A stretch of 64,000 nt of DNA from an uncultured Candidatus Rokubacteria bacterium. GTDB taxonomy: Bacteria > Methylomirabilota > Methylomirabilia > Rokubacteriales > CSP1-6. The notes beneath the pieces were generated by a model. It did no database searches. It had not been told where the DNA came from and saw only the letters and a list, made by a program, of their open reading frames with translations. Below are positions 1 to 64,000 of the stretch, piece by piece. The first letter of the stretch is position 1. Every line of letters begins with the position of its first letter. The translations under genes and the position numbers were made by a program. The stretch is taken from assembly GCA_963762145.1 (NCBI GenBank), contig CAVXJS010000010.1, positions 32,001 through 96,000 of the forward strand, given 5' to 3'.

Positions 1-1616
1 GGCTCGGCTCCGTCGATCAATTCCTGGCGCAGCCGCTGGCGTGCATCGAGGGCTTCGGTCGCCTCGGGCGCGAGCGGCCTGGCCTCGGGCGGTTCGGGCC
101 ACGGCAGGTCGGTCGGACGGAGCTGGTGCAGCCACTCGAGCAGGCCCAGGGTGGCGCGACAGTCCTCGCGGTTGTACGTCGCGATCTCGTCCAGCCGCGT
201 CTGATCCCGCTCGTGAATCCAGTGCTCGTAGTGCAGGATGGCCTGCGTGCCGGACTGGACGGGGCCGCTGCGCGCGAAGCCGAAGAGGGCCTCGACCTCC
301 TTCAGCGAGTAGCTGGGCACGCCCGCGCGCAGGGCCCGGCGCAGGATCGAGTGGAGATCCACGAAGACCTCGCGTCGCAGCAGGTCGTCCACCTGGGCCT
401 CGCGTGAGAGGTGCTCGGCCATCAGCCGCTTGAGCGTGCTCGGCTCGGAGCCACTGAAATGGTAGACGTGCAGGCCGGGATATTGCACGAGCCTCGCGTG
501 GATGAGATCGACCAGGTCCTCGAACGCCCGACGCTCGCCGTCGCGATCGTGCGCCCAGAACGGCTGGTAGCGCGGCTCGGGTCCGTCGAGCAGGAGCACG
601 CCGAAGAGATACTCGAGGCCGCGCGCGGGCTCGAAGAAGGGATGGCCCTCCAGATCGAAGATGACGTCGCCCGGCGACCGCGGCGGGAGCCCCGCGAAGC
701 CACGGCCGACCTCGATGTCGAGCGCCCGCCATTCCAGCGAGCCGGTTTGCTGCCGGATGAGCTGGAGCCCGGCCTGCTCGCGTAACCCGTGGAGGGTGGA
801 CCCCGCGATCCTGGGCACGGCGAGGTCGGCCGGGGTCTGGGCCAGCGCGGCGAGCGTGCCGATGCCGCCGGCGGAAAGCCGCTTCACCTGGGTTCGCTGG
901 ATGCCGGCCACGCGCACGACGTGGTCCTCCCGCTCGAGCTGGTCCTCGCACGGCTTCCGGTAGTCGCAGAACGAGCAGTGGTGGCAGGGGTAGGGACCCG
1001 TCGCGGGCCGGGCGCCCACCGCCTCGCCGAAGCGCTCGCGAACGCGCCGGAAGTAGGCCGTCACGTCGGCCAGGCGGATCGGGACCCGGTCGCGGGTGCC
1101 GAGGACGACATAGGCCAGATCCGGCGCGAGCTGCTGGACCTGCTCGAGCGCCTGGCTATAGAAGGAGAGCTGCAGCGCGTGCTCCGGGCGCGGGTGCCGC
1201 GCCAGCTTTGTGTCCAGCACCTGATAGCTGAAGCCGCCCAGAGCGGAGGGCCGCTCGACGCGCTCCAGGAAGTCCGCGATCCCGCGCCATCCCTGCAACA
1301 GGAAGACGGCCTGGTACACGTAGTCGGCGCCCTCCCGCATGGCCTCCGCGGTGCGCCGCATCCCGGCTTCGAAGTCTCGAGCGGCGTCCAGGCGCACCTC
1401 GACCACCGTGCGGCCGGCTTCACGGAGGCTCGCGAGGTACGCCTGCTCGTGCTCCTGCCCCTTGGTCCGCAGGAGCTCGGCGTAGGCGTTCTCGTAGCTG
1501 GGGCGCCGACCTTGCCGGAGGGCCACGGCCAGCTCGAGCTGCGTCAGGTGCTCGCAGGCCAGGAAGCCGCCCAGGTCGGAGGGGGAGAAGAGGAAGCGGT
1601 CGTCGCGGCGCTGCAT
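1..1616 (-). CDS. TM0106-family RecB-like nuclease (3' end runs off the window)
   Basis: Read by hand, not in the ORF track. ATG at 1616 gives MQRRDDRFLFSPSDLGGFLACEHLTQLEL; then ADFLERV...YQVLDTKLARH...QLSFYS (PD-(D/E)xK), PCHHCSFCDYRKPC, and FDLEGHPFF...LEYLFG (RNase H-like). Confidence 0.85.
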   Translation of the reverse strand, partial: MQRRDDRFLFSPSDLGGFLACEHLTQLELAVALRQGRRPSYENAYAELLRTKGQEHEQAYLASLREAGRTVVEVRLDAARDFEAGMRRTAEAMREGADYVYQAVFLLQGWRGIADFLERVERPSALGGFSYQVLDTKLARHPRPEHALQLSFYSQALEQVQQLAPDLAYVVLGTRDRVPIRLADVTAYFRRVRERFGEAVGARPATGPYPCHHCSFCDYRKPCEDQLEREDHVVRVAGIQRTQVKRLSAGGIGTLAALAQTPADLAVPRIAGSTLHGLREQAGLQLIRQQTGSLEWRALDIEVGRGFAGLPPRSPGDVIFDLEGHPFFEPARGLEYLFGVLLLDGPEPRYQPFWAHDRDGERRAFEDLVDLIHARLVQYPGLHVYHFSGSEPSTLKRLMAEHLSREAQVDDLLRREVFVDLHSILRRALRAGVPSYSLKEVEALFGFARSGPVQSGTQAILHYEHWIHERDQTRLDEIATYNREDCRATLGLLEWLHQLRPTDLPWPEPPEARPLAPEATEALDARQRLRQELIDGAE

Positions 1617-1659
1617 GTCGTCCCATGCTCTCCGAGTACGTCGGTTCGAGCAAGTCCGG

Positions 1660-1689
1660 TTGACTTGCTCGGCGCGGCTGGCGAATAAT
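1660..1689 (+). promoter_or_regulatory. putative sigma70 promoter of the ABC/SDR operon
   Basis: TTGACT-N18-AATAAT upstream of a GGAGGAG RBS and the ATG at 1724. Confidence 0.45.
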
Positions 1690-1723
1690 CGCGCCACCAC
1701 ACGCCCCGGGAGGAGCACCGACC

Positions 1724-2746
1724 ATGATCGTCTCGCGACTGACCCTGCTGCTGTGCCTGCTCACCTTCGCTCCGGCCTTGCCCGCCCACGCCGACGAGCT
1801 GATCGTGGCCACCTTCGGGGGCACCTTCGTCGACAACTCGAAGAAGTGCCACGCCACCGCGTTCGAGAAGGCCACCGGCTCCACCGTGAAGTACGTGCTC
1901 GGCAGCTCGGTGCAGACCATGGCGAAGCTCCGGGCGGCCGGCGCGCGGGCGGAGTTCGACGTCGCCTACATGGACAGCCAGATCGTCAAGCAGGCCAAGG
2001 CGGAAGGGCTGCTCCAGCCGCTCGAGTCCGGGAAGATCGAGCACTGGAACGATCTCTACGAGGCCTCCCGGGACAAGGACGGCTACTGGGTGTCGATGAT
2101 GTTCGCGGGCACCATCATCACCTACAACACGAATCTCGTGAAGACGCCGCCCACGTCGTGGGGCGACCTCTGGAAGCCGGAGTGGAAGGGCAAGCTGGCC
2201 ATCCCGGACATCTCGGGCACGTCGGGCCAGCAGTTCCTGATGGCCGCGGCCCGGCTCAACGGCGGCTCGGTGGAGAACATCGATCCGGGCTTCGAGGCGA
2301 TCAAGAAGCTCAAGCCCAATGTCCAGATGATGTACACCCAGCCGGACCAGATCATCCCGCTCTTCGAGCGCGGCGACATCGCGCTCGCGGTGTGGTACAC
2401 GGACCGGACCGGCGCGGCCGCGCTGAAGGGCGTGCCGGTGGCCGCCGCCTACCCGTCGGAGGGTGCGATCGGCATCGTGCCCACGGTCTCGGTGCCCAAG
2501 GCCAGCCAGAAGCGGGACCTCGCGCAGAAGTACGTCGCGGTCCTCCTGTCGCCGGAGGGCCAGCTCTGCTTCGGTCAGAGCCAGTTCGCCGGCCCGACCA
2601 ACCGGAAGGTCCAGCTGCCCGCGGATCTGGCGAAGCTCGTGCCCTACGGCCCGCTCGTCCAGCGCATGTTCTTCCCGGATACCGATCTCGTGGCGAAGAA
2701 GTTCCCGGAGTGGTCGGAGCGCTGGGGGCGCGAGATCGCGCGTTGA
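1724..2746 (+). CDS. ABC transporter substrate-binding protein, PotD/PotF-like
   Basis: Signal peptide, TFGG, YNTNLVKTPPTSWGDLWKPEWKGKLAI, YPSEGAI motifs. Confidence 0.9.
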   Translation: MIVSRLTLLLCLLTFAPALPAHADELIVATFGGTFVDNSKKCHATAFEKATGSTVKYVLGSSVQTMAKLRAAGARAEFDVAYMDSQIVKQAKAEGLLQPLESGKIEHWNDLYEASRDKDGYWVSMMFAGTIITYNTNLVKTPPTSWGDLWKPEWKGKLAIPDISGTSGQQFLMAAARLNGGSVENIDPGFEAIKKLKPNVQMMYTQPDQIIPLFERGDIALAVWYTDRTGAAALKGVPVAAAYPSEGAIGIVPTVSVPKASQKRDLAQKYVAVLLSPEGQLCFGQSQFAGPTNRKVQLPADLAKLVPYGPLVQRMFFPDTDLVAKKFPEWSERWGREIAR

Positions 2747-2753
2747 CCTGCAG

Positions 2754-3893
2754 GTGTCCGCGACCGCGTCACCGGCGGTGAGCGGCGCCGCGCCGGCGCT
2801 CACGGTGCGCCGGCTTCGCAAGTCGTTCGGCGCGGTGGTCGCCGTCGACGAGGTGTCGCTCGACGTGGCCCCGGGCGAGTTTCTCTCGCTCCTGGGCCCG
2901 TCGGGCTGCGGGAAGACCACGCTGCTCCGGATCGTCGCCGGCCTCGTCGAGCCGGACGGCGGCCAGGTCGTCCTCGCGGGCGAGGACATCACGCGGGTGG
3001 CCGTCCATCGCCGCAACCTCGGGCTGGTCTTCCAGTCGTACGCCCTCTTCCCCCACATGACCGTCTTCGAGAACGTCGCCTTCGGCCTCCGCCGGCGCTC
3101 GATTCCGCCCGCCGAGCTGGGTCCGCGCGTCGAGCGCATGCTGGAGCTGGTGCGCCTCGGGCCGCTCGGCGCCCGGCACCCGCGCGAGCTCTCCGGCGGC
3201 CAGCAGCAGCGCGTGGCGCTGGCCCGCGCGCTCGTCACCGAGCCCCGCGTGCTGCTGCTCGACGAGCCGCTGTCCAATCTGGACGCGCTGCTGCGCGACG
3301 AGATGCGCGTGGAGCTCAAGCGGCTGCAGGAGCGGCTCGGGACGACGATGATCTTCGTCACCCACGACCAGGCGGAGGCGCTCATCCTGTCCGACCGCGT
3401 GGTCGTGATGGAGGCGGGCCGGGTGGAGCAGATCGGCCGGCCGGAGGAGGTCTATCGCCGCCCCGCCACCGCCTTCGTGGCCCGCTTTCTCGGGCGCGCG
3501 AACTTTCTCGCGGGCACCGTGGCGGAGACGGACGCGGCCGGCACCGTCGTCGCGCTCGACGGCGGCGGGCTCTCGGTCGTGGCGATGCCGCGGCCGGGCC
3601 TCGAGCGCGGCCAGCCGGTGCGCGTGGTGATCCGTCAGGAGGCCATCCGCCTGGGGCCGCCGGACGGTGGGGCCACGCGTCCCAATCAGTTCGCGGCGAC
3701 CGTGGTGTTCCACGCCTTCGCGGGGCAGACCCACCACTACGTCGCCCAGCTCGCGGACGGGCGCGAGCTCGAGATCGCCGCGCCCGGCACCGCGCCGCCG
3801 CTGCCGCGCGGAGCCCGCACGCGGCTCGAGTGGAGCGCGGAGGACGCGATCCTGCTCCCCGGCGGCGCGCCCGGCGAGGGGGGCCCGCGGTGA
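2754..3893 (+). CDS. ABC transporter ATP-binding protein, PotA-like (with C-terminal TOBE region)
   Basis: GPSGCGKT, LSGGQQQRVALARAL, LLLDEP. GTG start is approximate. Confidence 0.9.
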   Translation: MSATASPAVSGAAPALTVRRLRKSFGAVVAVDEVSLDVAPGEFLSLLGPSGCGKTTLLRIVAGLVEPDGGQVVLAGEDITRVAVHRRNLGLVFQSYALFPHMTVFENVAFGLRRRSIPPAELGPRVERMLELVRLGPLGARHPRELSGGQQQRVALARALVTEPRVLLLDEPLSNLDALLRDEMRVELKRLQERLGTTMIFVTHDQAEALILSDRVVVMEAGRVEQIGRPEEVYRRPATAFVARFLGRANFLAGTVAETDAAGTVVALDGGGLSVVAMPRPGLERGQPVRVVIRQEAIRLGPPDGGATRPNQFAATVVFHAFAGQTHHYVAQLADGRELEIAAPGTAPPLPRGARTRLEWSAEDAILLPGGAPGEGGPR

Positions 3894-4735
3894 GCCACCG
3901 GCACGGCTGGTGGCTGCTGGCCCCGGCGCTCCTGCTGCTCACGGCCGCCTTCGTGGTGCCGGTGGGGATGCTGGTGCCGACCAGCGTCCGCCCCTACGTC
4001 CCGCTGGTGGGGATCACCGCCGGCTTCACGGCCCGCCACTACACGCGGCTCCTGACGGACTCCTACTACCTCGAGATCATCGGGCGGACGCTCGCGCTGG
4101 GGCTCACCGTGACGTGCTCGACGCTGGTCGTCGGCTACCCGGTGGCCTTCTTCCTCGCGCGCACCCGCTCGCGCTGGCGGAACTGGCTGACCATCCTGGT
4201 CGTCTTTCCCCTCATGCTGAACCTGGTGGTCCGCACCTTCGGCTGGATCGCCCTGCTCGCCCAGAACGGGCTCGTGAACCAGGCGCTCCAGGCGCTGGGG
4301 ATCACGGATGGACCCGTGAAGCTGCTGTTCAACTTCGCCGGCCTGCTCATCGGGCTCACGCACATCTTCCTGCCGTTCATGGTGCTGGTCCTCATCGGCG
4401 CCATCCAGAACATCCCGCGCGACGTCGAGGACGCCGCGCGCGTGCTGGGCGCGTCCTGGGGCAGCGCGTTCCTCCGGGTGACGCTGCCCCTGTCGGCGCC
4501 CGGGATCCTGTCGGGCTCGATCCTCGTCTTCGTCCTCACGATCAGCGCGCTGGTGACCCCGCGCCTGCTCGGCGGGCCGACCTATCAGGTGATGTCCACG
4601 CTGATCTACGACGAGTTCCTCGGGCGCCTGAACTGGCCGGCGGGGTCCGCCCAGTCCCTGCTGCTCACGGTCATGGTGCTGGCGCTGGTCTACCTCTCGG
4701 GCCGCCTGGCCCGGCGGGCGGGGGCGCGCGCGTGA
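3890..4735 (+). CDS. ABC transporter permease, PotB-like
   Basis: Hydrophobic segments, EAA loop (EDAARVLGAS), GTGA overlap with the upstream gene. Confidence 0.9.
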   Translation: MSHRHGWWLLAPALLLLTAAFVVPVGMLVPTSVRPYVPLVGITAGFTARHYTRLLTDSYYLEIIGRTLALGLTVTCSTLVVGYPVAFFLARTRSRWRNWLTILVVFPLMLNLVVRTFGWIALLAQNGLVNQALQALGITDGPVKLLFNFAGLLIGLTHIFLPFMVLVLIGAIQNIPRDVEDAARVLGASWGSAFLRVTLPLSAPGILSGSILVFVLTISALVTPRLLGGPTYQVMSTLIYDEFLGRLNWPAGSAQSLLLTVMVLALVYLSGRLARRAGARA

Positions 4736-5523
4736 CGGCGGCCCGGCTGCGCACGTGGCTCCTGCGGGTGTGGGTCACCCTGGTGTTCGGCTTCCTGATG
4801 CTGCCGGCGGTGGTGATCGCGCTCGCTTCCGTGAGCCGCACGTCGTACCTGACGGTGCCGCCCAAGGGGCTCACCCTGCAGTGGTTCACCAAGGTGCTGG
4901 GCGACGCCGAGTACGTGCACGCCATCGGCTTCAGCGTGCTGCTCGCGCTCGTCGCGACGGCCGGGTCCCTCGCGGCCGGGCTGGCCGCGTCCTTCGCGCT
5001 GCTCCGCCGGCGGGTGACGGGCGGCGCGGGCGTCGCCGCGCTGCTCAACGCGCCGCTCGTCTTCCCCGGCGTGGTGGTGGGGGTGGCCCTGCTGCAGTTC
5101 TACGCGCTGGTGCACGTGAACGGCACCTTCGTGGGGCTGGCCCTCGCGCACATGGTGATCACGGTGCCCTACGTGGTCCGGGCGGTGACCGCGAGCCTCC
5201 AGGGGATCGATCCGGAGCTCGAGCACGCCGCGCGGGTGCTGGGCGCGAGCGGGCCGGTCGCGTTCTTCACGGTCACGCTGCCGCTCATCCGGCCCGGCGT
5301 CGCGGCGGGGGCGCTCTTCTCCTTCATCGTCTCGTTCGACAACGTGCCGGTGTCGATCTTCCTCCTCGGAGCGGGTCAGATGACGCTGCCGGTGAAGATC
5401 TTCACCGCGATCGAGTACGGGGTGGACCCGTCCATCGCCGCGATCTCGACCATGCTCATCGTGCTGACCGGCCTCGGCCTCGCCGTCGCCGAGCGCTGGA
5501 TCGGGTTCCACCGCTTCGTCTGA
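4732..5523 (+). CDS. ABC transporter permease, PotC-like
   Basis: GLTLQWF, EHAARVLGAS, FIVSFDN, TLPVKIF; GTGA overlap. Confidence 0.9.
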   Translation: MTAARLRTWLLRVWVTLVFGFLMLPAVVIALASVSRTSYLTVPPKGLTLQWFTKVLGDAEYVHAIGFSVLLALVATAGSLAAGLAASFALLRRRVTGGAGVAALLNAPLVFPGVVVGVALLQFYALVHVNGTFVGLALAHMVITVPYVVRAVTASLQGIDPELEHAARVLGASGPVAFFTVTLPLIRPGVAAGALFSFIVSFDNVPVSIFLLGAGQMTLPVKIFTAIEYGVDPSIAAISTMLIVLTGLGLAVAERWIGFHRFV

Positions 5524-5549
5524 TCTCGCACCGCATCGGAGGGACTGCC

Positions 5550-6320
5550 ATGGCTGCTGTCGTCGAGGGCCGGCTCGCCGGCCGGATCGCCGTCGTCACC
5601 GGGGCCGCCAACGGCATCGGCCGCGCCAGCGCGCTGCGCCTCGCCCGGGAGGGCGCGGATCTGGTCGTGGTCGATCGCGAGGGCGATACGCTGCAGGGCG
5701 CGGCCCGGGAGATCGAGGCGGCCGGCCGCCAGGTCCTGCCGATCACCGCGGACTGGACCGAGCCGGGCGCGGTGGAGGCGGCGTTCGCGGCGATCCGGAC
5801 GCGCTTCGGGCGCATCGACATCCTCTTCAACAACGTCGGCCAGAGCGCCCGCGAGCGCGCCACCGAGTTCCACCTCTCGGCCGAGGAGACGTGGCGCTTC
5901 GTCATCGAGGTGTCGCTGGTCGCGACCATGCGCGCCACCCGCCTCGCGGTGGAGGAGATGCGGGCCCGCCGCAGCGGCCGCATCGTCAACATGTCGACCG
6001 AGTCCGCCTTCTACGGCGACGTGGGGTTCGTGGACTACGCGGCGGCCAAGATGGGGGTGATCGGCTTCACCCGCTCCCTCGCGCGCGAGCTGGCGCCGTT
6101 CCACGTCAACGTCAACGCGGTGTGCCCTGGCGCCATCCGCACCCGCGCCCACGATCGCCTGCCGCGCGAGGTGATCGACAAGGTGCGTACCAGCGTGCCG
6201 ATGGGTTACGTGGCCGAGCCCGAGGACGTGGCCGGCGTGGTGGCGTTCCTGGCCAGCGACGATGCCCGCTACATCACCGGCCAGTCGATCCTGATCGACG
6301 GCGGCCGCTGGATGATCTGA
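5550..6320 (+). CDS. SDR family oxidoreductase
   Basis: TGAANGIG, NNVG, YAAAK, VNAVCPG, ITGQSILIDGG; GGAGG RBS. Confidence 0.92.
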   Translation: MAAVVEGRLAGRIAVVTGAANGIGRASALRLAREGADLVVVDREGDTLQGAAREIEAAGRQVLPITADWTEPGAVEAAFAAIRTRFGRIDILFNNVGQSARERATEFHLSAEETWRFVIEVSLVATMRATRLAVEEMRARRSGRIVNMSTESAFYGDVGFVDYAAAKMGVIGFTRSLARELAPFHVNVNAVCPGAIRTRAHDRLPREVIDKVRTSVPMGYVAEPEDVAGVVAFLASDDARYITGQSILIDGGRWMI

Positions 6321-6322
6321 TT

Positions 6323-6391
6323 CCCCCTCACCCTTCCCTCTCCGGGACAGTTCCCCCTCTCCCCTCAGGGGAGAGGGCAGGGTGAGGGGGC
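6323..6391. repeat. BoxC/REP-like palindromic element (copy 1)
   Basis: CCCCTCACCCTTCCCTCTCC...CCCTCTCCCCTCAGGGGAGAGGGCAGGGTGAGGGG; the same motif recurs at 7225-7344 and 52974-53010. Confidence 0.8.
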
Positions 6392-6427
6392 CCGCGTGAA
6401 AGCCCCACCAACACAAGGAGACCGGAC

Positions 6428-7210
6428 ATGCCCGGAAGGCTCGACAACAGGATCGCCCTTATCACCGGCGCCGGCAGCGGCATCGGCCGCGCATGCGCGC
6501 TCCGCTTCGCGTCGGAAGGCGCGAAGGTGTGCGCCGCCGACCTCGACCAGGGCGCGGCGACCGAGACCGCGCGGCAGGTGGAGGCCGCCGGCGGCAAGGC
6601 GCTCGCGCTGCGGACCGACACCACCGACGAGGCGGCGAACGAGGCGATGGTCGCGGCGTGCGTGAAGGCCTTCGGCGCGGTGGACGTGCTGGTGGCCGCC
6701 GCCGGGGTAGCGGGCGCACGACCGGATCCCGCGTCCGCCAAGCCCTACGCGATGCTCGACATCCCGACCGACCGCTTTCGCACGGTGATCGACGTGAACC
6801 TCTACGGCGTGCTGCACTCCAACCGCGCCGTCGCGCGCTGGATGGTGGCCAACCGGCGGGGCGGCAGCCTGATCAACCTCGGCTCGATCATGTCGAGGAT
6901 GCCGTCGACGGGCGGCGCCTACAGCGTGAGCAAGGCGGGGGTGTGGATGGCCACCAAGTGTTTGGCTCAGGAGCTGGCCCGGCACAACATCCGGGTCAAC
7001 GCCATCGGGCCCGGCTTCATCGAGACGCCGATGACCGCCGCCCTGCGCGGCGACGCCGACCGCAGCCGCTGGGCCATGAGCCTCACGCCGATGGGCCGCT
7101 ACGGCACGGTGGAGGAGATCGCGAGCACCGCGCTCTTCCTCGCCTCGGACGATGCGGCCTTTTTTACCGGCGAGATTCTGCACCCCTCCGGCGGCGTCTT
7201 CGTGGGCTAG
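6428..7210 (+). CDS. SDR family oxidoreductase
   Basis: TGAGSGIG, YSVSK, VNAIGPG; AAGGAG RBS. Confidence 0.92.
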   Translation: MPGRLDNRIALITGAGSGIGRACALRFASEGAKVCAADLDQGAATETARQVEAAGGKALALRTDTTDEAANEAMVAACVKAFGAVDVLVAAAGVAGARPDPASAKPYAMLDIPTDRFRTVIDVNLYGVLHSNRAVARWMVANRRGGSLINLGSIMSRMPSTGGAYSVSKAGVWMATKCLAQELARHNIRVNAIGPGFIETPMTAALRGDADRSRWAMSLTPMGRYGTVEEIASTALFLASDDAAFFTGEILHPSGGVFVG

Positions 7211-7224
7211 GCGCCACACCCCGA

Positions 7225-7344
7225 CCCCTCACCCTGCCCTCTCCCCACGGGGGAGAGGGGTGAGAGCAGGCAACCCTGTCCCCAGGGGGAGAGGGTCAGA
7301 GAGTGGTAACCCTCTCCCCTCAGGGGAGAGGGCAGGGTGAGGGG
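7225..7344. repeat. BoxC/REP-like palindrome cluster between convergent genes
   Basis: Three CCCTCTCCCC-N-GGGGAGAGGG-type hairpins (middle one degenerate), flanked by inverted CCCCTCACCCTG / CAGGGTGAGGGG tails. Confidence 0.8.
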
Positions 7345-7348
7345 TGGG

Positions 7349-8092
7349 CTAGTGAAACGTGCGCCCGCCATCGACCGCAAGCGCCGCGCCGGTCACGAAC
7401 GACGACTCGTCGCTGGTCAGGTAGAGCGCGGCCTGCGCGATCTCCTCCGGCTCCCCCGGCCGCCGGATCACGTACCGGTCGAGAATCTTCGCCAGCTCGC
7501 CCTCGGGATCGGCCGCGCCCTCCCACGAGGACCGGAACAGCGGCGTGTCGATGATGCCCGGGCAGATCGCGTTGACGCGGATGTGGTAGGCGGCCAGGTC
7601 CACCGCGAGGGTCTTGCCGAACATGACCAGCCCCGCCTTCGCCGCGCAGTACGCGGTGCGCTGCTCCAGCGGCCGCAGCGCGGCGCCCGAGGCGATGTTC
7701 ACGATGGTCCCGCGCCCGGCCTGCTTCATGGCGGGCAGCGCGGCGTGGCACACGAGCATGGGGCCGGTGAGATCCACCGCCATGATCGCCGCCCACTCCG
7801 CGGAGGTCATCCGCTCGAAGGGCCGCATGAGATCGATCCCGGCGCTGTTGACGACCCCGTCGAGCCCGCCGAGCGTGGTCGCGGCCTGCGCGACCGCGGC
7901 CCGCACCTGGCGCTCGTCGGCCACGTCGCACACCAGCGTGGACGCGCCGTCCACCCGCGCCTTGCCGAGCGCGGCCTCGTCGCGATCGAGCATCGCCACC
8001 GCGGCGCCTTCGCTCCGGAAGAGGCGCGCGATGGCGAGGCCGATGCCCGAGGCCGCGCCGGTGACGAGGATGCGGCGGCCGTGGAGCCTCAC
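7349..8092 (-). CDS. SDR family oxidoreductase
   Basis: GTG start overlaps the upstream stop; TGAASGIG, NSAG, YCAAK, VNAICPG. Confidence 0.9.
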   Translation of the reverse strand: MRLHGRRILVTGAASGIGLAIARLFRSEGAAVAMLDRDEAALGKARVDGASTLVCDVADERQVRAAVAQAATTLGGLDGVVNSAGIDLMRPFERMTSAEWAAIMAVDLTGPMLVCHAALPAMKQAGRGTIVNIASGAALRPLEQRTAYCAAKAGLVMFGKTLAVDLAAYHIRVNAICPGIIDTPLFRSSWEGAADPEGELAKILDRYVIRRPGEPEEIAQAALYLTSDESSFVTGAALAVDGGRTFH

Positions 8093-8912
8093 GCGCGCGC
8101 CTCCGCGCGCAGCGCCGGCCGCACCGCGTCCGCCACCTCGTCGCAGCGCGCGAGCCAGACGCCCGAGTGGCCGAGGATGTACTTGATCAGCTCCTCGAGC
8201 AGCGTGATGCGCGACGGGCGGCCGATGATCTGGGGGTGCATGGCGAGGCAGAAGTACCGGTCCTCGCGGTAGAGCACGTCGAACTCGCGCCGCCACGCCT
8301 CGAACACCGCCGACGGCGCCTGCATGGTGCGTCCGGGCAGCGTGATCGAGTACTGGAAGAACGGCGCGTCGTCCAGCACCCACGCGAACGGGAACTCCAC
8401 GATGTCGGTGAGCTTGCCGTCGATGCGATGGAGATACGGCGAGTCGTCGTCGAAGTAGTTCGAGGAGTAGCCGAAGCCGTACTCGGCCAGCATCCGGAGC
8501 GTGTGCGGGCTGAACTCCGCGGCGGGAGACCGGTAGCCGACCGGCTTGCGGCCCGTCATGCGCTGGATGATCTCGATGCCCTTGTCCATCTCCTCGCGCT
8601 CCTGCTCGAGCGAGAGGTTCACGATCCAGGCGTGCGACCAGGAGTGGTGCGCGATCTCGTGGCCCGCCTTCAGGATCGCCTCGACCATGGCGGGCCGCTG
8701 CTCCATCACGAGGCCGGGCACGAAGAAGGTCACGCGGAGTCCGTAGCGGCGAGCAGGTCGAGGATGCGCGGCATCCCCACCTTCCAGCCGTAGGCGCCCT
8801 GGCTCATCACGATGGGGCGCTCGGCGTTCTTCGGATCGCGGGCGGTCCACATGGTCTCGGCGTCGATGTCGAAAGTCAACAGAATAGGGAAGCCCTTGGG
8901 CGAGAGCGGCAT
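8089..8912 (-). CDS. polysaccharide deacetylase (CE4, PuuE-like), one frameshift near 8750
   Basis: LTFDID...YGWKVGMPRILDLL in one frame; TFFVPG, HEIAHHSWSH, GYRSP, MHPQIIGRPSR in another. Confidence 0.85.
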
Positions 8913-8925
8913 GACGTGCCTCCGA

Positions 8926-10332
8926 TTACAGCGGCATCGGGCGCGCGCACGGGCGCTCGCGCTCGAGGTGAGCGGCCAGGGCGAGCACGCGGCGATCCGC
9001 GTGCCAGGCTCCGACGATCTGCAGGCCGATGGGCAGACCGTCCGAGGACCAGCCGCACGGCAGGGACACCGCCGGGTGGCCGGAGAGGTTGAAGGGCCAG
9101 AGATAGGGATACCAGGCGGCCCGGATCGAGCCGGCGGCCTCGCCCCCGATCGCGATCGGCTCGAACGCGTCGTGGTCGACGGCGAGCGCCGGCCGGGAGA
9201 GGGCGGGCGACAGCAGGAAGTCGAAGCGCCGGAGGAGCGCGTTCACTCGACGGAACATGGTCGTCCGCTGGCCGAGCGCGTTCACCCAGTCCACCGCGGT
9301 CCACCGCGCGCCCCGCTCGATGGACTCGCGGAGGCTCGGCGCCACCTTGTCGCCGAACTTCGCCATGTGGGGGCCGACGCGCGCGGCCAGCCCGGCCTGC
9401 AGGCCGATGAGGAAGGTGCGCTCGAACGCGGCGACGTCCTCGTCCACGACCTCGACGTGGGCGCCCTGGCCCTCCAGGTGCCGCACCGCGCCCTCGCAGG
9501 CCGCGAGCACCTCCCCGTCCACGACCCGGTTGCCCACGCGGGGGAGCCAGCCGAGCCGCAGGCCGCGCACGGTGACCTCGCGCGGGTCGTCCGTCGGCTC
9601 CGGGCGCGAGTAGGGATCGCCGGGGTCGACGCCGACGATCGCGTCGAAGCAGGCGGCCGTCTCCGCCACGGTCCGCGCCATGGGGCCGATGTAGGAGGTC
9701 GAGGAGAAGAGATCGGCCTGGTGCACGTGGGGCACGCGCCCGAGTGTGGGCTTGAGCCCGACGATGCCGCAGCACGCGGCGGGGAGGCGGACCGAGCCGC
9801 CGCCGTCGGTGCCGAGCGCCAGCGGCCCCTGGCCGGAGACGACCGCCGCCGCGGCGCCGCCGGACGAGCCGCCCGCGGTGCGCGAGAGATCCCACGGGTT
9901 GCGCGTGGCGCCGAAGAGCGGGCTGTCGGTCAGCGGCTTGTGGCCGAACTCGGGCGTGGTGGTCTTCCCGATCAGGATGGCGCCGGCCTCGCGGAGCCGG
10001 CGCACCGGCACCGCGTCCTCGCCCGTCACCTGATCGGCGAAGATCCACGAGCCCATCGTGGTCCGGACGCCCTTCGTGAACAGCAGGTCCTTCACCGAGA
10101 ACGGCACCCCGTGGAGCGGGCCGAGCCGCTCGCCGGCCGTCACCGCGGCCTCGGCCTTCCGGGCCGCCTCGCGCGCCTCGTCCGCCGTCACCGTGATGAA
10201 GGCGTTCACGGTGGGCTGGAGCGCCTCGATCCGCGCGAGCGCGGCGTCCACCGCCGCGACCGGCGAGACCTGCTTCTCGCGGATGAGCCGCGCCAGCGTC
10301 AGGGCGTCGGCCTCGAAGAGCCGTCTATCCAA
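8926..10332 (-). CDS. amidase signature family protein
   Basis: [31 protein letters not shown]. Confidence 0.92.
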
Positions 10333-11992
10333 GCGCGGCCTCCTGATAGGCGACCTCGCCGCCCACGACGGTCGCGACCACCGGGATCTTGCCGAGCTCG
10401 TGCGGAGCTTCCTTCAGGGGATCGGCGCCGAGGATCACGAGATCGCCCAGCTTGCCGACCTCGAGCGTGCCCTTCACGCGCTCCTCGAAGGCGCCCCGCG
10501 CCGCGTTCGAGGTCACGGTGGTGAGCGCTTCCCGGACCGCGATGCGCTCCGGGTCGTTGAGCACCTTGCCCGAGCTCGTCACGCGCGCCGCCGCGCTCTG
10601 CACGCAGAAGAGCGGGCTCACCGGCGTCACCGGGCAGTCCGAGTGGAGCATCGGGCGGATGCCGGCGCGGAAGGCGGAGCCGACCGGGTCGAGCACCTGC
10701 ACGCGGCTCGGGCCGAGGAAGCGGTCGCGATGGCGGTCGCCCCAGTAGTAGACGTGGTTGGCGAAGTAGTTCGGGATCACCCCGAGCCGGGCGATCCGCT
10801 CGATCTGCTCCGGGTGGCACACCTGGCAGTGCTCGATGCGGTGGCGATGGTCGGCCTTCGGGATCGCCCGGAGCGCCCGCTCGTAGGCGAGGAGCACCGA
10901 GTCGATCGCGGCGTCGCCGTTGGCGTGGATGGCGATCTGGTAGCCGCGCCGGTGCAGCGTGAGCACCATGTCGTCGAGCTCGGCCTGCTCGTAGATGAGC
11001 CAGCCCTTCTCCGCGTCGTTACAGTAGTAGGGCTCGCGCAGGGCCGCGGTGATCCCCTGGATGGACCCGTCCGAGACGATCTTGCAGCCCGCCACCCGCA
11101 GCTTGTCGTCGCCCGAGCCGGGCACGGGCGCGAAGTCGAGCTCCTTGAGATAGTCCCACTGCATGAACATGTTCACGCGCAGCTTGAGCGCGCCCGCGGC
11201 GTGCATCTTCTTATACGTGTCCAGGATGTCGATCCCGCGCAGGCGGCTCACGTGGGCGTCGTGGATCGTGGTCACGCCCTGGCGCAGGAACTCGTCCTGG
11301 GCTCGGCGGAAGGAGTCGGCCAGCTCCGCCGCGTCGTAGGCCGGGATCAGCTTCGTGACCAGCGTCTGGGCCGGCGCCTCGTAGAGCACGCCGTCGGGCT
11401 CCGCGCTGCCCTCGAAGCGGCCGATGCGCCCGCCGGGCGGGTCCGCGGTGGCCGCGCTGATTCCGGCCAGCGCCAGCGCTCGGCTGTTGGCGACCGTGAG
11501 GTGGCCCGAGTTGTGCCAGATCACGATGGGGTGCTCGGTCGAGGCCTGGTCGAGATCGCGGCGCGTCGGATGCCGCATGTCCCGCAGCCCGGTGTCGTCG
11601 TAGCCGCGCCCGAGGATCCACCGGTCCGGCGGTAGCGCGCCGGCCGCCTGGCGGACGCGCGCCACGATGTCGGCGATGGTCACGTTGGGCGGCGTCCGCG
11701 CGTCCACCCCGATGAGCGCGGTACCGTAACCCACCATGTGGTTGTGCGGCTCGATGAAGCCGGGCAGCACGGTGCGCCCGCCCGCGTCGATCACGCGCAT
11801 GCCGGGCCGCCGGAACGCGGCCACGTCCTGGTCGCGGCCCACCGCCACGATCTTGCCGGCGTGGATCGCAATGGCGGATGGTGTTGGCGAGGCCGTCGTG
11901 TCCCGGCCGTCCATCGTCAGCACGTTCGCGTTCGTCACGAGCAGGTCCACGAGATCCTCGCTTTCAGGACAGGCCGCCGCGGGAGAAGCCAC
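10325..11992 (-). CDS. YtcJ-like metal-dependent amidohydrolase (Amidohydro_3)
   Basis: PGFIEPHNH, KIVSDGS, HANGDAAID, RIEHCQ, HSDCPV, GTLEVGKLGDLVIL. Start is uncertain (GTG at 11950 is possible). Confidence 0.88.
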   Translation of the reverse strand: MASPAAACPESEDLVDLLVTNANVLTMDGRDTTASPTPSAIAIHAGKIVAVGRDQDVAAFRRPGMRVIDAGGRTVLPGFIEPHNHMVGYGTALIGVDARTPPNVTIADIVARVRQAAGALPPDRWILGRGYDDTGLRDMRHPTRRDLDQASTEHPIVIWHNSGHLTVANSRALALAGISAATADPPGGRIGRFEGSAEPDGVLYEAPAQTLVTKLIPAYDAAELADSFRRAQDEFLRQGVTTIHDAHVSRLRGIDILDTYKKMHAAGALKLRVNMFMQWDYLKELDFAPVPGSGDDKLRVAGCKIVSDGSIQGITAALREPYYCNDAEKGWLIYEQAELDDMVLTLHRRGYQIAIHANGDAAIDSVLLAYERALRAIPKADHRHRIEHCQVCHPEQIERIARLGVIPNYFANHVYYWGDRHRDRFLGPSRVQVLDPVGSAFRAGIRPMLHSDCPVTPVSPLFCVQSAAARVTSSGKVLNDPERIAVREALTTVTSNAARGAFEERVKGTLEVGKLGDLVILGADPLKEAPHELGKIPVVATVVGGEVAYQEAALG

Positions 11993-12896
11993 CCCGCAGC
12001 CGGGGGTCGAGCAGGTCGCGCAATCCGTCGCCCAGCAGGTTCAGCCCCATCACCACGATGGCGATGCAGCATCCCGGGAAGAACATGAGCCAGGGCGCGG
12101 CCTCGATGAAGTTGCGGCCCTCCGCCACCATCGTCCCCCAGCTCGGCACCGACGGCGGGGCGCCGGCGCCGAGGAAGCTCAGGATGGCCTCGGTCAGCAC
12201 CGAGACCGCGAAGGTGAACGAGGCCAGCACGAGCAGGGGCGCGAAGATGTTCGGGAGCACGTGCCGGGCGATGAGGCGGCCGTCCGGAACGCCGAGGGCG
12301 CGCGCGGCCTCGACGTAGACCATGGCCTGCACGGCCAGCGTCGACCCGCGCGCCAGGCGCGCCGCGCTCGGCGCGTAGGCGACCGACAGCGCGATGATCA
12401 CGTTGAGGACGCTCGGGCCGAGCGCCGCCATGAGCGTGATCGCGAACAGCACCGCCGGGAAGGCCATGAGCCCGTCGACGATGCGCATGATCGGGCCGTC
12501 GAGGCGGGGGTAGTAGCCGGCGACTATGCCCAGGGGCACGCCCAGCAGCAGGCTGAGCGGCACCACGATGGCCCCGATCGTCAGGGTGAGCCGCGCGCCG
12601 AACACGGCGCGGCTCAGGATGTCGCGGCCCAGATCGTCGGTGCCGAAGGGGTGCGCGGCGCTCGGCGGCTGCAGCCGCTCGGTCGGCCGCATGCGGTTCG
12701 GCCCGTAGGGCGCGATCTGATCCGCGAAGATGGCCAGGACGAGCAGGGTGCCGAGGATGCCGAGTCCCGCGATCGTGTAGCGGCTCCGCCAGAGCCGGGC
12801 GAGGCCCGGCCGCGGCCGCGCGCCCGGGCGGCCGAGCCCGGCGAGCGCGGCGGCGGGCTCAGTAGCGGATCCGGAGACGGGGGTCGAGGTAGGCAT
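11964..12896 (-). CDS. peptide/nickel ABC permease, DppC/OppC-like
   Basis: HPFGTDDLGRD, YVEAARALG, HVLPN, NLLGDGLRDLLDPR. Confidence 0.92.
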   Translation of the reverse strand: MPTSTPVSGSATEPAAALAGLGRPGARPRPGLARLWRSRYTIAGLGILGTLLVLAIFADQIAPYGPNRMRPTERLQPPSAAHPFGTDDLGRDILSRAVFGARLTLTIGAIVVPLSLLLGVPLGIVAGYYPRLDGPIMRIVDGLMAFPAVLFAITLMAALGPSVLNVIIALSVAYAPSAARLARGSTLAVQAMVYVEAARALGVPDGRLIARHVLPNIFAPLLVLASFTFAVSVLTEAILSFLGAGAPPSVPSWGTMVAEGRNFIEAAPWLMFFPGCCIAIVVMGLNLLGDGLRDLLDPRLRGGFSRGGLS

Positions 12897-13806
12897 AGGC
12901 GAGATCCACCAGGATGTTCATGACGATGAAGATCATCGCCACGAACATCAAAATTGCCTGGATCAGCGGGTAGTCGCGGTTGAGCAGCGCGCTCGCGGTG
13001 AGCCGGCCGAGCCCGGGGAGCGCGAAGATCGTCTCGACCACGACCGCCCCGCTCACGAGAGCGCCGAAGCCGAGGCCGATCACGGTCACGGTCGGGATCA
13101 GCGCGTTGCGGAGCGCGTGGCGCAGCACGATGACACGCCCGCTCATGCCCTTGGCGTGGGCGGTGCGGATGTAGTCCTCGCGCAGGACCTCGAGCATGCT
13201 CGAGCGCACCATGCGCGCGGTGAGCGCCATCTGGATGAGGCCGAGGGAGACCGCGGGCAGGATCATGTGGCGCAGGAACGGGCCGATCCCGTCCGCGAGC
13301 GGGCGAAACTCGCCCACCGGCAGCCAACCCAGCTTGACCCCGAACGAGAACACCAGCAGCAGGCCGAGCCAGAAGGCCGGGATCGAGAGACCGGCGAGGG
13401 CGAAGGCCATCGCGGCCTGATCGAGCCACGTGTTGGCCCGCACCGCGGCGAGCAGGCCCAGCGGGATCGCGAGGACCAATGCGAAGATCTCCGCGGTGAT
13501 GGCCAGCGAGATCGTGGGCTCGAGCCGCTCGAAGATCGCGGTGGTCACCGGGCGGCCGAGGAAGATCGACTGCCCGAAGTCGGCGCGCGCCAGCCGGCCG
13601 AGGTAGCGTACGAACTGGACGTGGATCGGCTGGTCGAGCCCGAGGTACTGCCGGGTGCGCTCGATCTGCTCGCGGCTGGCGTTGTCGCCCGCGAGCAGCG
13701 CGGCGGGATCGCCCGGCGTCAGGCGGAACAGCAGGAACCCGACGATCGCCACCACCACGACGACCGGGATCGCGCTGGCCAGCCGCCGGGCGAGGTAGCT
13801 CCTCAC
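12859..13806 (-). CDS. peptide/nickel ABC permease, DppB/OppB-like
   Basis: GTG at 13806 (VRSYLARRL), PGDPA, DYIRTAHAKG, HALRNAL, VDLAYAYLDPR. Confidence 0.9.
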   Translation of the reverse strand: MRSYLARRLASAIPVVVVVAIVGFLLFRLTPGDPAALLAGDNASREQIERTRQYLGLDQPIHVQFVRYLGRLARADFGQSIFLGRPVTTAIFERLEPTISLAITAEIFALVLAIPLGLLAAVRANTWLDQAAMAFALAGLSIPAFWLGLLLVFSFGVKLGWLPVGEFRPLADGIGPFLRHMILPAVSLGLIQMALTARMVRSSMLEVLREDYIRTAHAKGMSGRVIVLRHALRNALIPTVTVIGLGFGALVSGAVVVETIFALPGLGRLTASALLNRDYPLIQAILMFVAMIFIVMNILVDLAYAYLDPRLRIRY

Positions 13807-15402
13807 TTCTTGCCGTCGAACCAGACTCCGAAGTAGATCGGGCTGCCGAGGTGCTGGGAGCCCTTCACGTGCGGGCCCGACCGTGTTGAGGGTGGCGAAG
13901 TTGCCGAAGGGGAACAGCGGGATCTCCTCCCAGAACCAGCGGTGGAAGTCGTCCCGGATCTTGACGATCTCCGCCGCGCTCGTGGTCTGCAGCCGCCGCT
14001 CGAGGAGCTCGTCGCGCGCCGGGTTGACGAAGAAGCCCGAAGCGGGGTGCTGTGGGTTGTTCCACGTCGGCGCGACCAGGTCGTTCTGGTACCAGACGTT
14101 GAACGCGTTGTACATCGCGCTGTGCTTCTTCTCCCAGCGCTTCTGCACCATCACCGTCCAGTCCATGATCTGGAGATCGACCTTGAAGAGCTTGCTCTCC
14201 TCGAGCTGCTGCACCGCCACCTGGATCTGGCGCCCGCCCGGGATGCTCACCGGGACCGAGATCACCTGGATCGGCACCGGCGGCGTGAGCCCGGCCGAGA
14301 GGATGAGCTCCTTCGCCTTCGCCAGGTCGCGCTTGGCGTAGGTGTCGTACCCGATCTTGCTCACCCACGTGGCCTGGTTCGGGAAGAAGGGGCTCGAGTT
14401 GAGCGTGTAGAGGCCCTTCGGGGCGATGGCGGCCAGCATCTCCTCCGGCTCCAGGACCGCGGCCACCGCCTGGCGCATCGCCTTCTTGTCGAACGGCGCG
14501 ATCGTTGTGTTGAAGGTGATCTCGGTGCGCCCGCCGTACGGGTTCACCTGAGCGATCACCGCGGGGTTGTTCTTGATCTGCGCCATCTGATCGAGCGGCA
14601 GGTTCATCGCGAGGTCGTAGCGCCCGGTCAGCGCGCCCGCGAGCCGTCCCGCCGACTCCGGCACGAAGTTGTGGTGGATGCGGTCGAAGTAGGCGGTCTT
14701 GTTCCCCGCGAAGCCGGAGAGTGGCTCCTTGCGGGCCGCGTACTTGTCGAAGCGCTCCAGCACGATGCGCCGGTCGCGCTCCCAGCTCACGAACTTGTAG
14801 GGGCCGGTGCCGATCACGTCCTTCTCGGCCACGCGGTCCTTCTCGCCCGGGTAGCGGTCCAGCACCGACTTGGGGAAGATCATGGGCTGCACGCCCTCCA
14901 CCATCGAGAGCGCTTCGAGCATCGCCCCGAACGGCTTGGACAGCTTCATGCGGACCGTCAGGTCGTCGACCCGCTCGAGCGCCGTGAGCCGCGACTTCAG
15001 ATGCGGCGCCCAGGTCCCGTCCCGGACGAGCCAGCGCTGGAGCGAGGCGACGACGTCGTCCGACTTCAAAATTTCGCCGTTGTGGAAGGGCACGCCCTTG
15101 CGGATGACGAACGTCCACGTGAGGCTGTCCGGGCTCACCGTCCACTTCTCGACCAGCATCGGCTTCGGCACGAGCGCGGCGTCCGGCGCGAAGAGGCCCT
15201 CCTGCACGTTGTCCACGATGTGCGACTTGGCGCTGATCGTGTCCGCCATGGCGTCAAGGGTGAAGGGGCTCAGGTCGTAGGCGACCTCGTAGGTTCCGCC
15301 GGGCTTCTGGGCCGCCGCGGGCCCCGTGAGCGTGAGCGCGATGGCGAGCGCAACGGTGAGCAGCGAAGGGATCCGGAATGGAGCCAGCAGTGAGGGCAAC
15401 AT
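13803..15402 (-). CDS. peptide ABC substrate-binding protein (family 5), frameshift near 13872
   Basis: Signal peptide, FHNGE, IGTGPYKF. The alternative frame ends HVKGSQHLGSPIYFGVWFDGKK-TGA at 13803, overlapping the permease start. Confidence 0.88.
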
Positions 15403-15497
15403 GGTGCCTCCTGTTTGACCGCGAGGGGCGGGGCGACCGAGCGAGCCGACGTTACTCGCGGGGCCAGGAGGTGTCAAGGGCGCGCGGATGGCGGGAG

Positions 15498-16124
15498 CTA
15501 GCGGTATCGAGCGGGGATGCTATCCCTCCGGTCCGTCAGGTGAAGGACGCCCTCCGCGTCGGTCCAGCGGTACACCGTGGTGGGACGCGCCGGTTCGGAC
15601 GCCGGCGGGGCGGGTGACCTGGGGGCATCCGCCGGTGGAGGTGCCGTCGGCGGAGCCGATGGGGGATTCGGGATCCACACCCACCGGTACGGCGCGGTGA
15701 TTCCGTCGCCGCGAAGCTCGTAGCGTCCGGTTGGATACTCGATCACGCTGGGCATCGGCGCGGATGGGGCGAGCGAGACCGTGCTGCCCATCGGCGCACC
15801 GTACATCACGGGCGGGGCGTACACGGGCGACGGGTAGTAGTACGAGGGCGCGCGGTAGTACGAGAGCCCCCCGTACGACAGGCCGCCGTAGCCGACGATC
15901 GCTATGCCCGGCGCGAAGGGTCGATGAAAGAACGAGCGCGGAGCGAAGGAGCCGGGCGCGCCATGGCGATGAGCGAATGGCCGCGAGCCGGTCGGCTGAC
16001 CCACCATGACCGCGCCCCCGCCAGATCGGCCACCGGCTCGCTGCGCGAACGCGGCGGTCGGGCCGAGTACGACACCCGTCAGGAGTGTCAGGGCAACGGC
16101 CCAGGCGATCGGACGCTTCCTCAC
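15498..16124 (-). CDS. secreted Pro/Tyr-rich protein with C-terminal DUF4124-like motif
   Basis: Signal peptide ending AFA, low-complexity middle, YRWTDAEGVLHLTD...IPARYR. Confidence 0.65.
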   Translation of the reverse strand: MRKRPIAWAVALTLLTGVVLGPTAAFAQRAGGRSGGGAVMVGQPTGSRPFAHRHGAPGSFAPRSFFHRPFAPGIAIVGYGGLSYGGLSYYRAPSYYYPSPVYAPPVMYGAPMGSTVSLAPSAPMPSVIEYPTGRYELRGDGITAPYRWVWIPNPPSAPPTAPPPADAPRSPAPPASEPARPTTVYRWTDAEGVLHLTDRRDSIPARYR

Positions 16125-16208
16125 CGCCACGCCTCCACCGCTCGAAGATGAGCGGAGTGTGCGCTCCGCTCGGAGGGACGTCAAGACGACGCCTGGCGCC
16201 GGCCGGCG

Positions 16209-17369
16209 CTAGTGGGCGCCCGCCAGGTTGTAGAGCCGCGCGCAGTTGTCCCAGAGGATCTTCGACTTCGACTTGTCGGTGACGCCGTCCAGGTGCACGA
16301 ACTCGTCGATCGCCGTCGGGAAGAGCCCGTCCGAGTGAGGGTAGTCGGTCGAGACGACGATGTTGTCGTCGCCGATCGCCTCGATGACCTGGCGGAGCGG
16401 CTTCTCGTCGGCGTCGGTGGCGATGACGCACTGGCGGAAGAAGTACTGGCTGGGCGTGTGCGCGATCTGGATCTCGGAGCCGGGGCCGAACTTCTCCCAC
16501 GCCTCGTCGAGCCGCCACAGGTACCAGGGGAGCCAGCCGCACGTGCCCTCGAGGAACGCGCAGCGCAGGGCCGGGTGCCGCTCGAGGACGCCGCCGGCGG
16601 CCATGCTGCCGAAGGCCATCATGAGCTCGACGGGGTTGCGGCCGGCCTGGCCGATGACGCGGCCGTTCGGAGTGTCGAGGTAGCGGCGCGCGATGTCGTC
16701 GCGCAGCGACGACTGCCCGGTCGGATGGAAGCCGACCGGCACGCCGAGCTCCTCGACGGCGGCCCAGAACGGCTCCATCTCCGGGTCGTGGACGTGCCGC
16801 CCGTTGATCGGGTTCGGGTTGCCGACGATCGCCACCGCGCCGAGCCGGCGCACCGCGCGCCGGGCCTCGGTGATCGCGCCGGGCACGTCGTGGAACGCGA
16901 CCTGGGCGGCGAACTTCAGCCGCGACGGCTCGTGCTGGCAGTAGTCGTACGTCCAGTCGTTGTGCGCGGCGGCGAGCGCGGAGGCGACCGCCGGGTCGAG
17001 GTCGTCGTGCATGAGCACCTGGCGCCCGCGCGTGCCGTAGAGCACCGCCACGTCGATGCCCTCGATGTCCATGGCCTGGACGTGCGACGCCGCGTCGTAG
17101 CCGCGCGCGTGCGCGACCTCGTAGTGCGGCGACCGCTCGAAGGCGCGCCGCTGGAGATCCTTGCCGACGGCGGCGGTGTGCGCGCGCTTGGACATCTCCC
17201 CGATCTCGAGATCGCCGATCTGGATCACCGGCTGATTCGGCGAGTTGGCCGTCCCGCGCCGGAACCGGGGCGCGAGCTGCTTGAACGGCTCGGCGAGATA
17301 GCGCTCCCAGAGGCCGTCGGGCTCCATCGTGTGCAGATCCGAGTCCATGACCTTGAAATTGTTCTTCAT
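16209..17369 (-). CDS. amidohydrolase family 2 protein
   Basis: DSDLHTMEP, MDIEGIDVAVLY, GFHP, FLEGTCGWLP, STDYPHSD; GGAGG RBS. Confidence 0.9.
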   Translation of the reverse strand: MKNNFKVMDSDLHTMEPDGLWERYLAEPFKQLAPRFRRGTANSPNQPVIQIGDLEIGEMSKRAHTAAVGKDLQRRAFERSPHYEVAHARGYDAASHVQAMDIEGIDVAVLYGTRGRQVLMHDDLDPAVASALAAAHNDWTYDYCQHEPSRLKFAAQVAFHDVPGAITEARRAVRRLGAVAIVGNPNPINGRHVHDPEMEPFWAAVEELGVPVGFHPTGQSSLRDDIARRYLDTPNGRVIGQAGRNPVELMMAFGSMAAGGVLERHPALRCAFLEGTCGWLPWYLWRLDEAWEKFGPGSEIQIAHTPSQYFFRQCVIATDADEKPLRQVIEAIGDDNIVVSTDYPHSDGLFPTAIDEFVHLDGVTDKSKSKILWDNCARLYNLAGAH

Positions 17370-17389
17370 CGCAGGGCCTCCCCGTTGCG

Positions 17390-18760
17390 TCAGCGCGGTC
17401 TGCGCTCGGCCGCCAGCACCGCGGCGAACGTCTCGACCAGGCTCTCCAGCTCCGCGTCGCCCATCGGCGTCGAGAGGCAGCCGAGGCCGGTGATGGACAG
17501 CAGCACCCCGGACTCCATGAGCCGGCGGACGATCCGGCGGAGCCGCTCGGCCTCCTCGGGCGTGGTGCGGGTGCTGCGGTAGTCGGTCAGCTCCCGGTCG
17601 GTCGGGTGCAGGCGGAAGAGCGAGCCCATGCCGGTGACCGCGCCCGGCACGCCCGCGCGCTTGAAGCAGGCCTCGAGGCTCGCGCGCAGCTTGGCCCCGA
17701 GCTCGTCGAGCCGGGCGAAGGCCTCGGGCGTCAGCAGCCGCATCGCGACGAGCCCGGCCGCCATCGTGACCGGGTTGGCGTTGAAGGTCCCCCCGTGCGG
17801 CGCCGCCGGCTGGCCCCCGGTGGGGTCGAAGACCGCCATCACGTCGGCGCGGCCGGCCACCGCGCCCACCGGGAAGCCGCCCCCGATGATCTTGCCGAGC
17901 GTGGTCATGTCCGGCGTGACGCCGAACACGCCCTGGGCGCCCTGGTAGCCCACCCGGAACGTGATGACCTCGTCGAAGATGAGCGCGATGCCGTGCGCGC
18001 TCGTCACGTCGCGCAGCGCGCGGAGGAGCTCGCGGCGCGCCGGCATCAGCCCCACCCGGTTCGGGATCGGATCGACGAGGACGGCGGCCAGGTCCGTCGC
18101 CTCGCGCTCGATGCGCGCGACGGCCAGCTCCGGGTGATTGAACGGCAGCACCACGACGTCCTCCAGCACCGCCGGCGGCGTGCCGCGCGAGTACGCGGTG
18201 CTGGCGGGCGATGCCAGGCTGCCCCAGTTCTCGGGGGAGGAGCCGAGGCTCACCTCCGCGTAGTCGTAGGACCCGTGGTAGGCGCCCTCGAACTTGGCGA
18301 TCTTGGGCCGGCCGGTCCAGGCCCGCGCGCCCTTGATCGCCATCATCACCGCCTCGCTGCCCGAGTTGGTGAAGCGCACGCGCTCGGCGGAGGGGAGGCG
18401 CTCGCAGAGCAGCGCGGCGAGCTCGACCTCTTCCGGGGTCGGCAGCGGGAACGACGAGCCCAGCGCGAGCCGCCGCGTGGCCGCCTCGACGATCGCGGCG
18501 TGCGCGTGCCCGTGGATCAGCGCGGTGTAGTTGTTGAGGCAGTCGAGGCGGCGGTCGCCCTCGACGTCCGTGACCCAGCAGCCGTCGCCCGAGGCCGCAT
18601 AGGGCGGATAGGGTGCCATGTACACGGTGGTGCGCGTGTTGCCGCCCGGCATCACGCCCTGCGCCTTCGCGAACAGGGCGGCCGACTTCGAGCCGGGCTC
18701 GGCCCAGCGTCGCGTCTCGCCCAGCGCCTGCGGGGTCCTGGCTCCAGTGGTCGAGGTCAT
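17390..18760 (-). CDS. class III aminotransferase (glutamate-1-semialdehyde aminomutase-like)
   Basis: FTNSGSEA, FEGAYHG, FDEVITFR, LGKIIGGGFPVGA, HGGTFNANP. Confidence 0.9.
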   Translation of the reverse strand: MTSTTGARTPQALGETRRWAEPGSKSAALFAKAQGVMPGGNTRTTVYMAPYPPYAASGDGCWVTDVEGDRRLDCLNNYTALIHGHAHAAIVEAATRRLALGSSFPLPTPEEVELAALLCERLPSAERVRFTNSGSEAVMMAIKGARAWTGRPKIAKFEGAYHGSYDYAEVSLGSSPENWGSLASPASTAYSRGTPPAVLEDVVVLPFNHPELAVARIEREATDLAAVLVDPIPNRVGLMPARRELLRALRDVTSAHGIALIFDEVITFRVGYQGAQGVFGVTPDMTTLGKIIGGGFPVGAVAGRADVMAVFDPTGGQPAAPHGGTFNANPVTMAAGLVAMRLLTPEAFARLDELGAKLRASLEACFKRAGVPGAVTGMGSLFRLHPTDRELTDYRSTRTTPEEAERLRRIVRRLMESGVLLSITGLGCLSTPMGDAELESLVETFAAVLAAERRPR

Positions 18761-18814
18761 GGGAGATCCTCCGGACGAGATCATACCCCGGTCGATCGCC
18801 GGCCGTCGTCGCCT

Positions 18815-18843
18815 TGACAGGGGCCCGCGTGGCCCCGCAGTAT
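18815..18843 (+). promoter_or_regulatory. putative sigma70 promoter
   Basis: TTGACA then CAGTAT just upstream of the hydrolase ATG. Confidence 0.4.
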
Positions 18844-18849
18844 CCGGCG

Positions 18850-19720
18850 ATGACGGGCATGCCGTTCATCGCGTCGAACGGACTCACCGAGGCGGGACAG
18901 CAGCCGGACCATCGAGGCCGGGGGCATGACGGTCCACTACCACGACGTGGGCACGCGGGGAGCCGGTGCTCTTCCTGCACTCCTACGGGCCCGGCACCAC
19001 CGCGTGGATCACCTTCTACAAGACGCTCGGCGCGCTCTCGCAGCACTTCCGCTGCATCCTCATGGACCTGCCGAACTTCAGCAAGACCGGGACCGATCGT
19101 CTACCGCGAGGGCGTGCACGCGGTCCAGGCCCGCACCGCCGTCGCCCTCATGGACGCGCTGGGCATCGAGCGGGCGCACTTCGTCGGCAACTCGCAGGGC
19201 GGGCAATCGTCGATGGTCGCGGCCATCACGTACCCGGACCGGGTCACCAGGTTCGTGATGGGCGGCTCGCACATCGGCACCGGCGGCGACCGCTACCTGA
19301 TGGCCAATCGGCCCTCGGAGGGCAGCCGGGCCACGCGCGAGGCGCTCGCCGATCCGACGCCGCGAGAACATCCGCCGCTATCTGCGCGTGCACATCGACG
19401 ACGAGGCGCTGGTCACCGACGAGCTGGTGGACTACATCCACCGGGCGCATACCGTGGTCGCCGGCGTTCGACGAGGCGCGCCGGCAGTCGGTGAGCGTGC
19501 CGCACGACTACACGCCGGACGCTCGCCGGCATCCAGGCGCCCGTGCTCCTCATCCACGGGCGCTACGACCGGATGGTCGCCTTCGAGGTGAGCATCGCCA
19601 TCCTCAACCACATCGCCGACTCGCGGCTGGTGCTCCTCAACAACTGCGGCCACTGGCCGCCGTTCGAGAAGCCGGCGGAGTACGCCGCGCACGTGCTGCG
19701 CGTTCCTGCAGGGCTACTGA
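18850..19720 (+). CDS. alpha/beta hydrolase, meta-cleavage product hydrolase-like (MhpC/BphD type), several frameshifts
   Basis: Fragments VHYHDVG, LFLHSYGPGTTAW, FVGNSQGG, IHGRYDRMV, NNCGHWPPFE occur in successive frames. Confidence 0.75.
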
Positions 19721-19746
19721 GGCCTGTCCGCACGCGAGGACGGCGG

Positions 19747-20308
19747 CTAGAGGAAGATGCTGAGGTTCTTGTCGAGCAGGACGTTGGCGTCGAGCACGAT
19801 CGTGCGCTTCGCGATCTTCCACGCGCCCTTCGACCCGGCGCAGCACGTCCTCGCGGCTCCCGGCGAGGAGCTGGTGGTCCGTCTCCAGGTGCGAGCGGTA
19901 GACGAGGAACGCGGTCCTGGCCTGGACCTCGCCGCTGGCCAGCGGCTCCGACCACCAGGTTGCCGACCAGGTGGCGCGTGCGCGACGGAGGGTCCTCGGC
20001 CCAGGCCATCCCCGTGTCGAGCCGCGCCACCCGCATCTCCAGGTAGCGCTTGTCGTCCTCGAACAGCGCCAGGTCGCCGAGCGGCGTCACTCGCGGTGCG
20101 ACTCGCGGCGCGGGACGTTCTTGCGGCGGGGCATGAAGTAGAGCACGTCGTCCGTGAACAGCTCCAGCCACTCCTCGAACTTGCGCTCGTCCAGCAGCCA
20201 GGCCTCGCGGATGTAGAACTGCATCAGCTCGAGCCACAGGGCCTGCTGCGGCGTCAGCGCCGGTGTCCGGGCCTCGGGGCGAGCGGTGCGGCGCGCGCGC
20301 TTCCTCAT
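19747..20308 (-). CDS. aromatic ring-hydroxylating dioxygenase beta subunit, frameshifted
   Basis: QFYIREAWLLDERKFEEWLELFTDDVLYFMP, WAEDPPSRTRHLV, C-terminus LDANVLLDKNLSIFL. Confidence 0.85.
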
Positions 20309-20318
20309 CGACGGACCG

Positions 20319-21662
20319 CTAGCCCCGCAGGGTGGCCGTGCCCTCGAAGCGGGCCGTGATCGGGTCGAGGGGGATGTCCGCCCAGCTCTCGGCGTTCATG
20401 AACTCCTGCCAGCGCAGGTAGAAGTGCCGCTGGTTGTTCTCCGAGATGTAGCGCTCGGACACCAGCCCCGGGTAGTCGGGATGCGGCCCGGCGTGGCCGA
20501 GCCCCATCGACAGATCCTGGGGGTACCGGCGGCCGAGGCGGCTCGTGCTCGCCGCCGTCACCTGGCGCCAGTTGTCGACGTCGTCCTGCTCGAACAGCCC
20601 CGCGGCGCCGTTGTTCGCCTGGCTCCCGATCCGGATCACGCGCTTGATGGCCTCGGGCGCGTCCTTCTCGAGCAGCACGAAGTGCCAGAACTCGGTCTGG
20701 AGCGGGCCGCGCGGAAGCGCCAGCCGGAAGCCGAGGACCCCGTTCGGGAAGAGGCTGTGGTTGCCGAGCTGGACCTGGCGCGCGCGGAACGTGCCGAGCC
20801 GCCGCTCGACCTCGGGCAGGGTGGCGTCGTGGTACTCCTGGAAGAGCTGGAAGGTCTCGCGCGACATGCCGTGCACGTACCGGGGCGTGCTGTCGTCGGC
20901 GTCCCGGAAGGTGAGCGAGTGCCCGTTGACGAAGACGTGCTTGTTCGGGCTCTCGAACTGGTCCTTGTGCGAGAGGCGCGGGCGGCCGAGGAAGCGGCTC
21001 TGCACCAGGGCGCTGGACGAGGTGGCTGGTCGGGACGTGGTAGTTGTCGGAGCAGTTGTCCACCATCGTCTTCCAGTTGACCGGCTCGAGCCATTTCATC
21101 GGACCGAGGGCCTGCATGCCGCCGTCCCGCCGGTTGAAGACCGTGTCCAGGTACCAGCGCGCGTCGCCCAGGTAGGCCTCGAGGCTCGGGGCGTCCTGCG
21201 GCCCAGGTGGCGAAGACGATCCCGGCATAGGTCTCGACGCGGGCCTCGACGAGGCCGAGCGATCGGCTTGTCCAGCGCGTCGTAGTAGGCCTCGGACTCG
21301 CCCGGCACGTGCTCCAGCGCTGCCGTCGTTGCGCGTAGGTCCAGCCGTGGTAGGTGCACATGAAGCGCGTGGCGTTGCCGTCATCGCAGCGCACCACGCG
21401 GTTGCCGCGGTGCCGGCACATGTTCAGGAGCGCGTGGAGGCGGCCCTGGCCGTCGCGGGTGAGGATGACCGGGTCCTCGCCCATGTACGTGTGGAAGAAG
21501 TCGTTGGCCTGGGGCACCAGGCTCTCGTGCCCGATCATCAGCCAGGCGCGCCCGAAGATCTTCTCCATCTCCGTCGTCGTAGATCGCCTGGTCGCTGAAG
21601 ATGCGCCGGTCGATCTTGCCGGTGGCGGGGTCGATGACGGCGTACTTCCGCGTGGCGCCCAT
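20319..21662 (-). CDS. aromatic ring-hydroxylating dioxygenase alpha subunit (Rieske), frameshifted
   Basis: NMCRHRGN...CTYHGW, NWKTMVDNCSDNYHVPTSH, FEQDDVDNW, SENNQRHFYLRW; AAGGAGG RBS. Confidence 0.88.
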
Positions 21663-21753
21663 CGCGGGTCCTCCTTGTCGCGCTCATTATAGGACGAGGC
21701 GGGTCGGCGCATCACGGCGGTTTCGGCGTACTATCATCCGCGAGGAGACGACG

Positions 21754-24059
21754 GTGAGCTTCCGCGTCATCGGCAAGGGCACCCCGAAGCGCGATGGGGC
21801 CGAGAAGGTCACCGGCCACACCCAGTTCCTGCACGACGTCACGCTGCCGCGCCTGGCCCACGGCGCGATCCTCCGCACGCCCTACCCGCACGCGCGCGTC
21901 CTGCGCATCGACACGAGCGCGGCCGAGGCGCTGCCCGGGGTGGTCGCGGTGATCACCGCCGACCGCGTCGAGCAGCACCCGTTCGGCTTCGCCAAGGACC
22001 ATCTGGCGCTCAAGGGCGGCGCGGCCGACGGCGGCAAGGTGCGCTGCATCCGGGACGAGGTCGCCGCGGTGGCCGCGCTGACCGAGGAGATCGCCCAGGA
22101 GGCGGTGCGGCGCATCCGGGTGGACTACGAGGAGCTGCCGGCGGTGTTCGACCCGGCGGCGGCGCTCGCGCCGGGCGCTCCGCTCGTCCACGACGAGCGC
22201 GGCGGCAATCTCGTCAACCTCCGCTACCAGTTCGCGCACGGCGACGTGGAGGCGGCCTTCGCCCGGGCCGACGCGGTCGTGGTCGAGGGCGAGTACCGGC
22301 TCAACTACGTCACCACCGCCTGCCTGGGCACCATGGTGGCGATCGCGGCCTGGAGCCAGCCCGAGAGTCCGACGCGTCCCTCACGATGTGGAGCACGACC
22401 CAGGTGCCGTTCCTCTACCAGCGCGACCTGGCCGAGGCGCTGGGCATCACCGGCGACCGGGTGCGCGTGATGCAGCCGCCGGTCGGCGGCAACTTCGGGC
22501 GCGGGCTCGATCTCTACCCGATCGACATCATCGCCGCGCTGCTGGCCCGCCGCGCGCGGCGGCCGGTGAAGATCGCCTTCGAGCGGATCGAGGAGTTCAT
22601 CGCGAGCCCGACCCGCGAGCCGTGCGTGATCCACCTCCGGACCGCGGCGGATCGCGACGGCCGGCTGCTCGCCCGCGACGCGCGCGTGGTGATCGACAAC
22701 GGCGCCTACGTCTCCTGGGGCTCGACCACGCCGTACGTGATGCTGTCCACCACCGCCGGGCTCTATCGCGTGCCCGCGGTGCGCTTCGACACCACGATCG
22801 TCTACACCAACAATCCCTACTCCGGCTCCATGCGCGGCTACGGCAATCTCGAGAGCACGTTCGCCATCGAGGCCCAGATGGACGACCTGGCCGAGCGGCT
22901 CGCCCTCGATCCGGTCGAGATTCGCCGCCGCAACGCCACGCGGCCGGGCGACGTGAACCCGCAGGGCAACGTCGTCACCTCCTGCGCGATGACCGAGTGC
23001 CTGGACGCGGTCGAGCGCGAGATGCGGAAGGCGGCGGGCGAGACCCCGCGGCCCGGCTGGCGCCGGGGCGTCGGCTACGCGGGCGATGTTCCACGTGGGC
23101 GGCGGCGCGCGCGTGTACCGCTCCGACGGCTGCGGGGCCATCCTCAGGCTGGACGACTTCGGCAAGGTCTCGCTGCTCACCGGGGCCAGCGAGATCGGGC
23201 AGGGATCGGAGACGGTGCTGGCCATGATCGTGGCCGAGGCGCTGGGCGTCCCGCTCGGGCGGGTGGAGGTGATCAACAGCGACACCGCGATCAAGCCCTG
23301 GGACGTGGGCGTGCACGCCAGCCGCACCACGTTCATCGCCGGCAACGCCGCGCTCCTGGCCGCGCGCGAAGCTGCGAGGCCAAGCTCCTCGCGCTGGCCG
23401 CCACGGTGATGGACGAGCGCGAGGACGATCTCGAGGTCGCCGACGGCCGCGTCCGCGTCAAGGGGCCATCCCGAGCGCAGCATGGAGTACGAGCGGGTGG
23501 TCCGCGCCGGCCACTTCCGCGAGGGCGGCCGCACGCTGGTGGCCGAGGCCTTCTACGATCCGCCCAACGAGATGCTGTCGAAGGACCTGCGCGGCAACGT
23601 CTCGGCCGCGTACGGCTTCGCCGCGCAGGCCGCGCTGGTGGAGGTGAGCGAGGCGACCGGCCAGGTGCGCGGTGCTGAAGATCGCGTCGGCTCACGACGT
23701 GGGCCGCGCCCTCAACCCGCTCGCCGCCGAGGGGCAGATCCACGGCGGCATCCACATGGGGCTCGGCTACGCCCTGTCCGAGGAGCTGCGTGATCGAGCA
23801 GGGGCGCGTGCTGAATCCCCAGTTCATGGAGTACGCGCTGCTCACCGCCGCCGACATGCCCGAGATCGTGATCCACCTGATCGAGACCGTCGACGAGGCC
23901 GGCCCCTTCGGCGCCAAGGGGCTCGGCGAGTCCGGAGTGATCCCGGTGGCCGCCGCGGTGGCCAACGCGGTGAAGGACGCGGTGGGCGTGCGGCTCACCG
24001 CGCTGCCGATGACGCCCGAGCGCGTGTTCCGGGCGCTGGCGTCGCGGCCCTCGCCGTGA
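21754..24059 (+). CDS. xanthine dehydrogenase-family molybdopterin-binding subunit (HcrA/HbaC-like), frameshifted
   Basis: ILRTPYPHAR, VGGNFG, SMRGYG, EIGQGS, GQIHGG, GPFGAKGLGE across frames. Confidence 0.85.
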
Positions 24060-24089
24060 GCGCGCCCCCAGCGTGAGCGCTCGCCCTTC

Positions 24090-25370
24090 ATGAGTGCTCG
24101 GATGTGGGAGCCGCAGGCCGAGTCGCTCCCGCGGGAGGCGCTGGAGCGGCAGACGCTCGAGGGGCTCCGGCGGACGCTCGGCCACGCCCGGGGCCACGAG
24201 GCCTGGCGGCGCCGACTCGGCGACGTGGAGCCCGGCGACATCCGCGCGGCCGCCGACTGGTCCGGGCTGCCCGTTCCTCACCAAGGACGAGCTGCGCGAC
24301 GCCTATCCGTTCGGCCTCGCCTGCGCCGAGCCCGGGCGCGTCCTGCGCGTGCACATGTCCTCGGGCACCACCGGCAACCCGGTCGTCAACCCGTACACGC
24401 GCGCCGACGTGGAGCAGTGGACCACGGTGATGGCGCGCTGCCTCGTGACGGCGGGCGTGGGCCCGCGGGACGTGGTGCAGGTGACGCCGTCGTTCGGCCT
24501 CTTCACCGGCGGCTTCGGGTTCCACTACGGGGCCGAGCGGATCGGGGCGATGGTGGTGCCGATCGGCGCCGGCCGCACGTCCTTGCAGCTGCAGCTCATG
24601 CGCGACCTCGGGGCCACGGTGCTGGCCGCCATCTCCACCTATCCGCTGCGCCTCCTCGAGGTGGCGCGCGCGCGAGCGGTTCGATCTGGGCTCGCTCCGG
24701 CTCCGGGTGGCGCTGCTGGGCTCCGAGATGTGGTCCGACGACCTGCGCGGGCTGATCGAGCGCGAGCTCGGCCTCATCACCTTCGACATCATCGGGATGA
24801 CCGAGACGGGCGGCCCCGGGCTCGGCATCGACTGCCCGGCGCGGGCCGGCATCCACGTCTGGGAGGACCACTACTTCTGCGAGATCGTGGACCCGGCCAC
24901 CGGGCGCCCGCGCGCGGACGGCGAGCCGGGTGAGCTGGTGGTGAGCACGCTCACCCGCGAAGGGCTTCCGCTGATCCGCTACCGGACCCACGACCTGACG
25001 CGCGTGCTGGGCCGCGAGCCCTGCGCGCTGCGGACGCACCCACCTGCGCCTGGACCGTCTGCACGGGCGCACCGACGACATGGTGATCTTCCGTGGCGTC
25101 AACTTCTACCCGCGCCAGGTCGAATCGCTGCTGCTCAAGCAGCCCGGCGCGGGCCCCGAGTACCAGATCGTCCTCGACCGGAGCCCGGGCGGCAGCGACC
25201 GGCTCGCGTTGCTGCTCGAGGCCCGCCCGGGGTTCGCCGAGACGGGCCTGCCTCGGCTCCGCGCCGAGCTCCGGCAATTCCTGAACCTGAGCCCGGAGAT
25301 CACGCTGCTCGAGGAGGGCGCGCTGCCACGCGCCCCTGGGAAGGCGGTGCGGGTGGTGGACCGGCGCTAG
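24090..25370 (+). CDS. paaK: phenylacetate-CoA ligase-like protein, frameshifted
   Basis: HMSSGTTGNP, GLFTGGFGFHYGAE, GMTETGGPG, PLIRYRTHDL, GKAVRVVDRR. Confidence 0.8.
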
Positions 25371-25975
25371 TACGCCTTCCGCGCCCGCCGGTTCGACCGC
25401 ACCATGTAGACGATCACGCCGCCGGCCACCGCGATCAGCGCGGCGAGCGCCACCCAATGCTCCACCCGGTGCACGTCGGCCATGATGGCGGTGACCCGGT
25501 TCGTGAACAGGTAGGCCAGCGCGAAGGTGAGGGGCACGGTCACCGCGGCGGCGGCCGCGTCGGCCACGAGGAACTTCCAGAACGGCACGCGCGCGATCCC
25601 CGCGGTCAGGAACGCCGCGGCGCGGAGCCCCGCGACGTGGCGCGACATGGCGACTGTCTTCATCGCGTGCGTGCGGTAGGCCTCGGTCAGCAAGGCCGCG
25701 CGCTCCGCCGTCAGCACCCAGCGGACCGCGCCCCAGCGAAGGACGCGCTCGCCCCACCGCCGGCCGATCCAGTAGAGCGTCACGTCGCCGGACAGCACGC
25801 CGAGCAGGCACACCGGCAACGCGAGCCACCACCGCATCAGGCGCTCGTGGCTCAGGATGCCGGCGGCGACGATCGGCATCTCCTCCGGGATCGGCACGCC
25901 GAGGCCGCCGAGGAGCAGGACGAGCAGGATTCCGGCGTAGGTGAACCGGTCGAGGAGCTCCTGGAGGATGGCCAT
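25367..25975 (-). CDS. DedA family membrane protein
   Basis: GLGVPIPEE, GDVTLYWIGRRWG, SRHVAGLR, AGIARVPFWKF. Confidence 0.9.
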   Translation of the reverse strand: MAILQELLDRFTYAGILLVLLLGGLGVPIPEEMPIVAAGILSHERLMRWWLALPVCLLGVLSGDVTLYWIGRRWGERVLRWGAVRWVLTAERAALLTEAYRTHAMKTVAMSRHVAGLRAAAFLTAGIARVPFWKFLVADAAAAAVTVPLTFALAYLFTNRVTAIMADVHRVEHWVALAALIAVAGGVIVYMVRSNRRARKAY

Positions 25976-26042
25976 CGGATTCGGAGCTTAGCATCCTGGC
26001 GGCGGGAGGAGCGGTGTGGCAGACTCCACGCGGAGGCTCCCC

Positions 26043-26920
26043 ATGCGCGATCCCGACGCCCTGATCTCGACCGACGTCCTGGCCGCCCGACTCGCCGAGC
26101 CCGGGCTGCGCATCTACGACTGCACGACGTATCTGGAGCCGCCCGATCCTGGCTCGGAGGATCCCTACAAGGTGGTGTCCGGCCGGAAGACCTTCGTCGC
26201 CGGCCACATCCCGGGGGCCGACTTCCTCGACCTGCAGGGGGAGCTCTCCGCGACCGACACGAAGCTCAAGTTCATGATGCCGCCGGCCGAGCACCTGGCG
26301 CGCGCCCTCGGTCAGCACGGCCTGGGTGACGGTGCCCGGGTCGTGCTCTACAGTATCGACAGCATGATGTGGTCCACGCGGGTCTGGTGGATGCTCCGGG
26401 CGCTCGGCTTCGACGGTGCCGCGGTGCTCGATGGCGGCTTCGACCGCTGGCAGGCGGAGGGCCGCGCGATCGAGACCGGCGAGCCGCAAGGCTACCCGCC
26501 CGCCAGGTTCACGCCGCGACTCCGCCCGGGACGGTTCGTCGACAAGGCCGCGGTCAAGGCTGCGATCGGCGACCCCGGCACCGTGACCATGAACGCGCTC
26601 CGTCCCCAATCCCACCAGGGCGTGGGGCCCTCGCCCTACGGCCGGCCGGGCCGCGTGCCAGGCTCGGTCAACGTGCCGGCGGCGACGCTCGATCGATCCC
26701 GCGAGCAAGCGCTTCGTCTCGCCGGCCGCCGCCCTCGCGCAGTTCGACGCCGCCGGCATCGACGAAGGACAAGCACGTGATCGCCTACTGCGGGGGCGGG
26801 ATCTCGGCCACGCTCGACCTCTTCGTGCTGCACCAGCTCGGCTTCGACGACATCACGCTCTACGACGGTTCGATGGGCGAGTGGGCGAAGGACCCGAGCC
26901 TGCCGATCGAGACCGGCTAG
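26043..26920 (+). CDS. two-domain rhodanese/sulfurtransferase, frameshifted
   Basis: GHIPGADF, RVWWML, LDGG, GRVPGSVN, YCGGGISA, LYDGSMGEW. Confidence 0.88.
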
Positions 26921-28083
26921 CGCTTCTTCTTGAAGGCCGGCATCACCTGCGCGGAGAAGCGCTCGAGCTGCTCGAGGATCACCGCCTGCGGCGTGCCGAC
27001 CGGCTGGCCGACGTTGACGACCTCGAGGCCGGGGTACTTGTGCTGGATCTCCATGAGCTGCTCGGTGATGAGCTCGGGCGGCCCGATCAGCCATGAGCCC
27101 GCCTTGACCGCGTTGCGCAGCGTCGGCAGGTTGGCCTGACGCACCCGCTTCGGGTCGGCCACCGCGTCGATCTGCTCGGGGGTGAGGCCGGGCACGAAGC
27201 CGAGCGGGGCGAACATCTTGATGTTCTCCTCGAAGAACGGCGTCGCCTCCTTGATGCCCTGGTCGACGCTGTCGGCGATGTGGAACGAGAACCCGATGCA
27301 GAGCCCCTCGCCCAGCTCGCCCTCCCGTCCGGCGCGGGCGCGGGACTCGCGGAAGGCGTTGACCACCTTCTCGTTGGCGCCGCCGGGTGCCGCGCCGCCG
27401 CCGATGATGCCCCGGATGTCGTGCTTCGCCATGAAGTCGAGCGCCCGCGGGCTCGCGCTGACCACCGGCTGCCAGCACTCGACGGGCAGCGTCTTCGGCC
27501 GCGGCACCAGCGTGATCTCCTCGAGCTCGTAGCCCCGGTAGGGCACGCGCGGCGGGATCGTGTAGTGCTTGCCCTGGTGCGAGAAGGCGCGCTCGTTGAA
27601 CGACTTGAAGATGAGGTCGACCTGCTCCTCGAAGAGCTCGCGGTTGGCGTTCTGGTCGAGCAGCGGCGCCCCGAACGCCTCGACCTCGCGGGTGTGGTAG
27701 CCGCGCCCGACGCCGAACACGACGCGGCCGCCGGTCAGCCAGTCGACGGTGGCGAAGTCCTCGGCCATCCGGATCGGGTGCCACATCGGCGCGATGTTGA
27801 AGCCGCAGCCGACGCGGATGTTCTTCGTGAGGTGGCAGAGGTGCAGGGCCAGCATCAGCACGTTCGGGATGCACTCGTAGCCTTCGCGCTGGAAGTGGTG
27901 CTCGGCCAGCCAGAAGACGTCGTAGCCGGTCCGGTCCATCAGCTTGGCGATCGCCTCGCTCTTCGGGAACACCGTCGCCAGGCGCTCGTCGGACAGCCAG
28001 CGATCGTTCGCGGGCGTGCCGTCGAATCCCTCGTTGTCCAGATCCACGTGACCCGCGAAGAGGCTGCCGAAGCTCGTGATCAT
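26917..28083 (-). CDS. LLM-class flavin-dependent oxidoreductase
   Basis: WLAEHHFQ, WHPIRMAED, GRVVFGVGRGY. Confidence 0.9.
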   Translation of the reverse strand: MITSFGSLFAGHVDLDNEGFDGTPANDRWLSDERLATVFPKSEAIAKLMDRTGYDVFWLAEHHFQREGYECIPNVLMLALHLCHLTKNIRVGCGFNIAPMWHPIRMAEDFATVDWLTGGRVVFGVGRGYHTREVEAFGAPLLDQNANRELFEEQVDLIFKSFNERAFSHQGKHYTIPPRVPYRGYELEEITLVPRPKTLPVECWQPVVSASPRALDFMAKHDIRGIIGGGAAPGGANEKVVNAFRESRARAGREGELGEGLCIGFSFHIADSVDQGIKEATPFFEENIKMFAPLGFVPGLTPEQIDAVADPKRVRQANLPTLRNAVKAGSWLIGPPELITEQLMEIQHKYPGLEVVNVGQPVGTPQAVILEQLERFSAQVMPAFKKKR

Positions 28084-28094
28084 GATGGCTCCCG

Positions 28095-29279
28095 TCAGGA
28101 CAGCTTGTAGGCCCGGGCGACGTTATCGCCCAGGATGGCGCGGCGCCCCGAGTCCGGCATCGGCGCCACCATCAGGCTAAGCTCCTCGAGGTAGTTGCCC
28201 GGGTGGTCGGGATGCGGGTAGTCGCTCGCCCAGAAGAATTTGTCCTCGCCGACCAGCTGCATCATGGCGGGGATCGTGCGCTCGTCCGGATCGGCCGAGA
28301 TGAAGCACTGGCGCTTGAAGTAGTGCGACGGCTTCTCCTTGAGCCGCACGGTGGCGCCGAGCGTGGTGCCGCCGAAGATGGCGTCGGCCCGGTCCAGGAA
28401 GTAGCCGATCCAGCCCGCCTGCGACTCGAGGACCACCACGCGCAGGCGCGGGAAGCGGTCGAAGACCCCGAGCTGGAAGAACGTGGCGAAGGCCTGCTGC
28501 ACGCCGTGGCCCGCGAAGAGATCGAAGTACCACACCGCCCAGCCGAACTTGTCGAAGCGGTGGTGCACGTTCCAGGCGGGCGGCTCGAACGTCGGGTGGA
28601 TCGCGAGCGGCACGTCCAGGTCCTGCGCGGCCGCGAAGACCGCATCGTGCTCGGGTGCCCCGTGGGGGATGCGCGTGATCGTGAACGGGCACACGAAGGC
28701 CCCGCGGCAGCCGTCGCGCACCGCGCGCTCGAGCTCCCGCGCCGCCTCGGCCGGATCGCCCAGCGAGAGGTGCGCGATGGGGATCAGCCGGCCCCCGGAG
28801 TCGCGACAGAAATCGGCGATCCAGCGGTTGTACGCGCGGCAGTAGGCGCCGGACAGCTCGGCGTCCATCAGCTCGGCCTCCCAGAGGAGCCCGATCGTCG
28901 GGTAGAGGACGGCCTTGGCCATGCCCTCGCGATCGAGGAGCTGCACGCGCTCGGCCATGTCCATGGTGCCGAACGCGGCGCCGCGCAGGTAGGTCTGCTC
29001 CGGCCCCGGCCGGATGCCTCGCATATCTTCTGGCCGCATCTCGCCGCGCATGGCCCGCTCGCGCAGCAGGCGCGCCTCGTCGACGCGTTTGCCCATCCCG
29101 CCCAGCGTGCCGAGCTGGCCGGGGCGGGGCAGGGTGGCGCGCCGCCCGTCGAGCTCGAGGTACTCGTAGCCGTCGTCGCCGACCCGGATCCGGATCGCGC
29201 GGCTCCGGTAGCGCGGCTCGAGATACTTCTCCCAGAGATCGGGTGGCTCGAGGATGTGCCCGTCGCAATCGATGATCAT
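28095..29279 (-). CDS. amidohydrolase family 2 protein
   Basis: IDCDGHILEP, LYPT, AYNRWIADFC, IHP, LESQAGW, ASDYPHPD. Confidence 0.9.
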   Translation of the reverse strand: MIIDCDGHILEPPDLWEKYLEPRYRSRAIRIRVGDDGYEYLELDGRRATLPRPGQLGTLGGMGKRVDEARLLRERAMRGEMRPEDMRGIRPGPEQTYLRGAAFGTMDMAERVQLLDREGMAKAVLYPTIGLLWEAELMDAELSGAYCRAYNRWIADFCRDSGGRLIPIAHLSLGDPAEAARELERAVRDGCRGAFVCPFTITRIPHGAPEHDAVFAAAQDLDVPLAIHPTFEPPAWNVHHRFDKFGWAVWYFDLFAGHGVQQAFATFFQLGVFDRFPRLRVVVLESQAGWIGYFLDRADAIFGGTTLGATVRLKEKPSHYFKRQCFISADPDERTIPAMMQLVGEDKFFWASDYPHPDHPGNYLEELSLMVAPMPDSGRRAILGDNVARAYKLS

Positions 29280-29368
29280 GGCGTCGATCCACGGGAACCG
29301 TACCACACCCGGGAGAGCAGCTAAATCGCCGCTTCGGGGTAAATTCTCCCTCTCGTACCATCGTGGGT

Positions 29369-31993
29369 ATGAAGAGGGCGCTGGCTGCCCTGCTGGGCGT
29401 CCTGGTCGTGCTCGGAGCGGCCCTCTACTTCTTCGTCGCTCGCCCCATCCTCCGGCCCTCCGAGGTGACCGCGGTCGCGGAGAGCGCGCTCGCCACGGAG
29501 GACCTGCTCGTGCTCGGCGGGATCAACGTCAGGCAGGCCGTGTTCCTGGAGCGCTGGTTCCTCGGGGCGCCGCGCGCCTCGACGGCGCAAGCGGTGCCGA
29601 CGACCGCCGCGGTGGCGGACCGATCGCTCCTCGAGCACCTGCGGGCGGCCGGCGTGGATGCGCGCCACGATGTGGACCACGCGCTCTATGCGCTCTACCC
29701 CGCCGCCGCCGGGACCGCCCGGCACGCGGTCGTGCTGGTCGGCCGCTTCAACCCCACGGCCCTCAACACCTACCTGACTCGTGAGCTGCGCGCGGCGGCG
29801 CGGGCCGGGGCGGCGCCGGCATCCTACGAGGTCGCCCGCACGGATCCCGCCACCTGCCGGCCGGCCGCCACCTGGATCGTGACCGTCACCCCGGAGTGGA
29901 TCATCCTGGCGGATCCGGCCTCGCACGCCGCCCTGCTTGCGCGCCTCGCGAGCCCGCCGTCGGAGAAGCGGGAGCCGCTCGAGTGGTGGCGCACCCTCGC
30001 TCGCGCGGACGTGGCCAGCGTGGCGATCACGAGCCTGGACCGGCTGGAGACCGGGCTCTCCCAGCCGTTCGTGAAGGACCGCGCGAAGGCCCTCGCCTCC
30101 GAAGGCAACGCCTTCGCGCGCGTGTACGTGGGTCTCGGGGTGAAGCCGGTGCCGCCGCAGGGCGTGCTCCGCTTCGTGATCGACGCGAAGGACGCCGGCG
30201 GTGGCGCGGAGCGGATCCGAGCCTGGGAGCAGACGGTGAACAGCTCCCGGGCCCGGTGGCAGGACAGCATGCCCAGCGTGGCCGCCCTCTACGACAGCCT
30301 GAAGGTTCGCGCCGACGGCACGCGGAGCACGATCGAGTTCACCGTCGACCGCAGCCTCGCGGCGAGCTCCCAGCGCGTCGTCGGCGAGCTCCTGGCCGCC
30401 GCGCTGGGCGGGCTCGGAGGACGGGTCAGCAGTCCGGCCGCGGCGCCGCCCGCCGAGCAGATCGACACCCAGCCCCTGACGTTCGTGCCCGCGCTCGCAC
30501 CGGGGTCGCTGCCCGCCTACGACCCGCAGGTGCCGTTCGCGGAAGAGGTGGACCAGATCCAGGGGCCCTTCGGGCTCCGCCTCGGCGAGCTGCGGCTGAG
30601 CGCCGACCCCGCGGCCGGCCTGGAGCTGGTCATCGAGGGGTTCGCGAAGGAGATCCCGAATCTCGGCGGCAGCGACGAGCGCGTGCGCCTCGTCATCGAC
30701 AGCGTCAAGTCCACCGGCGGGCAGGAGCTGCTGCGGCCCGAACCGTGCGGGCGCGAGCGCAATACGAAGCCGGAGTCGTTCAGGAGCTGGGGATCCAAGC
30801 AGCTCAAGGCGACCAAGACGGTGCGCCTGATCCCCGGGGCCGATCCCGCCGCGCTGAAGAGCATCTCGGGCCGGGTTCAGCTCCGGCTGCCCACGAGGAC
30901 CGAGGTCGTCACCCTGGACCACCCGAAGCCCGGCGCGTCCGTCGACAAGCTCGGCGCCGTCTTCAGCGTCACCGCGGTGGAGGGCGGCAGCGTGTCGTAC
31001 CAGATCTCCGGCGCCCGCGATCGGGTGCTCCTCATCAGGGCGCTGAACAGTAAGGGACAGCCGCTGGCCTCTCCGAGCAGCTTCTCGTCCGACTTCCTGT
31101 TCGGAGACGGCCTCTCCGGGCAGAAGAACTACGCGGGGTCGATCGATCGTCTCGAGGTTGTCTTCGCCGCCGAGGAGGAGGCGCTGGAGCTGCCGTTCAC
31201 GCTGGCCGACTTCGCCCCCTCGGGGAAAGCGGGGAGTGTCGCCCTCGATCGAACGCCGCCGTTTCGCCCGTACAGCCATCAGGCCCTGCAGCGGGACTAC
31301 CCGCGCCCGGGCCGCGGCGGGACCGGGCTCGAGCCCTTCGAGCTGTCGCTCGACAAGGTCCAGTCCTTCTTCGGATTGAAGCTCGACGTCACCCTGCGAA
31401 GCCCGGAGATCCCGGGCTTCGAGAAGGCCTTCGGGGTCGGGCGGCTCCGGCTCACCCGGGTCCAGCTCCAGGACGGCAGCGTGATCGAGCCGCCCGCGAG
31501 CGAGGTGGCCGGCTCGGTCGCGGCGATGCGGTCGCGGTGGGACAGCGCGATTCGCTTCGGCGGCTCGCCCCAGGACGGACGGCTCTCGACCGCGATGACC
31601 TTCTTCATGGATTCGAAGGCCAAGCCCGAGGACGTCAAGGCGGTGCAAGGCGTCCTGACGCTCCGGTTCCCCAAGGCGCTCGACACGGTGGCGCTCGAGG
31701 ATCTGACCGTGGGCCGGCAAGCGCAGCTGCGCGATCTGACCGTCACCGTCGTGGCCCGGGGCCGGAAGAGCGTGACGCTCCAGACCAATCGCGACGGCGA
31801 CCGGGTCTACTATGTCCGGCTGATCGGGGCCGACGGCCAGGCCCTCGCGTTCTTCGGACCGAACGTCACCGAGGCGCCGGACGGCGCGTGGCGCTTCGAG
31901 CTGTCGCCGCTCTCCCCGGCCGTGAGAGCGGAGATCACGGTGGCCCGAGAGGTGGACCAGAAGAGCTACTCGGTGAGCCTGACGCCCAGGTAG
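29369..31993 (+). CDS. large membrane-anchored/exported hypothetical protein with an internal duplication
   Basis: 874-aa ORF, N-terminal hydrophobic helix, typical codon usage, two related beta-rich units in the C-terminal half. Confidence 0.75.
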   Translation: MKRALAALLGVLVVLGAALYFFVARPILRPSEVTAVAESALATEDLLVLGGINVRQAVFLERWFLGAPRASTAQAVPTTAAVADRSLLEHLRAAGVDARHDVDHALYALYPAAAGTARHAVVLVGRFNPTALNTYLTRELRAAARAGAAPASYEVARTDPATCRPAATWIVTVTPEWIILADPASHAALLARLASPPSEKREPLEWWRTLARADVASVAITSLDRLETGLSQPFVKDRAKALASEGNAFARVYVGLGVKPVPPQGVLRFVIDAKDAGGGAERIRAWEQTVNSSRARWQDSMPSVAALYDSLKVRADGTRSTIEFTVDRSLAASSQRVVGELLAAALGGLGGRVSSPAAAPPAEQIDTQPLTFVPALAPGSLPAYDPQVPFAEEVDQIQGPFGLRLGELRLSADPAAGLELVIEGFAKEIPNLGGSDERVRLVIDSVKSTGGQELLRPEPCGRERNTKPESFRSWGSKQLKATKTVRLIPGADPAALKSISGRVQLRLPTRTEVVTLDHPKPGASVDKLGAVFSVTAVEGGSVSYQISGARDRVLLIRALNSKGQPLASPSSFSSDFLFGDGLSGQKNYAGSIDRLEVVFAAEEEALELPFTLADFAPSGKAGSVALDRTPPFRPYSHQALQRDYPRPGRGGTGLEPFELSLDKVQSFFGLKLDVTLRSPEIPGFEKAFGVGRLRLTRVQLQDGSVIEPPASEVAGSVAAMRSRWDSAIRFGGSPQDGRLSTAMTFFMDSKAKPEDVKAVQGVLTLRFPKALDTVALEDLTVGRQAQLRDLTVTVVARGRKSVTLQTNRDGDRVYYVRLIGADGQALAFFGPNVTEAPDGAWRFELSPLSPAVRAEITVAREVDQKSYSVSLTPR

Positions 31994-32010
31994 CTGCTAG
32001 GATCGGGCCC

Positions 32011-33012
32011 ATGAAGCTGGGCACGTCCGTTCGGTTCCTGTTCCCGACCTCGCCGGCCACCCACGAGCGGTTCAAGAGCCTGTTCGCGTCGATGCCGAAG
32101 GGCGCCTTCATCGAGCGTCCGATGGGCGCGTACGCGCCCGCCGAGCAGGCGCGCAACCTGATGGAGGTCGCGGCCGCGGCGCGCGCCGCCGGGCTCGACG
32201 CGCTGCTGACCGGCGACAGCCACGGCGCGAACCCGGGCTACGCCGCCACGTTCTCGCCGCTGCCCACCGTCGCCCGCCTGATGAGCGTGACCGGCGACAT
32301 GCCGATCGGCGTGGTGCTGCTCGCGCCCTTCTATCACCCCGCGCTGCTGGCCGAGCAGCTCGGCACGCTCGCCGCGTTCGCGGGCGGCCCGCTGATCGTC
32401 ACGTTCGTGCTCGGGGGCCGCCCGCCGCAGTTCGCCGCGTTCGGCATGGAGGAGAAGAGCCGCGTGGGCCGCCTCGAGGAGGTGGTGGCGATCACGCGCG
32501 CGCTGCTCGCGGGCGAGCGGGTCACCCGGCAGGGCCGCTATTACACGCTGGATGCCACGATCAGCCCGCTGCCGCGCGTGCCGGTGGAGATCTGGATCGG
32601 CGGTACAGTGGCCGCGTCGGCCGAGCGCGCGGGGCGGCTCGGCGACGCATGGCTCACCGGCCAGAACGCGAGCGACGAGGAGCTGCGTCGTCAGCTCGAT
32701 CTCTATCGCGCCGCCGCGACGCGCGCCGGGCGCGTGCCGCGGCCGGTCCTGCGGCGCGACATCTACGTCGGCGAGTCGGACGAGGAAGCGCGCGCCGTGG
32801 TCGGCGCGATCCTGGCCGAGGGCTATCGCGGCACGGGCTTCGACCAGCTGCTGGTCGGCAGCGCCGCCAGTGTCGTCGAGAGCCTCGGCCGCTACCGCGA
32901 CATGGGCTTCGACTACGTGATGGTGCGGCACATCGTCGGCGACCATCGGCTCATGCTGCGCTCGTTCGAGCGCATCGGGCGCGACGTGATGCCCCGGATC
33001 CGGGATCTCTAG
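32011..33012 (+). CDS. LLM-class flavin-dependent oxidoreductase
   Basis: YHPALLAEQLGTL, IWIGG, AERAGRLGDAW, GRDVMPRI. Confidence 0.85.
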   Translation: MKLGTSVRFLFPTSPATHERFKSLFASMPKGAFIERPMGAYAPAEQARNLMEVAAAARAAGLDALLTGDSHGANPGYAATFSPLPTVARLMSVTGDMPIGVVLLAPFYHPALLAEQLGTLAAFAGGPLIVTFVLGGRPPQFAAFGMEEKSRVGRLEEVVAITRALLAGERVTRQGRYYTLDATISPLPRVPVEIWIGGTVAASAERAGRLGDAWLTGQNASDEELRRQLDLYRAAATRAGRVPRPVLRRDIYVGESDEEARAVVGAILAEGYRGTGFDQLLVGSAASVVESLGRYRDMGFDYVMVRHIVGDHRLMLRSFERIGRDVMPRIRDL

Positions 33013-33065
33013 CCGCGCAGGATCAGCGCATCGCCTTTGACGGCGTGATGGCCGCTGGGCGTCCG

Positions 33066-33197
33066 GCGCCTGTCACTTCCGACCAGGCCCGGTTCTCCAA
33101 GTAGCTGATTCCGGGGTCTTCGGACCGTGGCCTGTCTCTTGCTGTTCCCCTCCCGGGGTCCGGGACGGAACCCACGGTCGCCAGGCTGGCGCTCTCC
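33066..33197. other. candidate structured RNA/leader (unassigned)
   Basis: GGTC-TTCG-GACC tetraloop hairpin plus GTTCC/GGAAC, TCCCGG/CCGGGA, CAGGCC/GGCCTG and CGACC/GGTCG stems in an intergenic gap. Confidence 0.3.
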
Positions 33198-33268
33198 TAG
33201 TCCGCTCCAGATCTCGCTTTGACCGTGGCTCCTCCGTCCCGGGCCAACCACGAGTGAGGAGGGCGGTC

Positions 33269-33613
33269 ATGCGCACATCGCTCGTCGTCATCGCCGCGGT
33301 AGGCCTCTTCTGTGGATTCACCGCCACCCCCGAGCACGAGCGCAAGACGCGCGAGAACGCAAAGGGCTCGATCACCCAGGCGACGCAGGAGTGCTGGACC
33401 AAGCTCAAGGGCAAGGCGCAGGTGGAATGGTACGGTCACCTGCGGAAGATCGACGAGCCCGGCCGGGCGGACGCGATCATGATGTCGACGATGCGGGCGG
33501 TCGAGCGGTGTGTCGCCGAGGCCGTCGGCGGCCAGGAGTACGACCCGGCCACGTGGAAGACGGTCGACACCTTCGTGCAGCAGCGCTTCGGGATCCGCCC
33601 ACGCTCCGGATAG
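33269..33613 (+). CDS. small exported hypothetical protein
   Basis: GAGGAGG RBS, signal-like N-terminus, two Cys in the mature part. Confidence 0.65.
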   Translation: MRTSLVVIAAVGLFCGFTATPEHERKTRENAKGSITQATQECWTKLKGKAQVEWYGHLRKIDEPGRADAIMMSTMRAVERCVAEAVGGQEYDPATWKTVDTFVQQRFGIRPRSG

Positions 33614-33637
33614 CCGCGTCAGGCCAGGTCCGGACCG

Positions 33638-34219
33638 TTACCGCCGCCGTTCCAGGTTGAGGTCCACGCGCCGTAGCTGCTGGATCTGGGCCTTGAGGCC
33701 GGAGGTCTCCTCCTCGCGAAGCTGCAGCTGCGCCTTGAGCCGCCCCGCTTCCTCCTCGCGCCACCGGACCTGCTGCCTGAGCCGGATGGTCTCCTCCTCG
33801 CGTACCTGGACCACCTGCTTGAGTCGCGCGGCTTCCTCCTCGCGGGCGAGCAGGTCGCTGAGCGTGGCCCGCCAGGCGCGCGCCTCGGCCTCCCAGCTGC
33901 TCTTCGGGAAGTCGTTCAGCAGCCGGGAGAAGGTCGCGTGTGCGACGCGATAGTTCCGGAGTCCGCTGGTCGGATCGACCTGGAGGCGCCCGAGATGATA
34001 GAGCGCCGGGGCCGCGGCGGGATCGCCGGGATATTCTCGCGCCACCCGCTCGTACAGCGCGCGGGCGGCGTGGTCCCATCCCTTGGCGACCAGCGCATCG
34101 GCGCGGGTCACCATCTGCTCGGCCTCCGACGGCTCGCGCTCCGCCGAGGGTAGCCAGCCCGTGGTGCAACCGGAAGCCAGCAGCAGCACCGCCAGGGCCG
34201 AGAGCCCGTATCCTCTCAT
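33638..34219 (-). CDS. lipoprotein with TPR/BamD-like region and C-terminal coiled coil (QseG-like architecture)
   Basis: Lipobox LASGC, ALYHLG, FSRLLNDFPKS, heptad repeats; GGAGG RBS. Confidence 0.75.
   Translation of the reverse strand: MRGYGLSALAVLLLASGCTTGWLPSAEREPSEAEQMVTRADALVAKGWDHAARALYERVAREYPGDPAAAPALYHLGRLQVDPTSGLRNYRVAHATFSRLLNDFPKSSWEAEARAWRATLSDLLAREEEAARLKQVVQVREEETIRLRQQVRWREEEAGRLKAQLQLREEETSGLKAQIQQLRRVDLNLERRR
33677..33844 (-). repeat. 4 x 42-bp in-frame tandem repeat (14-aa REEE...L[KR] unit)
   Basis: TCCTCCTCGCG ends at 33718, 33760, 33802 and 33844. Confidence 0.8.
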
Positions 34220-34262
34220 CCGTCCACCTCCGCTCCGCGTCTAGCTGACCAGCTCCTCCAGT

Positions 34263-34565
34263 CTACCCCCCGGGAGTTTTTACCCTGCAAACAGCTCCGG
34301 GGTGGCCGGCTTCGAGGTGCCGCAGGGGTGGCCGGGGAACCGGGATCGAGGCGCCGCGGTCCCACATGTGCCGCAGGAGCCGGCGCCGCTCGAGGTCGAG
34401 CTGGTCGAGCGCCTCCAGCGCCGAGGGCGCCTCCGCCACGCAGCCGGGCAGCTCCGGGTGCTCGGCCCGACGGAGCCACTGGCCCTCGCGCTCGACCGAC
34501 TCGAGCACGAGCAGGTACGGCACCGCCTCGTAGTAGGCGAGGGGCCGCCGGTCACCCCCCTCCAT
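34263..34565 (-). CDS. orphan HicB-like protein
   Basis: ATG overlaps the Rieske stop (TGATG); YYEAVPY...AEHPELPGCVAEAPSALEAL...IPVP. Confidence 0.65.
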   Translation of the reverse strand: MEGGDRRPLAYYEAVPYLLVLESVEREGQWLRRAEHPELPGCVAEAPSALEALDQLDLERRRLLRHMWDRGASIPVPRPPLRHLEAGHPGAVCRVKTPGG

Positions 34566-35866
34566 CAGACGAACGGCACCCACGCGATCGGCACGCCGGC
34601 GTCGGACTGGCGCGCCTTCTCCGTCGCGCTGATCCAGCTCGCGCCGTCCGGCAGGACCGCCGAGGCCGGCCGCACGCGGTAGAGGCTCGGGTCGTCCACG
34701 TTGGCGGGCAGCGTGCCCTGGTCCCGCAGCGCCTTTGCGGACTCGAGCAGCCGGCGCCGCACGAAGATCACCATGGCGTCGGTGGTGCCCAGGTGCTCCT
34801 GCGTCCGGTCGTAGATCGGGCCCATCGTCTCCGTCATCGCCCGGTCTTGCAGATTGCCGAGGAACGGGATGCCGAGGGTCAGCTCCTTCTGCAGCTCGTA
34901 GTCGACGCGGTAGTCGTTGTGGATGTTGGCCGCGGTGTAGAAGCGGCGGTGCGGATCGCCGCCCGACTCGACGTAGCCCCCCCACGAGGCGAAGGGATCG
35001 CGCACCTGCCGCGCCTCCTCCTCGGTCACCGGCCGATCGAGCCGCCCGCGCATCACGAACTGGAGATTGTGGTGGTCGTCGAGCGGTACCCAGGCCCGCG
35101 CCGAGACGATGTGCGGATCGCTCGCGGCGATCATCGAGTAGAACGGCAGGATGAACTGGGTGATGCGGTGCCAGTACAGCCCCTCGACGTCGGAGCGCCG
35201 CCGCGCCGAGTAGCAGGCCCCGTAGTCGGTGGGCAGCACCTCGAGCCGCGGGCGCTTGTCCCGGTGGAACGTGCCGCGCTGCTTGGTGTCGGGCGAGCGC
35301 TTGGCGTGCACGAAGTCGATGTGGGAGGAATCGATGTCGCCCTCGAGCGCCTGCACCCAGTTACACTCCTCCAGCATCATGAGCGGCGGGTACACCTGCG
35401 CGGCGGGCAGGGTGTTGATCTCGAAGGTCGGGAAGGGCGGCGCGGTCTGCCGCGGCCCCAGGTAGGTCCAGATCACGCCGTTGACGTCCCGGCACGGATA
35501 GGCCCGCGCCCGGATCTTGTCCTTGAAGGTGGACTCCTCCGGCTCGTTCGGCATGTCCACGCAGCGCCCGGTGACGTCGTACTTCCAGCCGTGGTACGAG
35601 CAGCGGAGCCCGCATTCTTCATTGCGCCCGAAGAACAGCGACGCGCCGCGATGCGGGCAGTTGGCGGCCAGCAGCCCGACCTCGCCCCGGCTGTCGCGGA
35701 ACGCGACCAGGTTCTCGCCGAGCAGGCGCACCTTCTTCGGCGGGCAGTCCGGCGCCGGCAGCTCGCTCGAGGGCAGGCACGGCATCCAGTAGTGCCGCAG
35801 GAGATCGCCCATGGGCGTTCCGCGTGAGACCCGGCACAGCAGCTCGTTGTCCTCGCTGGAGAGCAT
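34565..35866 (-). CDS. Rieske non-heme iron oxygenase (phthalate dioxygenase/LigX/VanA type)
   Basis: GTPMGDLLRHYW, CPHRG...CSYHGW, NWVQALEGDIDSSHIDFVH, QDRAMTETMG. Confidence 0.9.
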   Translation of the reverse strand: MLSSEDNELLCRVSRGTPMGDLLRHYWMPCLPSSELPAPDCPPKKVRLLGENLVAFRDSRGEVGLLAANCPHRGASLFFGRNEECGLRCSYHGWKYDVTGRCVDMPNEPEESTFKDKIRARAYPCRDVNGVIWTYLGPRQTAPPFPTFEINTLPAAQVYPPLMMLEECNWVQALEGDIDSSHIDFVHAKRSPDTKQRGTFHRDKRPRLEVLPTDYGACYSARRRSDVEGLYWHRITQFILPFYSMIAASDPHIVSARAWVPLDDHHNLQFVMRGRLDRPVTEEEARQVRDPFASWGGYVESGGDPHRRFYTAANIHNDYRVDYELQKELTLGIPFLGNLQDRAMTETMGPIYDRTQEHLGTTDAMVIFVRRRLLESAKALRDQGTLPANVDDPSLYRVRPASAVLPDGASWISATEKARQSDAGVPIAWVPFV

Positions 35867-35888
35867 GGGCCGCCTCCTCTTGCCTCTC

Positions 35889-36852
35889 TTATTGCCAGAC
35901 CGCGAAGGCCATGCCGACGCCGGAGCCGGCCTCGGACCGGTAGCTCGGGACGTAGTCCACGAGGCGCATCGCCAGGTGCTCGGCCGCGCCGGCCGTGGCG
36001 ATCCAGTTGCGGATCTCGGAGTTGCCGGATTCGAGCTGCTGCCGCCGGCAGGCCGCCGAGCGCCTCGCCGTCCTTCTTGGCGAGCAGGTCGAGCACGTGG
36101 CGGTCCAGCTCCTCGTCCACGAAGAAGTGGCTGAGCCCGCCCGAGGCCAGGACGGCCACGCGCTTGCGGACCGGCCAGGCCTCGATGGCCTGCCGGATGG
36201 CCCGGCCGAGCTGGTAGCAGCGCTTCGGTGTCGGCTGGTTCGGCGGGTAGTACGTGTTGAGCAGCACCGGCACGATGGGCACCACCCGGTCGCCCATGAG
36301 CCGCTGGTGCACGAAGCTCCAGGCGTGACCGAAGGGACCGTGGCGCGGCTGCACGCGGATGTGGGCCACGTCGAAGTCGAAGTCTCGCGTGAGCGCCTCG
36401 ACCAGGTGCCGGCCGAGGGCCGCATCCACCGGGAAGGCCCGGTTCCGGCCGTCCCCGTACAGGCCCCAGTAAGAGAGCCGGCGAAGGGCCGGCACGCTCT
36501 CGACCGGCGGCGGGAGGTTCTCGACGGCCTCGCCCCAGTAGATGCAGAGCGCGGGCTGGTTGTCCGGGCTGAACCACTCGTTCTGGTCGTCGCCGATCAC
36601 GACGACCACGTCCGGGGCCTCCTCGGCCATGACCCCGGCCAGGTGCCGGATGGCCGCCTGGGTCGCGTCGTGGCGGGCCCGGGTCACCTCGGGCTCGAGC
36701 TCGCGGCCGATCCAGGTGGCGCTCTTGCGCGCCCGGGCCGCGAACTCGGGCAGGCGCGCCCGGTCCAGATCGCCGAGCCCCGCGAACGCCTCGTAGGGTG
36801 TGCTCAGCATCGGGCTGTGCGAGGTGCCGATGCCGAGGGTGACCTGTGCCAT
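35889..36852 (-). CDS. LigB-family extradiol dioxygenase (LigZ/DesZ-like), frameshift near 36045
   Basis: GIGTSHSPML, VIGDDQNE, GHAW, NTYYPPNQP, ASGGLSHF, then SGNSEIRNWI in the shifted frame. Confidence 0.85.
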
Positions 36853-36966
36853 GCCGCTCCCCCATCGCCCGCCGCCTCGCGGGCTGCTCGATGCGCCCGA
36901 GAATCTGCCCCGGGGGACGCCAAGTCAAGGGGGCCGGGAGCTTCCGAGGGGGTCCCTGCAATGCGC

Positions 36967-36995
36967 TTGACGGCCTCCGGGGCGGCCGATAGTAT
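36967..36995 (+). promoter_or_regulatory. sigma70 promoter of the pqq operon
   Basis: TTGACG-N17-TAGTAT, followed by a GGAGGTG RBS before pqqA. Confidence 0.6.
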
Positions 36996-37043
36996 CGTGG
37001 CCGTGGGGCGATCTGGGCCGACCATTCACGGGAGGTGAGCCGC

Positions 37044-37142
37044 ATGAGCTGGGAGACGCCGGAATTCATCGAAGTGAAGATGGACGCTGAGATCAACTCG
37101 TACCAGGACGACTTCGAGCGCGAGCCGGACGACCGCTTCTAG
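37044..37142 (+). CDS. pqqA: PQQ precursor peptide
   Basis: MSWETPEFIEVKMDAEINSYQDDFEREPDDRF: WxxP leader, ExxxY core (EINSY), strong RBS, directly upstream of pqqB. Confidence 0.9.
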   Translation: MSWETPEFIEVKMDAEINSYQDDFEREPDDRF

Positions 37143-37165
37143 AGCGGAACCAGCCGTTCGGCCAG

Positions 37166-37216
37166 CACCGCCAGCCCCCCGCTCGGCCATCATCGGCGAG
37201 CCGGGGGGCTGTGGTG
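37166..37216 (+). terminator. GC hairpin between pqqA and pqqB
   Basis: CAGCCCCCCGCTCG...CGAGCCGGGGGGCTG followed by TGGTGTCTTT. Confidence 0.55.
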
Positions 37217-37232
37217 TCTTTGGGGGTTCATC

Positions 37233-38170
37233 GTGCGCATCCGAGTGCTCGGCGCGGCGGCCGGGGGCGGCTTTCCCCAGTGGAACTGCGGCTGCCCGAA
37301 CTGTCGTGGCGTCCGCGCGGGCGACATCCGCGCGACGGCGCGCACCCAGGAATCCGTCGCGATCAGCGCCGACGGTGAGCGCTGGTTCCTGCTGAACGCC
37401 TCCCCGGAGATTCGCCAGCAGCTCGAGAGCTTCAGCGCGCTGCACCCGAAGGCGCCCCGCCACTGGCCGGTGGACGCCATCGTCCTCACGAACGGCGATC
37501 TCGACCACACGCTCGGCCTCCTGTCGCTCCGCGAGTCGCATCCCCTGGGGGTCTACGCCACCGAGCGCGTCCGCCGCGGCTTCACCGAGGGCAATGCTCT
37601 CTACCGCACGCTCGAGCGGTTCCCCGGCCAGGTGACGTGGCGCACGCTCCAGCCCGGTCGGGAGGTGGCCCTGGCCGCCGTCGACGGCCAGGAGAGTGGC
37701 CTCCTCATCGAGGCCGTTGCGGTACCGGGCAAGCTCCCGATTCACCTGGAGCGCGGGCTCGATGCGGCCGGCGCCGGCGACGCGCGCGACAACATCGGGC
37801 TCAAGATCCGCGAAGCCGCCACCGGGCGACGGCTCGCCTACTTCCCCGCGGCCGGTGGCCTGACCGCGCGAGCTCCGGAAGGCGCTCGCCGACGCCGACT
37901 GCGTGTTCTTCGACGGCACGTTCTGGTCGAGCGACGAGCTGCCCGCGCTCGGGCTCGGCACGAAGCGCGCCGAGGACATGGCGCACCTGCCGGTGGGCGG
38001 GCGAGGCCGGCAGCCTGGCCGCGCTCTCGCGGGCTGTCCGCGCCGCGCCGGATCTACATCCACATCAACAACACCAACCCCCTGCTGCGCGACGACTCGA
38101 TGGAGCGCAAGGAGGCGGAAGCAGCGGGGCTGGGAGATCGCCTGGGACGGGATGGAGGTCAGCGCTGTGA
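37233..38170 (+). CDS. pqqB: PQQ biosynthesis protein B, frameshifted
   Basis: GAAAGGGFPQWNCGCPNC, RTQES, LNASPE, FFDGTFW, HINNTNP, WDGME. Confidence 0.92.
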
Positions 38171-38908
38171 CCGCGGGCACCGTGAAGCCGCCGCTCGACC
38201 CGCGAGGAGTTCGTCGCGTGGGTCCGCGCGCGAAGGCGAGCAGCGCTACCACGATCACCACCCCTACCACGCGCTGATGCACGAGGGAAAGCTCACGCCC
38301 GTGCAGCTGCAGCAGTGGGTGCTGAACCGCTACTACTACCAGACGCGCATCCCCATCAAGGACGCCATCATCCTGTCGAAGTCGGAGGATCCCGCCTTCC
38401 GCCGCATGTGGATCCGCCGCATCCGCGATCACGACGGCGACGAGGGCGGCGAGGCGGGGCTCGAGCTGTGGCTGCGGCTGGCCGACGGGGTCGGTCTCGA
38501 CCGCGAGGAGGTGGCGAGCTGCCGCTCCGTGCTGCCCGGCGTCCGCTTCGCCTGCGACGCCTACGTCGAGCTGGTGCGCGAGCGGAGCCTGGTCGAGGCG
38601 GTGGCCTCGTCCCTCACCGAGTTCTTCGCGCCCGACCTCATGTCCAAGCGCGTGCTCGCGTGGGAGAAGCACTACCCGTGGGTCAGCGCCGACATGCTCG
38701 CGTACTTCCGCTCGCGCGTGCCGCGCGCCCGGCGCGACTCGGAGGAGGCCATCGACTACGTCGTGCGTCACGCGACGACCCGCGCGATGCAGGAGCGCTG
38801 CGTCGCCGCGCTCATCCGCAAGACCGAGATCCTCTGGCACCTGCTGGACTGCCGTTCGCCGCGTACATCGAGCCGGGCTGGGGGCCCGCAGGAGCGCGCG
38901 CCACCTGA
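38167..38908 (+). CDS. pqqC: pyrroloquinoline-quinone synthase, frameshifted
   Basis: RYHDHHPYH, WVLNRYYYQTRIPIKDA, RIRDHDG, VRFACDAY, SSLTEFFAP. Confidence 0.92.
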
Positions 38909-39182
38909 TGGACGCCCTGAGCCGGCCGCGCCTGGCCGCCAAGGCGCGTCTCCGCTTCGACCGCAAGCGTCGCGCTACATGCTGCTCTACCCCGAGCGCG
39001 GCCTCGTGCTGAACGCGACCGCCGCCGACGTGCTCCAGCGCTGCGACGGCGAGCGCACCGTCGGCGCCATCGTGGAGGAGCTGGCCCAGAAGTACGGGCA
39101 CGAGCCGCCCGCGGTCGAGCGCGAGGTGATGGACTTCCTCCGGACGCTGGCCGACCGCGGCCTGGTGCAGGCGGCCGTGTGA
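38908..39182 (+). CDS. pqqD: PqqA-binding chaperone, frameshifted
   Basis: RPRLAAKARLRFD...LLYPERGLVLNATAADVLQRCDG. Confidence 0.9.
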
Positions 39183-40272
39183 GCGAGCCGGTCCGTCCCT
39201 ACACCCTGGTGGCCGAGCTGACGTACCGCTGCCCGCTGCGCTGCGTGTACTGCTCGAATCCGCTCGACTACGGCCGCCACGACCGCGAGCTCGACACCGC
39301 GACGTGGTGCCGCGTCTTGCGCGAGGCCGAGGACCTCGGCGTGGTGCAGCTCAACCTGACGGGCGGGGAGCCGCTCGTGCGCGACGACCTCGAAGCGATC
39401 ATCGCGGAAGCGCGCCGGCTGGATCTCTACACGAACCTGATCACGAGCGGCATCCCGCTCAAGCGGGAACGCCTCGCCCGCTTCCGCAAGCCGGGCTCGA
39501 CAACGTGCAGATCTCCATCCAGGACACCGGGGCGGCGGCCTCGGACCGGATCGCGGGCCTGCGCTCGTTCGACCGGAAGCTCGCGGTCGCGGGCTGGGTC
39601 AAGGAGCTCGGGTTCCCCCTCACGCTCAACATCGTGCTCCACCGGGACAACCTCGATCGCGTGGACGAGGTGATCGCCCTGGCCGAGCGGCTCGGGGCCG
39701 ACCGCCTGGAGCTGGCCAACACGCAGTACCTGGGCTGGGCGCTCACGAATCGCGCCGCGCTCCTGCCCACCCGGGAGCAGCTCGCGGGCGCGCGGGAGGT
39801 GGCTGCCCACGCCCGGCGGCGGCTGCGCGGGCGCATGGAGGTCCTGTTCGTCACCCCCGACTACTACGCGGAGTTCCCGAAGGCCTGCATGGACGGCTGG
39901 GGCCGGCGCTTCATCGTGATCACGCCCGACGGCCTCGCCCTGCCGTGTCACGCGGCGCACACGCTCCCCGGGCTCCAGTTCGACTCGGTGACCGAGCGTC
40001 CGCTGGAGGAGATCTGGCGCGAATCCGCGGGCTTCAACGCGTTCCGGGGCGAGGACTGGATGCCCGAGCCGTGCCGCAGCTGCGACCGGCGCACGGTCGA
40101 CTTCGGCGGCTGCCGCTGCCAGGCGTTTCACCTGACCGGGAGCGCGGCGGCCACCGATCCGGTGTGCCGGCTCTCGCCCGATCACGGCCTGATCGAGACG
40201 GCGCGTGAGGCCGCCGCGGAGGCGCGCCCGGTGCCGCTGGTCTACCGCGCCCCGCGCGCCGGCGTGACATGA
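39179..40272 (+). CDS. pqqE: radical SAM/SPASM enzyme, frameshift near 39488
   Basis: AELTYRCPLRCVYCSNP, PKACMDGWG, PCH, DFGGCRCQA. Confidence 0.92.
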
Positions 40273-40790
40273 AGCGGCGCCGGCGCATGGACGCGAGCCT
40301 CGGCATCCTGCTGGCCCTGACCCTGATCGCCGTCGTCGTGGCGCTCGTGCGGGATCCGCAGCTCGTGCTCCGCGGCTTCCAGTCCACGGGCCGGCTGCTC
40401 GGTGGCGTGTGGATCGAGCTGCTCCTGGGCTTCGTGCTGGCCGGGCTGCTCGACGTCCTGATCCCGGCCCCGGTGCTCTCGCGCTGGCTGGGCGGCGAGC
40501 GGCTGGGGCAGGGCATCCTCGTGGGCTGGGCCGCCGGCCTGGTGATGCCGGGCGGGCCCTATCTGGTCTTCCCGGTCGTGGCCAACCTGTTCCGGAACGG
40601 CGCCGCGCCCGGTCCGCTCATCGCCCTGCTCACCGCCAAGACGCTGGTCAGCCCCGTCCGGATGCTGACCTACGAGGCGCCGCTGCTCGGCTGGCCCCTG
40701 ACCCTGGCCCGCTTCATCCCTGGCGTGCTGCTGCCGCCGGTGCTGGGCTGGCTCGGCCAGTGGCTCTACACGCTCTTCGCCCGACGCTGA
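40269..40790 (+). CDS. DUF318/ArsP_1-like short permease
   Basis: Hydrophobic; SRWLGGE, PGGPYLVFPV, GAAPGPLIA; ATGA overlap with pqqE. Confidence 0.7.
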   Translation: MKRRRRMDASLGILLALTLIAVVVALVRDPQLVLRGFQSTGRLLGGVWIELLLGFVLAGLLDVLIPAPVLSRWLGGERLGQGILVGWAAGLVMPGGPYLVFPVVANLFRNGAAPGPLIALLTAKTLVSPVRMLTYEAPLLGWPLTLARFIPGVLLPPVLGWLGQWLYTLFARR

Positions 40791-40805
40791 GGCCGACCAG
40801 CCGCC

Positions 40806-42440
40806 CTAGGGAGCCTGCCCGGCCGGCTCGAGTGAGTCCCGGAGTGACGATGCCGGGCGGTCAGCCGCGAAGTCCGGTCTCGCGGGCCGCTTCTCCTCGA
40901 AGCCCGGGGTGATGGGTCGGAAGAAGGCATTCTGGAGCAGGCGTCCAGCGGTTTTCCACCGGCTGACGTGCGGGCGATCGACCGGCCCGGAAAGCCGCAC
41001 CACGGTCGCCACCTCTCCCCTCGAGCGATTCTCGAGCACCCGCGCGGCGGTCTGGACCATGCCGTCGTAGATACGACGGCCGGGTCCCGCGTCCGCGGCG
41101 CCGACCTGCACGTCCCGGACGAGCGGTTTGACGTAGCCGTCGATGGTTCCCCCCCGTATCGTGACGTCCGCGAAGACCGAGAGCTGCCCCGCGGTCACGT
41201 CGACGCCCGAATACGCTCGCACCAGCTGGCCGAGGCGTCCCAGGTCGGCGCCTTCGATCTGCGCCGTGAGATCGAGGTCGGCGCTACCGGTCTGCGGCTG
41301 CAGCGCGGCGGTCAGCCGAGTGGGGCCGCTGCCCATCAGCTGACCGTTCAGGCTGACGGATGCCCGCCCGTCACGTGCCTGGTTGCTGAGGTGCTCGACC
41401 CGGATATCCGCGTCGGTCAGCGCGACGCGATACGGTGGCGACGCGGCGCGATTGAGGAACCCGAACGTGCTCTTCACGACGTCCAGCCGATCGATTCGAA
41501 GCTGCACCGCCGGGGCATTCGCCATCTGCCTGGCTGTCCGCGCCGTCTGCTCGACCCGCGCCTGCTCCGCCTTTGCGGTCTGCGGCGTATGGGTGTAGTT
41601 CAGCGCCACTCGCTCGATGAGCACCCGCCCGAGCATCAGCCGGGCGACGGTTGGTCCATACTCGACCAGACCGCTCAGCGAGAGGCGCCCTTCGCGGATG
41701 GACAGGTTGTAACGATTGGCGAGCGGCTTGAAGTAGTCGAGCTGGACGTCGTCCAGACGCAGGGCGACATCCAGGCCTGGATGCGGCTCGGCCAGGAAGT
41801 CGGCCCGTCCATCGAGCCGCACCTGTCCGGTGTCGAACACCACCGCCTCCACGTGCAGGTCCGACGGATATACCTGCTCCGTCGACCGGATATTCCGGAT
41901 GTTCTCGGCGGTCACATTCAGGCGACTGATCTCGAGCGGCTTGTACGGTCCCGCGTCCGCGTAGGTCACCTTGCCGTCCAGGATCCGAAGCTGATTGATC
42001 TTCAGGTCCAGGGCGAGAGCTTCCAGGGCTTCTTGCCACCCTCGCTCGTCGAGCGGCACGTCGCTCGTGGCTTCGGCCCGGACCTGCCGCAGGTTGATCA
42101 CGGCGGTCGGGCGGTCGAAGATCAGCTCGGCCACGACGCGGCGATGGAGCAGAGCGCGCCAGTCGAGGCGCGTGACGAAGCGTTCCATGTGGAGCACGGG
42201 TGGATCGGGATTCGCATCCTGGATCAAGCTCGCGCCCTCGACCTCGACCGAGGCGTTCCACAGATGGACGCGGAGCACCGGGATGCGGACCGTGTACCCG
42301 GTCAGTCGCCGATTCGCCTCCGTCTCCATGTAGCGCCGGATCGGCTCGTCGAGGGACCGGGCGACGCCATAGACGAGAAGCGCAAGTACGGCACACGTCC
42401 CGAACACCAAGAGCCAGCGCCGTCGCCGCGAAGAACCCAT
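40806..42440 (-). CDS. DUF748 (AsmA-like) protein
   Basis: N-terminal anchor, two beta-rich repeats, GYVKPL, NAFF; paralogue of 44207-45781. Confidence 0.75.
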   Translation of the reverse strand: MGSSRRRRWLLVFGTCAVLALLVYGVARSLDEPIRRYMETEANRRLTGYTVRIPVLRVHLWNASVEVEGASLIQDANPDPPVLHMERFVTRLDWRALLHRRVVAELIFDRPTAVINLRQVRAEATSDVPLDERGWQEALEALALDLKINQLRILDGKVTYADAGPYKPLEISRLNVTAENIRNIRSTEQVYPSDLHVEAVVFDTGQVRLDGRADFLAEPHPGLDVALRLDDVQLDYFKPLANRYNLSIREGRLSLSGLVEYGPTVARLMLGRVLIERVALNYTHTPQTAKAEQARVEQTARTARQMANAPAVQLRIDRLDVVKSTFGFLNRAASPPYRVALTDADIRVEHLSNQARDGRASVSLNGQLMGSGPTRLTAALQPQTGSADLDLTAQIEGADLGRLGQLVRAYSGVDVTAGQLSVFADVTIRGGTIDGYVKPLVRDVQVGAADAGPGRRIYDGMVQTAARVLENRSRGEVATVVRLSGPVDRPHVSRWKTAGRLLQNAFFRPITPGFEEKRPARPDFAADRPASSLRDSLEPAGQAP

Positions 42441-42543
42441 GTGGTCTTTGCATACTGCGTGCAGACCCCCAGATCCCCGCCCTGGAAGGCGATTCCGGGG
42501 AAGTGTGCAGGGGATTTCTTGCCCTGTGGTAGAAAGTACCCGA

Positions 42544-44196
42544 CTATTCGTCCCGGAACAGGATGGTCAGCATCAGTGCAATCCCACCGCCGGCGGCGAG
42601 CAGGAAGAACAGGATGGCCAGGCCGGGATACCCCAGAATCCGGAACGACGTCTCTACCCGCATGAGCATCGCCGCGCCGATGATCAGGGCGGCCAGTAGT
42701 AGCCCGAGGGTGATCCGGTTGGCTACTTTCTGAAATCCCTCCATGAGGCGGGCTTCGTCGATCGCGTCGATCTTCACCTCGAGCTGATTGTTCGCCACCG
42801 CGTCGAGGATCTTGTTCACCCGCGCGGGTAACCGCTCCATGAGATCCTTCATCTCGAGGACCGTGCTGAAGAGGTTCCCGGGGGACGCGCTCTTCAGCAG
42901 GCGGCTCCGCATGATGTCGGCCGCATTCTTCCGGATCGCGGCATTGGGATTGAACTTGGGATCGAGCTCGTGGGCGATCTGGTCGAGGTTCAGCAGGGTC
43001 TTCCCCAGCATGGTGAGCTCGGTGGGCAATCCAAGATTGACATCTCCCGCGATGCGCCCGATCTCGAGCACGACCCGTCCGACCTCGACATCCCGGACCT
43101 CCGCGTCCTGGTGGCGTCCGACGAGATCCGTCACCCGCCGCGCGAAGACCAACTCGTCGAACGCCGGTCGCTTCTCGGCCAGCTTCAGGACGCTGGCCAT
43201 GGCCTCATCGCTTCGACCTTCGCTGACCGCCAGGAGAAGCTGGAGTAGCTGCTCCTGGACGCGGGGAGCCATCCGGGCCACCATGCCGAGATCGAGAAGG
43301 GCGAGGCGACCGTCGTCGGTCAGAAGCACGTTGCCGGGATGAGGGTCCGCGTGGAAGAAGCCATCCACCAGCACCTGGGTCAGGTAGGCGCGGAACAGGT
43401 CATCCGCGAGACCGGCGCCGTCCAGCTCCAGCCGGGCGACCCGGCTCAACGCGGTGATCTTGGTGCCGGGCACGTATTCCATCGTGAGGACGCGCGACGT
43501 GGTGTAGTCGTCGACCGGCGCCGGTACGATGATCCGGCGGAACTCACCCAGGTTGTGTCGAAGCAGCGTGAGGTTTTGTGCCTCCTGTCGATAGTCGAGC
43601 TCCCGCAGCAGGCTGCGGCGGAACTCCTCGAGCATATGAGTGAATTGGTATCGACCGCCCACGGCGGTGTGCTGATCGAGAAATTCGGCGATCTCCTCCA
43701 GGATCTCGAGCTCCTCGGCGACTCGCGGTCGTATTCCCGGGCGCTGGACCTTCACCGCGACCTGGCGCCTGTCACGAAGCGCAGCCCGGTGCACCTGCCC
43801 CAGCGACGCGGCCGCCAGGGGGGTGGCCTCGAACTCGGAAAACGCCTTGGACAGGCGAACACCGAGCTCCGCGGTGACGAGAGGCTCGACCTCCGAAAAG
43901 GGGAATGGCTCGACCCGATCCTGGAGCCGCGAGAGGGCCCGGATGTATTCGTCCGGCAGAAGGTCGGACCTCGTCGAGAGAAGCTGGCCGAGCTTGATGA
44001 AGGTCGGCCCCATGCGCTCGAGGTCGCCGGCCAGGTCGGCGGCGGTCTGATCGGTAGTCTCCGCCACCACGGGATCGTCGGAGAGCATGGGATCGAGACC
44101 CGCGGCGGTGACCACATCACTCCGCCCGTACTTCATCAGGAGAAGGGCGATGTCCTTGTACCGCTTGAGGTGCTGCGGCTTCAGCGATAGGCCCAT
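42544..44196 (-). CDS. AarF/UbiB (ABC1) atypical kinase
   Basis: GPTFIKLGQ, AASLGQVH, VAVKVQRP, FFHADPHPGN, DLGM, C-terminal TM helices. Confidence 0.92.
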   Translation of the reverse strand: MGLSLKPQHLKRYKDIALLLMKYGRSDVVTAAGLDPMLSDDPVVAETTDQTAADLAGDLERMGPTFIKLGQLLSTRSDLLPDEYIRALSRLQDRVEPFPFSEVEPLVTAELGVRLSKAFSEFEATPLAAASLGQVHRAALRDRRQVAVKVQRPGIRPRVAEELEILEEIAEFLDQHTAVGGRYQFTHMLEEFRRSLLRELDYRQEAQNLTLLRHNLGEFRRIIVPAPVDDYTTSRVLTMEYVPGTKITALSRVARLELDGAGLADDLFRAYLTQVLVDGFFHADPHPGNVLLTDDGRLALLDLGMVARMAPRVQEQLLQLLLAVSEGRSDEAMASVLKLAEKRPAFDELVFARRVTDLVGRHQDAEVRDVEVGRVVLEIGRIAGDVNLGLPTELTMLGKTLLNLDQIAHELDPKFNPNAAIRKNAADIMRSRLLKSASPGNLFSTVLEMKDLMERLPARVNKILDAVANNQLEVKIDAIDEARLMEGFQKVANRITLGLLLAALIIGAAMLMRVETSFRILGYPGLAILFFLLAAGGGIALMLTILFRDE

Positions 44197-44206
44197 GATC
44201 TCCGCA

Positions 44207-45781
44207 CTACTGACGACGGGGGCGGCGCAGCTCCGCGTCGAAGCCGGGCAGGATCGCCTTGAAGAACGCGTTCTGCACCAGATTGACGATGGTCTCGATG
44301 ATGCTCACGTTCGGATTGTCGAGCCGCCCGGAGATCTCCACACGGGTGGCGACCTCGTCGCGGGGGCGATTCTGGAGAACCTTCGAGACTCCTTCGACCA
44401 CCTTTTCGTAGGCCTTGCGCACGACGCCCTTCTCCCGGTCCTGCTTCGGATCGTAGGCCTCGATGTCCTGGAAGAGTGGCTTGACGTAGCCGGTGATCAG
44501 CCGGTTTCTGGCCTGAAGCTCGGTGTAGAGCGAGAAGCGGCCGCCCACCACGTCGAACTTGCCGTAGGCCTTCAGGAGGTTGTTCATGGTGGTCAGGTCG
44601 GTCTCATCGATCTGGAGCGCCACGTCGAAGTCGGGGCCCGGTCGTGTCGGCAGCAGCTTGAACTCGGCCTTGAGGGGGCCGGAGCCCATGAACTTGCCTT
44701 GCAGCTTGGCCATCGCGGTCTCGCCGCTCGGGAGGCTGCTGAGGTTGGTCAGCGTGGCCGTGGTATCGGCGACGAACACCCGATAGTTCGGGGTCGTGGT
44801 CTTGTTGATGAGCCCGAAATTGCTCTTGACGATGTCGAACCGATCGACCCGGAGCTGCAGACCTGGGTCCTGGGACTGGTCGGCCGCTTTGAGCGTCTCG
44901 CGGGTCGCCTCTTTTGCCACGCCCGCCTTCGCGGGAGTCTGGATGTAGTCCACGTGGATGCCGTCCACCGTGGCCGACCAGAGCTTCACCGACTTGAACT
45001 GAGGCGAGATCTCCACTTCACCCTCGGCCGAGAGCATGCCCTTGTCCACCGCAAGATTGTAGCGATTGGTGACCGGCTTGAAGTAGTCGAGGCCGATGGC
45101 GTCCAGCTTGATCTGCAGCATGAACGCGGCGTGGGGATCGGCCAGGAAGTCGGCCCACCCACTCGCGGATATGGCGCCGGTGTCGAACACCCGCGCCTGC
45201 ACATGCATCGGCGAAGGATAGACGCCCTGCTTGGACTGGACGTTCCGGATGTTGGAGGCGACGAATTCCAGGTCGTACACGCGGAGCGGCTTGAAGGGCC
45301 CATCGTCCTGGTAGGTGATGTCCCCTCGGGCAATCCGCAGCTCGTTGATGTGGAGGGGATAGATCGCCTGCAGCGCCTCTTGCCATCCCTTGTCCTTGAC
45401 CGGGGTAGGGTCGGAGATCTCGGTCCTCGCCTGGGCCAGGTTCAAGACCACGATGGGGTGGTCGATGAGAATGTCGCCCACCACGCGCCCGGACAGGAGG
45501 GCCCGCCAGTGGACGCTGGCGTACAGGCGCTCGACATTCGCCACCGGGGGGTCGGGATACTGGTTCTGGACGATCACGGTGTTGCGCAGGTCCATGGAGA
45601 AGTTGATCGGGCTGAAGTGGAGCTTGCCGATCGTGACGGTGTAGCCCTTGAGGCTCGCGTTCATCTTCTTTTCGGTATAGCGGCGCAGCGGCTCGTCGAT
45701 GAAGAAGAGCGCGGTCACGGAGGCCACGAGCAGGAGCACGACGAGGCCCCCCGCCGCGAGGAGCCAGCGCCGCGCGGTCAC
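44207..45781 (-). CDS. DUF748 (AsmA-like) protein
   Basis: Same architecture as 40806-42440: GYVKPLF, NLVQNAFFKAILPGF. Confidence 0.78.
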   Translation of the reverse strand: MTARRWLLAAGGLVVLLLVASVTALFFIDEPLRRYTEKKMNASLKGYTVTIGKLHFSPINFSMDLRNTVIVQNQYPDPPVANVERLYASVHWRALLSGRVVGDILIDHPIVVLNLAQARTEISDPTPVKDKGWQEALQAIYPLHINELRIARGDITYQDDGPFKPLRVYDLEFVASNIRNVQSKQGVYPSPMHVQARVFDTGAISASGWADFLADPHAAFMLQIKLDAIGLDYFKPVTNRYNLAVDKGMLSAEGEVEISPQFKSVKLWSATVDGIHVDYIQTPAKAGVAKEATRETLKAADQSQDPGLQLRVDRFDIVKSNFGLINKTTTPNYRVFVADTTATLTNLSSLPSGETAMAKLQGKFMGSGPLKAEFKLLPTRPGPDFDVALQIDETDLTTMNNLLKAYGKFDVVGGRFSLYTELQARNRLITGYVKPLFQDIEAYDPKQDREKGVVRKAYEKVVEGVSKVLQNRPRDEVATRVEISGRLDNPNVSIIETIVNLVQNAFFKAILPGFDAELRRPRRQ

Positions 45782-46221
45782 CGCTTCTGACCGGAGCGGA
45801 GCATCCGGTCCAGGGTGGCCTTGACCAGGACCGCGGCAGCGGCCGAGCCCGCCGATCCGAGGATCCGCTGCGTGACGGTCGGCTCCGCCGCCACCCGCTC
45901 CGGCCGGTCGATCGCGCGGCCGACTGCCTCGCGCAGGCGCCGGCTGCGGGCCGTGAGCGTGTTGCGCCGCCGGGCCCGCCGTACTCCGAGGGCGATCGAG
46001 CCCGCCGTGATCGCACCGGCGGCGAGGAAGGTGGCGGCGACCGCCAGGGCGTGTCGCCGTACCTGCAGACCCACGTCGGTCAGCTCGTGCCCTCGCCGGT
46101 ACAGCTCGGTCACGAGCAGGGTTAGCTGGGCGCGCTGCCGGGCGAGGTCGGCTTCGATGGGCCGGGGATCACCCGACTTCTCCGCGTCGGCTTCGGACAC
46201 TCGACTCGCGACTTCAGCCAT
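45778..46221 (-). CDS. hypothetical membrane protein (DUF3618-like)
   Basis: AAGGAG RBS, IEADLARQRAQL helix then a TM segment; stop overlaps the DUF748 GTG. Confidence 0.6.
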   Translation of the reverse strand: MAEVASRVSEADAEKSGDPRPIEADLARQRAQLTLLVTELYRRGHELTDVGLQVRRHALAVAATFLAAGAITAGSIALGVRRARRRNTLTARSRRLREAVGRAIDRPERVAAEPTVTQRILGSAGSAAAAVLVKATLDRMLRSGQKR

Positions 46222-46251
46222 CCGGCTCTCCTTTGGTCCCATTGAACCCCA

Positions 46252-46268
46252 AAGCAAGCGGCATGCCC
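46252..46268 (-). promoter_or_regulatory. sigma-54 (-24/-12) promoter
   Basis: Minus strand reads GGGCATGCCGCTTGCTT (GG-N10-GC with TTGC), about 30 bp before the ATG at 46221. Confidence 0.6.
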
Positions 46269-46588
46269 ACGTCTGGGCCACGAACGTACCTCTGCCTTGC
46301 GGGCAATACGTAGTTGTCATCAGGAGGGTGGAGCCGCGCGCCAGGAAGACCTACCGGGTAAGTTTTATAGCGCCAGCCTCTTGACTATCACCTGGGGCCG
46401 GGGGCGGGCAGGGCGGAGCCGGCCGTGTAAGAAGGTTCCCGTCTTGTAGTTCCTACTTCCCGCACCGTTTGCAGCCAGAGAAACGGACGACCTAGCTTTG
46501 GGCAGCCCGTTTCCACAAGCGGGACTCGCTGACCTCTGAGTGACCGTGGAGAGTTCCACAATCTGACCGAACCCCTCGCAACGAGAAC

Positions 46589-46605
46589 CTGGCACATCCC
46601 GCGCA
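46589..46605 (+). promoter_or_regulatory. sigma-54 (-24/-12) promoter
   Basis: CTGGCACATCCCGCGCA (TGGCAC, GG-N10-GC), about 28 bp before the ATG at 46633. Confidence 0.5.
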
Positions 46606-46632
46606 CTGTCGGCTGTGCATGGGGGGCTCACA

Positions 46633-47130
46633 ATGCGAAAGCGTATCCGTGGATTATCAGCGGCGCTGATCGTGGCGATCACGCTTGCGGGTGTAGTCGA
46701 CGCTGAGAACGTGTGGGCTAAAGGTGGCGGTTGTGGGGGCGGCGGCGGTGGCGGTGGCGCGGGTGGTGGTGGCGGCGCGGCTGGAAGCGGCGGAGGGACC
46801 GGCGGAGCAGGCGGCTCCGGCGGCAGCGGTGGGGGCCTGATCGGCATCGCCGGAGCCGGGCGAGTGCCGGCGGACCCACGGCTCTACGCACGCAGTACCG
46901 CGCCCATGACTGACGCCGGCGGTATGGCGAGGGGAGGGGTCGGAAGCCAGGCGCGGCTGAGCGCGTCCCAGGAGCGAACGTGGGAGGCGTTTCGGCGCTG
47001 CGCTCCATCCGGCGCGGTCCTGGATCAGCTGCGCGTCGATGGCTCGTTCACATACCGGACAGAATCAATTCACGACACGCAGACGATCAAGCGCTGCATG
47101 TCCCAGGTGGGCTATCAATTCGATTACTGA
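46633..47130 (+). CDS. exported glycine-rich protein with a small C-terminal two-Cys domain
   Basis: Signal peptide, about 40-aa Gly tract, RTWEAFRRC...IKRCMSQVGYQF. Confidence 0.65.
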   Translation: MRKRIRGLSAALIVAITLAGVVDAENVWAKGGGCGGGGGGGGAGGGGGAAGSGGGTGGAGGSGGSGGGLIGIAGAGRVPADPRLYARSTAPMTDAGGMARGGVGSQARLSASQERTWEAFRRCAPSGAVLDQLRVDGSFTYRTESIHDTQTIKRCMSQVGYQFDY

Positions 47131-47149
47131 GGAGCGAGAAGACGCTCGC

Positions 47150-47407
47150 ATGGGGCCCGCCGACACGACGTGTGCTGGGGTTCGCAGATGGTTCTCCGGC
47201 CACGTCGCCGGTCGGCTGGGTCTGACGGAATGGGCTCTCCTGGAGGTCCACCTCATCCACTGCGTGGCCTGCCGTCTGGAGCTCCAGCAGCACACGCTGG
47301 CTGACGTGAGGCGGTCGGCGCAACGGATGGACGTGATGACGACTCTCGTGAGAGTCGGCACCGGATTCGTGGTACTGGTCTTGCTGGGGACACTGGTGAG
47401 TTGGTGA
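47150..47407 (+). CDS. zf-HC2 (ZAS anti-sigma-like) small membrane protein
   Basis: TCAGVRRWFSGHVAGRLGLTEWALLEVHLIHCVAC (C...HxxxCxxC) followed by one TM helix. Confidence 0.6.
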   Translation: MGPADTTCAGVRRWFSGHVAGRLGLTEWALLEVHLIHCVACRLELQQHTLADVRRSAQRMDVMTTLVRVGTGFVVLVLLGTLVSW

Positions 47408-47688
47408 TCTGGCTGTCTGGCTTGTCGGTGATTGCACTGATGGCAGGCGCTCTTGGTGTGGCTTTCGCAATACGGAAGCGGCCAGGGCGTCGCCACCTCA
47501 AGATGGCGGGGAGCGTGACTGATCTGAGTGAAGGCTTTGCCATGGTCCATGCGCTGCGCGTGCAGATCACGCGGCTTCGTGAAGAGAACGAGCGGCTCCT
47601 GGAAGAGCGGCAGGCTCTGCTGAGCGTGTTGTCCCGCGTGAGCGAGCTCCTGGAGCAGGAGGCTCGACGGTTCCATGTCAACCGGTGA
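47404..47688 (+). CDS. membrane-anchored coiled-coil hypothetical protein
   Basis: N-terminal TM, LRVQITRLREENERLLEERQAL; GTGA overlap with the upstream gene. Confidence 0.55.
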   Translation: MIWLSGLSVIALMAGALGVAFAIRKRPGRRHLKMAGSVTDLSEGFAMVHALRVQITRLREENERLLEERQALLSVLSRVSELLEQEARRFHVNR

Positions 47689-47706
47689 GCGGCCGGCGCC
47701 GGCGGC

Positions 47707-48460
47707 TCAGCCGCCGAGGCCCTTGGCCTTGTAGACAGGCGCGGCGGCCGACCCGGCCAGGAACTGGATCAGCGCCTTCGCCGCGTCGGTCTCCTTCGCC
47801 CCGGTGGCGAGCCCGACGGAGAAGACCGTGACGGTCTGCAGCTCGGCCGGGAGCGGGCCGACCACGTCGACGCCGGGCACCGCCATCAGCTCGGGGATCT
47901 GCGCGGCGCCCAGGTCGATGTCGCCCGCGACCAGCGCCTCGCCGGTCTTCGCCTGCGTGTCCTTGTACTTGGCCTGGACCTCCTCGAGGATACCCAGCCG
48001 CTCGAGCGCCTTCGCAAACGCGACCCCCGAGGCGCCGACCTTCGCGAAGCCGACCGCCTTCGCGGCCAGCACCGCGCTCTTGAGCTTCTCGGGCGTGCTG
48101 ATGTCCGGCCTCGGCGCGCCCGCCTTCACGCCGACACCGACCCCGGAGCGCGCGACGTCGACCTTGCTACCCGGCGCGACCTTGCCCTGCTTGCCCAGGT
48201 CCTCGACGATCGGGCTCGTCAGGACGAGCACGTCGGCGGGCGCGCCCTCGAGAAACTTCGTCCGGAGCTCGGACGCGATGCCGTAGGTCACCGCGATTTT
48301 GTGCCCGGTCGCGCGCTCGAACTGCGCGAACAGCTCCGTGGTGGCCGGCTGCATGCCGACGGTGCTGAGCACCTTGATCTCGGCGGCCTCGCGCGCTCCA
48401 GGCCGTCAGGGCCAGGAGCGTGAGGGCCATCGCCATGCCGCGTGTCGCGCGCTTTGTCAT
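47707..48460 (-). CDS. ModA-like substrate-binding protein, frameshift near 48390
   Basis: Signal peptide in one frame; EIKVLS...FERATGHK, PDIST, GASG, VVGPLPAELQ in another. Confidence 0.82.
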
Positions 48461-50583
48461 ACGGTCCTCCCGTGATCGGTTGAACCTCGGTCGACCAGCT
48501 CCCGCGCCGCCGGAGTCATGTAGACAGCCTCGCTTCCCAGATCGCCCAGGGCCCGCGCAATGGCGCGGAGGCGATCCACCAGGGGGGCGCGCTGGTCGAT
48601 CAGCACCAGATGGGCGCCGCGCACGATGCAGAGGCCGCCGCCCAGGGCCGCCGGCGTCTCGAAGGGCTCCGTGCGGACCTCGACGCCCAGGCGCGCCGCG
48701 GCCTGGACCAGCTCGTCGAGGAGCTGCTGGGCGTCCACGGGGGCGATGGTACCCGAATTCATGAGGTCACAAACTGTGACCTCAAACGTTAGCTCGGATA
48801 CGGCCCGGATCAGGACGCGGGCTTGAGTCTGGAGCGCCTGCGCGAGCTCGTCCATGATCCACGACGGGCGCGCGAAGGAGAGGCAGAGCTCGTCCCGCGC
48901 GCGCGTCATGCCGATGTAGAGGAGGCGCCGGACCTCGTCCTTCGTCTTCAGGCCGTCCAGCTCGTGGGCGTTCAGGATCAGCACGTGCTTGGCGTCCAGG
49001 CCCTTCGAGCTGTGGATGGTCGAGACGCCGACGGTGCCATCGACCCGCTGCTCGGGCAGAAACGACGCCGGGATCTTCTGCTCCTCCAGCCAGCCGGCGA
49101 GCTTCTCCATCCCGAGCCGGTCGTGGCCCAGGACCAGGATGTCGCCCGGCGGCACGCCGCGGGCGAGCCGGGCGGCGACCCAGTCCCTGGCGTGCTCCCT
49201 GATGCCCGCGGCCGAGTCCAGAGAGACCAGCTCGGGCGCCGGCCCGTCGCGCAGCGCCTGGTCGGGCACGACCAGCGACGAGATCAGCTCGCCCGGGTCG
49301 GCCTCGGCCGCATCCAGCTCCTGCACCATGGCATAGGCCGCCGAGAGGATCGCCCTGGTGTTCCGGTAGTTGCGCTTCACGACCTTCGTGCGGCCGGCGA
49401 TCTGGATGCCGAGCGAGCGCCAGCTGATGCGCCGGCGGTAGATGTTCTGCGACGAGTCGAGCGCGATGAAGAGACGGTTGGCCCCCCGGTCCAGCGCGCG
49501 GAGCAGGAGGCGGTACCAGCTGTCCGCGAAGTCCTGGCCCTCGTCGACCAGGATGGCCTGGTAGCCGCCCGTCGGCACGCGCGCGTCGTCGAAGGCCTGC
49601 GAGAGCAGCTTGGGGACCGTCTCGACCCAGAACTCGTCCCACTCCGGTCCGCGGCCGGGCGGCTCGGAAACGTCGAGGCCAGCCGTCCTGAGCTGCTGGC
49701 GGGCCCACGCGTCGAAGGTCGAGACCTCGACGCGCTTGTCGCCGATGGTCCGGTGGAGGAAGCTGGCCAGCACGCGGTTGTAGCAGACCACGAGAATTTT
49801 CCAGTCGGGGTGCTGGTCCAGGAGGTAGCGCACGCGGCAGATCAGCACGATGGTCTTGCCGCTGCCGGCGACGCCGCGCAGGAGCCGGTGCCCATCGCCC
49901 AGGGTCCGGGCGAGACGCTCCTGCTCGAGATCCATCACGCGAAAGACGTCATCGTCCGTTGCGCCCCAGCCGATCCGGATCTCCGGGTGGAGCACGCTCC
50001 GGATCTGGTCGATCTGCTGGGCGTCCAGCCATCCGCGAGCTCCCCGGGCCGGGAGCAGCCCACGCAGGCGGGGCAGGAGCATGCCGGCCGCCAGGTCCGC
50101 GCCCGTGAGGACGAGCCCGGGGCCCAGCGCCTCCTCGAGACTGGGCCTGAAGACCGTGGGCTGGCGCACCTCCTCGGGCGTGACGTAGGGCAGGACGACA
50201 CCGGCCCCCCAGCCACACCGGAGCTGGTTGTCGGCGCAGAGGCCCGGCCGTCCCTTGAGGACGTCCACCGTGCGGAGCAGATAGTCGCGCACCTGGCGGA
50301 CGGGATGGCCGACCTCCAGCTCGCCCGTGCCCTGACGCAGCCGGACCCGGTCCGCCGTGATCTCGAGGATGCTCTTGAGCCGCCAGTCCTTGACCTCCAG
50401 GACCACCAGCCCCAGGTCGGGCCCGATGACGATGAAGTCCGGGTGCCGTCCGTCGACCGCGATGTCGTAGTAGACGAGGTAGTCCTCGGGCAGGTGGTCG
50501 CGGAGGGCGACGAACACCCGGCGCTCGCCGGCCGTGACGCGGCTGTCGAGCGAGCCGAGGGTCTCGGGGACCGTGTACGCCAC
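48457..50583 (-). CDS. NERD nuclease + UvrD-like SF1 helicase; the C-terminal ~93 aa may be a separate gene (48457-48738)
   Basis: HPDF...LEVKDW, GVAGSGKT, ILVDEGQD, NYRNT, TIHSSKGLD, LYIGMTRAR. Confidence 0.85.
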   Translation of the reverse strand: MAYTVPETLGSLDSRVTAGERRVFVALRDHLPEDYLVYYDIAVDGRHPDFIVIGPDLGLVVLEVKDWRLKSILEITADRVRLRQGTGELEVGHPVRQVRDYLLRTVDVLKGRPGLCADNQLRCGWGAGVVLPYVTPEEVRQPTVFRPSLEEALGPGLVLTGADLAAGMLLPRLRGLLPARGARGWLDAQQIDQIRSVLHPEIRIGWGATDDDVFRVMDLEQERLARTLGDGHRLLRGVAGSGKTIVLICRVRYLLDQHPDWKILVVCYNRVLASFLHRTIGDKRVEVSTFDAWARQQLRTAGLDVSEPPGRGPEWDEFWVETVPKLLSQAFDDARVPTGGYQAILVDEGQDFADSWYRLLLRALDRGANRLFIALDSSQNIYRRRISWRSLGIQIAGRTKVVKRNYRNTRAILSAAYAMVQELDAAEADPGELISSLVVPDQALRDGPAPELVSLDSAAGIREHARDWVAARLARGVPPGDILVLGHDRLGMEKLAGWLEEQKIPASFLPEQRVDGTVGVSTIHSSKGLDAKHVLILNAHELDGLKTKDEVRRLLYIGMTRARDELCLSFARPSWIMDELAQALQTQARVLIRAVSELTFEVTVCDLMNSGTIAPVDAQQLLDELVQAAARLGVEVRTEPFETPAALGGGLCIVRGAHLVLIDQRAPLVDRLRAIARALGDLGSEAVYMTPAARELVDRGSTDHGRTV
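48762..48784. promoter_or_regulatory. perfect 10-bp inverted repeat, operator-like
   Basis: TGAGGTCACA-AAC-TGTGACCTCA in an AT-richer patch. Confidence 0.5.
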
Positions 50584-50643
50584 GAGACAATCGTACCGCG
50601 GGAGTGCCGCCAGGCCCCCATCTGGCCCGGGGCCGCGGAACCG

Positions 50644-52959
50644 CTAGCCGCGCTCGGGCGATCCCGGGAGCGGCGGTGGGAGCAGGTCCAGGAGCCGTGC
50701 GGGGCCGAGCGGCATCCGCGTGACGCGCCCGCCCCGTGGCCCGACCGCGTCCTCGATCGCCGCGGCGAGCACGGCGGGGACCGCGAGCGCTCCCGATTCG
50801 CCGACGCCCTTGAGGCCGAGCGGGTTCAGGGGCGAGAGCGTCTCGAGGTGGTCGATGACCATGGTCGGCACGTCGGTGGCGGTGGGCAGCAGGTAGTCCA
50901 TGTAGGTCCCGGCCAGGAGCTGGCCGGTCTCGTCGTAGCGGATCTCCTCGAGCAGCGCGCTGCCAATGCCGAGGGCCACCGCGCCCTGGAGCTGGCCCTC
51001 GACCACGAGCGGGTTGATGAGCCGGCCGGAGTCGTGGCCGATCCAGAAGCCCTTGATCCGGACGCATGCGGAGAGGGGATCCAGCTCGACCAGGGCCACC
51101 TGGGCGCCGAACGAATAGGTGATGTCGGTGGGCTGGAAGAAGCGCGTGCTCTCGAGTCCCGGCTCGACGCCGAGCGCGGCTGTCGCGGCGCCGGCCAGGC
51201 GCGCCAGGTCGGCGAAGGTCACGCGGCGCTCGGGCCGCCGTCGGTCGGCGAAGGCCGCGCCCGCCTGCTCGAGATCGGCCTCGGGGCACCCGAGGGCCCG
51301 GCCCGCGAGGAGCCGGGCCTTCGCGCTCACGTCGCGCGCCGCGAGCGCGACCGCGCTTCCGCCCACGACCGCGGCGCGGCTCGCGAACGAGCCGACCCCG
51401 TGCTCGACACCCGCGGTGTCGCCGGTGACGACGGTCACGTCCGCGGGCGTGACGCCGAGCTCGTCGGCCGCCACCTGGGCCAGCGTCGTCTCGAGCCCCT
51501 GGCCCTGGGTGCTCACGCCGCTGAACGCGGTGATGCGCCCTGCCGGATCGACCCGCACGCGCGCGCTCTCGAACGGACCGACGCCGGTCAGCTCCACGTA
51601 GGCCGCGACGCCCACCCCGACGAGCCGGCCCTGGGCGCGCGCGGCGGCGGCCTCGGCGACGAGCGCGTCGTGGCGGGCGCTCTCGAGCGCGCGGCGCACC
51701 ACCGACGGCGGGTCGCCGCTGTCGAGGATCACGTGGCCGCTCCCGCGGTAGTTGGGCAGGCCCGTGTCGTACGGCATGTCCTCGGCGCGCACCAGGTTGG
51801 CCAGCCGCACCTGCGCGCGATCGCGCCCGGTCTCGCGCGCCACCAGGTCCATCGCCCGCTCGATCACGAAGACCGCCTGTGGCTGCCCGGCGCCGCGGTA
51901 CGGGGTGACCGGCACCCGGTGCGTGTAGCGGCTCTCGAAGCTCGACTCGACGGCGGGGATCCGGTAGGGCCCGGTCACCATGGAGGCGCTGAGCAGCGGC
52001 ACCACCAGGCCACGGGGCGTGTACGCCCCGGTGTCGTGCACGAAGCGGTCGCGCAGGGCCAGGAGGCGACCGGTGTCGTCGAAGCCGATCGTCACCTCGT
52101 GCCGCTGCTCGCGCTCCTGGGTGGCGGCCAGCATGTGCTCGAGGCGGTCTTCCAGCCAGCGAACCGGCCGGGCGAGCCTCCGGGCGAGGAAGGGGATCAG
52201 GACGTCCTCGGGATACACGATGAGCTTGGCGCCGAAGCCGCCGCCCACGTCGGGCGCGATCACGCGCACCTGGTGCGGCGCCAGGTCGAGGAGGTCGCCG
52301 ACGAACTGGCGGATCTGGTGCGGCACCTGAGAGGACGCCCACACCGTGAGCTGCTCGAGGGTGGGGTTCCAGTCCGCGACGAGCCCGCGCGTCTCCATCG
52401 GCTGGCCGCCGCCGCGCCCGATGCGCAGCTCGAGCGAGGCCACCCGCGGCGCCGCGCGCAGGGCGGCCTCGACGTCGCCGCGGGCGAGGGTCACGCGGCC
52501 GGCCAGGTTGTCGGGGATGTCGTCGTGGACCGCGGGCGTGCCCGGCTCGAGCGTCTGGGCGGACGGGAGCGGCTCGTACTCGACCTCCAGCAGCTCGCGC
52601 GCGTCCTCCGCCGCGAAGCGGTTCTCCGCCACGATCGCGGCCACCGGCTCGCCCACGAAGCGTGCGCGGTCGCCGGCGAGCGGGAGGAAGTTGCGGCCCC
52701 GCAGCTCGGCGTGCGGGGGCACGATCGGCAGCGCGCGCGCCGCGGCGCCGAGATCGGCGAACGTCACGACGTCCACCACGGCGGGATGCGCTCGGGCGCG
52801 GGCGGCATCCACGCGGACGATGCGCGCGTGGGCGTGCGGGCTCCGCAGCAGCACCGCGTGGAGCATGCCGGGCAGCGCAATATCCCCCACATACCGCCCC
52901 CGCCCGGTGAGCAGCCGCGGGTCCTCCTTGCGCAGATGCCGATCCCCGACGAACTTCAC
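50644..52959 (-). CDS. CoxL/XdhB-like molybdenum hydroxylase large subunit
   Basis: RKEDPRLLTGRG, METRG, DVGGGFGAK, PYRGAGQP, QGQGLET, KGVGESG. Confidence 0.9.
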   Translation of the reverse strand: MKFVGDRHLRKEDPRLLTGRGRYVGDIALPGMLHAVLLRSPHAHARIVRVDAARARAHPAVVDVVTFADLGAAARALPIVPPHAELRGRNFLPLAGDRARFVGEPVAAIVAENRFAAEDARELLEVEYEPLPSAQTLEPGTPAVHDDIPDNLAGRVTLARGDVEAALRAAPRVASLELRIGRGGGQPMETRGLVADWNPTLEQLTVWASSQVPHQIRQFVGDLLDLAPHQVRVIAPDVGGGFGAKLIVYPEDVLIPFLARRLARPVRWLEDRLEHMLAATQEREQRHEVTIGFDDTGRLLALRDRFVHDTGAYTPRGLVVPLLSASMVTGPYRIPAVESSFESRYTHRVPVTPYRGAGQPQAVFVIERAMDLVARETGRDRAQVRLANLVRAEDMPYDTGLPNYRGSGHVILDSGDPPSVVRRALESARHDALVAEAAAARAQGRLVGVGVAAYVELTGVGPFESARVRVDPAGRITAFSGVSTQGQGLETTLAQVAADELGVTPADVTVVTGDTAGVEHGVGSFASRAAVVGGSAVALAARDVSAKARLLAGRALGCPEADLEQAGAAFADRRRPERRVTFADLARLAGAATAALGVEPGLESTRFFQPTDITYSFGAQVALVELDPLSACVRIKGFWIGHDSGRLINPLVVEGQLQGAVALGIGSALLEEIRYDETGQLLAGTYMDYLLPTATDVPTMVIDHLETLSPLNPLGLKGVGESGALAVPAVLAAAIEDAVGPRGGRVTRMPLGPARLLDLLPPPLPGSPERG

Positions 52960-53495
52960 GCAATCCCCGCTGTACCCTCTCCCCTCTGGGGAGAGGGCAG
53001 GGTGAGGGGGCGCCCGGTCGCGGCCACATCCAGCGCAGCCTGCACGATGTGCTGGTACCCGGTGCACCGGCAGAGATTGCCCGACAGCGCCTCGCGGACC
53101 TCCGTCTCCGACGGCGCGGGGTGGAGCTCGAGGTACGCGACCAGCGTCATCAGGATGCCCGGCGTGCAGAACCCGCACTGCAGCGCATGGCGGGTCCGGA
53201 ACGCCTCCTGCAGCGGGTGCAGACGCCCGTCGCCGTTCGCGAGGCCCTCGACGGTCTCCACGCGGCAGCCGTCGGCCTGCACCGCGAACATGAGGCAGGC
53301 CCGCGTGGGCTCGCCGTCCACCAGCACGGTGCACGCCCCGCAGGCGCCGTGCTCGCAGCCGAGGTGCGTGCCGGTGAGCCCCCACTCGTCGCGAAGCACG
53401 TCCGCCAGGAGCATGCGCGGAATCACGCGCGCCCGGCGCTCGGTGCCGTTCACGGTCACCGCGATGTCGTGCGCGACGGCGCCGGGTGTCGTCAC
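52956..53495 (-). CDS. CoxS-like 2x[2Fe-2S] subunit
   Basis: GCEHGACGAC, QCGFCTPG, NLCRCTGY. Confidence 0.92.
   Translation of the reverse strand: MTTPGAVAHDIAVTVNGTERRARVIPRMLLADVLRDEWGLTGTHLGCEHGACGACTVLVDGEPTRACLMFAVQADGCRVETVEGLANGDGRLHPLQEAFRTRHALQCGFCTPGILMTLVAYLELHPAPSETEVREALSGNLCRCTGYQHIVQAALDVAATGRPLTLPSPQRGEGTAGIA
52974..53010. repeat. BoxC/REP-like element inside the coxS 3' end
   Basis: ACCCTCTCCCCTCTGGGGAGAGGGCAGGGTGAGGGGG, translated as PLTLPSPQRGEG. Confidence 0.8.
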
Positions 53496-54364
53496 GCCGC
53501 CTCCGCCCGCGCGGCCGCCTGGCCGAGCGCCCGCGCGGCCAGGCCCGCCGCGACGTGACGGCGGTACGCCGCGGTGGCGTGCAGATCGTCCCGCGCGTCG
53601 ATCTCGCCGGCGCCCGCGCGCCCCGCCTCGGCGAGCCGCGCCGGCGCCAGCCGCTCGCCGATCAGCGCCGCCCCGGCGCGCGCCAGGTGCGGCCGGTCGC
53701 CCGCGCCGAAGATCACGAGTTGCGCGGCCCGGCACACGCTGCCCGCGTCCAGCGCGAGCACGGCGCACGCGCCGACCAGCGCGAAGTCCCCGTGCCGCCG
53801 CGCCACCTCGGCGAAGCCGTGCCCGGTCCGCGGCGCCGCGGGCGCGGGCAGCTCGACCTCCGCGAGGAGCTCATCGGGCTCGAGCGCGGTCGTCAGCAGC
53901 CCGCGGAAGAAGTCGTCGGCGCGGCACGTCCGCGCCGCCCGCGCGCTCCGCAGGTGGAAGACCGCGTCCAGGGCGATCATGCAGGCCGGCAGCTCGGCGG
54001 CGGGATCGGCGTGCACCAGGCTGCCCCCGACGGTGCCGCGGGCCCGCGTCTGGAGATGCCCGATCAGCGGCGCCGCCTCCGCGAGGAGGGGCGCGGCGCG
54101 GGCCACTCGCCCGTCGCGCTCGAGGGCGTGCTGGCGCACCAGCGCGCCGAGGCGCAGCCCGCCCGCGTCCTCGCGGAGCGCCCCGAGCCCGGCCACGCGG
54201 TTCAGATCCACCACGACCGCGGGGCGCACCAGGCGCATGTTCATCATCGGCACCAGGCTCTGGCCGCCGGCCAGGAGCTTGGCTTCGTCTCCGTGGCGGG
54301 CGAGGAGGTCGAGGGCCTCCTCCACCGTCCGCGGCGCGACGTAGTCGAACGGAGCGGGCCGCAC
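53492..54364 (-). CDS. CoxM-like FAD-binding subunit
   Basis: LLAGGQSL, RGTVGGSLVHADPAAE, RRHGDFA. Confidence 0.92.
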   Translation of the reverse strand: MRPAPFDYVAPRTVEEALDLLARHGDEAKLLAGGQSLVPMMNMRLVRPAVVVDLNRVAGLGALREDAGGLRLGALVRQHALERDGRVARAAPLLAEAAPLIGHLQTRARGTVGGSLVHADPAAELPACMIALDAVFHLRSARAARTCRADDFFRGLLTTALEPDELLAEVELPAPAAPRTGHGFAEVARRHGDFALVGACAVLALDAGSVCRAAQLVIFGAGDRPHLARAGAALIGERLAPARLAEAGRAGAGEIDARDDLHATAAYRRHVAAGLAARALGQAAARAEAA

Positions 54365-54373
54365 GCGCGCGGG

Positions 54374-55279
54374 CTAGACCTTCCCGAGCTTCGGGTGGTC
54401 GAACATCGGGAGGTTCACGCCCCAGGGCTGCATCCGGGCGCGGATCTTCTTGATGAACTGCGGCACGATGCGCATCTCGTCCTCGGGCGTGGTGCCGCCG
54501 AGGCCGGCCTCGCAGGCGACGCGGTCGGCGTCGATCTCGAGCGGTGTCGCGGTGCCGCCCTCGACGGCCAGCCAGAGGTTGCGGTAGCCGTTGAACTCCA
54601 CGTTCTGGATCATCTGCGTCACCGCGCGCTCGATGTTCTTCACGGTCTCCGGCGTGAAGCTCGGGGCCCACGCGTCCAGGCACTGCCAGCCGAAGGCGAT
54701 GTGCCGCACCTCGTCGCGCAGGATCAGCTCCATCAGCCGGCGCACCGCCGGGTTCGTGGCCTTGTGGACGGTGGCCTTGAAGGCGTCGATCAGGATCTCC
54801 TCGGCGGCGCAGACCAGGCTCGCGAAGATGCCCTCGAGCGAGGTATCCGGGTCGAAGGCCATCCGCCGCACTCCGTGCGTACCAACCGCACTGACGGTGG
54901 GCGGGTTCTGGGGCTGGGGGAAGTAGCCGCCGAGGCGCTCGGCCATGAGCCAGGACGCCTCGGCGTGGCGGCCTTCCTCCTGCGTGCGCATGGTGAAGAA
55001 GAAGCGCAGGTCCGGGAGACGGTTCTCGAGGCAGAAGCGCAGGAGCAGGGCCGGGCTCTCCGAGATGGCGCCGTACTCGCCCCAGGTCCGGCGGCTCCAG
55101 TGCAGGCGCGCGGCCATGATCTGCGCCTCGGGATAGCGCTCCGGATGCAGCTCTTCCCATGGAATATCCGTCTCCGGATCCCACTCGAGCGTCTTGGCCC
55201 GCTGCCACAGCTCCCAGACGTCGGGCATGGCGGAGGCGAGCTCGAGCGGATAGCGGGTCTCGGCGAGATAGGCGCTCAT
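54374..55279 (-). CDS. ferritin-like diiron protein, complete ligand set
   Basis: WDPETDIPW, WGEY, EEGRH, AAEE, DEVRH. Confidence 0.8.
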   Translation of the reverse strand: MSAYLAETRYPLELASAMPDVWELWQRAKTLEWDPETDIPWEELHPERYPEAQIMAARLHWSRRTWGEYGAISESPALLLRFCLENRLPDLRFFFTMRTQEEGRHAEASWLMAERLGGYFPQPQNPPTVSAVGTHGVRRMAFDPDTSLEGIFASLVCAAEEILIDAFKATVHKATNPAVRRLMELILRDEVRHIAFGWQCLDAWAPSFTPETVKNIERAVTQMIQNVEFNGYRNLWLAVEGGTATPLEIDADRVACEAGLGGTTPEDEMRIVPQFIKKIRARMQPWGVNLPMFDHPKLGKV

Positions 55280-55313
55280 GACGGGATCCTCCCCGGGGTG
55301 CGTGGACGGCGCG

Positions 55314-56255
55314 TCATGCGCGCCCGAGCTCCGGATGATCGATGTGAGGCAGCGTGACGTCCCAGCCGGCGAGCCGCTCGCGCACCTGGGCGAGCGTGGC
55401 GCGGACCACCGCCTTCTCCTGGGCGACGGTGGAGGCGCCGAGGCCGTGCTCGGCGGTGAGGGCCTCGGCGGCGAGCAGCGGCTCGCGGGCCTCCGCGGGC
55501 AGCAGCCACGTGTTCCGGTAGCCGGCGAGGATCACGCGCTCCAGCATATCGCGAACCGCCGCCCCCACGGCGGCACGGCCGGCCGGGTCGAGGCCGGGGA
55601 GCCGGTCACCGAGCAACGTCCACGCGAACAGCACGTGGCGCTGCTTGTCGCCGGCCACCAGCCTCAGGATCTGGCGCGCGGTCTCGTCCCGGCTGCGCTG
55701 CAGATGGCTCAGGCAGAGATCGAGGTCGAGCTGGTCGTCGAGGGCGCCGAGCGCGGCCACCACCGCCTCCACCGACACGTCGGGATCGAGCGCCATCTGG
55801 GCGAACGGCTGGTTGCTCGCCCGCGCGACGGCCGCCCCGGGCGTCGACTCGTAGCCCCCCAGCTGTTGCGCGAAGAGGTAGCACGCCTCGAGCTGCTTGG
55901 CCTCCTCGGCGGGACGGAAGGAGAGGAAGAGCTTGGCGTCCATGCCGGCCGCGCCGGACTCCAGGCAGAACCGGATCAGCAGCGCGGTGTTCTCGCCCAG
56001 CCCCGGGTACGTGCCCCAGGCCCGGCGGCTCCACACCAGGCGCGCGGCCTCCAGCACCGCCGGCGGGTACGCCCTGGCGTCGAAGCGGCTCCACGCGATG
56101 TCGGTCTCCGGGTTCCAGCGGAACCGCTTGGCCTGGCGGTACAGCTCGCGCAGCGTCGGGTTCTCCGACGCAAAGCGCAGCGGGAAGCGCCGCTCCACGA
56201 AGCGCTTCTCCTGCGCCTGATACCCCCGCAGCAGCCGATCGCTCGTCTCCGACAT
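55314..56255 (-). CDS. ferritin-like paralogue with degenerate metal ligands
   Basis: Aligns by eye to 54374-55279 (WNPETDIAW, WSRRAWG, RFCLE, LGGY, GYRN) but has WGTY, EEAKQ, LDDQ, DKQRH. Confidence 0.75.
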   Translation of the reverse strand: MSETSDRLLRGYQAQEKRFVERRFPLRFASENPTLRELYRQAKRFRWNPETDIAWSRFDARAYPPAVLEAARLVWSRRAWGTYPGLGENTALLIRFCLESGAAGMDAKLFLSFRPAEEAKQLEACYLFAQQLGGYESTPGAAVARASNQPFAQMALDPDVSVEAVVAALGALDDQLDLDLCLSHLQRSRDETARQILRLVAGDKQRHVLFAWTLLGDRLPGLDPAGRAAVGAAVRDMLERVILAGYRNTWLLPAEAREPLLAAEALTAEHGLGASTVAQEKAVVRATLAQVRERLAGWDVTLPHIDHPELGRA

Positions 56256-56269
56256 GCCGTCGAGCCTTT

Positions 56270-56986
56270 CTATCCGCCAAGGTAGGCGGCCTTGAGCTGA
56301 TCGTTCGCGAGCAGGTCCGCGGAGGCGCCCGAGAGCGCCACGCGGCCCACCTCGAGCACGTAGGCGCGGTCCGCGAACCGCAGCGCCAGGCGCGCGTTCT
56401 GCTCCACGAGCAGGATCGTGGTGCCCGTCTCCCGGAGCCGCGCGAGCAGCTTCATGATCTCCTGCACGACCAGCGGCGCCAGCCCCAGGGACGGCTCGTC
56501 GCACAGGAGCAGGCGAGGCCGGCTCATGAGGGCGCGCCCGATCGCGAGCATCTGCTGCTCGCCGCCCGACAGCGTGCCCGCGAGCTGGCCGCTCCGCTGG
56601 CGCAGCACCGGGAAGAGAGTATACGCGGTGTCCAGGCTGGCCTCGAGGGCGCGCCGGAACTCGCGGCCCCGGGGCAGCGCGTAGCCGCCCAGCTCCAGGT
56701 TGTCCCGCACCGTGAGATCGCCGAAGATCCGCCGCCGCTCCGGGACCAGCGCGGCTCCGGCCCGGAGGATCGTCTCGGGGGCCCGGCCGGTCACGTCCTG
56801 CCCGTCGAGCGTGACCCGGCCCGCCGACGGCTCGAGCAGCCCGGCGACCGCCCGCAGCAGCGTGGACTTGCCCGCGCCGTTGGCGCCGATCAGCGCCACC
56901 AGCTCGCCCGCGCGGACCTCGAGGGAGACGTCTCGCAGCGCGTGCACCGGGCCGTAGCGCGCGGAGAGCCCGCTCACCTCAAGCAA
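56270..56986 (-). CDS. branched-chain amino acid-type ABC ATPase, LivF-like
   Basis: GANGAGKS, LSGGEQQMLAIGRAL, DEPSLGLAP, VEQN. Confidence 0.92.
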   Translation of the reverse strand: MLEVSGLSARYGPVHALRDVSLEVRAGELVALIGANGAGKSTLLRAVAGLLEPSAGRVTLDGQDVTGRAPETILRAGAALVPERRRIFGDLTVRDNLELGGYALPRGREFRRALEASLDTAYTLFPVLRQRSGQLAGTLSGGEQQMLAIGRALMSRPRLLLCDEPSLGLAPLVVQEIMKLLARLRETGTTILLVEQNARLALRFADRAYVLEVGRVALSGASADLLANDQLKAAYLGG

Positions 56987-58793
56987 CGGCGGCCACGTCC
57001 TCGCCGAGATAGACGCGGATCACCGCCGGATCGCGCTGCACCTCGGCGGGCGCGCCTTCGGCGATCTTCTCGCCGTGGTCCAGCACCACCACCTGGTCCG
57101 AGACGCCCATCACCAGGCGCATGTCGTGCTCGATGAGCAGCACCGAGATCCCGCCGTCCCGCACCCGCGCGATCAGCCGCATCATCTCGACCTTCTCGGG
57201 GGTGTTGAGCCCCGCGGCGGGCTCGTCGAGGAGGAGCAGCGTCGGCTCGGCGGCGAGCGCGCGCGCCAGCTCCACGAGCTTCTGCTGACCGAAGGCGAGG
57301 CCGGCGGCGGGCACCCGCGCGAGCGCCTCGAGGCCCACGGTGGCCAGCGCCCGCTCGGCGCGCGCGACGTGGGCGCGGGACTGCCGGCGCGGGCCGGGCA
57401 GGGCGAGGGCCGCGCCGAGGAAGCCGCCGGGATCGTCGCGCTCGCAGCCGATCATCACGTTCTCGAGCACGGCCAGGCCCGGGAAGAGCTGGATGTTCTG
57501 GAACGTGCGCGAGAGCCCGAGCCGAGCCAGGCGATGGGCGGGCAGGCCGGTCAGCGACCGGCCGCGCAGCCGCACCTGGCCGGCCGTCGGCGCGTAGAAG
57601 CCGCTGATCACGTTGAAGAGCGTGGTCTTGCCCGCGCCGTTGGGGCCGATGACCGCCTTGATCTCGCCCTCGGCCACGTCGAAGGAGCACTCGCGCACGG
57701 CGCGCACGCCGCCGAACTGCTTGGTGACGCCGCGGACTTCGAGGAGCGGTGCCGCACCGGTGCGCGGCGCGGGGAGGGGAGCCGACCGGGCGGGCTCGGA
57801 TCCGGCGGCGGCGCCGGCGGCCCGCTCGGCGACGGGCACCGTCGCGGCTGTCGCGCCGCGCACGAACAGGCCGGCGATGCCGCGCGGGAGGAACAGCATC
57901 ACGACGATGAGCACGAGGCCGTAGAGCGGCACCTCCCAGTCGCCGAAGCGGCGCAGCGCCTCCGGCAGGACGGTGAGGAGGACCGCGCCCACCACCGCGC
58001 CCCAGTAGAGGCCGATCCCGCCGATGGCCACCATCAGCACCAGCACGACCGAGAAGAGGAAGGAGTAGATCTCGGGGCTGATCACCGTGATGTAGTGCGC
58101 GTAGAGGCTCCCGGCCACCGAGGCGTACATCGCGGACAGGACGAAGACTCGCCGCTTCTCCGCCGCGGTGTCGATTCCCATCGCCTCCGCCGCGGCCTCG
58201 CTCTCGCCGAGCGCGCGCAGCACCCGCCCCACGCGCGAGTTGACGAGGTTACGGGCCATCCAGAGGGCCAGGCCCGCCACGGCCCACACCAGCCAGTAGT
58301 GATGCGTGGCGGTGACGAAGCGCAGCGGCCCGACGTCCCAGGGCAGGATGCCCGCGAGCCCGGACGACCCCCCGGTGATCCCGTGGAGCTGCGTGAAGGC
58401 CAGCTGGAGCACGAGGCCGATGCCGAGCGTGGCCATGCCGAGGTAGTAGGACTTGAGCCGCAGCGTCGGGATGCCGACGAGATAAGCGAGCGCGCCGGTG
58501 GCCACCGCCGCGATCGGCGCGCCCAGCCAGGGCGACAGCCCGTAGCGCACCGAGAGCACCGCCGAGACGTAGGCGCCGAGGCCGTAGAAGCCGGCGTGGC
58601 CGAGGGAGACCTGGCCCGCATAGCCCATCACCAGGTTGAGCCCGACCGCGAGGATGACGTAGAGGCCGGCCAGCACCGCCACGTGGACGAGGTACTGGTT
58701 GGGCAGTAGCCACGGCACCACGGCCACCATCGCCAGGAAGGCCAGGAGCGCCCGGCCGGAGACCCGGCCGGGCAGCCGCGCCACCTCGTCCAC
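56979..58793 (-). CDS. fused LivM-like permease / LivG-like ATPase
   Basis: GYAGQVSLGH permease, Ala/Pro linker, GPNGAGKT, RTFQN, LDEPAAG, IEHDM. Confidence 0.9.
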   Translation of the reverse strand: MDEVARLPGRVSGRALLAFLAMVAVVPWLLPNQYLVHVAVLAGLYVILAVGLNLVMGYAGQVSLGHAGFYGLGAYVSAVLSVRYGLSPWLGAPIAAVATGALAYLVGIPTLRLKSYYLGMATLGIGLVLQLAFTQLHGITGGSSGLAGILPWDVGPLRFVTATHHYWLVWAVAGLALWMARNLVNSRVGRVLRALGESEAAAEAMGIDTAAEKRRVFVLSAMYASVAGSLYAHYITVISPEIYSFLFSVVLVLMVAIGGIGLYWGAVVGAVLLTVLPEALRRFGDWEVPLYGLVLIVVMLFLPRGIAGLFVRGATAATVPVAERAAGAAAGSEPARSAPLPAPRTGAAPLLEVRGVTKQFGGVRAVRECSFDVAEGEIKAVIGPNGAGKTTLFNVISGFYAPTAGQVRLRGRSLTGLPAHRLARLGLSRTFQNIQLFPGLAVLENVMIGCERDDPGGFLGAALALPGPRRQSRAHVARAERALATVGLEALARVPAAGLAFGQQKLVELARALAAEPTLLLLDEPAAGLNTPEKVEMMRLIARVRDGGISVLLIEHDMRLVMGVSDQVVVLDHGEKIAEGAPAEVQRDPAVIRVYLGEDVAAVA

Positions 58794-58799
58794 GGTCGG

Positions 58800-59969
58800 C
58801 TAGAGATCCACCAGACGGAACTTGCCCTGGCGCCACTCGATCATCACGACATCGCTCTTGGCGAGGCCCCAGTGCTTCTGCGGCGTGAAGGTGAAGACGC
58901 CGCCCACGCCCTTGTACTCGCGGACGTGCTCCTCCAGCCCGGCGCGGATCTTCCCGCGCTCGCTGCTGCCCGCGCGGGTGATGGCCTGGGCCACCATGCC
59001 CACTCCGTCCCACGCCTGGCCGCCGTAGACGTCGGTCTCCTCGTTGTAGCGGGCGCGGTAACGGGTCTTGTAGTCGAGGATGGTGGCCTTGATGGGATCG
59101 GTGTCGGGCAGCTGCTCGGCGATCGGGAACTTGAGCGACGTGAGCAGCAGGCCCTCGGCGGCGTCGCCCGCCAGGGTCATGTAGCGGTCGGCCACGAAGC
59201 CGAAGCCGTGCACCAGCATCTGCTTGAGCCCGAGCTGCTGGGCGTTCTTGAGGAACACCACGCCCGCCGGCGTCACCGTCCAGCAGATGATGGCCTTGGC
59301 GTTGCTGCCCCGGATGCGGGTCAGCTGGGTCGTGAGGTCGTTGTCGCCGGGGCCGAACTCCTCGTAGACCACGTTGAGCCCGGCGGCCGGGGCCTGCGCC
59401 CGGAGCTGATCCCGCGCGCTGGCGCCGAACGCCCCGGTGTCGCTCAGCATGGCCACGTCCGTGATGCCGCGCTTCTTGAAGAAGTCGATCAGGCGCGCGA
59501 TGACCTCCACGTCATTCACGGTGGACTTGAAGACCCACGCGCGGTCCTTCACCGGCTCCACCAGCGCGGTGGCGCCGGAGACGCTCATCAGCGGCACCTC
59601 GGCCCGCTGCACGCTCGGCACCAGGGCCAGCCCGATGTCGCTGCGATTGCCGTCGCCGACGATGGCCTCGACCCCGTCCTGCTCGATCAGCCGCTTGGCC
59701 GCGAGGACGGCCTTGGTGGACTCGCTGCCCGCGTCGTAGAGCGTGAGGTCGATGCGCCGGCCGCCGAGCCCGCCCTTCTTGTTGGTCTCCTCCACGAAGA
59801 GCTCGACGGAGCGCTTCATGCGGTCGCCCAGGAAGGCGGCGGGGCCGGTGTAGGAGAAGATGCTGCCGAGCTTGATCGGGGCGCCCTGCGCCCAGCTCGA
59901 GCCGGGGGCAAGAAGGCCGGCGGCCATCGCGCCGCCCAGGGTCGTGGTGAACTGTCGTCGTGTGAGCAT
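58800..59969 (-). CDS. Liv-type ABC substrate-binding protein with Tat signal
   Basis: MLTRRQF, TGPAAFLG, NKKGGLGGR, GVGGVFTF; GGAG RBS. Confidence 0.9.
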   Translation of the reverse strand: MLTRRQFTTTLGGAMAAGLLAPGSSWAQGAPIKLGSIFSYTGPAAFLGDRMKRSVELFVEETNKKGGLGGRRIDLTLYDAGSESTKAVLAAKRLIEQDGVEAIVGDGNRSDIGLALVPSVQRAEVPLMSVSGATALVEPVKDRAWVFKSTVNDVEVIARLIDFFKKRGITDVAMLSDTGAFGASARDQLRAQAPAAGLNVVYEEFGPGDNDLTTQLTRIRGSNAKAIICWTVTPAGVVFLKNAQQLGLKQMLVHGFGFVADRYMTLAGDAAEGLLLTSLKFPIAEQLPDTDPIKATILDYKTRYRARYNEETDVYGGQAWDGVGMVAQAITRAGSSERGKIRAGLEEHVREYKGVGGVFTFTPQKHWGLAKSDVVMIEWRQGKFRLVDL

Positions 59970-60019
59970 GAAATCTCCGTGCCGCGCCCGGGTGCCGGCG
60001 CGCCGATCGAGGTGAGCGC

Positions 60020-60898
60020 TCATACCCGTTCGCTCTCGCCGCGCGCGAACAGCCCCCGCGGGCGGAGGAACAGCAGGAGCAGAAGAAGGACGAAGGCCGC
60101 CACGTCCTTGAACTCCGAGCCGATGAGGCCGCCGCCGAACGCCTCGAGCAGCCCGAGGACGAGGCCGCCCGCGATGCCGCCGAAGGTGTTGCCGAGCCCG
60201 CCGGTCACCGCCGCCGCGAAGCCCTTGAGGCCCAGCATGGTGCCCGCGTCGTAGATCGTGAGCGTCACCGGCGTCACGATGAGCCCGCCGATCGCGCCGA
60301 CCGCGGCCGCGAGGGCGAAGGACAGCATCACGATGCGCCCCACGTCGATGCCCATGAGCCGGGCCGCCTCCCGGTCGCTGGCCACCGCGCGCATCGCCCG
60401 GCCGAGCAGCGTGCGATCGAAGAACACGTGGAGCGCGACCACGATGGCGGCCGCGACCCCGAGGATCCAGAGGGCCTGCGGCACGAAGGTCGCGCCGAGG
60501 ATCTGGAAGGGCCGCTCGCCCGTGAAGGCGGGCAGCCCCGCCGCGTTCTTGCCGAGCGAGACCATGACCCCGCCCTTGATCAGGATGGACGCCCCGATGG
60601 TCACGATGATGAGGTTGAGCACGTCGGCGCGCACCGGGCGGATGATGAGCCGCTCCATGACGACGCCCACCGCGGTCACCGCGACGACGGTGACCACGAA
60701 GACCACCGTCAGCGGCAGGCCCGTCTGGGCGAGGATCGACGCGCCGAGCATTCCGCCCAGCATCGAGAACTCGCCCTGGGCGAAGTTCACCGCGCCGGTG
60801 GCGTTGAAGACGATGTTGAGGCCGAGCGCGACCAGGGCGTAGATGGCGCCGACCATGAGGCCGGAGAACAGGAACTGCAACAGGCTCGCGGTGTTCAC
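60020..60898 (-). CDS. LivH-like permease
   Basis: YALVALG, NFAQGE, GRAMRAVA, LKGFAAAVTGG, RPRGLF. Confidence 0.9.
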   Translation of the reverse strand: MNTASLLQFLFSGLMVGAIYALVALGLNIVFNATGAVNFAQGEFSMLGGMLGASILAQTGLPLTVVFVVTVVAVTAVGVVMERLIIRPVRADVLNLIIVTIGASILIKGGVMVSLGKNAAGLPAFTGERPFQILGATFVPQALWILGVAAAIVVALHVFFDRTLLGRAMRAVASDREAARLMGIDVGRIVMLSFALAAAVGAIGGLIVTPVTLTIYDAGTMLGLKGFAAAVTGGLGNTFGGIAGGLVLGLLEAFGGGLIGSEFKDVAAFVLLLLLLFLRPRGLFARGESERV

Positions 60899-60935
60899 GG
60901 AAGGGGTGCGGCGAGGGTAAGCTTGCGGTGCCGCC

Positions 60936-60961
60936 TTGTCAACGGCGGGGCTCGTTGACAA
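60936..60961. promoter_or_regulatory. back-to-back divergent -35 boxes forming a 9-bp inverted repeat
   Basis: TTGTCAACG-N8-CGTTGACAA. Minus strand TTGACA-N17-TACCCT; plus strand TTGACA-N16-GATACT. Confidence 0.55.
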
Positions 60962-61007
60962 TCCTCGGCGGGGTCCGATACTAATCGATGAACAAGGAGG
61001 CTACGCC

Positions 61008-61259
61008 ATGCCGCTCTATCTCGACGTGCACAACAAGATCAACGGCCTGACCACCGAAGGGATCGAGGACGCCCACCGCAAGGACCTCGAGTGCCAGCAC
61101 AAGCACGGGGTCAACTACCTGAAGTACTGGTTCGACGAGGGCACCGGCAAGGTCTTCTGCCTGGTGCAGGCCCCCAGCAAGGAGGCCGCGGAGGCCGTCC
61201 ACCGGGAGGCGCACGGCGCCATCGCCGACGAGATCATCGAGGTGAAGGAAGGCAGCTAG
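61008..61259 (+). CDS. DUF4242 (SCO4226-like nickel-binding) protein
   Basis: MPLYLDVH, AHRKDL, KVFCLVQAPS, VHREAHG, EIIEV; AAGGAGG RBS. Confidence 0.85.
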   Translation: MPLYLDVHNKINGLTTEGIEDAHRKDLECQHKHGVNYLKYWFDEGTGKVFCLVQAPSKEAAEAVHREAHGAIADEIIEVKEGS

Positions 61260-64000
61260 CCAGCGCCGCGGCCAGGGGCTCCATGCCCGAGCGTCTTCGC
61301 GAGCGCGAGCCCCTCGGCATAGTACCGGCTCGCCTGCTCGAGATCCGGCGCGGCGCCGCTCGCCGCGATCTGGCCGAGCAGCCGCAGGATGTAGGCCTCG
61401 TGGCCTCGCTCGCCCTGCCGCCGGGCCAGCTCCAGCGCGCGGGCTCCGAGGCGCCGCGCCGCGCTCTCGTCGCCCGCCCGCAGGTGCGCCTCGGCGAGCC
61501 ACATCAGGCGGAGGGCGTGGTTGGCCGCCCACTGCATGTCCTCGGCCCGCTGGACGGCATCCTCCAGGAGCCGGAGCCCCTCCTCGGTCCGCCCGATCTG
61601 CGAGTACGCCCGGCCCAGCGGGGCGGCGGCGAGCGGGAACAGGAACGGGATGTCGGCCACGCGGGCGATCACGAGCGCCGCGCTCCAGCGGCACGATCGC
61701 GCCCTCGTGGTTCCCGCCGAGATTGCGCAGCATGCCCGGTCCCCGCGTGGGCGACGATCAGGCTGTACGCGTGATCCTCCGCCTCGGCGAGGGCCGTCGC
61801 CTCCTCCGCGAGCGCGGCGGCCTCCTGCGCGTTCCCGCATTCCGCGGCGCAGAACGCCAGCCAGACGCGGGACATGACCGCCGGCAGGCCGGCCAGCCTC
61901 GAACAGCTGGCGCTTGAGATCGCCTTCGAGCAGCGTCACGGTGCGGGTGAGCGCCTCGGTCGCCTTCGGGTAGTCGCCGAGCGAGTGGTAGATCTGCCCG
62001 ATGCGCAGGTTGGAGAGGATCGTCCACGCGAAGTTCCCGAAGCTGGCGCTGAACGTGCGCTCGCGCTGGGCCAGCGTCAGGGCGCGATCGTACTCGCCGC
62101 GGAACCACAGGTGGCCGGCACTCTCCGCGCCGCCCATCACGCCGGCGGCGTCGATGCTCGGCTTGGACCCGGCGGAGCCCATCTCCCGGAGATAGTGCAG
62201 GGCCTTCTCCCACATCTCGCCCCGGAAGGCGTGGTGGGCGAGGCGGTCGGCGTGCTCGCTCAGCCGATCCGCATAGACGCGCTCGATGGCGCCGACGATC
62301 CGGGCGTGGAGCGCGCGGCGCCGGTCGTGCAGCAGGCTGCCGTAGGCGACCTCGTGGGTGAGCGCGTGCTTGAAGGTGTACTCGAGGTCGGGGAAGAGCT
62401 TGGCCTCGTAGACGAACTCGGCCGCCTGGAGGCGCGCCAGGCCGCTCCGCAGGTCGTCCTCCTTGTGCTCCGCGGTCTCGAGCAGCAGGCTCCACGGCAG
62501 ATCCTTGCCGATGACCGAGGCGAGCTGGAGCAGGCGCTTGTCGCCGGCGGGCAGGCGGTCGATGCGCGCGGCCAGGATCGCCTGGACGGTCGCCGGGATC
62601 TGGATCGCGCCGGGATCCTTGCCGAGCCGGTACGCGCCGCGCTCCCCGACGAGCACCTCCATCTCGACGAGGGCCCGGACGCTCTCCTCGAGGAAGAGCG
62701 GGTTGCCCTCCGTGCGCTCGATGAGCAGGCGGCGGATCGGGTGCAGCGCCGCATCGTCGCCCAGCAGCGCCTCCAGGAGCGCGCGGGCGGTGTCGGGCGG
62801 CAGGGCATCGATCCGGAGCTGCTGGTAGTAGCTCTTGTTGCCCCACGGCTGCTGATACTCCGGCCGGTAGTTGACCGCGAGCAGGATGGGCGTCGTCGGC
62901 AGGCTCTCGACGAGGGCGTCCAGCAGCGCCTGGGTCTCGGCGTCGATCCAGTGGAGGTCCTCGAAGACCAGGACCAGCGGCTGCGTGCGGCTCTCCCGGA
63001 GCAGCACGCGCTTGACGGCCTCGAGCGTCCGCGTGCGGCGCGCGGCCGGCTCGAGCCCCATGAGCTCGTGATCCTTCGGGAGCGCGTCGAGCACCCACAG
63101 GAGCGGCGGCACGCTGTCCTTCAGGCCCTCGTCGAGCGTGAGGACGTTGCCGGTCACCTTGGCGCGCACCGCGCGCACGTCGTCGTGCTCCGCGATCTTG
63201 AAGTAGCTCTTGAGCAGGTCGATCGTGGGCAGCCACGGCGTCGCCTTGCCGTACGACACCGAGCTCGACTCCAGCACGAGCCAGCCCTCGGTCCGGTGCG
63301 AGCGGATGAACTCGTAGAAGAGGCGCGACTTGCCGACCCCGGGCTCGCCCACCACCGCCACGATCTGGCCGCGGCCGCGCCCGGCCTGCTCGAGCGCCTG
63401 GCGGAGCTGATCGACCTCCGCGTCGCGCCCGACGAAGCGGGTGAGCCCCCGCGCCGCCGAGGCCTGCAGGCGCGTGCGGGCCGTGCCGACGCCCGCGACC
63501 TCGTAGACGGGCACCGGCTCGGCCAGGCCCTTGATCGGCGTGGGCCCGAGCGCCTTCACCTGGACGAACCCCTCGGCCCCGCGCAGGGTGCTCTCGGTGA
63601 TGAGGGTGGTGCCGGGACGGGCGAGCTGCTCCATCCGCGCGGCCAGGTGCGTCGTCTGGCCGACCGCCGTGTAGTCCATGTGGAGATCGCTGCCGATCGA
63701 GCGCACCACGACGTCCCCGGAATTGAGGCCGACGCGGATCTGCACGTCGACCCCGTGGCGCTTGCGGAGGTCCTCGGTGTACTGGGCGACCGCGTTCTGC
63801 ATCCGGAGCGCGGCATAGCAGGCCCGGGTCGCGTGATCCTCGTGCGCGAGCGGCGCGCCGAAGAGCGCCATGATGCCGTCGCCCAGCACCTGGTTGACGG
63901 TCCCCTCGTAGCGGTGCACGGCCTCCATCATCAGCTCGAGCACCGGATCGATGATCCGCCGCGCCTCCTCCGGATCCCGGTCCGCGAGCAGCTCCATCGA
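61256..64000 (-). CDS. class III adenylate/guanylate cyclase + AAA (STAND) ATPase + TPR protein; 5'-truncated, frameshifts near 61720-61900
   Basis: GDGIMALFGAP, RVGLNSG, TTHLAARME, GEPGVGKS, FEDLHW, EGNPLFLEE, FKHAL. Confidence 0.9.
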   Translation of the reverse strand, partial: SMELLADRDPEEARRIIDPVLELMMEAVHRYEGTVNQVLGDGIMALFGAPLAHEDHATRACYAALRMQNAVAQYTEDLRKRHGVDVQIRVGLNSGDVVVRSIGSDLHMDYTAVGQTTHLAARMEQLARPGTTLITESTLRGAEGFVQVKALGPTPIKGLAEPVPVYEVAGVGTARTRLQASAARGLTRFVGRDAEVDQLRQALEQAGRGRGQIVAVVGEPGVGKSRLFYEFIRSHRTEGWLVLESSSVSYGKATPWLPTIDLLKSYFKIAEHDDVRAVRAKVTGNVLTLDEGLKDSVPPLLWVLDALPKDHELMGLEPAARRTRTLEAVKRVLLRESRTQPLVLVFEDLHWIDAETQALLDALVESLPTTPILLAVNYRPEYQQPWGNKSYYQQLRIDALPPDTARALLEALLGDDAALHPIRRLLIERTEGNPLFLEESVRALVEMEVLVGERGAYRLGKDPGAIQIPATVQAILAARIDRLPAGDKRLLQLASVIGKDLPWSLLLETAEHKEDDLRSGLARLQAAEFVYEAKLFPDLEYTFKHALTHEVAYGSLLHDRRRALHARIVGAIERVYADRLSEHADRLAHHAFRGEMWEKALHYLREMGSAGSKPSIDAAGVMGGAESAGHLWFRGEYDRALTLAQRERTFSASFGNFAWTILSNLRIGQIYHSLGDYPKATEALTRTVTLLEGDLKRQLFEAGRPAGGHVPRLAGVLRRGMRERAGGRRARGGGDGPRRGGGSRVQPDRRPRGDRACCAISAGTTRARSCRWSAALVIARVADIPFLFPLAAAPLGRAYSQIGRTEEGLRLLEDAVQRAEDMQWAANHALRLMWLAEAHLRAGDESAARRLGARALELARRQGERGHEAYILRLLGQIAASGAAPDLEQASRYYAEGLALAKTLGHGAPGRGAG

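Follow-up and report, generated by a model that had tools for sequence, protein, structure and literature searches.

A recurrent pair of ligand-complete and ligand-deficient R2/ferritin-like proteins in a candidate catabolic operon with a Liv importer and a molybdenum hydroxylase

What might a pair of ferritin-like proteins do when encoded between an importer and a molybdenum hydroxylase, and from where would a diiron site in such a pair draw its electrons? The question is raised by a locus in a 64,000-nucleotide stretch of genomic DNA (the window) from a Methylomirabilota/Rokubacteria-type soil bacterium, in which nine closely spaced, co-oriented open reading frames cover positions 60961-50644 on the minus strand, in the following gene order:

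60020 to 60961, minus strand: livH-type ABC permease (PF02653 BPD_transp_2, 3.8e-35)
58800 to 60023, minus strand: livK-type periplasmic binding protein with a twin-arginine motif (PF13458 Peripla_BP_6, 5.3e-58)
56979 to 58793, minus strand: livM-livG fusion, permease plus ATPase, 604 aa (BPD_transp_2 6.6e-45, ABC_tran 7e-31)
56270 to 56986, minus strand: livF-type ATPase (ABC_tran 9.4e-33)
55314 to 56255, minus strand: ferB, ligand-deficient paralogue of ferA (36% identity) and predicted non-catalytic partner, 313 aa
54374 to 55279, minus strand: ferA, putative R2/ferritin-like diiron-carboxylate subunit with a complete ligand set, 301 aa
53492 to 54364, minus strand: coxM-type FAD subunit (FAD_binding_5 1.7e-46, CO_deh_flav_C 7.6e-17)
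52956 to 53495, minus strand: coxS-type 2x[2Fe-2S] subunit (Fer2_2 1.1e-31, Fer2 1.1e-07)
50644 to 52959, minus strand: coxL-type molybdopterin subunit (Ald_Xan_dh_C, MoCoBD_1, MoCoBD_2)

The livH frame is given at its longest, and an in-frame GTG at 60898, 21 codons within it, is another possible start. livH and livK meet in an ATGA overlap, livK and the livM-livG fusion are 6 nt apart, and the fusion overlaps livF by 8 nt; spacings of 14 nt (livF/ferB), 34 nt (ferB/ferA) and 9 nt (ferA/coxM) follow, and the coxM/coxS and coxS/coxL junctions are GTGA overlaps, that of coxS covering the coxM stop. The flanking genes, an adenylate cyclase-AAA_16-TPR protein upstream and a NERD-UvrD helicase downstream, are unrelated to the operon. 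The order recurs in other assemblies (all nine genes in locus L010, livH to ferA in L035, livF to coxL in L008), which excludes a chance juxtaposition, and the nine genes are confirmed as the single operon that an earlier note on this DNA had described. The same note had seen no ferredoxin or NAD(P)H reductase gene; Pfam domains reveal none as a separate gene among the nine, and the intergenic gaps are so small that a hidden one cannot fit. Nor did literature searches find a described pathway with this liv-ferritin pair-cox arrangement, which the earlier note had likewise not recognised.

ferA and ferB are paralogues (E 2e-62), and only the former has a full metal site. ferA carries the ferritin-like diiron-carboxylate pattern E...ExxH...E...ExxH on four core helices as E68, E102-x-x-H105, E160/E161 and E190-x-x-H193, all invariant across 46 homologues; ferB departs from it through the substitutions E68T, H105Q, E160D, E161Q and E190K. 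This division runs through the family, in which 84 of 155 sequences have the full ligand set and the 71 incomplete ones are all of the B type; every one of these has K, R or Y in place of E190, and in 69 neither E160 nor E161 is kept. In the tree, A and B fall on either side of one branch with support 100 (83 versus 70 rows, with ferB in the B clade), and on the sequence evidence the split is one ancient duplication. The only Pfam family to match ferA at E <0.001 is AurF (PF11583), at a sub-threshold 20.0 bits (cutoff 29.6); ferB scores 12.2 bits against the same model and has no Pfam or NCBIfam match. Database and structure searches found no characterised or solved member of the family, which comprises 71 clusters at E <=1e-30 and 211 at <=1e-10 among 1.84 billion representative proteins. 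All three long forms are garbled read-throughs of A plus B, and no reductase or ferredoxin fused to the pair was found. Judged by these ligands and homologies, ferA/ferB is a pair from an uncharacterised R2/ferritin-like family, ligand-complete in A and ligand-deficient in B, much as the earlier note's diiron enzyme with a pseudo-enzyme partner.

The predicted structure of ferA (pLDDT 87.6, falling to 61-70 in the loop that holds the invariant H135) is an R2/ferritin helical bundle. Its VIA fold matches span residues 6-299 with Z from 20.4 to 15.9, namely 6d9f (20.4; rmsd 3.2 over 257 residues), R2lox (19.5), RNR R2 (~18.7), sMMO alpha (18.6) and PaaA; by Foldseek the best matches are RNR R2 and R2lox (TM 0.5-0.6, E 2.5e-5). 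It is this fold and the ligands that suggest an oxygenase activity. Furthermore, modelling of the A/B complex, as the earlier note had advised, predicts a heterodimer, with an ipSAE of 0.94 against 0.01 for the best of three controls; among solved complexes 58 of 80 attain the ipSAE mark that we use, among mismatched pairs 2 of 110. Between runs, at least 94% of contacts are the same, partner pLDDT is 93 or higher, and the predicted interface is formed by the same two long helices as in RNR R2/R2lox. The prediction may stem in part or whole from solved R2 homodimers that the model had learnt.

Upstream of the pair, all parts of a Liv/HAAT ABC importer are present: two BPD_transp_2 permeases, two ABC ATPases and one Peripla_BP_6 protein. 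In the livM-livG fusion, BPD_transp_2 occupies residues 35-301, ABC_tran 367-526 and BCA_ABC_TP_C 575-600; livF scores 264 bits with NCBIfam NF008626 (LivF), under the cutoff of 441. The livK N-terminus reads LTRRQFTTT, then a hydrophobic stretch, then AQG, and we take it to be a Tat signal. By NCBIfam score, livK falls far short of both the LivJ/LivK branched-chain amino-acid binders (NF011933 72.3 versus a cutoff of 477) and UrtA (49.8 versus 493). Its closest solved relatives are 3sg0, 4dqd and 7ylt (4e-33 to 2.5e-29), and the E. coli Leu/Ile/Val binders follow at only ~1e-13. The nearest solved binders have been assigned in a published study to an aromatic-acid B-III subcluster, which gives weak hints of aromatic acids as the ligand class, at ~30% identity, a similarity that does not fix the ligand.

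Downstream, the L, S and M subunits carry the domain set of the xanthine dehydrogenase/CoxL family, with every Pfam domain above its cutoff. Form I CO dehydrogenase has a Cys in its active-site loop; the coxL loop, PYRGAGQ, has none, and coxL falls short of form I aerobic CO dehydrogenase models (TIGR02416 512.5 versus 991; NF040766 784.8 versus 950), as it does of every NCBIfam equivalog cutoff. Its solved relatives 8uem, 1t3q and 7dqx lie at ~1e-150 each (7dqx about 1e-143), which places it roughly equidistant from quinoline 2-oxidoreductase (1t3q), 6-hydroxypseudooxynicotine dehydrogenase and a CoxL that bears a carbon monoxide dehydrogenase annotation. By homology, CoxMSL is a three-subunit Mo/FeS/FAD hydroxylase of the CoxL / quinoline-oxidoreductase / Kdh group. 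The N-heterocycle or aromatic substrate guessed at earlier thus finds weak hints in the binding protein and the CoxL relatives, which stop short of proof.

How closely the pair is tied to Cox can be seen from 80 related loci, 44 of them non-Methylomirabilota (mostly Proteobacteria) and 36 of Methylomirabilota type. No cox gene lies within 10 kb of the pair in 44 of the 80, nor is there any in the 39 of those 44 with at least 3.5 kb downstream, and in five pair-bearing proteobacterial genomes the best CoxL reaches only 31-42% identity. Among the 36 Methylomirabilota-type loci, coxL stands alone in 21, coxMSL is present in 9 and a GMC dehydrogenase takes its place in one; Gluconate_2-dh3 and a GMC oxidoreductase replace cox in L011, and a GMC oxidoreductase is the dehydrogenase partner in L075 and L076. 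In 28 of the 32 non-Methylomirabilota loci that extend 5 kb or more in both directions, Liv orthologues (>=40% identity) lie next to or around the pair. Other neighbours across the 44 non-Methylomirabilota loci are Abhydrolase_3 (22 loci), a GntR/UTRA regulator (19), RidA (14), amidase (10), AMP-ligase (7) and acyl-CoA dehydrogenase (6, with a seventh in a Methylomirabilota-type locus). Close counterparts of the proteobacterial esterase, amidase, RidA and a 429-aa unknown protein were not found in the present genome, so the pathway may not be the same in every lineage. Carriers come from soil, groundwater, sludge and marine habitats and belong to several phyla, and among them are the cultured Variovorax, Ottowia, Comamonas badia and Paraburkholderia; the pair is embedded in transporter or catabolic operons in at least three phyla. 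Tabulating neighbours had been the earlier note's own proposal, and of the outcomes that it named as contrary to its reading one, pairs without coxMSL, is what was mostly found, and another, pairs with their own reductase, was never seen: the recurrent neighbour clusters include no dedicated reductase or ferredoxin.

Because the pair lacks cox in most lineages, it must work there without this Cox enzyme, and Cox is most likely a lineage-specific accessory, the dehydrogenase partner of the pair being exchangeable. The dispensability of Cox, and the lack of a dedicated reductase in any lineage, argue that the pair uses general cellular reductants or none. AurF-type and aldehyde-deformylating enzymes draw on general cellular reductants without dedicated reductases. 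We propose a catabolic operon in which the Liv/HAAT importer, with its Tat-motif binding protein, would take up a compound that is probably an organic acid and possibly aromatic or N-heteroaromatic. The A/B pair, with A as the O2-activating catalytic subunit and B as its structural partner in a heterodimer as in PaaA/PaaC, would oxidise this compound or a close derivative, and CoxMSL would act on that carbon skeleton in a consecutive step, either hydroxylating it with water or oxidising an aldehyde; other lineages may fill this place with GMC dehydrogenase or esterase/amidase/RidA steps. Should the diiron site require reducing equivalents, the general cellular pool would supply them. As an explanation of the whole operon, we regard this as an even call.

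Among the alternatives, A/B could be an oxidase or desaturase rather than a hydroxylase, converting an imported amine or amino-acid-like compound to an imine or enamine that RidA hydrolyses, with Cox or GMC enzymes then oxidising the carbonyl product. The RidA and amidase genes of the proteobacterial loci and the Liv type of the importer would suit such a route, as would the acyl-ACP desaturase clusters among the ESM Atlas feature neighbours (scores 0.93). However, the window operon holds no RidA gene, the RidA homologues of the genome are at most 43% identical and unlinked, and livK lies nearer to aromatic-acid binders than to amino-acid binders, and we consider the route unlikely.

Quite unlikely, too, in our view is a reading in which the CoA thioester of the imported acid, and not the free compound, is the substrate of A/B, an epoxidase or hydroxylase resembling PaaAC or BoxB. 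The architecture of a catalytic and a ligand-less subunit is that of PaaA/PaaC, the VIA fold scores include PaaA (Z 15.9) and BoxB (13.1), and the AMP-ligase and acyl-CoA dehydrogenase clusters each occur in 7 loci, with an AMP-ligase next to A/B in L016 and, in L013, a MaoC-type gene after coxL. Against this, Pfam PaaA_PaaC gives no match up to E 10, the operon and most loci are without a CoA ligase, and a PaaE- or BoxA-type reductase is absent.

The earlier note had suggested that CoxMSL may feed the pair its electrons. CoxMSL, or CoxL alone, would hydroxylate with water and hand on two electrons, without an intermediary, to the diiron site of A/B; with O2, that site would carry out a second hydroxylation, and the whole would be a reductase-free cascade. 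Cox genes directly follow ferA, with gaps of 9-13 nt, in 30 of the 36 Methylomirabilota-type loci, and so tight a ferA-coxL linkage would also fit physical or electronic coupling; reductase genes are absent from the operon and the family neighbourhoods alike, and the 21 loci with coxL after ferA and no coxM or coxS make an unusual CoxL partner conceivable. The survey nevertheless speaks against the suggestion: over half of the loci lack cox, both coxM and coxS are found in just 9 of the 36 Methylomirabilota-type loci, the five genomes without a CoxL orthologue indicate that Cox is not needed, and GMC dehydrogenases substitute for it. Moreover, coxL genes in these genomes are as a rule orphans (two of the genomes have 39 and 51 CoxL versus 15 and 12 CoxS matches), so a coxL beside ferA without coxS is unremarkable. 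We judge direct transfer improbable, and equally so its strongest form, in which the Methylomirabilota CoxL or CoxMSL docks on A/B and passes Mo-derived electrons straight to the diiron site for an NAD(P)H-free two-step hydroxylation. Such Mo-to-diiron wiring, if true, would be a new electron-donor class for ferritin-like oxygenases and a self-sufficient machine, the more exciting prospect, unlikely on present evidence and cheap to test. That A/B is an iron-storage or peroxide-detoxifying ferritin/rubrerythrin-like protein co-transcribed by chance is scarcely credible: some sources call homologues 'rubrerythrin', and one from Achromobacter has weak Rubrerythrin and Ferritin Pfam matches (E 1e-3 to 3e-3), but the subunits are R2-sized at 300 aa, match enzymes best by fold (Z 20 versus ~10-11 for 24-mer ferritins), include one that is obligatorily dead, and sit in the transporter and catabolic operons described above.

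Knowledge of the ferA/ferB substrate would extend the diiron-oxygenase repertoire by a new reaction and annotate a recurrent gene pair in abundant uncultured soil phyla. The family is conserved as a putative catalytic subunit with a dead partner, always within uptake or catabolic gene clusters, and the cultured carriers make its function directly testable.

Several known systems share parts of this arrangement. Soluble diiron monooxygenases (SDIMO) can be set aside, as the operon has no Phenol_Hydrox, reductase or coupling-protein domains and the sMMO alpha match reflects the shared core only. AurF/CmlI and ADO-like ferritin enzymes are stand-alone diiron oxygenases with no dedicated reductase gene, and the likeness lies in 6d9f as the top structural match and AurF as the sole Pfam family at E <0.001. 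However, ferA is below the PF11583 threshold for an AurF/CmlI N-oxygenase, its fold Z to AurF and CmlI is only 12.7-13.4, a range that helical bundles attain by chance, and we know of no degenerate paralogous partner among such enzymes. The AurF/CmlI site has an extra His ligand, giving 3 His and 4 carboxylates; in ferA the invariant H135 lies in a loop modelled at lower confidence. RNR R2 and R2lox are close in fold (VIA Z 18-19.5), and yeast Rnr4 is a ligand-deficient partner of Rnr2; ferA falls below the threshold for RNR R2 (Ribonuc_red_sm PF00268 13.3 bits versus a cutoff of 33.6), and the pair differs in having no RNR large subunit nearby and a catabolic genomic context. The three-subunit Mo/FeS/FAD architecture of CoxMSL is shared by quinoline 2-oxidoreductase, 6-hydroxypseudooxynicotine dehydrogenase and enzymes of the form II CoxL type. 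The quinoline and nicotinate pathways likewise pass from a Mo hydroxylase to an O2-dependent oxygenase; there, however, the oxygenase is of the Rieske or flavin type, has a reductant supply of its own and is not a ferritin-like pair. A/B is not a member of the PaaA/PaaC family, as PF05138 is unmatched and paaB, paaD, paaE and a CoA ligase are absent from the operon. PaaC, too, is a partner subunit without metal ligands, and PaaA/PaaC resembles A/B in its diiron catalytic subunit with a ligand-less paralogue, in the fold of PaaA (rmsd 3.6 over 230 residues), in the heterodimer, here predicted, and in the catabolic setting.

Nine co-oriented ORFs lie on the minus strand of the window between 60961 and 50644, in a region of 70-77% G+C. 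The genes and their flanks, with the Pfam assignments of the operon, are:

61256-64000, running off the window, minus strand: large adenylate/guanylate cyclase-AAA_16-TPR protein, directly upstream of the operon and on the same strand, otherwise unrelated to it
livH, minus strand: BPD_transp_2 permease
58800-60023, minus strand: livK, Peripla_BP_6 binding protein
56979-58793, minus strand: livM-livG, 604-aa fusion of a second permease and an ABC ATPase
livF, minus strand: second ABC ATPase
ferB and ferA, minus strand: 313 aa and 301 aa, no Pfam family above threshold
coxM, minus strand: FAD_binding_5/CO_deh_flav_C protein
coxS, minus strand: Fer2/Fer2_2 protein
coxL, minus strand: Ald_Xan_dh_C/MoCoBD_1/MoCoBD_2 protein
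Downstream flank: NERD-UvrD helicase, unrelated to the operon

The junctions are ATGA or GTGA overlaps or gaps of 6-34 nt, which excludes room for an additional intergenic gene, and together ORFs, domains and junctions confirm the tightly packed nine-gene operon described in the earlier note. The translated N-terminus of livK carries a twin-arginine-like LTRRQFTTT motif. An Rfam scan of window positions 50000-62000 returned no riboswitch (sole match with an E value of 0.94), and a promoter and terminator scan of the operon region gave no convincing candidate. The cyclase-AAA_16-TPR protein upstream has a possible regulatory role. About 2 kb past the end of the cox genes, beyond the helicase gene, there is a 221-aa ORF (47707-48372, minus strand) of the SBP_bac_11 family, which includes molybdate-type binders; a link to Mo supply is conceivable. 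The window corresponds to positions 32001-96000 of contig C10, and the assembly (6.26 Mb, 88% complete) carries the fer pair once only. Public sequencing runs place the stretch in soil metagenomes from 10 studies, with no RNA dataset among the runs listed as containing it.

The two fer genes probably encode an uncharacterised, conserved diiron enzyme with a degenerate partner, predicted to be heterodimeric. FerA is a paralogue of FerB (full-length identity 36%, E value of 2e-62). In Pfam, FerA scores 20.0 bits against AurF, below the cutoff of 29.6, and FerB has no such match; NCBIfam returned nothing for either protein. Residues E68, E101/E102, H105, E160/E161, E190 and H193 are invariant across 46 aligned FerA homologues and form the E...ExxH...E...ExxH signature of diiron-carboxylate proteins. 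The ligand set was scored in 155 sequences, the two window proteins and 153 relatives extracted from the 80 loci described below; it is complete in 84 and incomplete in 71. E190 is replaced by K, R or Y in all 71 incomplete sequences, and E160 and E161 are both lost in 69 of them; window FerB has T68, Q105, D160, Q161 and K190 at the ligand positions. In a maximum-likelihood tree of 153 near-full-length fer sequences, a single branch with SH-aLRT support of 100 separates 70 B-type from 83 A-type rows. Because one branch divides the two types, the degenerate partner has a single origin that predates the spread of the family across phyla, and it has been retained since. Seven loci (L040, L041, L042, L043, L046, L047 and L052) carry three consecutive fer paralogues, two ligand-complete A-type and one B-type.

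The AlphaFold model of FerA (pLDDT 87.6, pTM 0.86) is an R2-like helical bundle, and its top Foldseek matches are ribonucleotide reductase (RNR) R2 proteins and R2-like ligand-binding oxidases (E values from 2.5e-5, TM 0.5-0.6). An independent structural alignment of the model against all representatives ranks the aldehyde-deformylating-oxygenase-like 6d9f first (Z 20.4, rmsd 3.2, 257 residues), followed by R2lox (Z 19.5), RNR R2 (Z ~18.7), sMMO alpha (Z 18.6) and PaaA (Z 15.9); CmlI (Z 13.4) and AurF (Z 12.7) are lower, within the chance range of helical bundles. The earlier note had proposed modelling the A/B complex. With each partner supplied as an alignment, a heterodimer is predicted with an ipSAE of 0.94 versus 0.01 for the best control; of the reference cases, 58 of 80 solved complexes attain that mark, as do 2 of 110 mismatched pairs. 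Contact agreement between runs is at least 94% and partner pLDDT at least 93. Structures of R2 homodimers have been solved, so the high score may in part echo the predictor's familiarity with their interface.

One genome per species was scanned, which confirmed 150 loci; the best 80 (L004-L083) were retained and the nine window proteins placed on them by tblastn. Genes at these 80 loci were called heuristically and clustered, and recurrent clusters were annotated with Pfam. The loci fall into two groups, one of 36 with FerA identities of 82-98% and one of 44 with identities of 47-52%. Methylomirabilota or Rokubacteria labels predominate among the records of the first, a few being assigned to Binatia, Dormiibacterota or Verrucomicrobiia or left unclassified. 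The window order ferB-ferA-coxM-coxS(-coxL) is found at 9 of these 36 loci, and ferB-ferA-coxL, with CoxL ~70% identical and no coxM or coxS match in the locus, at 21. Three loci (L016, L019 and L020) are without a cox gene and two further loci terminate at the pair. Where at least 3.5 kb lies downstream (23 loci), orthologous coxL is present at 20, and coxM with coxS at 7; in L018, one of these 7, the two genes belong to another cox cluster, upstream of the pair. Of the 12 loci with 5 kb or more on either side, only 3 have the Liv operon (at least 40% identity). Among the 80 loci, the livM-livG fusion cluster also occurs in L010, L014, L021, L025, L035 and L045. At L011, a Gluconate_2-dh3-like small subunit and a GMC oxidoreductase (6315-8518, plus strand) immediately follow the fer pair, in the position held by coxMSL in the window.

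The second group comprises Alpha-, Beta- and Gammaproteobacteria and one Acidimicrobiales, including cultured Variovorax, Ottowia, Comamonas badia, Paraburkholderia and Achromobacter; strains available in culture include Ottowia thiooxydans DSM 14619 and Comamonas badia DSM 17552. Cox genes of every kind are missing from this group (0 of the 39 loci with at least 3.5 kb downstream), and in five proteobacterial genomes carrying the pair the nearest CoxL is only 31-42% identical. The typical order is a divergent 429-aa gene, a GntR/UTRA regulator, livK, ferA, ferB, livH, livM, livG and livF; then come either an esterase of the Abhydrolase_3 family (22 loci) or an enzyme with the amidase signature (10 loci), often RidA (14 loci), and sometimes a second esterase (8 loci), an acyl-CoA dehydrogenase (6) or an AMP-ligase (7). 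Of the 32 loci with 5 kb or more on either side, 28 have Liv orthologues. At two gammaproteobacterial loci the Liv genes give way to genes for a binding protein of the SBP_bac_5 family, a GMC oxidoreductase and a large alpha/beta hydrolase; in L075 (11440-13083, plus strand), and likewise in L076, a GMC oxidoreductase alone lies downstream of the pair, on the side that coxMSL occupies in the window. The 429-aa gene product is a conserved Ala/Leu-rich ORF (6398-7687, minus strand, in L082), divergent from the GntR regulator beside the pair; homologues of it occur at 20 proteobacterial loci. It matches neither a Pfam nor an NCBIfam model, has only 'hypothetical' ESM Atlas neighbours, and was not found in the 88%-complete genome of the window. 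Proteobacterial esterase, amidase, RidA, GntR, GMC and 429-aa queries gave distant or unlinked matches, or none, in that genome.

The conserved core is thus the fer pair, with the importer as its commonest companion; the Mo hydroxylase is limited to one lineage, where its FeS and FAD subunits are usually absent from its company. The earlier note had proposed that CoxMSL may donate electrons to the diiron pair. Comparative genomics does not support this proposal: across the neighbours tabulated at the 80 loci, homologous pairs of the family as a whole mostly occur without coxMSL, the outcome that the note had named as refuting its idea, the pair is without Cox in most lineages, and a GMC dehydrogenase can substitute. 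The dehydrogenase partners (coxMSL; the GMC oxidoreductase of L011 and L075/L076) suggest interchangeability. Neither ferredoxin nor flavin reductase was found among the recurrent neighbour clusters of either group. In two Rokubacteria-type genomes (those of L037 and L014, G006 and G007), CoxL matches number 39 and 51 versus 15 and 12 for CoxS, many coxL genes have no neighbouring FeS subunit gene, and in G006 more than 400 kb separates the fer-linked coxL from the closest coxS match on that contig. Since orphan coxL is commonplace in these two genomes, the fer-linked orphan needs no special explanation. A lineage-specific electronic coupling of Cox to the diiron site is very improbable, and would be of high value if found. 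In most lineages the pair occurs without Cox, whose place a GMC dehydrogenase can fill; the parsimonious reading is therefore that Cox would oxidise the same molecule in an adjoining step and not act as the reductase of the diiron enzyme.

The best solved-structure matches of window LivK are 3sg0, 4dqd and 7ylt (4e-33 to 2.5e-29), 4fb4-type Rhodopseudomonas proteins also match, and E. coli Leu/Ile/Val binders reach only ~1e-13. The homologues from Variovorax defluvii and Ottowia thiooxydans are 43-52% identical to window LivK. For 3SG0 and 4DQD the literature yielded no relevant paper. A full-text search ties 7YLT to a paper on a Variovorax auxin operon (PMC10374108), passages of which present the crystal structure of IadK2, class it as a binding protein of subcluster B-III specific for indole-3-acetate, with that subcluster 'usually associated with' aromatic-acid uptake, and name 4FB4, a caffeic acid complex, as its nearest structural relative. 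We infer that 7YLT is IadK2; its identity to window LivK is ~30% only. CoxL is about equally similar (about 1e-150) to 8uem (a CoxL whose annotation reads CO dehydrogenase large chain), to quinoline 2-oxidoreductase and to 6-hydroxypseudooxynicotine dehydrogenase. Its active-site loop is PYRGAGQ, and assignment as form I CO dehydrogenase failed the NCBIfam equivalog cutoffs. Genes for AMP-ligase, acyl-CoA dehydrogenase and MaoC lie near some fer pairs. Together, these neighbours and the relatives of LivK and CoxL fit an organic, perhaps (hetero)aromatic, carboxylic acid as a possible substrate. In two Methylomirabilota-type loci without coxL, L016 (10978-17550) and L020 (11333-18307), a second Liv-type cluster follows the pair; that of L016 contains a 601-aa AMP-binding acyl-CoA ligase, and L020 a 601-aa homologue assigned by clustering, not by domain scan. 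Such a ligase-bearing cluster hints at carboxylic-acid substrates. In Proteobacteria, the neighbouring genes for esterase, amidase and RidA suggest that an intermediate is an ester, an amide or an enamine; close, linked counterparts of these were not found in the 88%-complete genome of the window.

Among 1.84 billion representative proteins, the fer profile matches 924 at E values up to 1e-3, 211 up to 1e-10 and 71 up to 1e-30. A search of 5.8 billion clustered proteins gave 379 matches, none with a name other than 'hypothetical protein', 'ferritin-like domain-containing protein' or 'rubrerythrin', and the clusters retrieved from the ESM Atlas are labelled solely 'ferritin-like' or 'hypothetical'. 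A plasmid collection gave 4 records, the sole close match being a Paraburkholderia megaplasmid without annotation in that collection. The family-profile search found no sequence homologue among solved structures; matches to designed bundles, EncC and bacterioferritin cover short ExxH-helix stretches only and are not homologues. Apparent A-B fusions (P0170 and P0271-P0273, the latter three homologues of 613-716 aa) reflect read-through between neighbouring A and B genes across a garbled linker and are no evidence of fusion; none of them carries a reductase or ferredoxin domain.

Searches of one literature library returned no published account of such a fer pair or of a liv-fer-cox arrangement; within that literature, the arrangement matches no described pathway, in keeping with the earlier note, which did not recognise it as one. 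The fer family is a tractable, uncharacterised enzyme family of abundant soil phyla. PaaA/PaaC shares the architecture of the pair, an active subunit with a degenerate partner, as does yeast Rnr2/Rnr4. Since this architecture is already known from PaaA/PaaC, the fer pair is a variation on an established type.
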